A stretch of 63,722 bases of DNA, the filler included, from Microthyrium microscopicum (taxonomy: Eukaryota), in assembly GCA_010405405.1 (NCBI GenBank). It is 26 parts of 25 records of this genome, joined end to end, with 100 filler letters (N's around TTAATTAATTAA, not from the genome) between each part and the next. Parts side by side here need not be neighbours in the genome. Positions count along the whole stretch, not along the records: positions 17,660 to 24,303 come from MU004255.1; 25 more parts are not named here. One strand, given 5' to 3'. This document shows positions 1 to 63,722 of this stretch, in pieces (position 1 is the first letter of the stretch; every line of letters begins with the position of its first letter). A program made the translations under genes and the position numbers. The notes under the pieces were generated by a model. That model was given only the letters and a program-made list of their open reading frames with translations. It did no database searches and was not told the origin of the DNA.

Positions 1-3000
1 AGATTATTCTTATATATATAACTATATAGTATTAAACTACTTATATATAACATTATAGCTAAATATAAATACTTAGCCTAGCTTTAGTTTATTAATATTC
101 TAAGGAAGTAATTATTACCTTAGTTCTCTATATAGAGAGTAAATACTATTTTCTTTTAGGCTATATCTAATAACTTATTATATAAGTTATAATACTTAGA
201 AATAGTATTATTAACTATAATTATTTAAACTATATAAGCTAGCTTACTATTAAAAAGACGTATATTATATACTTTATTATTAATAATACTATAAATAGTA
301 TATTAAAAATATATTTCTTAGAAATATAGCGCTAAGACCTTCTTACTAAAATTAATATCTTTATACTACTTTTTAAGAATTTAAAAAAGCTTAAAGTAAA
401 AGCGTATAGAAAAATATATAGAATAAAACCTAATATTATTATTTATATAGGCTTTATATACCTTATAATAGTCTACTATAAATTTAATATTAACTAAGCT
501 TAGGTCTTTATAATTAAGAACTTTAATATTAGTAATTTTAGTACTATCTATTTATATTAAATAAGCTATATTAAATAAGGTTTCTAGTATATAAAGTATA
601 AAAACTTTAGTACTTTTACTATTAATATTAAAATTATTATAGTACTAAATATTTTATAGGCTTAGCTTCTAAAGAATTTTAACTATAGCTAAGCTATTCT
701 CTATTTAATAATTAAAGAGAGTTCTTATAAAGAATAGTAGCTTTTAATTATAGCTAAAACCTATAGTCTAAAAGAAATTTATAATACTCCTATATAAGAT
801 AGAGGTCTTATTTTTATAGACTTAATAACTTTTATCTATAATAAGTTAATTAAATTATATAGTCTTAAATAACTATATATACTAAAACTTATTTATAATA
901 GTATATATAATCTTATATCTTATAGTAAGAGTTTTTTCCTCCTTATTAAGGCCTAAGTTACTCTATATATTATCTTTATTACTATTATTATCCTAAGCTT
1001 TATCTTCTTTATTTTATATTTTATCTATAACTTCTTATATATTATCTATATTAAGTTAGTCTTATTCTATATATATTATTACTATAACTTTATTATATAT
1101 ATTTTAAGAATATTTATAGTTATAAAAGTTATATAAATTTAGGTTAAGGTACTTACCTAGTATAGCTTTTTAGATTACTTATACTTATAAAGTCTTAAAT
1201 AGTAGTAAAATAATTTAGAATATAGATCTTAGATTATTAGTTAAATAAATTATATACTACTTATTAACTACTCTTAGTAAGGATTTAAGAGTTATAATAT
1301 TAAATTTCTCTATACTTATATCCTTTAGTTAAGCTATGCTATACTATTAGATTAGCTTAAGAATAGGATAGCCTTAATAATTATTAAACTAATTACTAAC
1401 TAGTAAGAAGAATTTTAAATACTATACTACCTATATACTTATAATATTTAGTAGTATAATAATTACTATTAAGTTAAAAATCTAGTTATTAGAGCTACCT
1501 ACTTCTTTCTACTCTTACTATATTTTATATATTTAGAAAATAATAGTAAGTAGATTATTTAATATTTTTTCTATACTTATTAAGGTGCTATTTATACTAC
1601 TAGCATTTAGGAATTCTAATAACTTATAAGATATAAAAGTATCTAAAAGATATTATAACTTATTAGTAAAAATAAATATAATAGGTAAGAATAGTAAAGG
1701 TTTTTACTACTATATAGAAGTATAGAAGCTAGCTAGAGTATATATACTAAGCTACTAAACCTATTACTAGCTTATTAAAGCTATATAGAGGGTAGCCTAG
1801 AGTATATATACTAAAAGTATAGAAGCTATTATATAATATAGCTATTAAAGCTATTAGGAGTAGTAATATAATAAGAGTAGTAAAAATAAGGAAAAAACTA
1901 AGAAAATAATAGAGAGCTTACTATAAATATTATTAATCTATAAGTAGTATTTAGTTTAAATATATTTTAAAATATTAAAAAACCTTAGGGTTATATTTAT
2001 TATAGAATTAAAATATTCTTATTCTAAATCTTTAATATTAAGATACTTTAAAACGTCTAGTAATAGCTTTTATAAATTAAGTATCTTATAGTTACTAAAG
2101 TTTATTTTAATCTTAACTAACTATATCTTAATATCTTTATGCTCTATATTAAAATCTATTACTAAAGAGGGTTATAGTAATAACTTTTTATTCTACTAGG
2201 TATAACTTATTTTTAAGTCTTCTATATCTTTAATAATTTTATTAATTTTAGTTTTGTTAATATTAACGTTAAAAGTAAGTAGGCTAATATCTACTTAGCT
2301 TTTATACTTAAGAAAGGTTAGCTAACTCTACTTAGGGTCCTCTAGTTTATATATATTATTTTTATAAGGGCCTATAATCTTAAAGAATACTTATAAATAG
2401 TCTTTAATTAAAGTTATATAAGTTTCTAGTATACGATTAAAGTAATATAAATCTAATTCTTTCTTAGTTTAGTAGTACTTTTTTATCTAGTTTAAGACTA
2501 TCTTTTTATATAATAATCTTTTAGCTATAACTTTAGGTTTTTTTATATTAATATATTTAATACTTTTAGGTATAATCTTAGGCGTAAATAAAGAAGATAC
2601 TATATATAAGCTAGTTAAATTAATATAGTTCTACTTTAACTATTTACTACTTAGTATAATATTATATAGTATAGCTAATTTATACTTCTATTTAAGTATT
2701 AAAAAAGTCTTTATTATATTTAGGACTACTAGAGAGTAGTTAAAAAAATACTCTTTATCTTCTTTCTATACTATAGACTTTAATAAGTTATCTAGTTTAA
2801 GAGTTTTATTCTAATATTTATTTTAATATTACTTAGTAACCTTAGAAAAGCTTTTATAGAATATATCTATAAATTTACCTTTAGAATTTTTTATAGTATA
2901 GCTCTTAATCTATAAAAGAAGTATAAATATATAGATCTAATTAGTAGTTATATATTTATAGTAAAATATAATACTATAAGTATTAATACTTAGTAATAAA

Positions 3001-6000
3001 CTATTTATATTTATAATCTACTTTTTAATAAAGATAGTAGAAAATAACTCTATTATATTATATATAGTATAAATCTATATCTCTAGAAAGTTAATAGATC
3101 TTCTTTGCTACTATATAGATAAAAGAGTCTATATAGTTTATATAAGAATATATACTAGTATATTAAATTCTTAACTTAGAATCTAATATCTATTATACTA
3201 TTATAGGTAATTATTTAGGTTCTTAATAATTTTTAGTAAGATTATATATTTTTATCTAATTTTCTTATATAAAAGGCTCTAAGTTAAAAGAGTATATATC
3301 TACTTATTAGCCTAAACTATAATTTATTAGTCTTTAATGTTTTAATAACGTTAAAAAAATACGTCTAAATAATTATACTATAACTTAAGATAAATTTTTA
3401 TAAAATCTAGCAATCTAAAGGGTTAATTCTTACTATTATATATAGCTCTAACTCTTATATTTACTAAAAGTTAGTATAAATAAGAAGTATATATTTTTTA
3501 CTTATTAGCGTTACTAATATCTTAATACCTTTTTTTATAGTATATATCTTTAAAATCTTATTAAACTTTATATCTTTAGTATTATTATTAAAAAGTATTT
3601 TATTTAAGTAGCTAGTTAATACTATTTTAGTAGTATCTATTTTTAATAGTTATTCTTACTTTAATAAGAACTAGTCTAGAATATTCTACTTATAATAGTT
3701 AGAAGGAAAGCTAGTAAGCTACTATTATAAATAAAGAAGCAATTTTTAATATTTCTTTACTATTCTACTATTATTATTATTTAGAGCTAATAAAATATTA
3801 TTAAGTAATCTATTAAATATTAATCTACCTTAATGTAGTAATAAGTCTAATAAAATTTTAACTATTTTATTTAATCTTAGTAAATTAATTATATTTTAAG
3901 TTAGTATAAGTTACTAAATGCTATAAAATTAAATATAGTAATAGTATTTATAAAATAATAATATAGCAAAAAGTAAAAAAAAATTAGAAAATATATAAAA
4001 AAGGTTCTTAGCTTATAGTTTTAGTCTATATTCTAGTCCTTTTTATTCTATTTCTTTATAGTAAGCTAAGGATAATACTTAAACTTCTTATCTATATTTA
4101 TAATATTATTAGTTAGTAGTAGTAGTATAATATAGCTTTCTATAGTATAAGATAATACTACTATAAGTTTCTACTAGATAGTTATATAAGAAGGTAATAG
4201 TACTATTATATACTCTTATTATTTATTTATAGTACTAAGTAAGAATATTTTAAGATATAGCTCTATATTAGTACTATTATTAATATATATATTATATATA
4301 TTCTCTATACTAGTTACTATAAATTCTTCTTTACTTATAATTTTATTATCTTTATCTTTATCTTTATCTAAGTTAGAGTTATCTTTATTAAAGCTAGATT
4401 TAGATAAATTACGCTTATTAGCTAGAATTTTATTTTAGTACTAATAAGAAAGTTATTNNNNNNNNNNNNNNNTACTTTTAGCTCTTACTTATATATAAAG
4501 GATATATTTATAAAGGTTCCTTCTAAGCTATTAATTTATAAGTAAGTTTAGTAGATTTATTTAACTCTATAGTATTATTAGATATAGATAGAATAATTAT
4601 TATACTTTCTAGTAAAGACTTACTAGCATAATAAAATAGCATAATTATTATACTTCTTAGTAAAGACTTACTAATATAATAGAGTAGTATAATTATTATA
4701 CTTCTTAATAAAGACTTACTAGTATAATAAGGTAGTAGTAATAGTTATAGTAATAAAGAGACTAGAGAAGATCTAGTATTATTATTATTATTTAGTAACC
4801 TAGATAGCTAACTATCTAATTTCCTACTTATAGTAAATAATAATAGTAAAGAAGAGGAATTCTATATATAAAGAGAGTATTAAGAGGAAACTCTAAAATA
4901 AAGTAGAGAAGAGAAAGGAAGATATAAAAGTATTATAAATAAAGTTAAGTATTAGACGTGCTAGCTAAGTAAAGAAAGAAAAATAAAAAGGTAAAATAGT
5001 AAAAGAAATAGTATAAAGAAGAATTAAGGAAGAAGAGAATTAAAGTACTAAATATAACTTAAAGTTTCTAATATCTTAGCCTTTATAAATATAATCTATA
5101 AATATATTAAATAAACTCTTTATTAAATAACTTAATTACTAACTAAAAGGGCATAGAAGTAGATAATGTAATAAAGTATATAAAAAAACTAGGAATAGTA
5201 GAATATTAAGTATAGAATTAAATAAGAACTATCTAAAATTAGTAATACTATAGAAGATAGTAGAGTATATATACTTATAATAATGTTTTAGATTTTAACC
5301 CTAGTACTAAGAATAGTAAGAGAGTAAATAAAAATTCTATCTACTAATTATAAATATTTATACTTAATATTTACTAAATAAGACTTTTCTTTTTTTTAGA
5401 AGAGATAGGCTAGAATTAGTTAAAAATAAAAAGAAAGAGAAAAGCTATAATAGAAGAATTAAAGTAAGCTATAGTATATATACTAAAGTTTACTAAGGTT
5501 AATAATATAGAAAGTTTATATTAAAAAGTTAGAAGATACTTAAGAAATAGCATTAAGATATATTATAATATTTACTATAAAAAGCTCTAGAATAGTTATT
5601 AGAGAATATATTAGCTAAATACTAAAACTTAATAGTTAAATAGATAAAGCTAGCTTACTTAGAGTCTTATAGAAGAAAGCTATATTTAAACTTAAGCTAT
5701 TATAGATTTATAGTAGTTCTATATAATCTAACTTAATTTAGATATTTAATATATCTAGAAATAGCTTTAAATACTATAAAACTTTCTATAGAACTAACTA
5801 GTATTAAACTCTAAAGCCTAGTTAATCTAGTACCTTATAATAAATAAGGCTTAAAATAAGGCAAAGCTAGGCTACTTTATAAAGAGAGTAAAGTTATCTC
5901 TTATTAATACTTACTAGTTACAACTTCCTATTCTAATAAATTAGCTAATTTTTTAATATATATATATTAAAATAAGAATTTAAAGTAACTTCTAATAGTT

Positions 6001-8212
6001 AAATACTTTCTAATCTCTTTATATATATTATTTAACAAGATAGTAGAGAAATAAAAAAAATATATCTTTTAAGTAATAGTACTATATTTCTTTGCCTACT
6101 ATTTATAAGTAATCTTTTTGCTATATATTAAAAAAAATAAGTTAGTAAAATAATAAAAATATATAAATTTATTAATACTAAAAATATTATACTCTCCTAA
6201 ATCTTAAAATAGTATAAATTATCTAAAATAATAACTAGAAATATCTAATATAATTCTATTTAATATACTTATTATATAAATAATAATTACTACTTAACTT
6301 TAACCTTAAATATCTATTATTATTCCTCTCGTCTATACTATTATTATTATTTATTATTATTAAAGGTTATTTCTTATTTATTATAACTTTTATACTTATC
6401 TATAGTATTAAGAACTTAATTGCTAGTTGCTCTTAGGCTTAGTTTATTTATAATTATAGTTACTTTTATATTTATCTTCTATAGTTAGTAGCTTAGGAGC
6501 TAATAGATATTAAATAGAATATACCTTTTTCCTTAGAATAAGGTTATAATAATATATTATTAACTAGTAGAGCATATTACCTTTTTAATCTTTAATATTA
6601 TTTATCTTAGAAATATTCTCTTTAAAGCTTATTTTCTAGTATACTATATTACTAGCATAACTAATAATAAAGAGATTACTTCTTTTTAGTTACTTAAATA
6701 TCTACTTATTTAATTCCTAATAAAACTTATACTAGAGACTAATTAACTAATAATAAACCTCTACTAGTCTAAATATATATTTTAAATCCTTATCTACTAG
6801 TTTTTTAATAAGAGTTATAGGATCTTTAGTTAGATACTAAATAGTAGATTCTATATTACTAAAGAATAAATCTTTATAAAATACATAATAGGTAGTTATA
6901 TATATAAATTTAATATATAGCTTATTATTAAATGCCTTTCTATATACTTATTTAAAATTATACTACTCTTTAGGTATACTACTTAAGTATACTTATAGTA
7001 AATATTTAAACTTATAAAGAAGAATTAGTATATAGGTAATCTAATCATTATATAGAAAGGAAGTATCTATATTACTACTATAGTTAGTAATAATAATATA
7101 ATCTTTATTAATAGCCTTAGGTTAACGTAGTTTACTAGGTAGCTTTTTATTTAATTTTGTTACAAAATATTAAGCTTTAACTTTAGTAAGTTAGACTATT
7201 CTTAGTTTATACTAATCTTTAGAAACTAGTTATTTTCTTACCTTCTTAGCTAATATCTTTATATTACTCTACTTTATAATCTTTATTATACTATTAATAT
7301 TAGCCTACTTTAATAATACTAGCTAACTTTAAGATATAATATACTAGATAGTAATATCTTAGTTTAATTAATATAGTATAGTATTTATACTTAAACTTTA
7401 TAAATAAAAGAAGTAGTTACTAGCTCTACTAGGCTTTAATAAATATTAAAGGTTAGTAAATAAGAATATAATAAATATTACTAAATTATACCTACTTATT
7501 AATATAATATTTAAACTTTACCTAAAGTATAATAAAGAATAATAGAAAAAGAAAAAGTAGAAGAAAAAGTAGAAGAAAAAGTAAAAGAAGAAGTAGAAAA
7601 AGAAAAAGAAAATAGAAATAAATTTTATAGTAGATATATATAATACTAAGTATATTATATAAAATAAATAAGCTTCCCTTTAAAGTTAACTTAACTACTA
7701 TATAGAGAAAGTAGATATTTACTACCTAGTATAGACTTAGCTTATAATTACCTATAATAGTAAAAGAGTTAAAATAATTATATAGATAGCGTAGAATTAT
7801 AAGCTTATTTTTATTACTAGAGGCGTAGTAGCTAGAACTAAGCTCTTTTCTATAGTAGTTTTATAGCTATTAGTAAAAAATATATACTAGCTTAATAAAA
7901 ATAAAGTAAATAAAATATAAAGTAATACTAATTAATAATTATTTATACTTATATTAAGTAAATATTTAACTTAAATAGTATTAAGTATAGTATATATACT
8001 AAGTATAAGCTAGATAGGTCTATTAAAGTTAGTAAAATAAAGAATAATAATAATAAGTAAAAGAATATAAGAAGATTTATAAAAGTTAATTATACTATAT
8101 AAAGTATATATAAATAACTATAATATTTTATAAAGTATATATAATAAATAGAAGTAAAAATAAAATAAAATAATAAAAACGCTATATACTAATTTATAAT
8201 ATAAATTAGAAG
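1..8212. repeat. Heavily RIP-mutated AT-rich DNA, ancestral identity not recognised (15-N gap at 4458-4472)
   Basis: Very few CA/TG dinucleotides, excess TA/TAG/TAA, no ORF in the supplied track. Pattern expected after saturating C->T RIP. Confidence 0.8.
4593..4736. repeat. Tandem repeat, 3 x 48 bp
   Basis: Unit ATAATTATTATACTTYYTAGTAAAGACTTACTAGYATAAT... starts at 4593, 4641 and 4689. Confidence 0.85.
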
Positions 8213-8312
8213 NNNNNNNNNNNNNNNNNNNNNNNNNNNNNNNNNNNNNNNNNNNNTTAATTAATTAANNNNNNNNNNNNNNNNNNNNNNNNNNNNNNNN
8301 NNNNNNNNNNNN
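8213..8312. other. Artificial contig linker (44N-TTAATTAATTAA-44N), first of 25 in the window
   Basis: The same 100-bp block recurs, e.g. 10755-10854, 17560-17659, 24304-24403, through 62267-62366. The 12-mer gives stops in all six frames. Confidence 0.98.
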
Positions 8313-10754
8313 ACTACTACCTTATATACTACTCTAAATATTTATAAGAGCTATAAGTCTAGTACCTAATACTTATAGTAGCCTAGCTAGAAGTTCTATT
8401 AGTATTTATAATTTAGGTATAGCTAAAGATATAGTAAAGAGATTAGGTAGCTTAAAGCTACTTAATAGTATACTAAATAGATTTACTACTATAACTAATA
8501 CTTAAGCTAGAGTACTAAAAAGATTAAATACTATAATTAGTACTTATATAAAAGCTAGAGTAAGTACTTAAGTAAGTATCTAGGTAATAGATACTATAAG
8601 TTAAATAGCTAAGAGGCTAGACTATAGTTAAATATTAGTAGTAAAGTCTAATACTATAGCTAAAGGTACTAGCTAAGTAATTTTAGTAATTTTTTAAACT
8701 TTAATAACTAGATATTATAAAGTCTCTTTAATAGTAGTCTTAATAACTCCTAGCTTTATAAAAGTACTATTTACTTTTTTATTAGCTATACTTAGCTTTA
8801 TACTATTTTACTTACTTTTAAAGTTCTTAGTATTATTTATAGCTTCTTTTTTTTAGACTTTAAAGCTAGTTTAGAGTTCTTATATCTTTTACTTATACTT
8901 AACTTTAATCTTCTTTTTAGTCTTTCTAACTTATATAGTAATAGTTTGCTTAATAATACTTTTAATAGTATTATTAGTATTAATAAATATATAAATATCT
9001 ATAAGTATTAAAGTAGCTAAGTTTAAGAGTAATAAATTACTAAATAGCTTACTAATCTTAGAGTTCTTAGTTTTAGTAGGTTTAGAATTAGTAATAGGTA
9101 TTATAGTACTTAATTTAGATTTTAAAGCTTTTAGCTCTATTATATAACTAGCTTTAATATCCTTAATTACCTTTTTATTTTTAGCTTTACACTCTTATAA
9201 TTTAGTATTTAAGGTAGTTTTTATCTTTTTTATCTAAATCTTAAGTTTCTCTTTAGCCTAGCTTTTAAGAGACTTATAATATTCCTTTAATTTAGCTTTA
9301 TACTTAGCTACTTACTATTTAAGTTCTTATTTACTAAGTATAGGCTATCTATCTTTGCTATTAGCTAGTAGAGCTTAACTATTTAAAGTTATTATAGTAC
9401 TAATATAAGTAGTTTTAAGCTCTTACTAAGTAGTAGCTAATTAGGTATAGAAAGTATTAAGTTTTTTAGATAATAAGTTATTCTATATAAAAATATTAAC
9501 TTATTATAATTAAGTAATTTTAGTAGTAGTTAATTCTAGCTATTATTATAGTTCTAACTATATTAAGTTAGTAATTTATTCTAAGCTTATACTTATAGTA
9601 AAATAACTTATAATTTAACTTTAAAAAGCCTAGATATAATCTTAAACTTCTTAGCTCTTAACTTAAAGAATAATATATTATTATTACTCTTTCTTAATCT
9701 TAAACTTTATAGCTATAATTTATACTTTATAGGTAGTAATATTAATATTAGACGTATTATTATCTTTATTAATCTAATCTTCTTCTAATTCCTTAGTAGT
9801 AAAGATATAATTATATTTAATTTATATAGTTTATAGTTATTATTTAGTAGAAGAAAATTCTTTAGTAAGCTCTAATTTTTCTTTTTAAAGCTTCTTAATT
9901 TAAGTTTATAAGTCTATAATAATACTTTCTTATTCTTAGGCTTTATTCTTAGATTATTTTATAATTTTATTTCTATACTCTTAGAATTATATATTAAGCG
10001 TCTTAGTATTCTCTTAAATCTTAGTATTTATATTATTAGTAATAGTTTAGAGTACTTTCTTTTTACTAATAATAGTATTACGTTTAGTTTTAAGTTCTTT
10101 AATATAAGTTTTAAGTACTTTAAACTCTTAAGAATTAATATAATTATATTTTTAAAAAATATTCTAGATTTATTTTTAGGAATAGTTATAGTTCTTTTAT
10201 AGAAGTTTAATCTCTCTATCTTTATTCTCTATTTTATTCTTAAGTTTATTAATATAAGCCTAAAGTAGCTTAAGTTAAGTACTTAGTATCTTAACTTTTA
10301 TAATCTTTTTAGCTAGCTAAGCTTAAGCTTAATAGGCTTTAATATAAAGTAAAGTATTACTCTTTTAAAAGAGATTAAGTTAGTTAATTAACTTTATAAG
10401 CTTAATATAGCTTATAGTAGTCTATTCTTAGTCTAAATAAGATTAGCATTTATAGTTAAGTTTCTTATAAGCTTTATTAAGTTAGCTTTTAGTAAGCTTA
10501 TACTTTTACTTATAGTACTTATACTTTTAAGATAATAGTTTAAGTTATACTTTAATAATTTCTTTCTTATTCTTAAGCTAAGTAATAATCTTATTATAGT
10601 TATTATTATTAAATACTAGAGTACTTTATTAATTTATAAAAGATTTAGGTATAGGTTTTACTTACTTAAGAATAGTAATTAGGCCTCTAAGTATTAATAG
10701 CCTTTAGCTAGGTATAAAGATAAGTATTTTAAAAGTTAATATCTTTATAATAAG
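8313..10754. repeat. Heavily RIP-mutated AT-rich contig, identity not recognised
   Basis: Same CpA/TpG depletion; no ORFs in the track. Confidence 0.75.
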
Positions 10755-10854
10755 NNNNNNNNNNNNNNNNNNNNNNNNNNNNNNNNNNNNNNNNNNNNTT
10801 AATTAATTAANNNNNNNNNNNNNNNNNNNNNNNNNNNNNNNNNNNNNNNNNNNN

Positions 10855-11008
10855 TATTAGAAGATCACCAAAAGGGACAAAGGTTTGGTAGTAGAATATG
10901 AGATGGATTTTTCACTAAGTCCTCGATCTGAAGATCTGGGGGCTGTCTACTACTTATACAATTTGTGCTGAGTCAGCATATCTTGATGTTGTTCAACATC
11001 TTCAAACA
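10855..11008 (-). repeat. 3' LTR, complete, 154 bp (TGTTTGAAGAT...ATCTTCTAATA)
   Basis: Starts immediately after the PPT. Its distal 95 bp are repeated at 17465-17559 next to the PBS. Imperfect 11-bp terminal inverted repeats. Confidence 0.93.
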
Positions 11009-11017
11009 CTCCCCCTT
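11009..11017 (-). other. Polypurine tract (AAGGGGGAG)
   Basis: CTCCCCCTT on + strand directly abutting the LTR TG. Confidence 0.92.
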
Positions 11018-11163
11018 GATGGCGGCGCAAATTGCAATTTCCTTTTCATGTTTAGCGATACCAGCATACGACGCAAGTCGGTGTTGGCTGAATGAGGCGC
11101 TACCAGCATACGACGGAAGTCGGTGCTGGCTGTAGATAGGACGCAGGGGCAAGCTGTTGACGT

Positions 11164-14100
11164 TCAGGCGCGGTTTCCAAGATCCACAAGTCCAAGGTCT
11201 CTCACGAAGTTGTCGTATTTGATTGCGACCAGTGGCTTGGTAAGACCATCAGCAGTGTTGGCTGCTGTTGGCACCCAGTTCATGATGATCTCGCCTTTGG
11301 CGACTCGATCACGAACGAAGTGGTATCGAATATCAATGTGTTTCGATCTCTTGTGGAATTGAGGGTTCTTGGCTAAAGCCAATGCTCCGTAGTTGTCGCC
11401 ATTAATGGTTATGGCTGATGGGCCCTTGTAGCCAAAGGCCTTAAGCAAGCCTCGCAACCAGACGGCCTCTTTTGCGGCTTCAGATTCGGCAATGTATTCA
11501 GCCTCGCAACTGGATAAAGCCACTGTTGCTTGACGCTTCGAGCTCCAGCTGATAGCCATGCCTCCAATTTTGAAGACATACCCACCTGTTGATCTCCGCT
11601 TCTCTTCATCACCACCCCAGTTGGAGTCAGTCCAGCCAATGAGGTCTACCTCTTTGCTGCTGTTCTTGATGACCAGTCCATGGTTCATGGTTCTTGAGAG
11701 GTATTTGAGGAGATGTTTGCCAGCGGCGATGTGGTGCTTGTCGGGATTGGCAGAGAAGCGACTCAGAACTGATATGGCGTAGCAAAGATCAGGCCTGGTG
11801 CAGAGCATGAGGTACATTACGGAGCCTACTAGCGATTGGTACCATTTGAGGTCCTTGTCGGAGGCTTTGTGTCCTTCTGGAGCTGAGACCAGCTTGCAGT
11901 TTTCAAGCATGGGAGTTTTGACCCCTTTGTCGATGCCGTCGAAGTAGAAGTCTTCGATGATCTTCTTGCAATAGGCACCTTGAGACATCGTGAGCCGTGT
12001 ACCGCGAGCGAGGTTCTCTTTGTGAATTTTGATGCCAAGATAGTGAGAGGCTTCTCCGAGGTCTGTCATCTCGAACTTGGCTGTGAGCTTTGACTTGAGT
12101 ATTTCGATGGCTTTGATATGTTCTCCAAAGATGAGGAGATCGTCAACGTAGACAGCAATGATGATGTTTGTCTTGTGATTGATGAATACACTTTCGTCGT
12201 ATTGACAGGGGACAAAGCCAAGTGCAGCCAGAGCTTTTGATAGGGTGATTTGCCAAATCCGAGGTGCTTGCTTGAGTCCATAAATGGCCTTGCGGAGCTT
12301 GGCCACCATGCCGGGTTGTTGTTCGTTGGGAGGAAGCTCCATGTAGACATCTGGGCAGTCGCCTTCGGTGTTGATATCTCCATAGAGAAATGCAGTCTTC
12401 ACGTCCATCTGGTGAACATGCCATCCTCGAAGTGTTGCTAGAGCAAAGAGTAGTCTCCAGCTCATTGATTTAACAACGGAAGCAAAGGTTTCGAAGTAAT
12501 CAACTCCGTAAGCTTGTTCAAAGCCGCGAGCGACCCAGCGTGCTTTCCAACGAATGATTTCCCCATCAGCGTCATACTTGTGTTTGAGGACATAACGACC
12601 AGAGACAATGTGGGCACCCTCTGGCCGAGGTACAACTTCCCATGTGCCGTTCTTTTTGAGGGATAGGCATTCATCGTTGACGGCGCTCATCCACTTGTCG
12701 ACATCTGGAGATCGGAGCATGTGGTTGTAGCTTTTCGGCTCGAGATGGTTGCGATCTTTTCCAAGCAGACAGAAGTTAGCTTGCTCGGCGATGAGGGCAT
12801 TGGCAATTGTTTGATGTTTTTCGGCCACAGCGAGTATTGCAATTCGCTGAGTGACATCCTTAAATGTAGTCTCGGACCAAGCTGGTTGGGGTTCCTGACT
12901 GAAGAGGGTGAGACAAGTGTCCCCTTCGTTATCTTGAACACGACGGATGAGTTCTCCGTCATGGGTGACCATGTCATCGTAAAGAGGAGACTGATTTGTA
13001 ACATCGTTCTCCCCCTCAAAGCAGTCTGCGGCTTTACGTTTTGAAGAACGCTCCCCCTCGAGGGAAGGAGAGGGTGACTTGTCGTGAAGATGAAGCTTGC
13101 ACAGGCTGGCAATAAGCACAGTGTAGTCCGTTTGGAGGACATTGAACATATGCTGAGGGAAGTCCGATGTCTCTGGGAAGATGTCTTCCTCAAAGTGCAG
13201 GTCTCGAACAATTTCCACAATCTTCTTATGGGTGTTCCAGACACGGTATTGATTCGAGGAGATTTGAACTCCAAAACCAGCTCTGCCGTAGCCAAGCAGA
13301 AAGCATTTCTCAGACCTTGGGTCGGTCTTTTTGAGTTGTTCACGAGGAACTGTCTTCCAGCATTGACAGCCAATGACTTTGAGGTTCCTCATGTCAGGCT
13401 TCTTGCCAAAGAATTTGAAGTAAGGGGATTTGCCGTCATTTGAACTTGTCGCAGCAATATTGCTGAGGACGGCGGCGGTGCTGATCATCTCTGTAAAGAG
13501 TGTCGGCGGAAGATTTGCATGGTATAGCAGAGCTCTGGCAACGTTACCAAGAGTCTGCATGCTCCTTTCGGAGACTCCGTTTTGCTCAGGATTGTACGGA
13601 GCTGTTGGTTCGGGGCGAATTCCACATTCACGCTGCATAACGTCCATGTCAACGTTGCGAAACTCTGAACCATTGTCATATCGCATGATCTTCACTTCAG
13701 CATCGTATTCCTTCTCAACCCATGTCTTCCATTCTTTGATGAGGAAGGGAACATTGGCTTTGCTGGTGGTGAATCGTACCCAGCGATAGCGAGAGTAGTC
13801 ATCAGTAATGACAAGCCAGTAAAGTTTCTGGCCTTTGCCGCTGGCGGCAGGGTTGGTGAACGGACCACCGAGATCCAAGTGAACTCTTTCGAGTCTTCTT
13901 GTGGCTCTGTCTTTGGCCGGCGAAGAGATATTGTTTCTCCGTTGGCTGGCCTTTTGACAAGCCTGACATCCCCCGATGTGGGTCCGAGTGAGTTTGATTT
14001 GGCCCTCAAGGGTCTTGCGAATACGGTTTTCACCAATATGGCCAAGTCGTTGATGCCACAGCTGGGCAGGCACTGCACGTTCCCTAAGCGTAAGAACAGT

Positions 14101-16722
14101 GTCTGGTGGTGGCTGATGAAGTGTATATAGCTGTTGGGTAAGACAGCTGGCAATGGCAATGAGGGAGCCGTTGTCGTGAAGGATTTGGGCCGTGGAGCCC
14201 TTGAACCATACACCAACGGAGGTCTCCAGGCCGTTGCGTGTGAGAAGGAGAGTTCTCAAGGAGATGATGTTGAACGAGAGTCCAGGGACGTAAGCAACGT
14301 TATTGAGAACGAATTGCTTATTGACACGAACCCCATTTTCATCGTCAACCCAGGTAGGAATGTAGGCAGTTCCAATGCCCATGATATCGACGCTGCCGCC
14401 GAGTCCGGTCAGTTGACCATTTCCAGGTCCTTCAGAGGTGAAACCATTTTTGAACCATGAGGAATCGCCAGTGACATGACGGGACGAGCCAGAGTCAAGC
14501 ACCCAGCCTTCTTTTGCCTTTGCGGCGTAGACCATTTGAATGTCCTTGTCGGCATTTATGGCAGAGAGAGCAATAGAGTTGACATGTTCAGTGACTTGGT
14601 CAATCATGATGTAGCATGAATTTGTCTCAGAGTCATCACCTTCGTTGTTAAAGGCTTCGTTGGTGATGCAGTTGACTTGACCTTGTTGATCATTGAAGTC
14701 TCGCTTGTCGACTTGTTGCTGACCGCGTTGAGCCCGATGAGGTGGGCCGGAAGGGCGACGCTGCTGAGGACGACCCTGTTTTGATCGATTTGACTGAGAG
14801 CGGCCTTGCTGAGGGCGGTTCTGCGAGGATGAGGCCCCTTTGACGTTGAAGTCGTTGGGCTTGTTCATGAGTTCGCGGGCGCGTTTCTCGATGAGCTCGT
14901 TCATCCGTTGTCTCTTGTCGAAGTGAGCTTTCTTGAGCTCAGCATTGGCGGGTCGGTCGAAGCAACCACCTGGACCATCAAAGTCGCCGTGGGACGACTG
15001 CTTGGGATGTTTTGGACATGACCTATTTTGCGACTTGTTATAGGCGGCGAGGGCAATGTCCGTTTCTTGCTTCAAGTCTTCCTCAGTGACTACCGTGTTG
15101 GCAATCTCATTGAAGTCGACGAGGGGTTCCTTGGCTGTGGGATCCCAGTACTTCTCATTTTGATGGAGAGGGGTGACCACATTATCCAGGACCGCAGGGA
15201 CGTTCTTCAGGAATAAGACGTTCCAGAAGCAGTCTGGTATCTCCCAACCTTCACCGAGGACACGGAAGTCATCCTTAAGTTCAAGGATGCTATCGCGAAG
15301 AGCAATTGCTGAACCATTTGGCCGTTGGGTGCAGTCTTGGAGCTTGTCGAAGATTCTTTTGACGTGGGCGAAGCCAGATGGTCGGTAGCGCACAGCAAGG
15401 AGTTCGAGGGCTTTTTGAGCGTTATCAAAGTCGACAATCTTTGACTCAACTTCGTTGTCGACAGCTTCTCGAAGGATTGCACAGGCCTGGCGATTAAAAT
15501 GATGCCAGTAGTCCTTGTTCCCCTTGCTGCCGTTGAGGAGATGGGCCTCTGAGCCATCGAACCAGCCCCAGAGATTGCCTTCCTTCGCAATGTTGCGGAA
15601 ACGAGTCCTCCAGAGCTTCCAGTTCAGTGAGCCAATGAGGCGTTCGTACTTCGTTGATCGAATCGCCTTTTTGATAGACTCAGGAGTTGGCCTGGTCTCA
15701 TCAGTAGAGAGAACTTTGGAGGCGTCAGTTCCGGTTGGAGCAGGTGTGCCAGTTGGAGCAGGTGTGCCAAGATTAATGGCTGCGGAGCGGCTGGTCCCAG
15801 GGCCTGTTGAGCCGGTGGCCTTCAAGGCAGAGAGTTCAGCGGTGAGTTCCTCGCGGATCTTCTCAGTTTGAGAGGCGAGGGCTTGATCGATGAGTTGCTG
15901 TATTAGCTCTGGATCCATCGCGGACCCGGAATTGGGCTTGGCTTTGTTTGCCTTGCTCTTCCGTTTGTTGGTATTGGTCGGCTCAATGTTGTCCGCGGGG
16001 GCCTTTCTTTTATTGCGAGTGTTGGGAGCCATTGGGTTAGTGATGAGTTCTTCTGGTTGATCAATCTCGCCAGAGTCGGACACAGGAGACGGGGCACGGG
16101 GTAATGATTTGTTGACTTGTGAATTTGAGGAGTCTGAGGAGTCTGAGGAATCTGAGGAATCTGAATCTGATGATGAGTCCACTGGATCCTCTGTGGGAGC
16201 GGCGGCTTTTATGCCCTTCGCTGGAGGTGTTTTCCCCCTGAAGAGTTCGTCGTCCAACTCCTGTGGAGATTGAGAGTCTTGCTCCTTTCTTCCACCGTTC
16301 GCTCCAGGCTGTTCGTCGTCAGTGTCACCGTCGTTGTCGGCGAAGCATTCGTCTAGTGGTTTCAATGTTGATACACTATCGACGGCAGCACTTCCGGCTG
16401 AGGTGCTGTTCAAGGGTTGATTGGACGTAAGCTTGAGTCGGTTATACTCATTCGCGTCTTGAATTGTTTCTGCCTTGGATTTAGCTTGCTCCTTTCCTTC
16501 GTCGGTTTGACGGTGAGCCTCAGCTTTGCGACGCTCGCTCTCGATGTGGAGATTGGCGAAGTAGTTGTCAGTGGTGTCCTTAACCTTCTGTCGAACTGCG
16601 TCGTTATGTGCCTTCTTGGCAGCGAGCTGTGCTTTTGTGGCTGCTTTTGCAGCTTTCTCAGTGGCCTTTCGAGCCTTTTCGGCATCTTTGGCGGATTTGT
16701 CATTGTCAAGGCGTTTTGTCAT
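11164..16722 (-). CDS. Ty1/copia Gag-Pol polyprotein (1852 aa from first in-frame ATG; frame open from TTG at 16758)
   Basis: Gag motif LIGSLNWKLWRTRF..LWGWFDG; protease WVLDSGSSRH; IN zinc finger LWHQRLGH..CQAC; IN core VHLDLGGP/RYDNGSEF/PEQNGVSER; RT QMDVKTAFL, LKQAPRIW, YVDDLL; RNase H TDSNW, SSCEAEY, KHIDIRYHF, ADGLTK. Confidence 0.96.
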   Translation of the reverse strand: MTKRLDNDKSAKDAEKARKATEKAAKAATKAQLAAKKAHNDAVRQKVKDTTDNYFANLHIESERRKAEAHRQTDEGKEQAKSKAETIQDANEYNRLKLTSNQPLNSTSAGSAAVDSVSTLKPLDECFADNDGDTDDEQPGANGGRKEQDSQSPQELDDELFRGKTPPAKGIKAAAPTEDPVDSSSDSDSSDSSDSSDSSNSQVNKSLPRAPSPVSDSGEIDQPEELITNPMAPNTRNKRKAPADNIEPTNTNKRKSKANKAKPNSGSAMDPELIQQLIDQALASQTEKIREELTAELSALKATGSTGPGTSRSAAINLGTPAPTGTPAPTGTDASKVLSTDETRPTPESIKKAIRSTKYERLIGSLNWKLWRTRFRNIAKEGNLWGWFDGSEAHLLNGSKGNKDYWHHFNRQACAILREAVDNEVESKIVDFDNAQKALELLAVRYRPSGFAHVKRIFDKLQDCTQRPNGSAIALRDSILELKDDFRVLGEGWEIPDCFWNVLFLKNVPAVLDNVVTPLHQNEKYWDPTAKEPLVDFNEIANTVVTEEDLKQETDIALAAYNKSQNRSCPKHPKQSSHGDFDGPGGCFDRPANAELKKAHFDKRQRMNELIEKRARELMNKPNDFNVKGASSSQNRPQQGRSQSNRSKQGRPQQRRPSGPPHRAQRGQQQVDKRDFNDQQGQVNCITNEAFNNEGDDSETNSCYIMIDQVTEHVNSIALSAINADKDIQMVYAAKAKEGWVLDSGSSRHVTGDSSWFKNGFTSEGPGNGQLTGLGGSVDIMGIGTAYIPTWVDDENGVRVNKQFVLNNVAYVPGLSFNIISLRTLLLTRNGLETSVGVWFKGSTAQILHDNGSLIAIASCLTQQLYTLHQPPPDTVLTLRERAVPAQLWHQRLGHIGENRIRKTLEGQIKLTRTHIGGCQACQKASQRRNNISSPAKDRATRRLERVHLDLGGPFTNPAASGKGQKLYWLVITDDYSRYRWVRFTTSKANVPFLIKEWKTWVEKEYDAEVKIMRYDNGSEFRNVDMDVMQRECGIRPEPTAPYNPEQNGVSERSMQTLGNVARALLYHANLPPTLFTEMISTAAVLSNIAATSSNDGKSPYFKFFGKKPDMRNLKVIGCQCWKTVPREQLKKTDPRSEKCFLLGYGRAGFGVQISSNQYRVWNTHKKIVEIVRDLHFEEDIFPETSDFPQHMFNVLQTDYTVLIASLCKLHLHDKSPSPSLEGERSSKRKAADCFEGENDVTNQSPLYDDMVTHDGELIRRVQDNEGDTCLTLFSQEPQPAWSETTFKDVTQRIAILAVAEKHQTIANALIAEQANFCLLGKDRNHLEPKSYNHMLRSPDVDKWMSAVNDECLSLKKNGTWEVVPRPEGAHIVSGRYVLKHKYDADGEIIRWKARWVARGFEQAYGVDYFETFASVVKSMSWRLLFALATLRGWHVHQMDVKTAFLYGDINTEGDCPDVYMELPPNEQQPGMVAKLRKAIYGLKQAPRIWQITLSKALAALGFVPCQYDESVFINHKTNIIIAVYVDDLLIFGEHIKAIEILKSKLTAKFEMTDLGEASHYLGIKIHKENLARGTRLTMSQGAYCKKIIEDFYFDGIDKGVKTPMLENCKLVSAPEGHKASDKDLKWYQSLVGSVMYLMLCTRPDLCYAISVLSRFSANPDKHHIAAGKHLLKYLSRTMNHGLVIKNSSKEVDLIGWTDSNWGGDEEKRRSTGGYVFKIGGMAISWSSKRQATVALSSCEAEYIAESEAAKEAVWLRGLLKAFGYKGPSAITINGDNYGALALAKNPQFHKRSKHIDIRYHFVRDRVAKGEIIMNWVPTAANTADGLTKPLVAIKYDNFVRDLGLVDLGNRA

Positions 16723-17450
16723 CTTGATGGCTACGTCTGGACGAAGGGATCTTGCCAAAGAGTAACTTGATGATCAAAAGCGAAGAAAGAATGATAGAGT
16801 AAAGTCTGTTTGATTTGCAAGAAGTGGTGTAGGTAGGAATGCTGTCTGCCAGCTCTCTATCTCACTTTGCCAGACGGTTTTTATACCCAAACTTTGCGGG
16901 ATTTTTGTCTTGTCTCTAAGGACGAATTGATTTGGCAGAGTTTTCATCTTGCAGGCTAATTTGGCAGAGTTTTTCATCTTGCCGGTTGATCTAGCAGAGT
17001 TTTCCTCTTGCTTTGGTTGCATAGTGGCATTTGACTCACTAAGTTACTGCAACGTAATACTCGGTATTCAGAGTTTTCCTCTTTTGATTGAATTTTCATT
17101 CAGAGTTTTCCTCTTGTTGAGGGGTGAAGCTTGTTGCTCAGTGACAACAGCGGTGTTCTATGCGTGGTTAGTGGGAACTGGCCTATGATAGGACCAAGAA
17201 CTTAGCGGTTATGCAGGGAGTATCCCGTTTGTGCAGATGAAGAATTTTTTTTTCAGTGTTCCATCCACCTCAGTAAGTGGTAAAACTTCTGCTTCGATAG
17301 TGGGCATCGCAGCCGGCCAAGGTAAATTGATGCTCGCTATCGTGAGAGAAAGGATAGTGATCGAGGCCGCCACTGGTTGGCGGCATCGTCGCGGAGGTAT
17401 GTTTGAACAACATAGCTTATGAGGAGAGCGGTAGTGGTGAACTGCGCACT

Positions 17451-17464
17451 CCGGGCTCATAACC
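17451..17464 (-). other. Primer-binding site GGTTATGAGCCCGG, complementary to the initiator tRNA-Met anticodon arm
   Basis: Directly adjacent to the LTR end. Same core as the PBS of yeast Ty5 and Drosophila copia (GGTTATGRGCCC). Confidence 0.9.
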
Positions 17465-17559
17465 TATTAGAAGATCACCAAAAGGGACAAAGGTTTGGTA
17501 GTAGAATATGAGATGGATTTTTCACTAAGTCCTCGATCTGAAGATCTGGGGGCTGTCTA
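17465..17559 (-). repeat. 5' LTR of copy A, partial (95 bp)
   Basis: Matches 10855-10949. Confidence 0.93.
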
Positions 17560-17659
17560 NNNNNNNNNNNNNNNNNNNNNNNNNNNNNNNNNNNNNNNNN
17601 NNNTTAATTAATTAANNNNNNNNNNNNNNNNNNNNNNNNNNNNNNNNNNNNNNNNNNNN

Positions 17660-17753
17660 AGACAGCCCCCAGATCTTCAGATCGAGGACTTAGTGAAAAA
17701 TCCATCTCATATTCTACTACCAAACCTTTGTCCCTTTTGGTGATCTTCTAATA
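17660..17753 (+). repeat. 5' LTR of copy B, partial (last 94 bp)
   Basis: Ends GGTGATCTTCTAATA immediately before the PBS; matches the distal part of the 154-bp LTR. Confidence 0.93.
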
Positions 17754-17767
17754 GGTTATGAGCCCGG
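17754..17767 (+). other. Primer-binding site GGTTATGAGCCCGG (half-tRNAiMet type)
   Basis: Abuts the LTR; reverse complement is CCGGGCTCATAACC, an anticodon arm containing CAT. Confidence 0.9.
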
Positions 17768-18102
17768 AGTGCGCAGTTCACCACTACCGCTCTCCTCATA
17801 AGCTATGTTGTTCAAACATACCTCCGCGACGATGCCGCCAACCAGTGGCGGCCTCGATCACTATCCTTTCTCTCACGATAGCGAGCATCAATTTACCTTG
17901 GCCGGCTGCGATGCCCACTATCGAAGCAGAAGTTTTACCACTTACTGAGGTGGATGGAACACTGAAAAAAAAATTCTTCATCTGCACAAACGGGATACTC
18001 CCTGCATAACCGCTAAGTTCTTGGTCCTATCATAGGCCAGTTCCCACTAACCACGCATAGAACACCGCTGTTGTCACTGAGCAACAAGCTTCACCCCTCA
18101 AC

Positions 18103-18441
18103 AAGAGGAAAACTCTGAATGAAAATTCAATCAAAAGAGGAAAACTCTGAATACCGAGTATTACGTTGCAGTAACTTAGTGAGTCAAATGCCACTATGCA
18201 ACCAAAGCAAGAGGAAAACTCTGCTAGATCAACCGGCAAGATGAAAAACTCTGCCAAATTAGCCTGCAAGATGAAAACTCTGCCAAATCAATTCGTCCTT
18301 AGAGACAAGACAAAAATCCCGCAAAGTTTGGGTATAAAAACCGTCTGGCAAAGTGAGATAGAGAGCTGGCAGACAGCATTCCTACCTACACCACTTCTTG
18401 CAAATCAAACAGACTTTACTCTATCATTCTTTCTTCGCTTT
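18103..18441 (+). promoter_or_regulatory. Putative internal promoter/enhancer in the 5' leader
   Basis: Five AAGAKGAAAA(A)CTCTG repeats (18103, 18135, 18209, 18238, 18268), TGAGTCA at 18180-18186, TATAAAAA at 18333-18340, pyrimidine tract ~18413-18441, then TCAAGATG start at 18496. Mirrored at 16777-17115 on the minus strand. Confidence 0.5.
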
Positions 18442-18495
18442 TGATCATCAAGTTACTCTTTGGCAAGATCCCTTCGTCCAGACGTAGCCATCAAG

Positions 18496-21400
18496 ATGAC
18501 AAAACGCCTTGACAATGACAAATCCGCCAAAGATGCCGAAAAGGCTCGAAAGGCCACTGAGAAAGCTGCAAAAGCAGCCACAAAAGCACAGCTCGCTGCC
18601 AAGAAGGCACATAACGACGCAGTTCGACAGAAGGTTAAGGACACCACTGACAACTACTTCGCCAATCTCCACATCGAGAGCGAGCGTCGCAAAGCTGAGG
18701 CTCACCGTCAAACCGACGAAGGAAAGGAGCAAGCTAAATCCAAGGCAGAAACAATTCAAGACGCGAATGAGTATAACCGACTCAAGCTTACGTCCAATCA
18801 ACCCTTGAACAGCACCTCAGCCGGAAGTGCTGCCGTCGATAGTGTATCAACATTGAAACCACTAGACGAATGCTTCGCCGACAACGACGGTGACACTGAC
18901 GACGAACAGCCTGGAGCGAACGGTGGAAGAAAGGAGCAAGACTCTCAATCTCCACAGGAGTTGGACGACGAACTCTTCAGGGGGAAAACACCTCCAGCGA
19001 AGGGCATAAAAGCCGCCGCTCCCACAGAGGATCCAGTGGACTCATCATCAGATTCAGATTCCTCAGATTCCTCAGACTCCTCAGACTCCTCAAATTCACA
19101 AGTCAACAAATCATTACCCCGTGCCCCGTCTCCTGTGTCCGACTCTGGCGAGATTGATCAACCAGAAGAACTCATCACTAACCCAATGGCTCCCAACACT
19201 CGCAATAAAAGAAAGGCCCCCGCGGACAACATTGAGCCGACCAATACCAACAAACGGAAGAGCAAGGCAAACAAAGCCAAGCCCAATTCCGGGTCCGCGA
19301 TGGATCCAGAGCTAATACAGCAACTCATCGATCAAGCCCTCGCCTCTCAAACTGAGAAGATCCGCGAGGAACTCACCGCTGAACTCTCTGCCTTGAAGGC
19401 CACCGGCTCAACAGGCCCTGGGACCAGCCGCTCCGCAGCCATTAATCTTGGCACACCTGCTCCAACTGGCACACCTGCTCCAACCGGAACTGACGCCTCC
19501 AAAGTTCTCTCTACTGATGAGACCAGGCCAACTCCTGAGTCTATCAAAAAGGCGATTCGATCAACGAAGTACGAACGCCTCATTGGCTCACTGAACTGGA
19601 AGCTCTGGAGGACTCGTTTCCGCAACATTGCGAAGGAAGGCAATCTCTGGGGCTGGTTCGATGGCTCAGAGGCCCATCTCCTCAACGGCAGCAAGGGGAA
19701 CAAGGACTACTGGCATCATTTTAATCGCCAGGCCTGTGCAATCCTTCGAGAAGCTGTCGACAACGAAGTTGAGTCAAAGATTGTCGACTTTGATAACGCT
19801 CAAAAAGCCCTCGAACTCCTTGCTGTGCGCTACCGACCATCTGGCTTCGCCCACGTCAAAAGAATCTTCGACAAGCTCCAAGACTGCACCCAACGGCCAA
19901 ATGGTTCAGCAATTGCTCTTCGCGATAGCATCCTTGAACTTAAGGATGACTTCCGTGTCCTCGGTGAAGGTTGGGAGATACCAGACTGCTTCTGGAACGT
20001 CTTATTCCTGAAGAACGTCCCTGCGGTCCTGGATAATGTGGTCACCCCTCTCCATCAAAATGAGAAGTACTGGGATCCCACAGCCAAGGAACCCCTCGTC
20101 GACTTCAATGAGATTGCCAACACGGTAGTCACTGAGGAAGACTTGAAGCAAGAAACGGACATTGCCCTCGCCGCCTATAACAAGTCGCAAAATAGGTCAT
20201 GTCCAAAACATCCCAAGCAGTCGTCCCACGGCGACTTTGATGGTCCAGGTGGTTGCTTCGACCGACCCGCCAATGCTGAGCTCAAGAAAGCTCACTTCGA
20301 CAAGAGACAACGGATGAACGAGCTCATCGAGAAACGCGCCCGCGAACTCATGAACAAGCCCAACGACTTCAACGTCAAAGGGGCCTCATCCTCGCAGAAC
20401 CGCCCTCAGCAAGGCCGCTCTCAGTCAAATCGATCAAAACAGGGTCGTCCTCAGCAGCGTCGCCCTTCCGGCCCACCTCATCGGGCTCAACGCGGTCAGC
20501 AACAAGTCGACAAGCGAGACTTCAATGATCAACAAGGTCAAGTCAACTGCATCACCAACGAAGCCTTTAACAACGAAGGTGATGACTCTGAGACAAATTC
20601 ATGCTACATCATGATTGACCAAGTCACTGAACATGTCAACTCTATTGCTCTCTCTGCCATAAATGCCGACAAGGACATTCAAATGGTCTACGCCGCAAAG
20701 GCAAAAGAAGGCTGGGTGCTTGACTCTGGCTCGTCCCGTCATGTCACTGGCGATTCCTCATGGTTCAAAAATGGTTTCACCTCTGAAGGACCTGGAAATG
20801 GTCAACTGACCGGACTCGGCGGCAGCGTCGATATCATGGGCATTGGAACTGCCTACATTCCTACCTGGGTTGACGATGAAAATGGGGTTCGTGTCAATAA
20901 GCAATTCGTTCTCAATAACGTTGCTTACGTCCCTGGACTCTCGTTCAACATCATCTCCTTGAGAACTCTCCTTCTCACACGCAACGGCCTGGAGACCTCC
21001 GTTGGTGTATGGTTCAAGGGCTCCACGGCCCAAATCCTTCACGACAACGGCTCCCTCATTGCCATTGCCAGCTGTCTTACCCAACAGCTATATACACTTC
21101 ATCAGCCACCACCAGACACTGTTCTTACGCTTAGGGAACGTGCAGTGCCTGCCCAGCTGTGGCATCAACGACTTGGCCATATTGGTGAAAACCGTATTCG
21201 CAAGACCCTTGAGGGCCAAATCAAACTCACTCGGACCCACATCGGGGGATGTCAGGCTTGTCAAAAGGCCAGCCAACGGAGAAACAATATCTCTTCGCCG
21301 GCCAAAGACAGAGCCACAAGAAGACTCGAAAGAGTTCACTTGGATCTCGGTGGTCCGTTCACCAACCCTGCCGCCAGCGGCAAAGGCCAGAAACTTTACT

Positions 21401-24054
21401 GGCTTGTCATTACTGATGACTACTCTCGCTATCGCTGGGTACGATTCACCACCAGCAAAGCCAATGTTCCCTTCCTCATCAAAGAATGGAAGACATGGGT
21501 TGAGAAGGAATACGATGCTGAAGTGAAGATCATGCGATATGACAATGGTTCAGAGTTTCGCAACGTTGACATGGACGTTATGCAGCGTGAATGTGGAATT
21601 CGCCCCGAACCAACAGCTCCGTACAATCCTGAGCAAAACGGAGTCTCCGAAAGGAGCATGCAGACTCTTGGTAACGTTGCCAGAGCTCTGCTATACCATG
21701 CAAATCTTCCGCCGACACTCTTTACAGAGATGATCAGCACCGCCGCCGTCCTCAGCAATATTGCTGCGACAAGTTCAAATGACGGCAAATCCCCTTACTT
21801 CAAATTCTTTGGCAAGAAGCCTGACATGAGGAACCTCAAAGTCATTGGCTGTCAATGCTGGAAGACAGTTCCTCGTGAACAACTCAAAAAGACCGACCCA
21901 AGGTCTGAGAAATGCTTTCTGCTTGGCTACGGCAGAGCTGGTTTTGGAGTTCAAATCTCCTCGAATCAATACCGTGTCTGGAACACCCATAAGAAGATTG
22001 TGGAAATTGTTCGAGACCTGCACTTTGAGGAAGACATCTTCCCAGAGACATCGGACTTCCCTCAGCATATGTTCAATGTCCTCCAAACGGACTACACTGT
22101 GCTTATTGCCAGCCTGTGCAAGCTTCATCTTCACGACAAGTCACCCTCTCCTTCCCTCGAGGGGGAGCGTTCTTCAAAACGTAAAGCCGCAGACTGCTTT
22201 GAGGGGGAGAACGATGTTACAAATCAGTCTCCTCTTTACGATGACATGGTCACCCATGACGGAGAACTCATCCGTCGTGTTCAAGATAACGAAGGGGACA
22301 CTTGTCTCACCCTCTTCAGTCAGGAACCCCAACCAGCTTGGTCCGAGACTACATTTAAGGATGTCACTCAGCGAATTGCAATACTCGCTGTGGCCGAAAA
22401 ACATCAAACAATTGCCAATGCCCTCATCGCCGAGCAAGCTAACTTCTGTCTGCTTGGAAAAGATCGCAACCATCTCGAGCCGAAAAGCTACAACCACATG
22501 CTCCGATCTCCAGATGTCGACAAGTGGATGAGCGCCGTCAACGATGAATGCCTATCCCTCAAAAAGAACGGCACATGGGAAGTTGTACCTCGGCCAGAGG
22601 GTGCCCACATTGTCTCTGGTCGTTATGTCCTCAAACACAAGTATGACGCTGATGGGGAAATCATTCGTTGGAAAGCACGCTGGGTCGCTCGCGGCTTTGA
22701 ACAAGCTTACGGAGTTGATTACTTCGAAACCTTTGCTTCCGTTGTTAAATCAATGAGCTGGAGACTACTCTTTGCTCTAGCAACACTTCGAGGATGGCAT
22801 GTTCACCAGATGGACGTGAAGACTGCATTTCTCTATGGAGATATCAACACCGAAGGCGACTGCCCAGATGTCTACATGGAGCTTCCTCCCAACGAACAAC
22901 AACCCGGCATGGTGGCCAAGCTCCGCAAGGCCATTTATGGACTCAAGCAAGCACCTCGGATTTGGCAAATCACCCTATCAAAAGCTCTGGCTGCACTTGG
23001 CTTTGTCCCCTGTCAATACGACGAAAGTGTATTCATCAATCACAAGACAAACATCATCATTGCTGTCTACGTTGACGATCTCCTCATCTTTGGAGAACAT
23101 ATCAAAGCCATCGAAATACTCAAGTCAAAGCTCACAGCCAAGTTCGAGATGACAGACCTCGGAGAAGCCTCTCACTATCTTGGCATCAAAATTCACAAAG
23201 AGAACCTCGCTCGCGGTACACGGCTCACGATGTCTCAAGGTGCCTATTGCAAGAAGATCATCGAAGACTTCTACTTCGACGGCATCGACAAAGGGGTCAA
23301 AACTCCCATGCTTGAAAACTGCAAGCTGGTCTCAGCTCCAGAAGGACACAAAGCCTCCGACAAGGACCTCAAATGGTACCAATCGCTAGTAGGCTCCGTA
23401 ATGTACCTCATGCTCTGCACCAGGCCTGATCTTTGCTACGCCATATCAGTTCTGAGTCGCTTCTCTGCCAATCCCGACAAGCACCACATCGCCGCTGGCA
23501 AACATCTCCTCAAATACCTCTCAAGAACCATGAACCATGGACTGGTCATCAAGAACAGCAGCAAAGAGGTAGACCTCATTGGCTGGACTGACTCCAACTG
23601 GGGTGGTGATGAAGAGAAGCGGAGATCAACAGGTGGGTATGTCTTCAAAATTGGAGGCATGGCTATCAGCTGGAGCTCGAAGCGTCAAGCAACAGTGGCT
23701 TTATCCAGTTGCGAGGCTGAATACATTGCCGAATCTGAAGCCGCAAAAGAGGCCGTCTGGTTGCGAGGCTTGCTTAAGGCCTTTGGCTACAAGGGCCCAT
23801 CAGCCATAACCATTAATGGCGACAACTACGGAGCATTGGCTTTAGCCAAGAACCCTCAATTCCACAAGAGATCGAAACACATTGATATTCGATACCACTT
23901 CGTTCGTGATCGAGTCGCCAAAGGCGAGATCATCATGAACTGGGTGCCAACAGCAGCCAACACTGCTGATGGTCTTACCAAGCCACTGGTCGCAATCAAA
24001 TACGACAACTTCGTGAGAGACCTTGGACTTGTGGATCTTGGAAACCGCGCCTGA
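18496..24054 (+). CDS. Ty1/copia Gag-Pol polyprotein (1852 aa from first in-frame ATG; frame open from TTG at 18460)
   Basis: Same motifs as copy A: Gag, aspartic protease DSG, HHCC + DDE integrase, RT YVDD, RNase H. No stops or frameshifts. Confidence 0.96.
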   Translation: MTKRLDNDKSAKDAEKARKATEKAAKAATKAQLAAKKAHNDAVRQKVKDTTDNYFANLHIESERRKAEAHRQTDEGKEQAKSKAETIQDANEYNRLKLTSNQPLNSTSAGSAAVDSVSTLKPLDECFADNDGDTDDEQPGANGGRKEQDSQSPQELDDELFRGKTPPAKGIKAAAPTEDPVDSSSDSDSSDSSDSSDSSNSQVNKSLPRAPSPVSDSGEIDQPEELITNPMAPNTRNKRKAPADNIEPTNTNKRKSKANKAKPNSGSAMDPELIQQLIDQALASQTEKIREELTAELSALKATGSTGPGTSRSAAINLGTPAPTGTPAPTGTDASKVLSTDETRPTPESIKKAIRSTKYERLIGSLNWKLWRTRFRNIAKEGNLWGWFDGSEAHLLNGSKGNKDYWHHFNRQACAILREAVDNEVESKIVDFDNAQKALELLAVRYRPSGFAHVKRIFDKLQDCTQRPNGSAIALRDSILELKDDFRVLGEGWEIPDCFWNVLFLKNVPAVLDNVVTPLHQNEKYWDPTAKEPLVDFNEIANTVVTEEDLKQETDIALAAYNKSQNRSCPKHPKQSSHGDFDGPGGCFDRPANAELKKAHFDKRQRMNELIEKRARELMNKPNDFNVKGASSSQNRPQQGRSQSNRSKQGRPQQRRPSGPPHRAQRGQQQVDKRDFNDQQGQVNCITNEAFNNEGDDSETNSCYIMIDQVTEHVNSIALSAINADKDIQMVYAAKAKEGWVLDSGSSRHVTGDSSWFKNGFTSEGPGNGQLTGLGGSVDIMGIGTAYIPTWVDDENGVRVNKQFVLNNVAYVPGLSFNIISLRTLLLTRNGLETSVGVWFKGSTAQILHDNGSLIAIASCLTQQLYTLHQPPPDTVLTLRERAVPAQLWHQRLGHIGENRIRKTLEGQIKLTRTHIGGCQACQKASQRRNNISSPAKDRATRRLERVHLDLGGPFTNPAASGKGQKLYWLVITDDYSRYRWVRFTTSKANVPFLIKEWKTWVEKEYDAEVKIMRYDNGSEFRNVDMDVMQRECGIRPEPTAPYNPEQNGVSERSMQTLGNVARALLYHANLPPTLFTEMISTAAVLSNIAATSSNDGKSPYFKFFGKKPDMRNLKVIGCQCWKTVPREQLKKTDPRSEKCFLLGYGRAGFGVQISSNQYRVWNTHKKIVEIVRDLHFEEDIFPETSDFPQHMFNVLQTDYTVLIASLCKLHLHDKSPSPSLEGERSSKRKAADCFEGENDVTNQSPLYDDMVTHDGELIRRVQDNEGDTCLTLFSQEPQPAWSETTFKDVTQRIAILAVAEKHQTIANALIAEQANFCLLGKDRNHLEPKSYNHMLRSPDVDKWMSAVNDECLSLKKNGTWEVVPRPEGAHIVSGRYVLKHKYDADGEIIRWKARWVARGFEQAYGVDYFETFASVVKSMSWRLLFALATLRGWHVHQMDVKTAFLYGDINTEGDCPDVYMELPPNEQQPGMVAKLRKAIYGLKQAPRIWQITLSKALAALGFVPCQYDESVFINHKTNIIIAVYVDDLLIFGEHIKAIEILKSKLTAKFEMTDLGEASHYLGIKIHKENLARGTRLTMSQGAYCKKIIEDFYFDGIDKGVKTPMLENCKLVSAPEGHKASDKDLKWYQSLVGSVMYLMLCTRPDLCYAISVLSRFSANPDKHHIAAGKHLLKYLSRTMNHGLVIKNSSKEVDLIGWTDSNWGGDEEKRRSTGGYVFKIGGMAISWSSKRQATVALSSCEAEYIAESEAAKEAVWLRGLLKAFGYKGPSAITINGDNYGALALAKNPQFHKRSKHIDIRYHFVRDRVAKGEIIMNWVPTAANTADGLTKPLVAIKYDNFVRDLGLVDLGNRA

Positions 24055-24085
24055 ACGTCAACAGCTTGCCCCTGCGTCCTATCTA

Positions 24086-24163
24086 CAGCCAGCACCGACT
24101 TCCGTCGTATGCTGGTAGCGCCTCATTCAGCCAACACCGACTTGCGTCGTATGCTGGTATCGC
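24086..24163 (+). repeat. Two 36-bp direct repeats (42-bp period) in the 3' UTR, each able to form a hairpin
   Basis: CAGCCAGCACCGACTTCCGTCGTATGCTGGTAGCGC and CAGCCAACACCGACTTGCGTCGTATGCTGGTATCGC. Confidence 0.85.
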
Positions 24164-24200
24164 TAAACATGAAAAGGAAATTGCAATTTGCGCCGCCATC

Positions 24201-24209
24201 AAGGGGGAG
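24201..24209 (+). other. Polypurine tract (AAGGGGGAG)
   Basis: Immediately precedes TG at 24210. Confidence 0.92.
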
Positions 24210-24303
24210 TGTTTGAAGATGTTGAACAACATCAAGATATGCTGACTCAGCACAAATTGTATAAGTAGTAGACAGCCCCCAGATCTTCAGATCGAGGACT
24301 TAG
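24210..24303 (+). repeat. 3' LTR of copy B, partial (first 94 bp)
   Basis: Begins TGTTTGAAG; reverse complement of 10915-11008. Confidence 0.93.
24240..24267 (+). promoter_or_regulatory. LTR U3 promoter elements: palindrome TGCTGACTCAGCA (contains bZIP site TGACTCA) and TATA-like TATAAGTA
   Basis: Motifs read directly at 24240-24252 and 24260-24267; mirrored at 10951-10978. Confidence 0.5.
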
Positions 24304-27300
24304 NNNNNNNNNNNNNNNNNNNNNNNNNNNNNNNNNNNNNNNNNNNNTTAATTAATTAANNNNNNNNNNNNNNNNNNNNNNNNNNNNNNNNNNNNNNNNN
24401 NNNATAAACGTTAGTAAGTATAATAATTAATATAATTTATTAAGTAGAAGTTATAAAACGTAGTATAAAAAACTACTATATAAAGATAAAATAGTTAAAA
24501 AATAAGCTTAAGGAATTTATATAATATTACTATAAATACTACTAGAACTAGAACTACTAACTAAAAATTAAATTAATTAAAAGTAGTACTAAATTATAAA
24601 TTTAGAGGCTAAGGAAGTTATTAGTTAAGTATTAATATATTCCTATAAAAAATTAGTTATATTTCTATCTAATATTATTAGCTATTTATTAAGATATATA
24701 ATAATAGTTATTAAGCTTTAACTCTAATTCTAATAGACTTTCTTAAGCTACTAGTCTATAAAGGAGTTATAGTCTTATTTAAGGTAGATATAATATTAAT
24801 TAATAGGAAATAACTTAAGGAGGGTTAATAAAGTTAATTATTAAGCTACTAAGTATTTAAAAGTAAGAGTAGTAGGTCTTTTAATATTTAGATTATGTCT
24901 TTTTAAGACTTTTTAATTAGAAGTAACTCTATTTTTTTCTTTATACGTAATATAGTTATTTATATCCTTATTATTAAATTTATAATAACGCTTTAACTAC
25001 TTTTTACTATTATACTTACGAAAAGGGTAGCCTTTATTAAAGTTAACCTCCTAACCTAATTACTTATTCTCTTCTTATTTTATCTTTACTCTATTTATCT
25101 CTTTTAAAGCTCTTAAAGATATATTAATTTTTTTAGTATTATTTAAAATATGAATAAGCTAGTAATACTTTCTTTGTTTAGTACTATTTATCTAAATAAA
25201 GCTTACCTTAGCCTTACTTATACTTTTAAGAATTCTTCTTACTTATCCTTACCTTTTAGAAGATTTAAGTTACTAAACTTAACTAATAAGCTTATTATAT
25301 TACTATTATAATCTATATATATCTTTATCTTCTTTACTTTTAAACGTGCTCTAAAAATATTTAACTTTTTTTTACTATTTATATAGCGCTAAAGGTTTTT
25401 ATAAAAGGGCATTAGGTAAAATTCTTTAATTTAATATTATATTATATTAATTTATATCTAGTTATTAATATTAAGGACTTAATTAAATCTATAATTCTTA
25501 GAGTAAATATTATTAAGATAATATATAAGATAAAATAAAGCTTATAAATTCTTAGCTATTCTCTAATAAATTAAGAGAGTAGTTAAGAATATATAAGCTT
25601 TATTTATTTTAAGGACTTTTTAGCTAAATACTTTTATATTAAAATATCTTATAAAGTAGTAACTTTAACTATAGAGTAAGATTTAGAGAAAGTTATACTT
25701 ATATTAATTTATAATTTTAATCTATCTTTCGTTCTAGATAATATATTACTAAAAAGTATATTATACTAAAAGAGGGTTAAATTTAACTTATATATACTAC
25801 TTTTAGTATTTTTAAGTCTTTATCTTTTAATATTAGACCCTAATTACTCTTTAAGTAAACTAAGAGAATAATTAGGGTTTAATATAGCTTTAGAGGAGCT
25901 AATACTTACCTAAATTAGAATTTTTATTAGTTTAATATTAAGTTAGTATTTTTTTTAATAGTAAGAGGAAATAAATAAATTCTTATTTATTAGTTATTTT
26001 ATTACTAATATATATTTCTTTTATATAAAGTACTATCTTAATTAATAATATAGTAGATAAGAATTTAGTACTTTATTAATATATATATAATAAAGTCTTT
26101 AGTAAAGATATACTATTACGTTAGATATAATTATCTTTTTAAAAAGAAGTACTATTAGCTATACTTTAATTAATACTTATAATATATACCTAAGTTTATA
26201 ATTAGCTTTAATCTATTAATATAATACTATCCTTATAGATAGAAGACTTCTTAAAAAGATAAAAGAACTAAATATATAATAAGTACTTAAGGTAGGCAAA
26301 GTAGTATACTTACTTTACTATTCTAAGTATAGTAATAATAAGTAAAAGTAAATATATTAAAAAATAACTACTAAAATAAATAGAGATACTAAAAGTAATN
26401 NNNNNNNNNNNNNNNNNNNNNNNNNNNNNNNNNNNNNNNNNNNTTAATTAATTAANNNNNNNNNNNNNNNNNNNNNNNNNNNNNNNNNNNNNNNNNNNNA
26501 GTAATTATTAAATAGTACTTTAAAAAGTAACTATAAGTTATTCTTTTTGTTTTACTAAAATAAATATATATAATAAGTAAAATAATATCTTAATTCCTTA
26601 TATAATAAATAAAATAATATCTTAATTCCTTATATAAGGCATTTCTTTATAAAAAGTAAATACCTTAATATATTCTAATAAGTTATTTATAAAGCGTACG
26701 CTATAAGTAAAATACTAAGTATTTTATTATAAGATATCTTACTATATATATTTTCTTAAGTAGTTTTTAAAAAAGAATAGTATAGTAAGCTTTATAATTA
26801 ATTTTATATATATAGAAATATACTATATTAGAGAGTATAAAATTAGAAGTAGAGAGAGCCTTTTAGCTAAGAAGGCTTATTCTATAGTAATAGAACGTTA
26901 TTTTTAAAGTAATACTTATTACTAGATTATTATAATAAGACTATATAGGTATAAAACTACTATATAGTATAAGCTTAAATAATTACTATAAATTTTATAT
27001 AATTTTAAATTATATAAAATTTTTTAAATAATTATAGATAATATTTTTTCTTTTTTTTATAAAATAGCTAAAAAAAAATTATTTCTTTACTAACTTAGCT
27101 TTTAATATAGCTATAAAGAAACTTAATAAGACTTAAGTATATATACTACTTATTATATAAACTAGCTTAGTATTACTTAGATATAATAGCTAGATTAGAA
27201 TTATAGTTTTTTTCTTATTTAATACTAAAAAATTTTACTTTACTAAACCTTTTTTATTATAATTCTATTACTTAATTATATTAGTTATACTTAATTTAAT

Positions 27301-27615
27301 AAAGAAAAATAAACTTATATATAATTTAGCTTTATAAGATTATTATATAGTAGTACTAACTATTCTAGCGCTAATCTTATGCTATTTCTTTACTTTTTTT
27401 ATATTTTTATAAGTATAGTATTCTATAATAGTAAGCTAGCCCCTTAAATATTTAAATATAAATATATTTTATAAGATAATTAGTATTTATAAAGAATACT
27501 TACGCCTCTAGCGTTNNNNNNNNNNNNNNNNNNNNNNNNNNNNNNNNNNNNNNNNNNNNTTAATTAATTAANNNNNNNNNNNNNNNNNNNNNNNNNNNNN
27601 NNNNNNNNNNNNNNN

Positions 27616-28290
27616 TAAGACTTAAATTAAAAGACTTAATAATTCTATTAAATATACTATAAAGATAAATACTAATATAATTAGAAGTTAATCTTTTAAA
27701 TCCTAATAGCCTATACTATATTTTATAGTCTTTACTAATATAAACTGCTATAATACCTAAAAAGGCATACTAATTAGAACTACTAGTCTAAGCATCTAGC
27801 GCAATTATAAAATAATTATTTCTAGATACTATAGCTTTTAATTTACGCTTTAGCTTCTCTTTAGCAATATTATAAGTAGAATATAGTAAATTCCTTATAT
27901 TTTTATAGTTAATTATAAGACTATAATAATTATAATACTTTAGTAGTTCTTTAAAAGAATTAGAACTATAAGTATTAAAAGAAAAATTATTTTTAACTAT
28001 AAATTTTACTATTAAGTATATAGCACCTTTATTAATAAATTCCTAATTAGTATTAGCTTTTACTTGTTTATTACTAGTTATAGTTATAGAAAAAGGAGTA
28101 TTATTATTTTTAAATTTAATTCTAGCGCGATATTCCTTAATAGTCTCTTTATTAGTTTTATCGTTCTTATTTAAAGTAACTATTTTATAGGCTACTTTAT
28201 AGTGTTTAATAAAGTTAGATATTTAAAAACCTTCTAATTTAACTATAAGACTATAGAAACAAAGAGTACATCTAACTCTAACTTCTCTAT
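27616..28290 (-). pseudogene. RIP-inactivated hAT-superfamily transposase (BED finger plus start of catalytic domain)
   Basis: Minus strand reads VRCTLC...SNFIKHYKVAY (BED-type zinc finger, ~28190-28275) and IIALDA*TSSSN*YAFLGII...RLLGF (first catalytic Asp motif DxWTS with TGG->TAG, ~27690-27810). Confidence 0.75.
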
Positions 28291-28890
28291 GCTTAGTAAT
28301 ATTAATAAGAAGTAGTTCTCTAATAAATAGCTTATTAAAAAGAGTATAAGCTTTAGAATTTCTATTATTTAATTAAAAGTACTATTTATTATACTTATAA
28401 TAAGTATAACTAACATTACTAGAGATATTAAACGTACTATCTTTAGGTACTATAGAATTAGCATTTAATACTTAGCTAGCTCCTAGCATATTATTACTAT
28501 CTATTATTTTAAAGAATAGTAAACTTCTAAAAAAAAGAAATCTATAGAATAATACTTAAAGCTAAATAAGCAAAAGTAAAGAGATAGTTCTTATTATTTA
28601 TATTAATAGATAAATAGTATAAAATAACTAATCTTAAATACTAAAACTAAGTATAGCAAAAAATAAATAAGAAAATATTTTTTTTCTTTATTTTAAAGAT
28701 TTTAAAGATTTTTAGATATTTTTTTAGATATAAGTAAATCTAATAGTAAAATTACTAAAATAAGAGTAAACTAGATATAAGATAAATAGTTAAAATAAAT
28801 AAAAAAATTATAAAGCTATAATTAAAATAAAAGCTTAGAAAAATACTAGAAAAATAATAAATAATCTAAATATTCTAATAGTAGAATTAG

Positions 28891-29180
28891 CTAAATAAAC
28901 TAATACTAAAGAGTAAGAGTAAATAAAAGCTAAAGGCTATAAAAGCTAATCCTAAGAATAGAATAGTATAGAAATATATTATATAGTAATAACTTTTATA
29001 TAAAAAAATACTTAAAAAGTAGTTTTTAACTAGAATTTTTAGTAAAATACTAACTAAATAAACTAATACTAAAGAGCAAAAGTAAATAAAAGCTAAAGGC
29101 TATAAGAGCTAAACCTAAAAAGGGAATAGTATAGAAATATATTATATAGTAATAGCTTTTATATAAAAAAATACTTAAAA
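28891..29180. repeat. Direct duplication of ~127 bp, 163-bp period
   Basis: CTAAATAAACTAATACTAAAGAG...AAATACTTAAAA at 28891 and 29054. Confidence 0.8.
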
Positions 29181-29402
29181 AAAAAAGTAAAAAAGTTAAA
29201 AAATATAAATACTATATAGTAAGTATAAAAATAAGATTTAGGGTAGTAAAAAAAAGTAGACTAGCTATAAATAATATAGAGAGTAATAGCTATAGATAGT
29301 AGTTTAGCTTATAAAAAAGAGGAAATATCTAAAAAACTAAGAATTCTAAGTAGAATTCGCCTCTATAAGTATATACATAACGCTAAATTAATATATACTA
29401 AT

Positions 29403-29786
29403 TACTATTATATTTAGTAGGTTTAGAGCTACTAAACGCTATTAAGATTACCTCTTTTAGACTAGTATTACGAAAATTATAAGTAATAATAATAAGGAGT
29501 AATATTAAAACTATAAAATAGTCTATTATAATAGAGTAAACGTATAGTAGTAAATATGATTTTAAGGGGCTAAACCTTATAAAATAACGCTAAATAGGGG
29601 TATAAATACTAAGAGTTTTAATAGTTAATATATTATTAACCTTTTTAATAATACTATTTATATAGCTTATTTACTTTGTTTTAATATTACTCCTTATTAT
29701 TATTATATATAACTTTCGTAATACTAGCCTAAAATAGGTAATCTTAACAACGTTTAGTAGCTCTAAACCTACTAAATACAATAGTA
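29403..29786. mobile_element. MITE-like element with ~109-bp terminal inverted repeats, TA at both outer ends
   Basis: 29403-29511 is the reverse complement of 29678-29786 (TACTATTRTATTTAGTAGGTTTAGAGCTACTAAACG...AAGGAGTAATATTAAAAC); mismatches are mostly transitions. Confidence 0.7.
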
Positions 29787-31524
29787 CTATTTAAGTCTTT
29801 ATTATGAGTCGTTATTATATATATATCCTTTAGTTACCTACAAAGAATTTACTTTTTAATAATCTACTTATTACTTCTACTTTCCTATTAAGGACTATAT
29901 TTTAATAGTATTTAGAAGTAGCCTTAGAAGCTATTTCTACTTATCTTTTACTTTATTTTATGCAATATCTCTTAGTAAGAATTCTTTTTCTTTGTTTTTT
30001 TNNNNNNNNNNNNNNNNNNNNNNNNNNNNNNNNNNNNNNNNNNNNTTAATTAATTAANNNNNNNNNNNNNNNNNNNNNNNNNNNNNNNNNNNNNNNNNNN
30101 NAGGCTTACTTATTATAGAGATAGTCCTTAATATAGAGTTTTTATATAGAGTATTATTTAGGGTTATAACTAGAGTATTTGCCTAAATTACTTTATTTAC
30201 GTTTTTTGCTTTTACTACTAGCTAAGAATCTAGATACTACTAGGGTTAGGTTATTAATTTAAATATAAGAGACTTATTAATAAAGAGGAGGTATTACTTA
30301 CTTATTATTAGAGTTAAGTTAGTAGATATTCTCTTTAGACTTATATATAAACTAACTAAGCTAATCCTTAAGATCTTTATTCTAGAGGCGAAGGGCTATA
30401 ATCTTATTACGCTTCTTAGTATAGAAAGTATATAGTTATTTAATATTATTAAGTATTTTATTAAGTTCCTATTAATTTATATTATAAGTATTCTCTAGGT
30501 AAAAGACATATTTATTATCTTTATAGTTAGCTTTAATTATATAATTAAGTTATTTATAAAGTTAGTTTACCTTTACGTATGTTTTATTAGCTACAACTAT
30601 AGCGTTATTAAGTTTATTAGTTATATCTTTAATACTTTACTTATAGTATTAGTAAGCATTTATTATATTATTTAATTAGGCGTAGGTCTCTTAAATATAG
30701 AGATTAGCTACTTAGATTAATTTAATATAACTACGTAGCTATTTAAACTAAAGTTCTAGTAATATAGTAATACTATAAAGGAATCCTTTATAAGTCTTAA
30801 TAATTTCTAAATATAAGTTACCTTAAGTATAACGTATAAGTATAGAGTCTAGAGGGACGCTTTTAATAATACTATCTAAAAGAATAGTTTCTTAGGCTTA
30901 GAAGGTAACTTCTTTATAGAGGAGTTATACTAAGAGTACTTAATTCTTCTTATTTAGAGTAATTAATTAGTAGGTAATAAGGTAAGAGGATATTTAGTAG
31001 TTTAAGAGTAGCTCTTTAATCTAGGCCTAGTCTACTAGTTAAAGAATAGCAATTAAAAAATTAGTAGAGAATACCTTCTCTTTGCCTTTATTTTAAAATT
31101 ATAATTAGCTATAGATATAGCTACTTTTAATAATTTTTAGGACATTAGATAGTAGAGGTGCCTTAGCTATAGAGCTATAATAAGAGTATAAGGAATTATA
31201 GCATAAAGCTTAGCTATAAGATAGTTCTATCGTAGCGTTATTATTATTACTATTAATCTAAATATAAAGTAGTATAATTATAAACTAAGTAGTATTCTAA
31301 GTCTCTAATTGCTATTACTTATAAAGATAAGATATAGAATAGGTCTTATAAGTCTTACTAGTGTCTTTTATAGTAAGATAAGGATTTAATATAGAGTAAG
31401 TATAAGTAGTAGGTATAGGCGCTAAGAAGTTTTAAAATAAAGTATAGATAGGTTATAAAGATATAATAAGTAATTTAAAGAAAAGAGTAGGAGGTTTAAT
31501 TTATTATAGTTTATCTTTAGGGCT

Positions 31525-32060
31525 TATTATAGTATAGTAGAATAAGTAAAGTCTTACTATAAGTATAGTAGTAAAAAGAAGTAGTAGTAGTAAAGAAAGA
31601 TTATTAACCTATAAGTTTAGTAGAGTAGAAGTTTTAAGTTAACTAGGGTCCTTTAAGCCCTTTAATTAGACGCTAGAAGTCTAAGCTTTTAGTAGGGTTA
31701 AGGGTTAAGAGTTTATGTATTTACTACGCTAGTAGGTTAGATCTACTAAGATCTAAAAATAGGATTTTATATTTATATAGGTAAACGTATTAAATCTTTA
31801 GATTTTAATACGCTAAAAATTAGGATTGTTTTTTAAATAGTATAAGGTATTAGTTTTATATTAGGGACCTATAGGCGTAAGGGTATAAGCTAATAGTAGA
31901 TATAATTTAAGAAAACTAATATAAAGAATCTAAGAGAGAGGGTAGGAAATAGTTATAGGTAAGCTATACTAGATAATCCTTAGGCGCTAAGCCTTTAGCA
32001 TTACGTAATAGAGGATGCTAATAATGTTATAATAGGATCAATAGTAGTAGATCCATAACA
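31525..32060 (-). repeat. Possible RIP-degraded LTR
   Basis: Minus strand begins TGTTATGGATC at 32060 and has an internal CTATATAAATA. The distal boundary is uncertain. Confidence 0.3.
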
Positions 32061-33496
32061 TTAACTTTCTTTATATATAGGCTTTATTAATAGTAGCTAC
32101 TTAACCTATTTCCTTATAAGTCTCTATTTTATCTAAAGATATAAACTTAAACGTATATTACTACCTTAGGCAATTTCTATTAAAGAGATAAATAATAAGG
32201 TTAGAGAAATTTATAAAATAATAATTATAAAGATTAATATTAAAGGCTATAAAGAAACTATTTAAGCCTTTATAGTAAAANNNNNNNNNNNNNNNNNNNN
32301 NNNNNNNNNNNNNNNNNNNNNNNNTTAATTAATTAANNNNNNNNNNNNNNNNNNNNNNNNNNNNNNNNNNNNNNNNNNNNGACTTATATATCTATTAGTA
32401 TTTATTAGCTTTCTAAATAAATCTAGATAAATAAATAATAGAAATACTTAGCTACTACTAAAAGACTTATCTAAAGTATTTATAAGTCTTATATCTTAGG
32501 TAGCTTCTAGAGCTTTATTAGAAATAGTATTTAATACTATATAGGAATTATAACTTAGTTAACGTTTAATAGGAATTGTTCTTTTAGAAATTATTAAGCT
32601 AGTTTTTAGATAGTTAAGTAAGCCTAACTTAGAGTTTAAAGCCTAGAATTTATTAGTACCTCTAGATTTATAAGTATTATTTTACTTAATAGTAGTACCT
32701 TTAACTTATATCTACCTAGTTAGGTTTAAAAACTCTATTTATTTATTTAGCTAGTGAGTAATTATTATATTAGCTAATATTTAGTTTAATAAGTATATTT
32801 AGAATATATTATATTAATATTAGACATCTACTTTATAAAGTCTATTCTATTTTGTTTATTATAGCTTAAAAGGTCTTAAGCTATAAAGTCTTATAATAGA
32901 GGTCTACTATCTCTAGTAAAGAAGAATATATAAATTAGAATCTAATAAAAGTAAATCGTAGGCTAAGAAAATATATATAGTAGTTTACTTAGCCTTATTT
33001 CTCTTTATACCTTAACCTTTATAAGCTCTTATAAGCCTACTTCTTATTTTACTTTTTATAATATTACCTTACCTTACTAAATTTATTATAATTTTATTAA
33101 CTTAGTATAGGCTTACCTAAGAGGTTATATTATATATAAAACGTATTATTAAGATTTAAATATTAAAGTAAAGTAGTAATAAGAATCTAATAAGTATAAT
33201 ATTATAATAAAGATTACTAGATATATAAGTATTCTAATAGAAATATATAATTAGTAGAACTTTAGATAAGTATAATAGAGAATAAGAAATAGATTATATA
33301 GAATAATAAGGAAAGAAGATAATATTTTAAAAGTTATATTATATAATACGTAAAAGATATTAGTACTAGGACTAATTCTAGTAACGTTTCTTATTACTTT
33401 TTAACTCTTAACTAATGTAGTATATGCTAAGTATATATAAAGGCTATATTCTTAAAACTTATTTAGCTATTATTATTAGTTCTTATTAAATAAGCT

Positions 33497-34020
33497 ATTC
33501 TAAGGACTATATAAAAGAGATAAAAAAAAGTAAGTCGTGTTAAGCTATTTCTACGTTACGCTATATTAATATAAGAGATTAAATTAAAGTAGATTGTAGA
33601 ATCTTATTTAGCTATTACTTTCTATTATTATTAAATCTATTAATTCTAAGGCTATATAAAAGGGGCTAGAAATTATTAAGTTGTACTAAGTAATTTTTAT
33701 ACTATACTATATTAAAGTAGAGGCTAAGTAGTAATCCTATATTATAAAATTAAGTTTAGCTTACTATTATATTTAATTATTGTCTAATATACTAATTATT
33801 ATATATACTAATTCTTAAGCTATATAAAAAGGGCCTAAGATTATAAGCTTATACTAAGCTATTTCTATATCTTCTTATATTAAAGTAGAGGCTAAGTATT
33901 AATCTATATTATAAAGTTATATTTAGCTATATTAATCTATATTATAAAATTGTGTTTAGCTATTATACTAATATATTATTAAATATATAAGCAAGCTTAA
34001 GTATCGTATAAAATAGGTAA
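33497..34020. repeat. Diverged tandem repeats, ~150-170 bp, about 3 copies
   Basis: Recurrent ATTCTAAGGCTATATAAAAGGGG...TATATTAAAGTAGAGGCTAAGTA blocks. Confidence 0.6.
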
Positions 34021-34643
34021 AAGATTTATAGTTTATAATTAGTAATAATAAAATAAGCTAAATCTAAATAGTTAAATAGAAGTTAATATTAGACTTATGC
34101 TATTTTCTATAAAAATATTTTAATTATTACTTTATTAAGCTACTAAAAGTTTATATCCTCTTTTATTACTACTATACTACTATAATAAGTAAAATACTAG
34201 CTACTACTATTACTCTTTCTACGTAGAATAAGTTAATTATTTACTAAATTATCCTAGAAATACGTAAATATATTTAACTACTAACCTTTACTAACTAGAG
34301 TAAGCTTATCTAGTTTATATAGGAAAATACTTTTAATAAAGAGGCTAGCATTAAATTTCTTAATTACTTTATTTAGATAACTAGTTTATTAATAATTACT
34401 ATTACGTTATTTTATAGTAATTAGTTTATCTCTCTTAATTATAAGTAAGCTATAGAAGCTACCTTTATTACTAATTAAGCTAATATAGGGTCTAAACTTA
34501 TAGAGTCTATAAGTCCTAAAGTACTATATTAGTTACTATCTTTNNNNNNNNNNNNNNNNNNNNNNNNNNNNNNNNNNNNNNNNNNNNTTAATTAATTAAN
34601 NNNNNNNNNNNNNNNNNNNNNNNNNNNNNNNNNNNNNNNNNNN

Positions 34644-36671
34644 TTAATTAGTATAATTTAACTATTTTTTAAATTTAATAGATATAGGATTTAGGTATAG
34701 AATAAAGCGCTATATTTATCTATTTTAATAGATAAACTAATTAATTTTTAGTATTAAATAAGGAAATAAATTAAATTTGTATATAATCTCTACTACTTTA
34801 GTACTACTATTTACCTTCTACTTTTACGTTGTATTACTTAATTAGTATAATTTAACTATTTTTTAAATTTAACGCGTTTATAATTTAGGTATAGAATAAA
34901 GCATTGTATTTATCTATTTTAATAGATAAACTTATTAATTTTTAGCATTAGATAGGAAAATAAATTAAATTTATATATAATTTCTACTATCTTAGTACTA
35001 CTATTTACCTCCTACTTTCGTATTGTATTACTTAATTAGTATAATTTAACTATTTTTTAAATTTAATGTGTTTATAATTTAGGTATAGAATAAAGTGCTA
35101 TATTTATCTATTATAAGAGATAAACTAATTAATTTTTAGTATTAAATAGAAAAATAAAATTAAATTTATATATAATCTTTATTATCTTAGTACTACTATC
35201 TATCTTATACTTTTGCGTTGTATTACTTAATTAGTATAATTTAACTATTTTTTAAATTTAATAGATATAGGATTTAGATATAGAATAAAGCGCTATATTT
35301 ATCTATTTTAATAAATAAACTAATTAATTTTTAGTATTAGATAGGAAAATAAATTAAATTTATATATAATCTCTACTACCTTAGTACTACTATTTACCTT
35401 CTACTTTCGCGTTATATTACTTAATTAGTATAATTTAACTATTTTTTAAATTTAACGCGTTTATAATTTAGATATAGAATAAAGCACTATATTTATCTAT
35501 TTTAATAGATAAACTAATTAATTTTTAGCATTAGATAAAGAAATAAATTAAATTTATATATAATCTCTACTACCTTAGTACTACTATTTACTTTCTACTT
35601 TTGCATTATATTACTTAATTAGTATAATTTAACTATTTTTTAAATTTAACGCGTTTATAATTTAGGTATAAAATAAAGCGCTATATTTATTTATTATAAG
35701 AGATAAACTAATTAATTTTTAGTATTAGATAGGGAAATAAAATTAAATTTATATATAATCTTTACTACCTTAGTACTACTATCTACTTTATACTTTTGCG
35801 TTATATTACTTAATTAGCATAATTTAACTATTTTTTAAATTTAATAAATATAGGATTTAGGTATAGAATAAAGCGCTATATTTATCTATTTTAATAGATA
35901 AACTAATTAATTTTTAGTATTAAATAGGGAAATAAATTAAATTTATATATAATCTCTACTACTTTAGTACTACTATTTACCTTCTACTTTTGCGTTATAT
36001 TACTTAATTAGTATAATTTAACTATTTTTTAAATTTAATGTGTTTATAATTTAGGTATAGAATAAAGTACTATATTTATCTATTTTAATAAATAAACTAA
36101 TTAATTTTTAGTATTAGATAGAGAAACAAATTAAATTTATATATAATCTCTACTACCTTAGTACTACTATTTACCTTCTACTTTTGCGTTGTATTACTTA
36201 ATTAGTATAATTTAACTATTTTTTAAATTTAATGCATTTATAATTTAGGTATAAAATAAAGCGCTATATTTATTTATTATAAGAGATAAACTAATTAATT
36301 TTTAGTATTAAATAGGAAAATAAAATTAAATTTATATATAATCTCTACTACCTTAGTACTACTATCTACCTTATACTTTCGTATTATATTACTTAATTAG
36401 CATAATTTAACTATTTTTTAAATTTAATAGATATAAGATTTAGGTATAAAATAAAGCACTATATTTATCTATTTTAATAAATAAACTAATTAATTTTTAG
36501 TATTAAATAAGAAAATAAATTAAATTTATATATAATTTCTACTACCTTAGTACTACTATTTACTTTCTACTTTTGTATTATATTACTTAATTAGTATAAT
36601 TTAACTATTTTTTAAATTTAATGCGTTTATAATTTAGATATAGAATAAAGTGCTATATTTATATATTATAA
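34644..36671. repeat. Satellite array, 194/194/195-bp monomers forming a 583-bp higher-order repeat
   Basis: Monomer starts (TTAATTAGYATAATTTAACTATTTTTT) at 34644, 34838, 35032, 35227, 35421, 35615, 35810, 36004, 36198, 36393, 36587. The array fills the whole contig. Confidence 0.95.
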
Positions 36672-36771
36672 NNNNNNNNNNNNNNNNNNNNNNNNNNNNN
36701 NNNNNNNNNNNNNNNTTAATTAATTAANNNNNNNNNNNNNNNNNNNNNNNNNNNNNNNNNNNNNNNNNNNN

Positions 36772-38784
36772 GTATTAACTAGGCTATAGAACTCTAGTCT
36801 TTCTTAAAGGAATTAGGATATAAATATAAGGTTAATTACTATTTTTGCTACTTCTACTTCTCTTTCCTTATATAATCTATAGGTTAGCTCTCTTTTTAGT
36901 GTACTTAGGTAGAGTCTTTACTAAATTATATTGCGAAGTAAGGTATTTACTTAGGGTTTAGTAGCTAATGCTACGCCTCCTTATTAACGATAGTAGTAGT
37001 TAAAGTCTTCTATTAATAGGATCTCTCCTTTTGTCTTATTAATTACCTTTATTAGTATTAGGCGTTTAGCGATATAGTTATAGTTACTTACTACTAGGCC
37101 TTTACTATATATATTAATAATTATTAGTATTATATATCTATACTAGAGGCGTAGTGTTAAGATAAATTAGTTATAATATCTTACTTACTAGTCCTCTATA
37201 TTAAGCGTTTTACTTATTATAAAGCATACTCTTAATTAATTATCCTAGTTATATATTAAAGTGTAGCTAAGAGGGTAGTACGTTCCCCTTAGCTTTATAA
37301 TTCCTTTAGGGTCTTAGACCGCTATAATTAGTTACTTAGTATTATTTAGTAAATTAAAGAATAGCCTTACTTCCCTTCTATTTAACTTTCTATAGTTATA
37401 TTATATAATATTAATACTATTTATCTAAGTCTATTGTTTAAATTTTGCTTATTTTATCGCTAGAGGTTAGCCTAAGGTTATCTACGGCCTATTCTACTCT
37501 TTTATAGTTATTTCTTTATTAGTCTTTTAAGGCGCTATCTCTTATAGTTTATAAGCTATTATTACTTCTATTAAAGTTAAATATACTTATAATTAATCTC
37601 TAAATGCCCTAGACTAGGTTATTACGTACCTTATTCTCTACTTCTTATAATGCTAATAGTCTTTTAAGGTTCTTAGTCTCTACTTTTCTTTTCTTTATAC
37701 TATTTACTATAGTATATTTGTTATTATCTATAAGCTAAATTAGTATAATTTAAGTAGACGTTATAGCTCTTATCTATTCTATATATTTTTTGTTTACTAC
37801 TTAGAATCCTTTTATACTCTTAAAGTAGGTTTAGTATACTTTATATATATTCTTTTACTATACGTAATATTTTTAGCCTTACTCTTTTTCTTCTTTTCTT
37901 TCTCTCTTATTATCTTTATAGTTAGAGTACTAAACTAGGCTCGTCTTAGTATAGTCCTTAGTATTGTAATTGCCTATATATTTACTATAGTTTAGTTTAT
38001 ACTAAGTATAAGCTATTTATATATAGCCCTAGACTTAGTAGTAGAAGCACTATTTAGTAATATATTTTAGGTTATATAATTTAGTAAAGAGCTCCTCCGC
38101 TTTAATAATGAACTTCTTTTAGATAACTTTATTTCTTATTATTATTATTAAGTAATATAGCACGAGTAATCCTTTAGTACGTACCTTCCTATACTTTTTT
38201 AGTTCTTCTTTTACTTATTTATACTTTATACCTCTATAGAGCTACTAAACTACTCCTATCTCTAGGCGTTTAAACCTTATCTTATTTCTATTAATTAGTT
38301 CTTTAATTAGTTTACTATTATCTATATTCTTACTATAAGCTACGTCTAGTTTAAGTAAAGTACTTAGGATCTTTACTAAATAGTCTTATTATAAGACCTA
38401 AACCTTATTTAAGCCTACCTAACGTAGCCTATTTTAAATATAATTCTTATCTAATTATATATTAACTATAATGTTAACGTTCCTGCTAGGTAGCAGCCTA
38501 ATAGCTATTGCCTATAAGATAGTTTTTTTAATCTTTTTAAATAGCTTTATCCTATTCTACTTATTTTCTTTTAATATATTTTTAACTACTTTTATAATAT
38601 TAATTTAGACCGTTAAGCTCGCGAAGAGGGCTTTTTAATTAAGGATTAGTAGGTTAGGTCCTTTTATGACCTTTGCCTAAAAGTTAAGAGTTATTTTAAT
38701 CTTAGTAATCTACTTTGTGATCGTATTAAGTTTTTAGTTAAAACGCGTCTTAAGATATGTTAGTAAAGGGGCTCTATTTATAGT
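36772..38784 (-). mobile_element. RIP-inactivated Tad1-like LINE: ORF1 zinc knuckles and start of ORF2 AP-endonuclease
   Basis: Minus strand K*CFYY*V*GYI*IAY and YSKYIGNYNTKDY (de-RIP to CX2CX4HX4C knuckles, ~37950-38055); LLIEDFNYYYR**GG (GDFNxHHxxWG, ~36975-37020). Confidence 0.72.
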
Positions 38785-41700
38785 NNNNNNNNNNNNNNNN
38801 NNNNNNNNNNNNNNNNNNNNNNNNNNNNTTAATTAATTAANNNNNNNNNNNNNNNNNNNNNNNNNNNNNNNNNNNNNNNNNNNNATCTTTTCTTTAATAT
38901 TTTTATAGTTTTCTTTAGCCTAATAAAATGTTTCTTTAGCTTTCTTAATATTTTAGTACTACTCTTTATTATATTAATAGAATATCTTCTTTACGTACTT
39001 AGTATTAGCGTTAAAAGTATATTTCTTTCTTTTATTTTATATTTTAGTCTTATTTAGCTCCTCCTTATAGCTTAGTAAAGGAGTATCTAGTTTAAAGACT
39101 AATAATTATTATCCTTAGTAGTATTCTTTATAAAGGATTACTATTCTTTTTAAACTTTTATAAATATTACTATTAAAAATATAACTAAGACTTTAATCTT
39201 ATTATTAAATAAAGGTTCTTAATCTTTATATAGTATAGTCTTATTAAAGTAGTAGTAACCTTTTTACTTATAATAGACGTAACGTTTATCTATTTTTAAG
39301 GTATTAAAAACGTTTATAGAATAGTTAACGTTGCTAATTTTATTATTTTAGACTCTTTTATTAGTAGACTAATTATTATTATAACTATAAGAGGTATTAT
39401 TTATAGTAATAAGCTTATAATTAATTTAGTATATAACTAAGTAAAATTAGGCATAAAATATAGCAAAACTACTAAAATGCTAGCTTACTAGTAAGTCTAT
39501 AAACTTATAATTAATAAGATCTTATAATTTAATAATCTTCTTATGCTTAGATAGTTTTATATTTACTAAATTTATTAAGAAGTAGCTAATAAAGGCTTAA
39601 AGACTTTCTATATCTTTTATCTTAATATTTAAGGACTTTAACTATACCTTAGTATTTTTAAAAGCGTTCTTAAAGTAGTAATAACTATCTAGATTTACTT
39701 ATATCTTTTTTATAGTACTATAAGGGTCCTTTAACTTATAACTTTTATATATAACTATAATACTATAGGTAGGGCTAGTATAATAAATATAAATAAATTT
39801 AATCTTCTTCTTTTTAGTAGGGACGTATAAGTATATATTCTTATTAAGAAGTATATCTAATATTTTTTTTTTCTACTATTTATAGTATATAGGTTTACCT
39901 TTAAAATTACTAGGTTCTTTAAACTTTATAAGTATTACTAAGAAGGTACTATTAGCTACTAATAATAGTAAGATATAGTATATTTCTTAGACTTAAAGCT
40001 ATAAGTATAAAACTACTAGATGTATTACTTATAATATAGAATAATCTAAGAAGATATCATCTTCTAAATTATTTAAGTTAACATAAGCTTAATTTAAATT
40101 TATCTAAAGTCTATTCTTAAGTTCTTAAACCTAGTAGTAAAGGTTAATAACTAACTTATAATATTATAAATTAGTATTATACTTTTTTACTAATTTAGTA
40201 AAAGCTACTTATTTATTTAAATAAGTAGTAATTAGTGCTAACTTATAGTTATAATAAATTTAGCTAGTAAGCGCTTTAAGATTTATTATTATCTACTAAT
40301 AAGTAGCTACTTCTTTTTATAGTACTTCTACTAATTTACTTAATTAATCTACTTCTATATTAGTATTTATAAGTTCTTCTACTAGCTAATTTTAAAGTTT
40401 TTAAGTAAACTAGTAACATAATACTATAATTTAATTAATTACTAACGCGATATATAGTTATTTAAAGAATTAATCTTTTTCTATAAACTTAATATATTAG
40501 TCTAGATACTTATTATTAGATATTAATATATAATATTTCTAAAAAGTAGTAAAATTATTAGGATTATCTTAAAGAACTACTAATATTTATTTTTCTACCT
40601 TTAGTCTAACTCTATATAATACCTATATAAATAAAGGCTTTATACTAATAAGTAATATAACTTTACTATTAAGGTTTACTAGTTCTAAGGATAGNNNNNN
40701 NNNNNNNNNNNNNNNNNNNNNNNNNNNNNNNNNNNNNNTTAATTAATTAANNNNNNNNNNNNNNNNNNNNNNNNNNNNNNNNNNNNNNNNNNNNTATTCT
40801 TATAAAAATGCTAAAGAATTTTCTTAACTAAACTATAGGCCTTAGTAATAGCTATAGCCTTTAAGTTAAAAGACCTAACTAGGCCTAAAAAGAAAGCTTC
40901 TATAATAGTAGCTACTACGTAAACTATAAATAAAGCTTTTATAGCTTTAACTTCTTTATTAAAGTTTATATAAGTAGTACTATTATAAATACTAGTAGAA
41001 GAAATTAAGATAATAGAAAATAGTAGGTTAAGAAGAGACGTTATAATAGTATATATAATAAAGAAGTTTATAATATAAGAAAAAACTCTATTAAAATATA
41101 ATATACTAGCTAACTAAGGAGAAGAGAAAAAAGAAAGAGAAGAGCCTTAAGGCGTTCTAATAGAAGAAGTAGTAAAGCTTTTTTAAGAGTAAAGAAGAGA
41201 AGAAGACTAAGAAAGCATAAATAAATTATAACTATTATTATTATTATAATTATTATTATAAACTAGCGTATTATCTTTATCCTTATTCTATATATATAAA
41301 TCTTCTTTTTCTATAGTAAGAGGAGCCTTTTTAAAGATAAGTAAATCCTCCTCTTATAAAGTAAGTAAATTACTATTAAAATTAATAAGTAACGCTAAGG
41401 ACTCTTACTTAGAAGAACGTAAGAAAGTAGGTAAAGTAAGGTATTTATGCTTATCTAAGAGCTTAGGCTTAGATAATAATAATTATTAAATTACGTCTAA
41501 AGATATAACTACGCAAGAAGACTACTATAGTAGTAGTAATAGTAGTAAAGAAGAGGAGAGAAAAGTAGGTAGATTTAAGGATAGTAAGCCCTAGACTACT
41601 ACCTATTCTTCTTAATTATTATTACTATAATATTATTAATATTATTATTTATAATTTAAAAGTAAAGGAATATACTTATTAACGTTAGGAAGAACATTTA

Positions 41701-44550
41701 GAAGATTTATATACTTATTATAGCGTAAATATATTTCTTATTAATAGACTATTCTAGATTCCCTAATAATTACTATATAGGCTTTAAGGCTATATATCTT
41801 TTTTTTACTCTTAAAATTATATTTAAATAAGTTAGTACAAATATATAGCATATTATAGCGTACTAAATATACTAAAGGCTAGTAATATTAAGGCATCTTT
41901 AAAAATCTAATAGAAAGCTAATATTTATAAAGGGTATATAAAGCTAATATATATATTATTAAAAAGCTTTAAAATATAGAGTAAGGGAAGGTTTTATTAT
42001 AGTAATACTCTTATTTAACCTATACTCTTATAGAAATAAAGCCTAGTTAGTTTAGGCTATTATTCCCTATTAAAGCTATCTCTAAGAATAATATCTTATT
42101 ATTCTTTCTTAAAGTATAAAGTTCTAATAAATTATATAAAGTTTTATAAAGATATTAGCTAATTATATACTAGAATATCTTTATAAGAGCCTATTTACTA
42201 TAAGAGCGTTAATAACATAAGATAGTAAATATTATAAGGTAGCTTATTTATAATAGCCTTATAATAGAATAGATTTCTTAAAAATATAAGAAGTCTATAA
42301 GTCTATTTTTTAAGTACTAGAAGCGTTATAAAAACCTAGAGTACTTATTATTAATCTTAGAATTAAATATTATAGAATAAAATTAACTTACTAAAAGCTA
42401 TAATAATACTACTACTATAAGGTATAGAATAAATAGCTACTACGTAGTCTACTTCTAGGCCTTAGGATAAGAGAAGTATAACTTAGTCTAATAGTACGTA
42501 ATATAAATTTTAGAAGATAGTCTCTACTATATAAACTAAAGTTATCTAGATTTAGTAACTAAAATCTTATACTNNNNNNNNNNNNNNNNNNNNNNNNNNN
42601 NNNNNNNNNNNNNNNNNTTAATTAATTAANNNNNNNNNNNNNNNNNNNNNNNNNNNNNNNNNNNNNNNNNNNNCTATTATATCTTTTTGCCTTTTCTATC
42701 CCTTTCTATATATTACTTTTACCTTTATTATAGCCTAAATTCTAGGCTTTAAGAAAATACGTTTTACGTTTTTAATAAGATATAAATACTATAGTTATTA
42801 TAGTAGTTAGTTAATTAGATTCTTTAATATTCCTTTTACTAATTCTATATTTCCTAAGCTATATAAATTATATTTCGTTAGTTATAAGCCTAATATTCTA
42901 ATATATTTTTATTATTTTATTATTCTATACGTAAATCTTTTATAAACTATATTATTATAATTTCCTAAATTTTAGCTATTACTATATACTAGTTTTAATA
43001 TTAAAACTTACTTATTAAGTTATGAATCAATTTATAACGTTACTTCTAAACTTATAATTATTACTAAAGCTAGAACTACTCTTTAGAGCTACTACTCCTT
43101 TAGGTTAAAGTTAAGAAGCACTTTACTTTATTTATCTTCTTCTATAGTAATTTATATTTCTCTCTATTACTTTACTATTTATAATACTTATTTAAATTAT
43201 TAGGAAGTAATAAGAAAACCTTACTATATTATTTAATAGTAAGAAAGAGTAAGGAATTAGTAAATTAAATTAGAAAATCGCCTAAAAAGGTAATTTTATA
43301 AATCTTAAAGGTATAAATATTTTTTAATCCTTTTCTCTCTTTCTCTTCTTCTTCTCTTCTTTATTACGTACTTTAAGCTTTACGCCTTTACTAGTACTCT
43401 TCTTACTATATTTAGCGTTTATATAACCTTTACTATTAAGTTTCTAACATATTCTTAATCTTAATAGTTTTTTAAAAGCTATTACTCCCTTAAACTCTTA
43501 ATACGCTAATAGCCTTAGCATTAGTAATACTAAAATATGCTAATAGCCTTAGTATTTATAGAGGTAAAGTATAAGCAATACTTCTTACTATTTTTAGTTA
43601 CTATTTAGTCCTCTAGTCTTTAATAGTTTTTTTATTACTATCGCTTTCTTAATTTTAAGGATTTAACTATTAATAGTCCTTACCTTTAAGGACTTAACCT
43701 CTTTACTATCTTAGTACGCTAATAGCCTTAGTATTAGTAGTACTAGATAACGCCTTTTAACTCTTTAATGGCGACTATATTACTATACTTACTGCTTTCT
43801 TTCTTATAGACTTAAGCTACTAAGTAGGTTTTTTAGAGAAACTTACTATTAGTGTTATATAAATCGTTATTATTATTCCTTAACTTTAAGGACTTAACCT
43901 CTTTACTATCTTAGCTATAGTAGTACTAAAACCTATACTACTTTTAAGTACGTTTTAAATTTCTATAGAATATTATTAGTAATTCTACTACTATTAACTT
44001 AACCTTAGCACTTTAGTCTAGGCTTAGTACGCTATAACTAGAAGGTATATTTAGTAAAGATATATAAGTATTTAATTATTCTATGTTTTATTCTTAAGTA
44101 GAGTAGAAAAAGTATTTAGTAAAGATATATAAGTATCTAATTATTCTATATTCTATTCTTAAGTAGAGAGATATAACGCTAGGCCTAAACTACCTAAAGA
44201 GGAAATCTTAAAGGCTTAAAAGGTATAAATATCTTTCTTTTCTTACTTATTCTCTTTCTCTTCTTCTTCTTTCTCTATACTAAGGTAGTATTTCTTAAAT
44301 AAAAGTATAGAGACACTAAGATAGTATCTCCTAAATGAAGTAATAACCTACTAAGAAGTACTTATTATAAGCTTATATATACTCTTTCTAAATAGACTTA
44401 ATGTAAATTATCTAAATAGGTAATCCCTTAATCCTTAGGGGTATAAAATANNNNNNNNNNNNNNNNNNNNNNNNNNNNNNNNNNNNNNNNNNNNTTAATT
44501 AATTAANNNNNNNNNNNNNNNNNNNNNNNNNNNNNNNNNNNNNNNNNNNN

Positions 44551-46200
44551 ACTATAGTTAGATAATTAAGCCATAGTCTAGGAGACTATTTTAAGCCATA
44601 TAGTGCTTTATTTAGCTTACATACTTTATTTTTAGTATTTTCTATTATAAATCCAGTTAGTTATTCTAGATAAATATCTTTATCTATTTTAGCGTAAATA
44701 AATGCGTTTTTAATATCCTATTGCTATATTTCTAGATCTAGTAAATTACTTATAGAAAATAATATTCTATAAGCTTCTGCTCTACACGTAGATGCATAGG
44801 TTTCGTCGTAATCTAAACCTAGTTCTTATATAAATCCTTTTACTACCCATCTAGCTTTATATTTAACTAGATTATTAAGGACGTCTATTTTAATTTTATA
44901 CACCTAGCGACCTCTAAGAACCTTTAAATCTATAGAATAATCTACTAAATTCTAGGTCTTTTATAGTTCTAATTCGTCTACTTCAGCTTTTATAGCTTCT
45001 AACCATTTATTTTTATCTAAGCTTTTAATAGCTTAATTATATATTTTAGGTTCTTTATTTAGTAGATTACTTTCTATTATAATAAATACGTTATCTTCTT
45101 CTAAATTAGCTAAATCTAGGGTTGTATTATTATTAACAGCGGGTTTAATTATAATGCTAGCTATTTTAACTTAATTTTCTAAGTTATCTATTTTAATAAC
45201 GTTAATTTGATTAATATTATTTTCTGCTACTTTATTTTTTATAATAAAATCTATTAGCTCCTTCTTTTTATAGTTTTCTATATCATAAAGTTCTTATTTA
45301 TAGTATTTATTTTCAAATATAACTAAATCTCTAACCTATTAAGTAGATTTAGATTTAATATTATAGATTTTAAATATATTAGTACCTAGGCTAACTAGAA
45401 TTCTAGGTTTCACCTTAGAATCTAGCTTTTTTAAACCTATACTTTTATCTTTATATAAAACTATAGATCCAAAGATTTTTAATTAATCTAATTTTAGTTT
45501 TATGTTATATTTATACTTATAGGGTGTCTTATTGTCTAGGCTACTATTTAGCATTCTATTATAAATATAAACAGCTATTAGAGTAGCTTCTTCCCAAAAG
45601 GTTTTAGGTAGATTACTCTCTTTTAATATTGTGTTTATTTTAGTAACAATTATATAGTTATAAATTTCTATTATACCATTTTATTCATATATATAAGGAG
45701 TACTATATTCTTGTCTAACGCCTTCTTCTTTTAGAAAGTTATTAAGCTTTCTATTTTTAAATTCTTAACCTTCATCGGATTTAAAAGCAATTAATCTTCT
45801 TTTATTATTACTATTATTATAATAGTATTCGTTTTTAACTAAACGTTTAATTTCTACTATATTAGGATATATTTTATCCTTAGTACGTAGTAGACATATT
45901 TCTAGATATCTAGTAGCAACGTCTATAGCTAGTAGAATATAATGAAAACCATTAAAAGTAGTTAGATTTATAGGGCCGTATAAATTAGCTACTATCTTAT
46001 CTAAGAAGTATTTTAGTTTCTTTATTATATCTTTATTTTTGCAATTAGTTATTTTACTTTTAATACATATATTACATTTACTAGAATTAAATTTACCTAG
46101 ATTTACAATAGCTATTAATTTAGCTTTATATAATAGATATAATTTTCTACTAGAAGCGTGTCCTAGTCTTTTATGCCACACTAAGGCAGATAGCATTACT
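44551..46200 (-). mobile_element. Partially RIP-mutated Ty1/copia pol fragment (IN + RT), a different family from the intact element
   Basis: ORF remnant 45765-46196 VWHKRLGH..CNIC..NLYGP..FKSDEG; downstream RYKARWVVKGF, DYDETYAS, DIKNAF, KALYGLK*SPRLW with in-frame stops. Confidence 0.92.
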
Positions 46201-46390
46201 AGCTTTTTAGCTTTCTTTTTATTATTATTACTTATAATAGAAGTAGCTATTCTAGAAATAAAACAGTTCTCTACATCTAATTTAAGTAGGNNNNNNNNNN
46301 NNNNNNNNNNNNNNNNNNNNNNNNNNNNNNNNNNTTAATTAATTAANNNNNNNNNNNNNNNNNNNNNNNNNNNNNNNNNNNNNNNNNNNN

Positions 46391-48082
46391 CCTTTTTTTA
46401 AGAAAACTCTTCTTTCTATAAGTTCTACTAGCTCTTTAGTAGTTATATCTTTTATAGTTTTAATATACTTTATTTATTTAGTATATTAATCTACTATTAC
46501 TAGTATAGCGTTAAATATTATAAGTTTATATTTATAAGGTAATAAACTTATAATAAAGTCTATAATAATTTCTTACTATAGTTAGATTAGTTAAGATAGA
46601 GACTTTAACTTACTATAAAATTAATACTATTTTACTTTTATTCTTTAGTAGACTAGATAAGTTTTTACGTATATTTATACGTTCTTTTTTATCTTTAGCT
46701 AGTAGAACTATTTATAAAGTAGTTTTATAATGCCTTAGATCTCTAGGTATCTTACTAGTAGGTTATTATAGTATATTATTAAGAGTTTATCTCTTAAGAT
46801 AAGCTTATAGGATATATATAGTTAGCCCTTATAGTAAAGGTAGTCTCTTTAGACTAACTAAGTATTCTTTAGCTATTAGGTCTTTTTAGACTCTAGCTAC
46901 GTATTAAGTACTTCTTAAATATACTTAAGTTCTTTATTATTATTTTAGGTAACTTAGACTAAAGTAATTAACGCGTTTAGAGCTTTTTTATTTATAATAT
47001 ATAGGTTTTATATTACTTCTCTTACTATAATTCTTAAAATATAGATATAGTCTAGAGTAGTAACTACTTTCTAAAAGCTAAGAGAGTCTTTACTCTTCTT
47101 ACTTATAGTATCTTAGCTACTTATTTACTTATAAGGTATTTTACCTATTCTTAGTACGTTTAGTACTAGGTAGTACTTAATATTAGATATTTTATCTATA
47201 AGGTTATACTTATTTATTATTAGTATCTTACTAGTAAGTTACTTTATTAGCTTAAGACTATTTATAAAGACTAGCTTTTTTTATTCTTTCTTTAAAAGAA
47301 GTCTTAGCTTTTTCTAAAAAGTAGGTAGTAAGTTATTTATAACTTATTCTATAGTAGTATAGTTAGGTCGTCTTAATAATATATTTATAAGATTTATTTT
47401 TTTACTTTAATACTTAATATAGAAGTTATACTTTACTAATATAATTACTTAGTACGCTTAGTACTTATTTAAGTTCTTTTATTTTATAAACTCTACTAGG
47501 TTATTATAATTAGTTAGAATCTTAATAGGGTAGTAACTACCCTTAAGATAATATTACTAATATTTTATAGCCTTAATAATAGTAAGGAGCTCTTAGTTAT
47601 AAATTTAATAATTAATCTTAGCCTCTATTAATTTCTTTAACTAGAAAGTAATAGAATACTATTAGCTATCTTTCTATAGCTAAGAAAGAATACTTATAAT
47701 AGTATACTAAGATATATTAGTCTTAAAGTAGATCCTTTTCTTTAGGTTAAAATATATAAAGATAGAAGCTTTACTAAAGACTATATAGAGTATATAAAAC
47801 GCTTATACTACTTCCTTTATTTAGATAAAAAGTTTATATTTCCTTTTAAGTTATATACCTTTAAGTAAGTTAGTTAAGGATTTTACTACCTTTAAGTAGT
47901 CTTTAATAAACTTATAGTAGAAATTTATAAAGCTAATAAATACTTATATATTATTATAGCTTCTAAGTTCTAGCTACTTTATAATAAACTTAACTTAACT
48001 AAGATTTATTTTTACTCCTTTTATAGAGACTATAAAACTAAGGAATTCTACTTTATTAGTAAAGAATTAGTACTTCTTAGAA
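46391..48082 (-). mobile_element. RIP-inactivated Ty3/gypsy pol fragment (end of RT, RNase H, integrase N-terminus)
   Basis: De-RIPed minus strand gives KCxFxxxKVEFLGFIVS, ETDAS, NYEIHDQELLAI, ILTDHNNL, ADALSRRPDY, HDDPLAGHLG, ITMDFI, ILVVVDRYTK, in gypsy RT-RH-IN order. Confidence 0.85.
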
Positions 48083-49367
48083 NNNNNNNNNNNNNNNNNN
48101 NNNNNNNNNNNNNNNNNNNNNNNNNNTTAATTAATTAANNNNNNNNNNNNNNNNNNNNNNNNNNNNNNNNNNNNNNNNNNNNTAACTATATTTAGTAGCA
48201 ATAGAGCTAAGCTATAGATTATATTTTAAATAACGTAATAAATATAAGCTATTTAATAATATAGTAAAGTCCCTTACTAGCTTATTATTAGAATATCTTA
48301 AATTACTACTAAGTAGTAATACTTTTAGAAGTTAATATTATAAAGTTAAAAAAAGATTTCTAAAATCTCTTTCTTTTAGAATAAGATAATAGTAAGTTGT
48401 ATATCTAAATACTAGCTAGTCTATATTAGTCTATAAGTTAAACTATTTTATAAATCTACTCTAATTATAATTACTTAGAGCTCTATACTAGAAACTAGTA
48501 GTACTATTACTCTTATTAGTATATTAATAGCTTACTTTAGCTTAATAAGTAACTTAATATTTAAAGATATACTCTAGAGCTTATTATTAACTTTACCTTA
48601 TAATTATTATATTTATAATAAAAGAGAAGATAATTCTAAGTACTTATATATTATTTATAGAATAAAACTAGATTATAAAGGTAAAAGGTGTAGTAATAAG
48701 TTACGAAGCTAGTAGTATTTAAGTAAAGCTAGATTTAAGGTTCTACTCTAAATAGGTAGACTAAGATACGCTTAACTACTTTTAAATAATATAAGATGTT
48801 CTTAAATAATATTTTAAGTTATATAAAGATATTAGTCTAATTAAATAGCTCTTAGTAAGACTTAATTATTAGTATATAATACTTAATATTATATTATAAC
48901 TTTAAAGTCTTTTTAACTTTATATTAATGTATCTAACTTTAATATTTATACCTTCTATTATAATATAATTTATCTTAATAACTATAGTTTAAGACTAGGT
49001 ATAATTAGTATTGTTTATATCTATAGCTTATATATAACTTCCTTATTATCTATATTATAATCTTTTTAGCTATTAGTATTTTTATATTCTTTATTTTATA
49101 AAGCTAGCTAATATTAATATCTTCTATATCTAAAGTAATAACTAATTTATATTATAACGTATATTCTTACCTATTATAAGATAGTACTAATATTTCTTTA
49201 AAAGCTAAAGGTAAAGTTATAAAGCTAATTTTATTATATACTAGTATACTAGATTTAAGTATATAATATAATTCTTTCTAAAGTTTTATATATACTTAAA
49301 AGTCTTATTATAATATTAACTATTAAGTAGTATTCTTAACTTAGTATAAGTATTCTCTTTCTTAAAG

Positions 49368-49790
49368 TCTACTTACTAGCTTTATTCTAAGAATATAATT
49401 TATATACTAAATACTATATATTCCTTCCTAAAGACTACTACTAAAAATCTACTTACTAGCTTTATTCTAAGAATATAATTTGCATACTAAATATTATATA
49501 TCCCTTTCTAAAGACTATTACTAAAAATCTACTTACTAGCTTTATTTTAAGAACATAATTTGCATACTAAATACTATATATTCCTTCCTAAAGACTATTG
49601 CTAAAAATCTGCTTACTAGCTTTATTCTAAGAATATAATTTACTATACTAAATACTATTATATTCCTCTCTAAAGACTATTACTAAAATCTACTCACTAG
49701 CTTTATTCTAAGAATATAATTTACTACGCTAAATACTATTATATCTCTTCCTAAAGACTATTACTAAAATCTACTTACTAGCTTTATTTT
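49368..49790. repeat. Minisatellite, 80-81 bp unit, >5 copies, truncated by contig end
   Basis: TCTACTTACTAGCTTTATTCTAAGAATATAATTT... at 49368, 49448, 49528, 49608, 49689, 49770. Confidence 0.93.
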
Positions 49791-49890
49791 NNNNNNNNNN
49801 NNNNNNNNNNNNNNNNNNNNNNNNNNNNNNNNNNTTAATTAATTAANNNNNNNNNNNNNNNNNNNNNNNNNNNNNNNNNNNNNNNNNNNN

Positions 49891-51485
49891 AGTAGATAAA
49901 AGCTAAAGTAAGTAAATTAAAGAAAGACTTATACCTACTAGCACTTAGATAAATAACTAGTAATAACTATACCTATAATAACTAAGGTAAAGTAAATATA
50001 CTATCTATAAAGTTCTTTTCTTAAACTAGGATAATAAACCTAAATAATATAAAGGACGCTATTCTATCCCTAGAACTAGAGATAAACTATAAGGTAATAA
50101 TAAAAGAGATAAATTGTATAATTAATAGCCTCTTAAATCATAAGGTAATAAAACCTATTAATATACTAAATAAGATCTTAAAGGCTCTTAAGCTTAAGGT
50201 ATAGCCTAAAAAGGAGGATAATAATCTAAAACTAATAAAATTTAGTAAAAAGCTAGTACTTATAATTAGCAAAATACTAATAAGTAATATAATTCTAAAA
50301 TACCTAAAGTAATCCTATATGCTAGTACTAAAAAAGCTAAGTAAGAAAAACTACTTATTACTATTAGCCTACTAGCTAATTACCTTTAAAAATATTATAG
50401 TAAAGTTAGTTAAAAAGATTATTACTAATAAACTTACCTAACTTATAGAAGATAATAATCTACTACTTTAGAACTAAATAAAGGCTAGGGTAAGGTAATT
50501 AACGCTAATAATAGTATAGCTTCTAAGAAGTACTATTAAGGTAGTATAAAAAAAAAACATAAGAGCTATAGTATTAGTACTTAGCCTTAACCTTTAAGAA
50601 GCATATAATAATATTAACTTAAAGAGACTTCTTTATATTTTAAAGATAAAGGAAGTCCTCTAGTAGCTAATTAACATAGTAGTAAGCTTTACTACTAATT
50701 ATATAACCTAAATTATATTTACTAGGTACTAAAGCCTAGTAATAATAACTAATATAGAGATCTTCTAGAGATTCCTCTTTTTACTTATCCTTTTTCTCTT
50801 CTTTATATTAGAACTACTAAAATACTTTTAAAATATAAGTAATAATATTTTTAGATTTAGGTTTATAAATAATACTATATTAGTTATATAGGGTAATACT
50901 ACCTAAGAGAACTATATAAGACTAGAAAAGGCTTACTAAAAGTATACTAACTAGGTAAATAGATATAGTATAAAGTTTACTTCTAATAAGTACTAAGTAA
51001 TATACTTTACTTAAAATATCTACTACCTAGAAGTAGACTTATAATCTATAGTAATAGTAAATAGTATATCTACTAAGCTTATATTAAAGAGTATTAAGGT
51101 ACTAAGTATATAAGTAAATAGAAGAATAAACTAGAAAGACTATATTAAAAAAACTAGAACTAAAGAATTTAAGTAAGTAGTAGTACTTTTAAGAATAGTA
51201 TAGTTAAAATAAAGACTAGTCTTTAAAAAGACAAAGCTTCTTTATATAGTAGTTATTAAGCTAACTCTTATATATAGAGTATAAGTATAGAGTCTAGAAT
51301 TACTATTTCTTAAGGTACTAAAAGATTATTATAAACTACTAGTAGCAATTTAGAATAATATACTCTATAAGATAATAAGAGGATACTAATAAACTCCTAT
51401 TACTTTATTAAATAAGAAAATAAAGGTTAAACTACTCTAGATAAATACTATAATTTTAGTAAAGAAATATACTAATAAGAATAAA
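49891..51485 (+). mobile_element. RIP-inactivated Tad1-like LINE reverse transcriptase fragment
   Basis: De-RIPed motifs VLKKPGKKDY..AYRPI, LLPxNQMGAR, LSLDLxGAYDNV, GIPQGSPLSPILFLFF (~50755-50810), FGFVDDT (~50856-50876). Confidence 0.82.
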
Positions 51486-54400
51486 NNNNNNNNNNNNNNN
51501 NNNNNNNNNNNNNNNNNNNNNNNNNNNNNTTAATTAATTAANNNNNNNNNNNNNNNNNNNNNNNNNNNNNNNNNNNNNNNNNNNNCTCTTTTTTATCCTT
51601 TTCTTTTAATCTACTTATAACCTTATACTCCTCTTTATATATTATACTCTCCTTTATCCTTCTCTTCTAACCTACTTATAACTTTATACTTCTTTTTACT
51701 TACTATACTTTACTTTATTATCCTCTTTATATCTACTTATAACTTTACTTTCCTATCCTCTTTTTATCTACCTCTTTTCTATTAATAAAAATAAGCTATA
51801 AAACTCTTATTATCTATCTTATAACTTTTTATTCTTATTCTTTATATATTTCTAGCATTATTAAATAAATATTATTATTTAAGTTATTTTTTTTACTAAT
51901 ATTCTTTATAAATAATAATATTAGTAGTAAAGAAAAAAATATATAATTAATAAACTACTAATATTCTATATTTTAAAGAAATATTTATTTATATTATATT
52001 AGAAGTTTTTTAAGCTACTAAGTTAACTCTACTAATACTAGCCTATTATTAATACTATATTTAAGTTATAATAAAGATTTTATTATATCTATAAAATAAT
52101 TCTTTTTAAGCTTAATTATTACTTACTACTAATATTATTTATATATACTCTTTTTCTTAAATAACTAAGAGCTTAGATTTAAACTAAGCTATTTATACTA
52201 ATACATTCTTAGAGTAATCTCTTAGTAAATAGATATTTAAGATATAAAAGAAGAGTCTATAAGATAAGAAAGTAGCTTAAAAAGTTATAAAAGAAATTAT
52301 TATATTTCTATCTTATTAGTCTAATTATATAAAAGAAACTTATAGTAATAAGTTAGAGACTTATAGCTAATAAGAGTAGTATAAATCTATAATATAGCTT
52401 ATAAATTAAAGGTCTTAGCTTTTAAAATAGAACTAGTATCTTTAATTAAAGCTAATAATAAATAATTAGAAAATATAACTATTTATATTAAAGCTTAACT
52501 ACTTATTATATTAGGATTATAAAGTTAAAAATAGTAAGTTAAATTTATATAAGTTAGAATAAATAGTTCTATTTTAGTATTCTAATACTTTAAATAGTAC
52601 TATATCTATAATCTTATTTTCTAATTAATATTTAATTATATTTTATTAAGAAAATATTATTTTTTAGAACTCTAACTAAAGCTAATACTAATTAATAAAT
52701 ATTCTTATCCTATCTAAATTAAGTATTAGTTATAATAAACTAACTTATATCTATTAAAGAAACTAAAAAGAATCTTACGCTTAAAGCTAAATATAAGTAA
52801 ATCTCTACTACTAACTTCTTAAACTTTGCTAGTATCTTTTATACTAACTTTTAAGCCTTCTTCTAAAGCTCTAGGATAAATAAACTATTAGTCTCCTAAA
52901 CTTCTTAATCTTTTATTTCTTAAATTACCTTATTAAATAGTATCTTTTCTTAGAAGTTAGAGTACTAAGTTATTAAATTTATAATTACTTTTTACTTTAT
53001 TTTAGTAAAAATAAGACTAGTACTAAGAAAGTAATTACTATATTTATAATAAGTCTAGAAATTTATTAGTATTAATTTTAGTATTAGCTTTATTATATCT
53101 TATAATTACTTTATAAAATAATTTTAAAAGTTTNNNNNNNNNNNNNNNNNNNNNNNNNNNNNNNNNNNNNNNNNNNNTTAATTAATTAANNNNNNNNNNN
53201 NNNNNNNNNNNNNNNNNNNNNNNNNNNNNNNNNTAATTAAAGTTCTTCTACTATAAATAGAGTAGTAGCTTCCTTTAGCTTTAATATAGCCTTATCTTAG
53301 AAAGAAGTTAGTATATTATCTAATAGAGTTATAGTATAATAAGATATATTATATATATATCTAAGGTAGTAAAGAAATTAATAGATATATAGACTAGTTC
53401 TAAGGAAGTAGTTCTTAACTTTCTACTCTAGTGTTAGCTATAGTATTTAATATAATAAAGATATTAATATTAATATAAGTTAGTAGAGTATAGTAAGAGG
53501 TTTATTAACTATTTAGTTTAGTAGTAGTTATAACTACTACTAAGTAGTAGTAAACGTCTTAAAGAGTTTTTAAAGAAAAAGGAAGGAAAAGAAGAAGTAG
53601 TATATATCTATAAATAGTAATAATATATTATACTCTCTATAGTCTAGTAAGCTTTTAAAGTTTAGTAATCTTATTAAGACGTATATACCTATTACTATAT
53701 TTAGAACCTCTAAGACTTATAATAAGTAGATTTACTTTATTTATTCTAGTAATATTATAAGTATAGTTAAATTACTCTCTCTATTTATTAGATTATTTTA
53801 AAGTACTTCTATTACTCTTTCTATATAATCTACTAAGTAATTACGTAGTAAGTATTAATAGTACTATATATTACGCCTTACGCTAGCTATTAATACTAAC
53901 TTAGTAAGATTAATTTCTTAAGTATTAAAGTTATTAATTTATAGGTAGATAGCATAGCTAGCGCGTTATACTAGTTATTAATACTAGTTCTATTAGGTTA
54001 ATTAGCTATATATTAGCTTTATTATAGAGTAAGTAAATAACATAGCTAGCGCGCTATAATAACTATTAATACTAGTTCTATAAAGTTAATTAGCTATATC
54101 TTAACTTTATTATAAAGTAGGTAAAGAGTATAATTAGGTATCTTTAGTTCTATTAATTATTAAAGTTATTCTACTAGCCTCTATATTAGTTCTTTTAACT
54201 TCTTACTATATAAATATTTAGTAAGAAGCTATAGTAGCTAGAAGTAGCAAAAAGAGTACTATTAGAAAAGTAAATATAGTAAAATTTAAGAGTATTCTAA
54301 GCATTATCTAAGAAAGAAAGAGAATAAGTAAGAAGAGTAATATAAGTAAAGTAAATAGAAAGTTATAACTAAATAACGTACTTACTAACTTACTTATCCT

Positions 54401-56859
54401 TTTTTTTTAGTAAAATCTTTACCTTCTTAATATTTAGGTACTACATATTAGTATAACCTAAACTATAATTACTAATTACTCTACATATTACTTCTAACTT
54501 AATAATAGTTCTTTCTAATTACTAAAGAGTTATTAGTAACGTTTATATATATATATATATATATATATTACTAAGGAAGGAAGCTATAGTAGTATATAAG
54601 CAAATAGTAGAGTAAATCTAGTAGGCCTATTAGATATTAGACATTTACTTCTTACTAAGATTATTATTAAAGCAAGATACTAGCTAGCTCTCTTAAGTAT
54701 TACTATCTCTAAATAACTAATAAGTAGTTTTAAAGTTTATTATTTTTTATAATAGATANNNNNNNNNNNNNNNNNNNNNNNNNNNNNNNNNNNNNNNNNN
54801 NNTTAATTAATTAANNNNNNNNNNNNNNNNNNNNNNNNNNNNNNNNNNNNNNNNNNNNTTTAGTAGTAAGAAGATAGAAATATTTTCTCTTCTAGTATAG
54901 AATCTTTTAATTAAATAAGTAGAAACTTTATTAGAGCTTATATATAATAACTACGTAGCTCTTAAAGTTAAGAGAGACTACTCTTTTCCTCTTAAATATT
55001 AAGTATAAGTATAAGTATTAATTATAGTTTCTTATTTTATTATAATTATTACTAAACTTTATATTATAATTACTAAGTTAGGAACTTAGCTAACCTTATA
55101 TAAGCTAAGACTTTCTTTTAAGTTTAAGCTTATATTAGCTAAGCTCTACTTTACTATTTTAAAATATCTTTTCTTTAGGCCTTTAATACTTTCTTTCTTA
55201 CTACTATATTTCTATTTTACTACTTCTCTATAATTACTAGATTAAATAAGTTCTTTTAATTTATCTATTCTTTAGCTATTAGTATTTTATATACTTAGTA
55301 ATTACTTTAGTTTAGCTTTATAGGTATTAAATCCTTCTTCTTAAGTTAGAGATATAAATTAGTATCCTTAATTCTATAGCTTAAGGCTTTTATATGCTTA
55401 ACTATTCTTTTAATAAAGCCTTTAAGTATAATTCTCTTTTATAAATTAATTATAATATTAGATAAGCTATTCTTTTAGTACTTTTACTTTAAGAGGTTTT
55501 AGTATTTTATATATAGACTTCTAAAACTAGCTCTTCTTTAGTATAAACCTTACTTTTAGCTAGTAGTAGCCTATAGGTATAATATTTTATAATAGCTAAC
55601 TTTAAAGATATAGTATAATACTACTTAGAGGTACTAAATAAATATTTTAGTTAACTTAACTTACTAATTTTAATATATCTTTACTAAATACTCTTTACTT
55701 CTAATCTACTATTAATTTACTATATTTAATAAATCTTTCTCTTCTAGCGCTATTAACTTTATTAATAAATCTATACTAAACCTTATAGATAATATAGTAA
55801 AGATAATTTATAGAGTAAACTCTAAGTATAATTAGGGAGATTATAAGTAAGCTAAGTAAATAGTTAGAGCTAAGAATAATATAACTAAGGTAGACCTTTA
55901 TATAGAATTAAGCTATTATATTAATAAAATAGTTCTTAATATTATCTTCGTTATAAAAAAGAATATTCTTAACTAATTTAGTATAATTAAATAGCTTACT
56001 AATACTATTAGCTATAATCTTAGATATATTAAAATTATTAAATATAATTTATAATTCTTCTAAACTATTATTTTATTAGTATTTAATATCTCTTCTTATA
56101 AAGCCCTAAACTAGATTATACTTCTATATATATAATATCTTATTAGTAATAAATAAGCTCGTTAAGAACAACGTAAGTAGTAAAAGTAGCTCTATAATCT
56201 ATATAATTATTTTACTTTAAAGCTAGATATAATTCTAATTATTCTATAAATAACCTAAGCGTTTATAATATTTAATAATAAAGATATATATAGTAATTCT
56301 ACTTTTAGAGGATATTAGCTANNNNNNNNNNNNNNNNNNNNNNNNNNNNNNNNNNNNNNNNNNNNTTAATTAATTAANNNNNNNNNNNNNNNNNNNNNNN
56401 NNNNNNNNNNNNNNNNNNNNNTAAATACTATATTTATTTATTTCTTTAGGTATAAGTTACTAGTCTTAATATTTTTTAGGACTAGCTTTTTTATTAACTT
56501 ACTATTTATAGTTATAGTATTTAGGAAAAATTCTTATTTTTTATTATATTTATTAGTAGTCTACTCCTTCTATCTCTATAGAAAAGAGTCCTTTTTTATA
56601 GTACTAGCCTATTAGTTTCTTATAAGACCTTTTAATTTTATTTAGGTTTTATTTACGTCTTACTAGTAATTTACTTAGCTATAATTTTTACTATTTCTAT
56701 TTTTAGTTTTCTATTTTTTATCTTGCTAGTTAGTTACTTTTTTATAGTAAATAAAAAGCGTATAAAAATCTCTTCTCTCTTATAACGCCTTTTTTTATAG
56801 TTTTATTCTTCTTTTTTTCTTTTCTTTATAATAGTAAGCTTAAGTCTACTAGCTTCTTT

Positions 56860-57824
56860 AAAAACCTTAATTAAGTCTTATACGTTTTTATAGTCTTCTT
56901 CTTATTCCTAAGAGTTATAAATTAAGAGATAGCTTTATTAATAGATAAAGTATTTAACTTTTCCTTTCTATTTCCTTTTATTTAAGATAGCTCTTACTTT
57001 CTATTCTTCTTTATTTTTTAGCTTAATAGCTATAGAGAGCTCTAGTTCTTTTTAACCTTCTCTTTAATAATATAGCTTAAGTTTAGATATATAGAAGACG
57101 TTATAGATTTAGTAGCCTATTAGGAAGTTTAGTTAATAAGCTTATTCTCTAACTATATTTTAGATACTAAATAGTCCTATATAGTAAAAGGCTAGCTTCT
57201 TACTTAGTAGTTTAAGTTTAATATTCTTTATTAATAGTAGAACTTTATCTCTTATATAGAATAATATTAAGGTATGCTTCTTATTATAGAACTTAGCTTA
57301 GTATTCTACTACTTTTTCTTAGCGTTTCGCTATCTTTTCTTAGTCTTATTTTATTCTTATTACTCTTTACTTTACTATTACTACTTTACTTTCCTCTTCT
57401 TTAAGCCTATCCTTAGGGTTTATAAAGAGGTCTACTAAGAAGATTAGTTTATATCTTATTTTAGCTATATTTAGAGTATAGTTAAGTATTTTATTATAAG
57501 ACGTATTTATTACCTATTATATTATAAGTAAGAGGCTTAACTAGTTTGTTTAGTTTTTAGTAGTAAAGGCTTATAGATAATATCTTAGTACTAAGTTTTG
57601 CTACTTAGTTTAGCTATTAATTTATAAATACTAGGCTATAGATAGCCTATATTTTACCTTTCTTACTTAGTATAGTTTAGTCTAAAATTTACTTATAAAA
57701 ATAGATCCTCTATTTAATATAATACTTACTAGTAGGCCTTTTTTTAAGAAAACTCTTCTTTCTATAAGTTCTACTAGCTCTTTAGTAGTTATATCTTTTA
57801 TAGTTTTAATATACTTTATTTATT
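56860..57824 (-). mobile_element. RIP-inactivated Ty3/gypsy (chromovirus) integrase core and chromodomain; continues the 46391 contig
   Basis: De-RIPed GLPASIISDRGSIF, HPQTDGQTER, IHNVFHISKLEPY, and EE*KVRAILNKR..GKVKYFIY**SY..YNS*E (chromodomain, ~56863-57010). The last 88 bp equal 46391-46478. Confidence 0.82.
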
Positions 57825-59700
57825 NNNNNNNNNNNNNNNNNNNNNNNNNNNNNNNNNNNNNNNNNNNNTTAATTAATTAANNNNNNNNNNNNNNNNNNNN
57901 NNNNNNNNNNNNNNNNNNNNNNNNCTATTAATTTATTTCTATAACTAGTATAAGTATAGCTTATAAAGCCTTATCTTTAAGATAGTTATTATACTTTATT
58001 AGTCTAGAATTATAATATTCTAATATATATTAAAGAGATAGTATCTATTATTTAGAGTACTCTTAAAATAAAATATAGGAGCTATTAATAAGGATAGAAG
58101 ACTCTAGAGGTTTAAGTATTTTTCTATATTATATTATTAAAAAGATATAATAACTAAGTACCTTACTTAGTATATTTAGCTTTTTTATACTAAATATATA
58201 TTTAATAAAAGTATTTATTATATATTATAATATTAAGACTTAAAGTTATAGGTAGAGTAAGGAATTTTCTATAATCTAATTTACTATAATAAAGCTAGTT
58301 CTTAGTAGTAAACTTAATAGCTACTAACTAGAAAGCGTTTAATTCTTTAGGTAATAGAACTAGCGTAATAAGCTTAATTATAACTTTTTATTAATAGTAA
58401 CGTAAAGAGAAGTAGTTTTTATTTTTAGTAGCTAATAAGAAAAGCTTTTTTAGAAGATTTAGAAGTTATTATTCTTTAGTAGCTTAATAATAATATTATA
58501 AAAGCTTTTAGTAGCTAAATAGAAAGAAATATTAGATAGTACTATTAATAGGTTTAGGGCTAAATATCTCTAAAGTCGTAACTAAATTAAAACTTACTAG
58601 AATATTACTATTATTAAACTAAACTTAACTCTTATATACCCTATCTTTTACTAATATTCTTAATATATTCTCTATACTTTACTATACTTTTTTTTACTTA
58701 TATCTATAGCTATTATATCTTATATTATATTTAGGTACCTATTACTATTATTTAAATTAAATAAGTAGCTATCTATAGTAGCTATAATATATAATAAACT
58801 TATAACTAAAATTAAGCTAAACTATATACTAAAGCAAAAGGTTATTAAGATTTTTAGACTTATTAATACCTTATTTAATATACTTTAGCTTATATCTATT
58901 AGTACTATATTAGAGTACTAGAGCGCTAGAGCTAAACTCTTTTTCTAACTTTCTTAATTTTCTACTACTAGAGTATAGGCTCCTCTTTATCTTTAAATAA
59001 GTTTAAGTAATAACTTATAGAACTTAAGATAGTATTATATTAATAATAAAATAGTATTAATATAATATTATTTCTTAGAGAGTTAATATATAGCTACTAT
59101 AAAAGTAGAATAGTCTTAGAGTAGTACTATAGAAGAGTAATTATAGTACTAGTACTAAGGTAAATATTACTATATTACCTTAATAGTATTCTTATAAGTA
59201 TTATATTATAAGTATATACTAATTATATAATAATAATAATAATAATATATAGTAGTATACTACTAAAGTATAGATTCTTTCTCTTCTATAAATAAGTTTA
59301 AGTAATAATTTATAATACNNNNNNNNNNNNNNNNNNNNNNNNNNNNNNNNNNNNNNNNNNNNTTAATTAATTAANNNNNNNNNNNNNNNNNNNNNNNNNN
59401 NNNNNNNNNNNNNNNNNNATAGTAGCTATAATATTAGTTACTAGTAGCTAATATTAGCTATTAGTAGCTAAAATAGCTACTATCTAAAAATGCGTTATTT
59501 TTAGCTATTATAAAATAATCTAGTTCTTTAAGAATATATAAGGAGTTAGATAACGTAATCTAGTACGTAATTATTACGTAATAGAGTACGTAATGGCATG
59601 TAATTATAATATTAAGATCTAGTAATTTCTAGATCTTAATATTATATATTAAATATTATAGATTTAAATAGCTTAAGTAGCTACTATAGAATAATTTAGC

Positions 59701-59862
59701 TGTTAGGAGTTGAACCCCCTAAAGCTATGCCCGTTTAGGCTACCCCTATTATATATAAATACCTTAATTAAAGAGTCTCTTAACTCTTCTTTCTCTCTAA
59801 GTTACCTTTCTATTTAGTAGGCTTATAATATAACTTGTCTCTTCGTTATCTAACCTATAATA
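59701..59862 (+). repeat. Possible short LTR relic (~162 bp)
   Basis: Begins TGTTAGG, has TATATAAATA, ends CCTATAATA (possibly a RIPed ...AACA end). Locally less RIPed than its flanks. Flanks TTAGC/TTAGG are only an imperfect TSD. Confidence 0.35.
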
Positions 59863-62800
59863 TTAGGTAACTTTAAAACTAACCCCTCTTTTTACCTACT
59901 TCCTCTTTATCTATTAATAAATAGCTAGAATAATAGACTAAGATTCCTTTTGCCTAATAACTACTAGATAGGATAAAGAAACGTTCTCTAAGGGCTTTAC
60001 TTATAAGAACGTAGAAGCGCACTTTACGTATATTAACTAATAATAGATAGAGCTATAGAACTACTTAGACATATCCTAGGAGGTAACTAATAATAGCTTA
60101 TAATAAGTAATAAATAGCATTTTATTGCTTAATAATATGCTTAATTTATCTATCTTATAATTATATATAACTACTACTAGTTATAGATAAGCCTTATAAT
60201 AACTAAATAGGTTAATTAGCAAAATTTATATATAATTAAACGAGAATATATAATAGATTATAGTAGTTTATACTAAACTTTAGGCCTAAGTTAATAGCTA
60301 GAATAAATAGCTTACTAATATCTATACTAATAGTAAAATCCTTATATAATAAGTAAATAATATTACTTATAAGATACTAACCTAGTAGTAGTAGTAGGAA
60401 TAAGAATAACTCTAAAGGAAATTTATAATGCCTAGCATAACTCTTTCTTTAATACTAGCTATACTCTTTACTAGAGAAACCTTTAACTATAGCTACTACC
60501 CTTCTCTAATTCTATAAGCTAATTCTCCTTAAACTCTAATTATAATAGCTAGATTAGTAGCCCCTCCTCTACCTTCTCTAATAAATTCTTTAGCTACCTA
60601 ATATAAGCTACTTTAACTACTACTATAAAATCTCTAATTAGCTCTCCTAAACCTAGAATAATATTTATATAAGGACCTAACCTTTTATCCTAGTTTTTGC
60701 TAAATAATTAAAGCAAAATTATATATTAATAAATAAATTTATATAAATAACTATGCCTAAATCTACTATGTATTTAGCTAGCTTATAGAAGACGCTACCT
60801 AATAAGTCCNNNNNNNNNNNNNNNNNNNNNNNNNNNNNNNNNNNNNNNNNNNNTTAATTAATTAANNNNNNNNNNNNNNNNNNNNNNNNNNNNNNNNNNN
60901 NNNNNNNNNTATTTATAAATTCTAGAATATAATTTAATTATTTGCTTACTCTAAGTTCTATAGCTTATTATATAATCTATAAACTATTTAAATATTTATA
61001 TACTTATACTATATACTCTAGAATTTACTTCTAAAGAAGTACCTATATAGATTAATATCTTACGTATATAGTCTTAAACCTTATTAAAGATCCTTTATAG
61101 ATTTACTAAATCTATTAGCTCTACTAACTCCTTATTTAATTAGAGTATTAGGATTCCTTAATACTTTTTAACCTATTAATAGTCTAAGTATTAATTATTC
61201 CTTATTCTTAGTTCTATAGAATACTAAAGTTTATCTTCTATATTACTACTAAATATTTATAATTATACTTAATATACTTACTATTAAAATATACTAAATA
61301 AATAAGTATTCCCTCCTAGTACTCTTCTTTATTATTTATAACTATAGCTAATAAGGCTTCTATCTAATAGGCTTAAATATAAGATAGCTATCTAGCTTAT
61401 TTACTATTCCTAGTTACTTATACTTAGCCTAATAACTAGCACTAATCTTAGTCTTTTATATACTTATATTACTCTTCTTTATTACGTTACTCTTTTACTA
61501 TATATACTAAATATTAAAGTAGACCTAATACTTAGGATATAGTATAACTAAATACTACCTAGAAGATAATAGATTTAGTAGAGAGTATATTAGGACTATT
61601 AAAACTACTAGAACTAGATTTAAGAGCGTTATTAGAAAATAAAGATAAGTTAAAAGATAATTATCTACTAGAATAAGGCTATAAAGGTAAAGAAACTAAA
61701 GTATTAGAAGACGCTCCTTAAAATACTAGTTAAATAACTTTACTAAACTAAATAAATATAAGAGAAAACTAACTTTTAGCTCTTTTTTAACCTAATAATA
61801 ATACTAGACTTTCTCTTAAAATATATAAATAGCTAATAGAATTACGCTAGTAAGTTAAAGGTCTTAAAATACTACTTATATTAATATTTTACTACCCTAT
61901 AGTAGTAAACCTTAATCGTCTAGTTACTCTAATTATTAATAAGAACCCTTTAATTTTCTAAGCTACTTAAGTATAAAAAATGCCTAGTAAAGAAAGTAAT
62001 AAGCTAAAAGACATAGGAATATACCTTTATTATAAAGAGAAATAATTAGATCTTTACTACTACTCTTACTACTTAATTAAATTAAATATAGACCTAGAAT
62101 ATTTACTAAAAGGAAAGTTTATACTAAATAACTTAATTATATAGCTCTATACCTTATTATTAGCTTTCTAGACTATAGCCTACCTCTTTAAAATTAAGTA
62201 AAATATAAATACTTATAATATAAACTTAATTTATACTCTCTAAGAAAAAGCTCTTAAAGCTTAAGANNNNNNNNNNNNNNNNNNNNNNNNNNNNNNNNNN
62301 NNNNNNNNNNTTAATTAATTAANNNNNNNNNNNNNNNNNNNNNNNNNNNNNNNNNNNNNNNNNNNNACTAAAAGATTAATTTCTTAGAATTATTCTATAA
62401 AACTATTATTATTAGATTCGTCTTATTAAGACTATTATAATAGTATAACTTTTAACTAGACGTAAGTAATAGCTAGCGCTATAGAGATAAATAAAGATTT
62501 ATAGTAAATAGCTATTATTATTATAGAGGCTACCTATATTAAAAATAAAGTAATATAGAAATAAAAAGATAACCTAAAACTACTACTTATAGAAGTATAA
62601 AAAGAAATTAAAGTATTATTAGGAAGACTTATATCTAAAGAGAAAGATTTAATATAACTATTTCTTAATTAGCTAATAGCTAATTTTATATAATACTATA
62701 TATTCTTTATTATAGTATAAGACTATGTTAAATAACTAGTATTCTACCTAGCTCTAATTATAAATAAGGCTTCTCTATTAATATGCCTTAAAGCGTATCT

Positions 62801-63722
62801 TAACTAAAAACTTAATATAATTATAAAGTAAATTACTAAGATTAAAATAATTCCTAACTCCTAAGTAAAGGTTATAAAAGGACCTAACCTACTAATCCTT
62901 AACTAAAAGGCCTTCTTTATAAGCTTAATAGTCTAAATTAATATTATAAAAGTAATTAAAAATATATTAAAGGAAGATAAGTAAGATAAGATAAAGCTAT
63001 TTAAAAAGATTAAGAAAACTATCTTATAGGTAATAGCTATTAAGCTACTACCTAGTAAAAACGTTAATATTATAGTTAATATATAATTAGATAAGGACTA
63101 TATCTAAAATAGGCTATACTAAGTAGGCTTAGATAAGGTCTAAGTTCTATAATAAAACTATCTAGTAGAGATCCTAAAGGCTCTACTTAAACTAAACGTA
63201 GCCTATAATAAAAATATAGATATATTAGCAAAAGTTAAGCTCTGCTAGCAGTCTTAGCAGGTGCCTACTAGGACCTACTAGGACGTTAGTCTATTAGTCT
63301 ATATCTAATATATTAGGTTAACTTGTTACCTAAGAACTAGCAGGTTAGGAGCCATTTTTTGGTAGGAGAATAGGGATCTTGGCTTGGCAAGGAATATCAA
63401 AATTAATAACGAGATTTTCTAAGTCTAACCTTCTCTTATAGATTACTATCTATCTAGCCTAATATGAATACTATCCTTTTGCCTATAAGTAAAAATAACG
63501 AGTTTAATAGGTATTTTAAAAGAACTAGCTAAATCCGTTAAGGTTTTATAAAGTTAGTAAGAGTAGAAGATATAAAACGCTACTTAAACTTTAGGTTATT
63601 AAGCTACACTTTTTATATCTAGGCTATACTTAGTAATAAGGCTTTAATAATCTATAACCTATATATAATAATACTCGTCTTAACGAGCTCTATCTAATGG
63701 TGTTACTTATATTATTATAGCT

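Follow-up and report, generated by a model that had tools for sequence, protein, structure and literature searches.

The DNA at positions 17660–24303 of the stretch analysed (MU004255.1 in the Microthyrium microscopicum assembly GCA_010405405.1) is, judged by its sequence, an intact, autonomous Ty1/copia LTR retrotransposon with no RIP signature. It was probably copied very recently, a lone founder with a short LTR having been amplified in vegetative growth after the last cross, which makes it a good candidate live copia of low copy number within a strongly RIP-scarred fungus. Elements such as a young, intact copia end up among unplaced contigs, and the window (the whole stretch analysed, 63,722 nucleotides) is a bin of these: 26 contigs joined by an N44-TTAATTAATTAA-N44 linker. 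Because the linker is artificial, contig adjacency in the window is meaningless, and a 13.4-kb inverted repeat spanning 10855–24303 was rejected as real, the linker lying at its centre. Its minus-strand arm, a twin contig that had gone unnoticed in the preliminary description, carries the same element at 100% identity over 6644 bp and is probably an assembly duplicate.

Anatomy of the element

The features are listed below, followed by the two contigs used for comparison.

17660–17753, +, 5′ LTR, last 94 of 154 bases; terminates in ...CTTCTAATA, TA replacing CA, where the twin contig stops exactly
17754–17765, +, putative primer-binding site GGTTATGAGCCC, directly after the 5′ LTR; motif match to the half-molecule (anticodon-arm) initiator tRNA-Met type
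17754–17819, +, leader hairpin able to fold across the primer site; z −2.40, 1 of 200 shuffles equally stable
18103–18291, +, 18-nt direct repeat in four copies in the 5′ leader (repeat families D1, D3 and D13)
18496–24054, +, one gag-pol ORF without interruption; 1852 aa counted from its first ATG
19552–20346, +, Gag capsid-like region with an atypical knuckle, C-x2-H-x5-H-x8-C (20200–20256)
20713–20970, +, aspartic protease (Pol_BBD, DSG), E 4.5e-13
21088–22044, +, integrase: GAG-pre-integrase/HHCC, rve core with D-D-35-E, SH3-like domain
22567–23313, +, reverse transcriptase RVT_2 with QMDV and YVDD, E 3.6e-61
23578–23994, +, RNase H, approximate limits, with DEDD residues and ADGLTK
24086–24163, +, 36-nt direct repeat in two copies within the 3′ untranslated region (repeat family D6)
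24201–24209, +, polypurine tract AAGGGGGAG; a similar tract precedes TGTTG in relatives
24210–24303, +, 3′ LTR, first 94 of 154 bases; begins TGTTTG, and junction contigs depart from the LTR at the matching base
10855–17559, −, twin contig with the 100% identical element copy; carries the sole whole LTR (10855–11008)
44551–46290, −, RIP-destroyed copia relic of another family, for comparison; 25–33% identity, composite index +1.03

The open frame runs from 18445 to 24054, 1869 residues from stop to stop with the ATG at 18496, and confirms the uninterrupted gag-pol with all catalytic motifs that had been described. The protease DSG is present (D760), as are the integrase HHCC residues (H907, H912, C936, C939) and catalytic triad (D967/D1033/E1069), the reverse transcriptase residues (D1457 and YVDD at 1542–1545) and the RNase H DEDD set (D1716/E1759/D1793/D1842). 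The domain order of protease, integrase, reverse transcriptase and RNase H, with a reverse transcriptase of the RVT_2 type, is that of Ty1/copia, as are direct LTRs at both ends, a primer-binding site and a polypurine tract. About 350 low-complexity residues stand ahead of the capsid-like region, and Gag had no match to any Pfam gag family. No further ORF of at least 150 codons was found outside the element's gag-pol, and a search of Rfam gave 0 matches at E up to 1.

The LTR is 154 bp long with TG..TA termini, and the element measures 6.76 kb counting two LTRs. Its contig begins with the final 94 and finishes with the first 94 bases of the LTR, and the LTR segments that had been called matching are identical where they overlap, over 34 bp within this contig and over 95 bp within the twin. 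The TG..CA termini canonical for Ty1/copia are absent; TG..TA is a known minority form that is compatible with membership, and such ends would escape LTR finders restricted to TG..CA. They also occur in 6 of the 19 related loci having the same primer site, which in relatives is preceded by AATA, AACA or ATCA as the LTR end. An alternative LTR end at TTCAAACA (17819), giving TG..CA and 8-bp inverted ends, was rejected: in the two contigs, as in the junction contigs, the break lies at the equivalent of 17753, and the primer site follows there.

The primer-site motif is common to 19 of 79 related loci and is predicted to pair with the anticodon arm of initiator tRNA-Met, a hemivirus-like arrangement; the tRNA is presumably this one, as identified by motif. 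The leader hairpin showed no conservation among relatives. An 11-nt stretch of the leader, 17806–17816, is complementary to sequence at the U3 start, and a conserved 5′–3′ cyclisation signal was rejected, the complement being absent from relatives (best 4–7 nt in 13 of the 19, those with any candidate tract). A transcript starting in the 5′ LTR would yield one Gag-Pol polyprotein, the anticodon half of initiator tRNA-Met and the polypurine tract would serve as primers for reverse transcription, and the integrase would then insert the cDNA. The anatomy in this scheme is observed in the element; the chemistry is borrowed from the family.

Composition of the element and of the AT-rich contigs

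The element has a GC content of 0.499, a TpA/ApT index of 0.51, a (CpA+TpG)/(ApC+GpT) ratio, the substrate index, of 1.38 and a composite index of −0.87, and so falls outside all three thresholds for RIP-mutated repeats (TpA/ApT >1.1, substrate index <0.75, composite >0; from the available portion of PMC10823647). The CpA/TpG content had been described as normal, and the indices proposed as a check agree that the element is unRIPed. The companion statement, that every other transposon is riddled by RIP, stands in part. Across 24 of the 25 other contigs, GC is 0.16–0.26 and the composite index +1.03 to +1.96, but the twin contig is intact, and a transposon class was identified for one of the 24 AT-rich contigs, the remaining ones showing RIP-type composition only. 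That one holds the copia relic, in which a count by eye across two HSPs gave 14 stops. Within the window, blastn, tblastn and two motif searches found no RIPed copy of the element.

Active evasion of RIP had also been offered; whether through the element's sequence, its choice of target or an inhibitor, it is almost certainly not the explanation. The element is intact and its long N-terminal Gag extension is without known function, as such evasion might have it, but RIP targets have not been shed, since the CpA/TpG content is normal, and an additional ORF of the size searched is lacking. Because the body is undiverged among copies, the element need not have survived any cross at all.

Copies, flanks and the timing of amplification

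Depth and junctions were analysed with the twin contig as reference, in four of nine runs (X1, X5, X6 and X7). In run X1, the probable source run, the element body is assembled in two parts, 2848 and 3657 bp long, with depths of 1199 and 1195 and no variant listed, the LTR has a depth of 2186, and contigs of 48,952 bp (depth 329) and 332 bp (depth 73) join the LTR 3′ end. The body is deeper than the flanking contig by a ratio of 3.6, which would correspond to about 3–4 copies with the 49-kb junction contig as a proxy for single-copy depth, or about 16 with the 73× contig as the unit; contig depth is no true copy number. Loose ends at 16126/16158 in this run are a chance match to a 9-nt repeat. 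Run X5, filed under another organism label and RNA by guess (as are X7 and X8, none of the runs with the element being listed as RNA), has no variant listed, its longest pieces stand at depths of 9,300–19,400, its contigs cover the element in 30 of 30 bins, and two different flanks occur at the LTR 5′ end. The three flank stretches seen at the junctions in these runs contain CpA/TpG and have a GC content of 30–60%, unlike RIPed DNA. The collection of LTR junctions, as had been suggested, thus yielded several unRIPed flanks, and no two of them pair into a target-site duplication (about 5 bp is expected of Ty1/copia).

The variant-free body, a depth above that of the junction contigs, and two 5′ and two 3′ junctions indicate that several near-identical copies, approximate in number, are apparently present at different sites. 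The view of the preliminary description that the element is multi-copy, very young and probably active is upheld by the same figures, and transcription and transposition are predicted. Its argument from contig breaks is correct in that the contig ends inside the LTR, but breaks alone are a weak sign of multiple copies, because even a single copy, with its two LTRs, makes the assembly graph branch. It is decidedly improbable that the chromosomes carry a single copy along with solo LTRs and that unintegrated cDNA, one-LTR circles or an LTR-sharing tandem array supplies the extra depth. Such a state would accommodate an LTR/body depth ratio of 1.83, which is below 2, the non-integer ratio of 3.6, the very high depth of the run that is probably RNA, and the variant LTRs of both X1 junction contigs (one substitution in one, one extra base in the other), which may for that reason be older solo LTRs and not the ends of full copies. 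It does not accommodate the pair of distinct flanks on the 5′ side in X5 or the 3′ junction contigs of X1, also two in number; no joint between two LTRs is listed, and the lower GC of the LTR could itself reduce LTR depth.

Contamination of the sequenced culture by another organism would fit contigs that are unplaced and without flanks, and a sequence that turns up under other organism labels. This is very improbable given a depth of about 1195 in a run of about 41 Mb total contigs, a 49-kb junction contig at 329×, and the presence of 0.97–1.00 of the element's words in each of the four runs from the probable source sample.

Among the three options that had been put forward, the best fit is amplification since the last RIP-competent cross. 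RIP works efficiently above about 400 bp, with a lower reach of about 150 bp, and elements are known to escape it during vegetative growth (available text of PMC10787394). With RIP acting only in the sexual cycle and on duplicated DNA, a single-copy founder whose sole self-repeat is a 154-bp LTR near the size limit may have survived crosses unharmed. It would then have made about 3–4 copies in ordinary unRIPed DNA during vegetative growth, possibly in culture, and RIP would not yet have met them because they were made after the last cross. The element could be used to test whether the 154-bp LTR hides a lone copy from RIP, and could show the effect of RIP on a fresh burst at the next cross.

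A lapse of RIP in this lineage, for example through a duplicated rid by which RIP damaged the working gene, would make the burst a symptom. This is quite unlikely. A methyltransferase precedent exists in dim2 of Zymoseptoria tritici (accessible text of PMC9970103), but a genome lacking RIP would be expected to show a larger burst than a few copies, and RID and DIM-2 may each be dispensable (PMC7882544, in the part available). It is very doubtful, in the fuller form of this idea, that the fungus switched off its own RIP via a stray rid duplicate and that a highly expressed copia, among the first elements released, is transposing now. Were this true, rid would offer a parallel to what befell dim2 in Zymoseptoria, observed at its onset with a live retrotransposon as reporter; among the papers listed on loss of RIP through rid, no report of rid self-inactivation was found. 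The importance of the element would be far greater if the host RIP machinery proved lost.

Relatives and comparable elements

The lineage is without a close relative in the protein collection searched: the nearest relatives reach 44% identity over pol, 53–56% over RT-RNase H and 38% among shorter proteins. In an RT-RNase H tree that contained no Ty5 or copia exemplar, the sister group was a metagenomic copia clade, P0002–P0009 (SH-aLRT 99, quick tree). This clade (gag proteins P0153–P0161) has gag motifs in common with the element, including an elongated knuckle, at 44% identity over pol and 20–24% over gag, but is recorded with separate gag (~400 aa) and pol (~1100 aa) proteins where the element has one fused frame.

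Recent arrival by horizontal transfer from another fungus, with amplification afterwards, had been the remaining option; it found no positive evidence and is unlikely. Near-identical DNA is present under four other organism labels, the X1 records matched to the element (17 of 17) are at least 90% alike, and the window holds no RIPed copy, all of which would suit a newcomer. However, none of the relatives above is donor-like, none exceeding about 44% for pol or 56% for RT-RNase H. The element is in fragments at depths of 3–7.5 in X6 and X7, runs of two other labels with a low share, which looks like carry-over between libraries, and occurrence under other organisms was rejected as evidence for transfer on this ground. 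No difference is listed for X5, as would be expected of the same strain filed under a different label, and heavily RIPed ancestors below 85% identity would escape the X1 record matching.

Drosophila copia is primed by a half-molecule of initiator tRNA-Met. Ty1/copia elements primed in this way share with the element the PR-IN-RT-RH order, a single ORF, short LTRs starting TGT, a primer site adjoining the LTR and a polypurine tract; unlike them, its LTR ends in TA and not CA, and its Gag has no Pfam match, the C-x2-H-x5-H-x8-C knuckle and a long low-complexity N-terminus. Yeast Ty5 is primed by the same half-molecule (PMC13017519), and Osser is classed as a hemivirus (PMC6317226), as far as the available texts go. 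Fungal GalEa and FunCo1 (PMC5445492) likewise have a single large ORF, similar size and short LTRs. The element differs from GalEa in lacking its conserved hairpin site, QTDD and CQPEA and in having a primer site, YVDD and TRPDL, and from FunCo1 in that its primer site does not match an internal region of tRNA-Lys.

UnRIPed young copies among RIPed repeats are a situation already described in Podospora and Zymoseptoria, in the portions of PMC10787394 and PMC9970103 available; among the papers listed for the host and RIP, none names the host or reports this element. The LTR retrotransposon crapaud in the former and RLC_Deimos in Z. tritici exist as near-identical, GC-rich, unRIPed copies among older RIPed repeats, a likeness in the pattern of copies. 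Both families also have older RIPed copies and many more members, whereas the element shows no RIPed copy, in the window, and few copies are indicated. In Zymoseptoria, the unRIPed copia burst arose from copies near genes (PMC9970103, same portion). Non-canonical copia elements with TG..TA termini, short LTRs and flanks in non-repetitive DNA, features that the element shares, have been described for plants (10.1101/137141), whereas the element is fungal by context.

Two copia contigs in a RIPed background

The window is not one chromosome segment; it strings together 26 contigs, with an N44-TTAATTAATTAA-N44 linker between each and the next. GC content is 16-26% in 24 of the 26, with a composite RIP index (positive for RIP-type composition) of +1.03 to +1.96, and these contigs, together with a copia relic at 44551-46290, make the RIP history of the host plain. 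The contigs at 10855-17559 (minus strand) and 17660-24303 (plus strand) have a GC content of 50% and indices of -0.86 and -0.87, respectively. The preliminary description had reported an un-RIPed copia element at 17660-24303, which was borne out, and had regarded all other repeats as destroyed by RIP, which agrees with the RIP-type composition of the 24 AT-rich contigs (a transposon class was identified for one of them) and fails for 10855-17559. The latter is 100% identical to 17660-24303 across 6644 bp on the opposite strand, the sole difference being LTR extent: 17660-24303 begins with the last 94 and finishes with the first 94 LTR bases, in agreement with the matching, broken LTR segments described earlier, whereas 10855-17559 begins with the last 95 and finishes with the whole LTR. 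Since such ends probably reflect the cutting of an element at its LTRs in an assembly graph, 10855-17559 is read as probable duplicate assembly output rather than as a sign of a second locus. A 13.4-kb inverted repeat formed by 10855-17559 and its neighbor was ruled out, as its center is the scaffold linker.

The relic at 44551-46290 belongs to another copia family (25-33% identity, 14 stops within two aligned stretches), and its index of +1.03, the mildest among the AT-rich contigs, suggests that this family was perhaps the most recently hit. No RIPed copy of the intact element was found within the window. Two other RIPed stretches, 36772-38784 and 62367-63722, have 464 bp in common at 84% identity and are copies of one older repeat family.

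Organization of the element

Features of the copia element at 17660-24303 (plus strand)
TGTTTG (24210) to CTTCTAATA (17753): LTR, 154 bp
Directly after the 5′ LTR end at 17753: primer site GGTTATGAGCCC
18496-24054: ORF, 1852 aa, without stop
Directly before the 3′ LTR: polypurine tract AAGGGGGAG

The domain order within the ORF is that of copia elements (protease, integrase, RT, RNase H), and every catalytic residue is present, confirming the uninterrupted frame claimed for this contig. Judged by its sequence, GGTTATGAGCCC belongs with the primer sites used by half of an initiator tRNA-Met, which it presumably matches. A scan of metagenome contigs with a pol alignment gave 79 loci, and the identical primer site is present in 19 of them, preceded by AACA (10), AATA (6) or ATCA (3), which indicates that the LTR boundary is correct and that relatives share the variant TA end. 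Copia termini of the TG..TA form have been reported in plants (10.1101/137141), and Ty5 has been described with a half initiator-tRNA-Met primer (PMC13017519). The primer-site motif also ends an oligonucleotide in a yeast Met-tRNAi paper, in a passage that leaves the target of the oligonucleotide unnamed (PMC11230868). Two of the metagenome loci, L078 2951 and L002 28, have the same primer-site leader; the former is RIP-like (index +1.1, without a long ORF) and the latter is intact (index -0.16), the two being a RIPed and an intact member of a single copia family.

Short direct-repeat arrays at 18103-18291, in the ~740-nt 5′ leader, and at 24086-24163, in the 3′ untranslated region, are possible regulatory or packaging signals. 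The leader at 17754-17819 is able to fold back onto the primer site and, over 11 nt, can also pair with the U3 start (24210-24232), resembling a 5′-3′ cyclisation signal; these features were not common to the relatives compared.

Gag had no Pfam match, and its language-model neighbors include copia gag clusters (0.89-0.92). Among 14 distant Gag relatives, the seven that were aligned have an elongated knuckle in common, which takes the clade-specific form C-x2-C-x4-H-x8-C in most of the gag relatives P0153-P0161. In the element's own knuckle (20200-20256), for which Pfam zf-CCHC was not reported, His replaces the second Cys. Gag and pol are recorded as separate proteins in the nearest relatives (pol, P0002-P0009; gag, P0153-P0161), which suggests a frameshift, read-through or splice there, whereas the copia element has a single fused frame and a much longer low-complexity N-terminus.

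Relatives and possible donors

The closest of 966 matches were eight pol proteins at 43-44% identity, and the closest match among shorter proteins reached 38%. In a quick RT-RNase H tree of 63 rows (the element, 24 proteins hand-picked from 120 listed, and the 38 of 79 loci retained after filtering for length, identity and stops), the element was sister to those eight proteins (SH-aLRT 99), within a wider group that also includes Seiridium and Blumeria proteins. Identity with GalEa or FunCo1 was ruled out by features described in PMC5445492. Horizontal arrival, which the preliminary description had entertained, is unlikely, as no donor-like sequence was present among the 966 matches, the shorter proteins or the 79 loci. 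Four copia-type polyproteins (P0024, P0034, P0038 and P0179) are listed with PF00385, a chromodomain family, and with gag families of the gypsy type, which is unusual for copia.

Copy number and probable escape from RIP

Nine sequencing runs contain sequence of the element. Four come from one sample, the possible source (0.97-1.00 of words), and the remaining five are spread over four different coded organism labels (0.33-0.89 of words). A contaminant source is very improbable. Contigs from four of the nine were aligned to 10855-17559, contig depth not being equivalent to copy number. In X1, the probable source run, the body lies in two pieces of 2848 bp (depth 1199) and 3657 bp (depth 1195) with no variant listed, and the LTR has a depth of 2186 (LTR/body ratio 1.83). 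The LTR 3′ end joins a 48,952-bp contig (depth 329, one LTR substitution) and a 332-bp contig (depth 73, one extra LTR base), and both variant LTRs may be solo LTRs. By contig depth only, there would be ~3.6 copies if the 48,952-bp contig is single-copy DNA, and ~16 with the 332-bp contig as the unit. The contig breaks earlier taken as a multi-copy sign would already arise from the two LTRs of a single copy, though X1 depth and several flanks do support more than one copy; the ratio of 1.83 and the variant junction LTRs count against a simple multi-copy reading. One chromosomal copy accompanied by free cDNA or circles is improbable.

Run X5, under another label and RNA by guess, covers 30 of 30 bins with no difference listed, its longest pieces at depth 9,300-19,400, with cover rising towards the 3′ end and two distinct flanks at the LTR 5′ end; it is tentatively taken for the same fungus, in which the element may be strongly transcribed. 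Runs X6 and X7 contain fragments (depth 3-7.5) that are consistent with library carry-over or with traces of the organism; given this depth and fragmentation, they were not counted as horizontal transfer. Three flank stretches have 30-60% GC and contain CpA/TpG, indicating insertions in unRIPed DNA, and no target duplication pair was found among them.

RIP belongs to the sexual cycle and typically affects repeats above ~400 bp, although repeats as short as 150 bp are sometimes hit; during vegetative growth, elements are able to proliferate (PMC10787394). We consider it probable that vegetative amplification of a lone founder after the last cross produced copies unmet by RIP: the founder, whose LTRs of 154 bp lie at the lower limit for RIP, would have survived crosses and then given rise to a few copies, which would not yet have been exposed. 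The interpretation first proposed is partly supported: among its suggested origins, amplification after the last cross is favored, with horizontal arrival rated low and active evasion of RIP scarcely credible. That RIP lapsed in the host is quite unlikely; RID may be dispensable, as may DIM-2 (PMC7882544). It is also improbable that RIP struck native rid and so disabled itself, in which case the element would be among the first to escape; no report of such a case was among the papers listed by our literature search.

Many full copies of crapaud in Podospora are unRIPed (PMC10787394), a copia burst that arose from gene-near copies in Zymoseptoria lacks RIP marks and was linked to RIP weakened after methyltransferase loss (PMC9970103), and Colletotrichum higginsianum has a recent DNA-transposon burst alongside old RIPed LTR elements (PMC5576322). 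The pattern of intact beside RIPed elements is therefore already known from other fungi, and the original observation, with its corrections, is confirmed as a further case.
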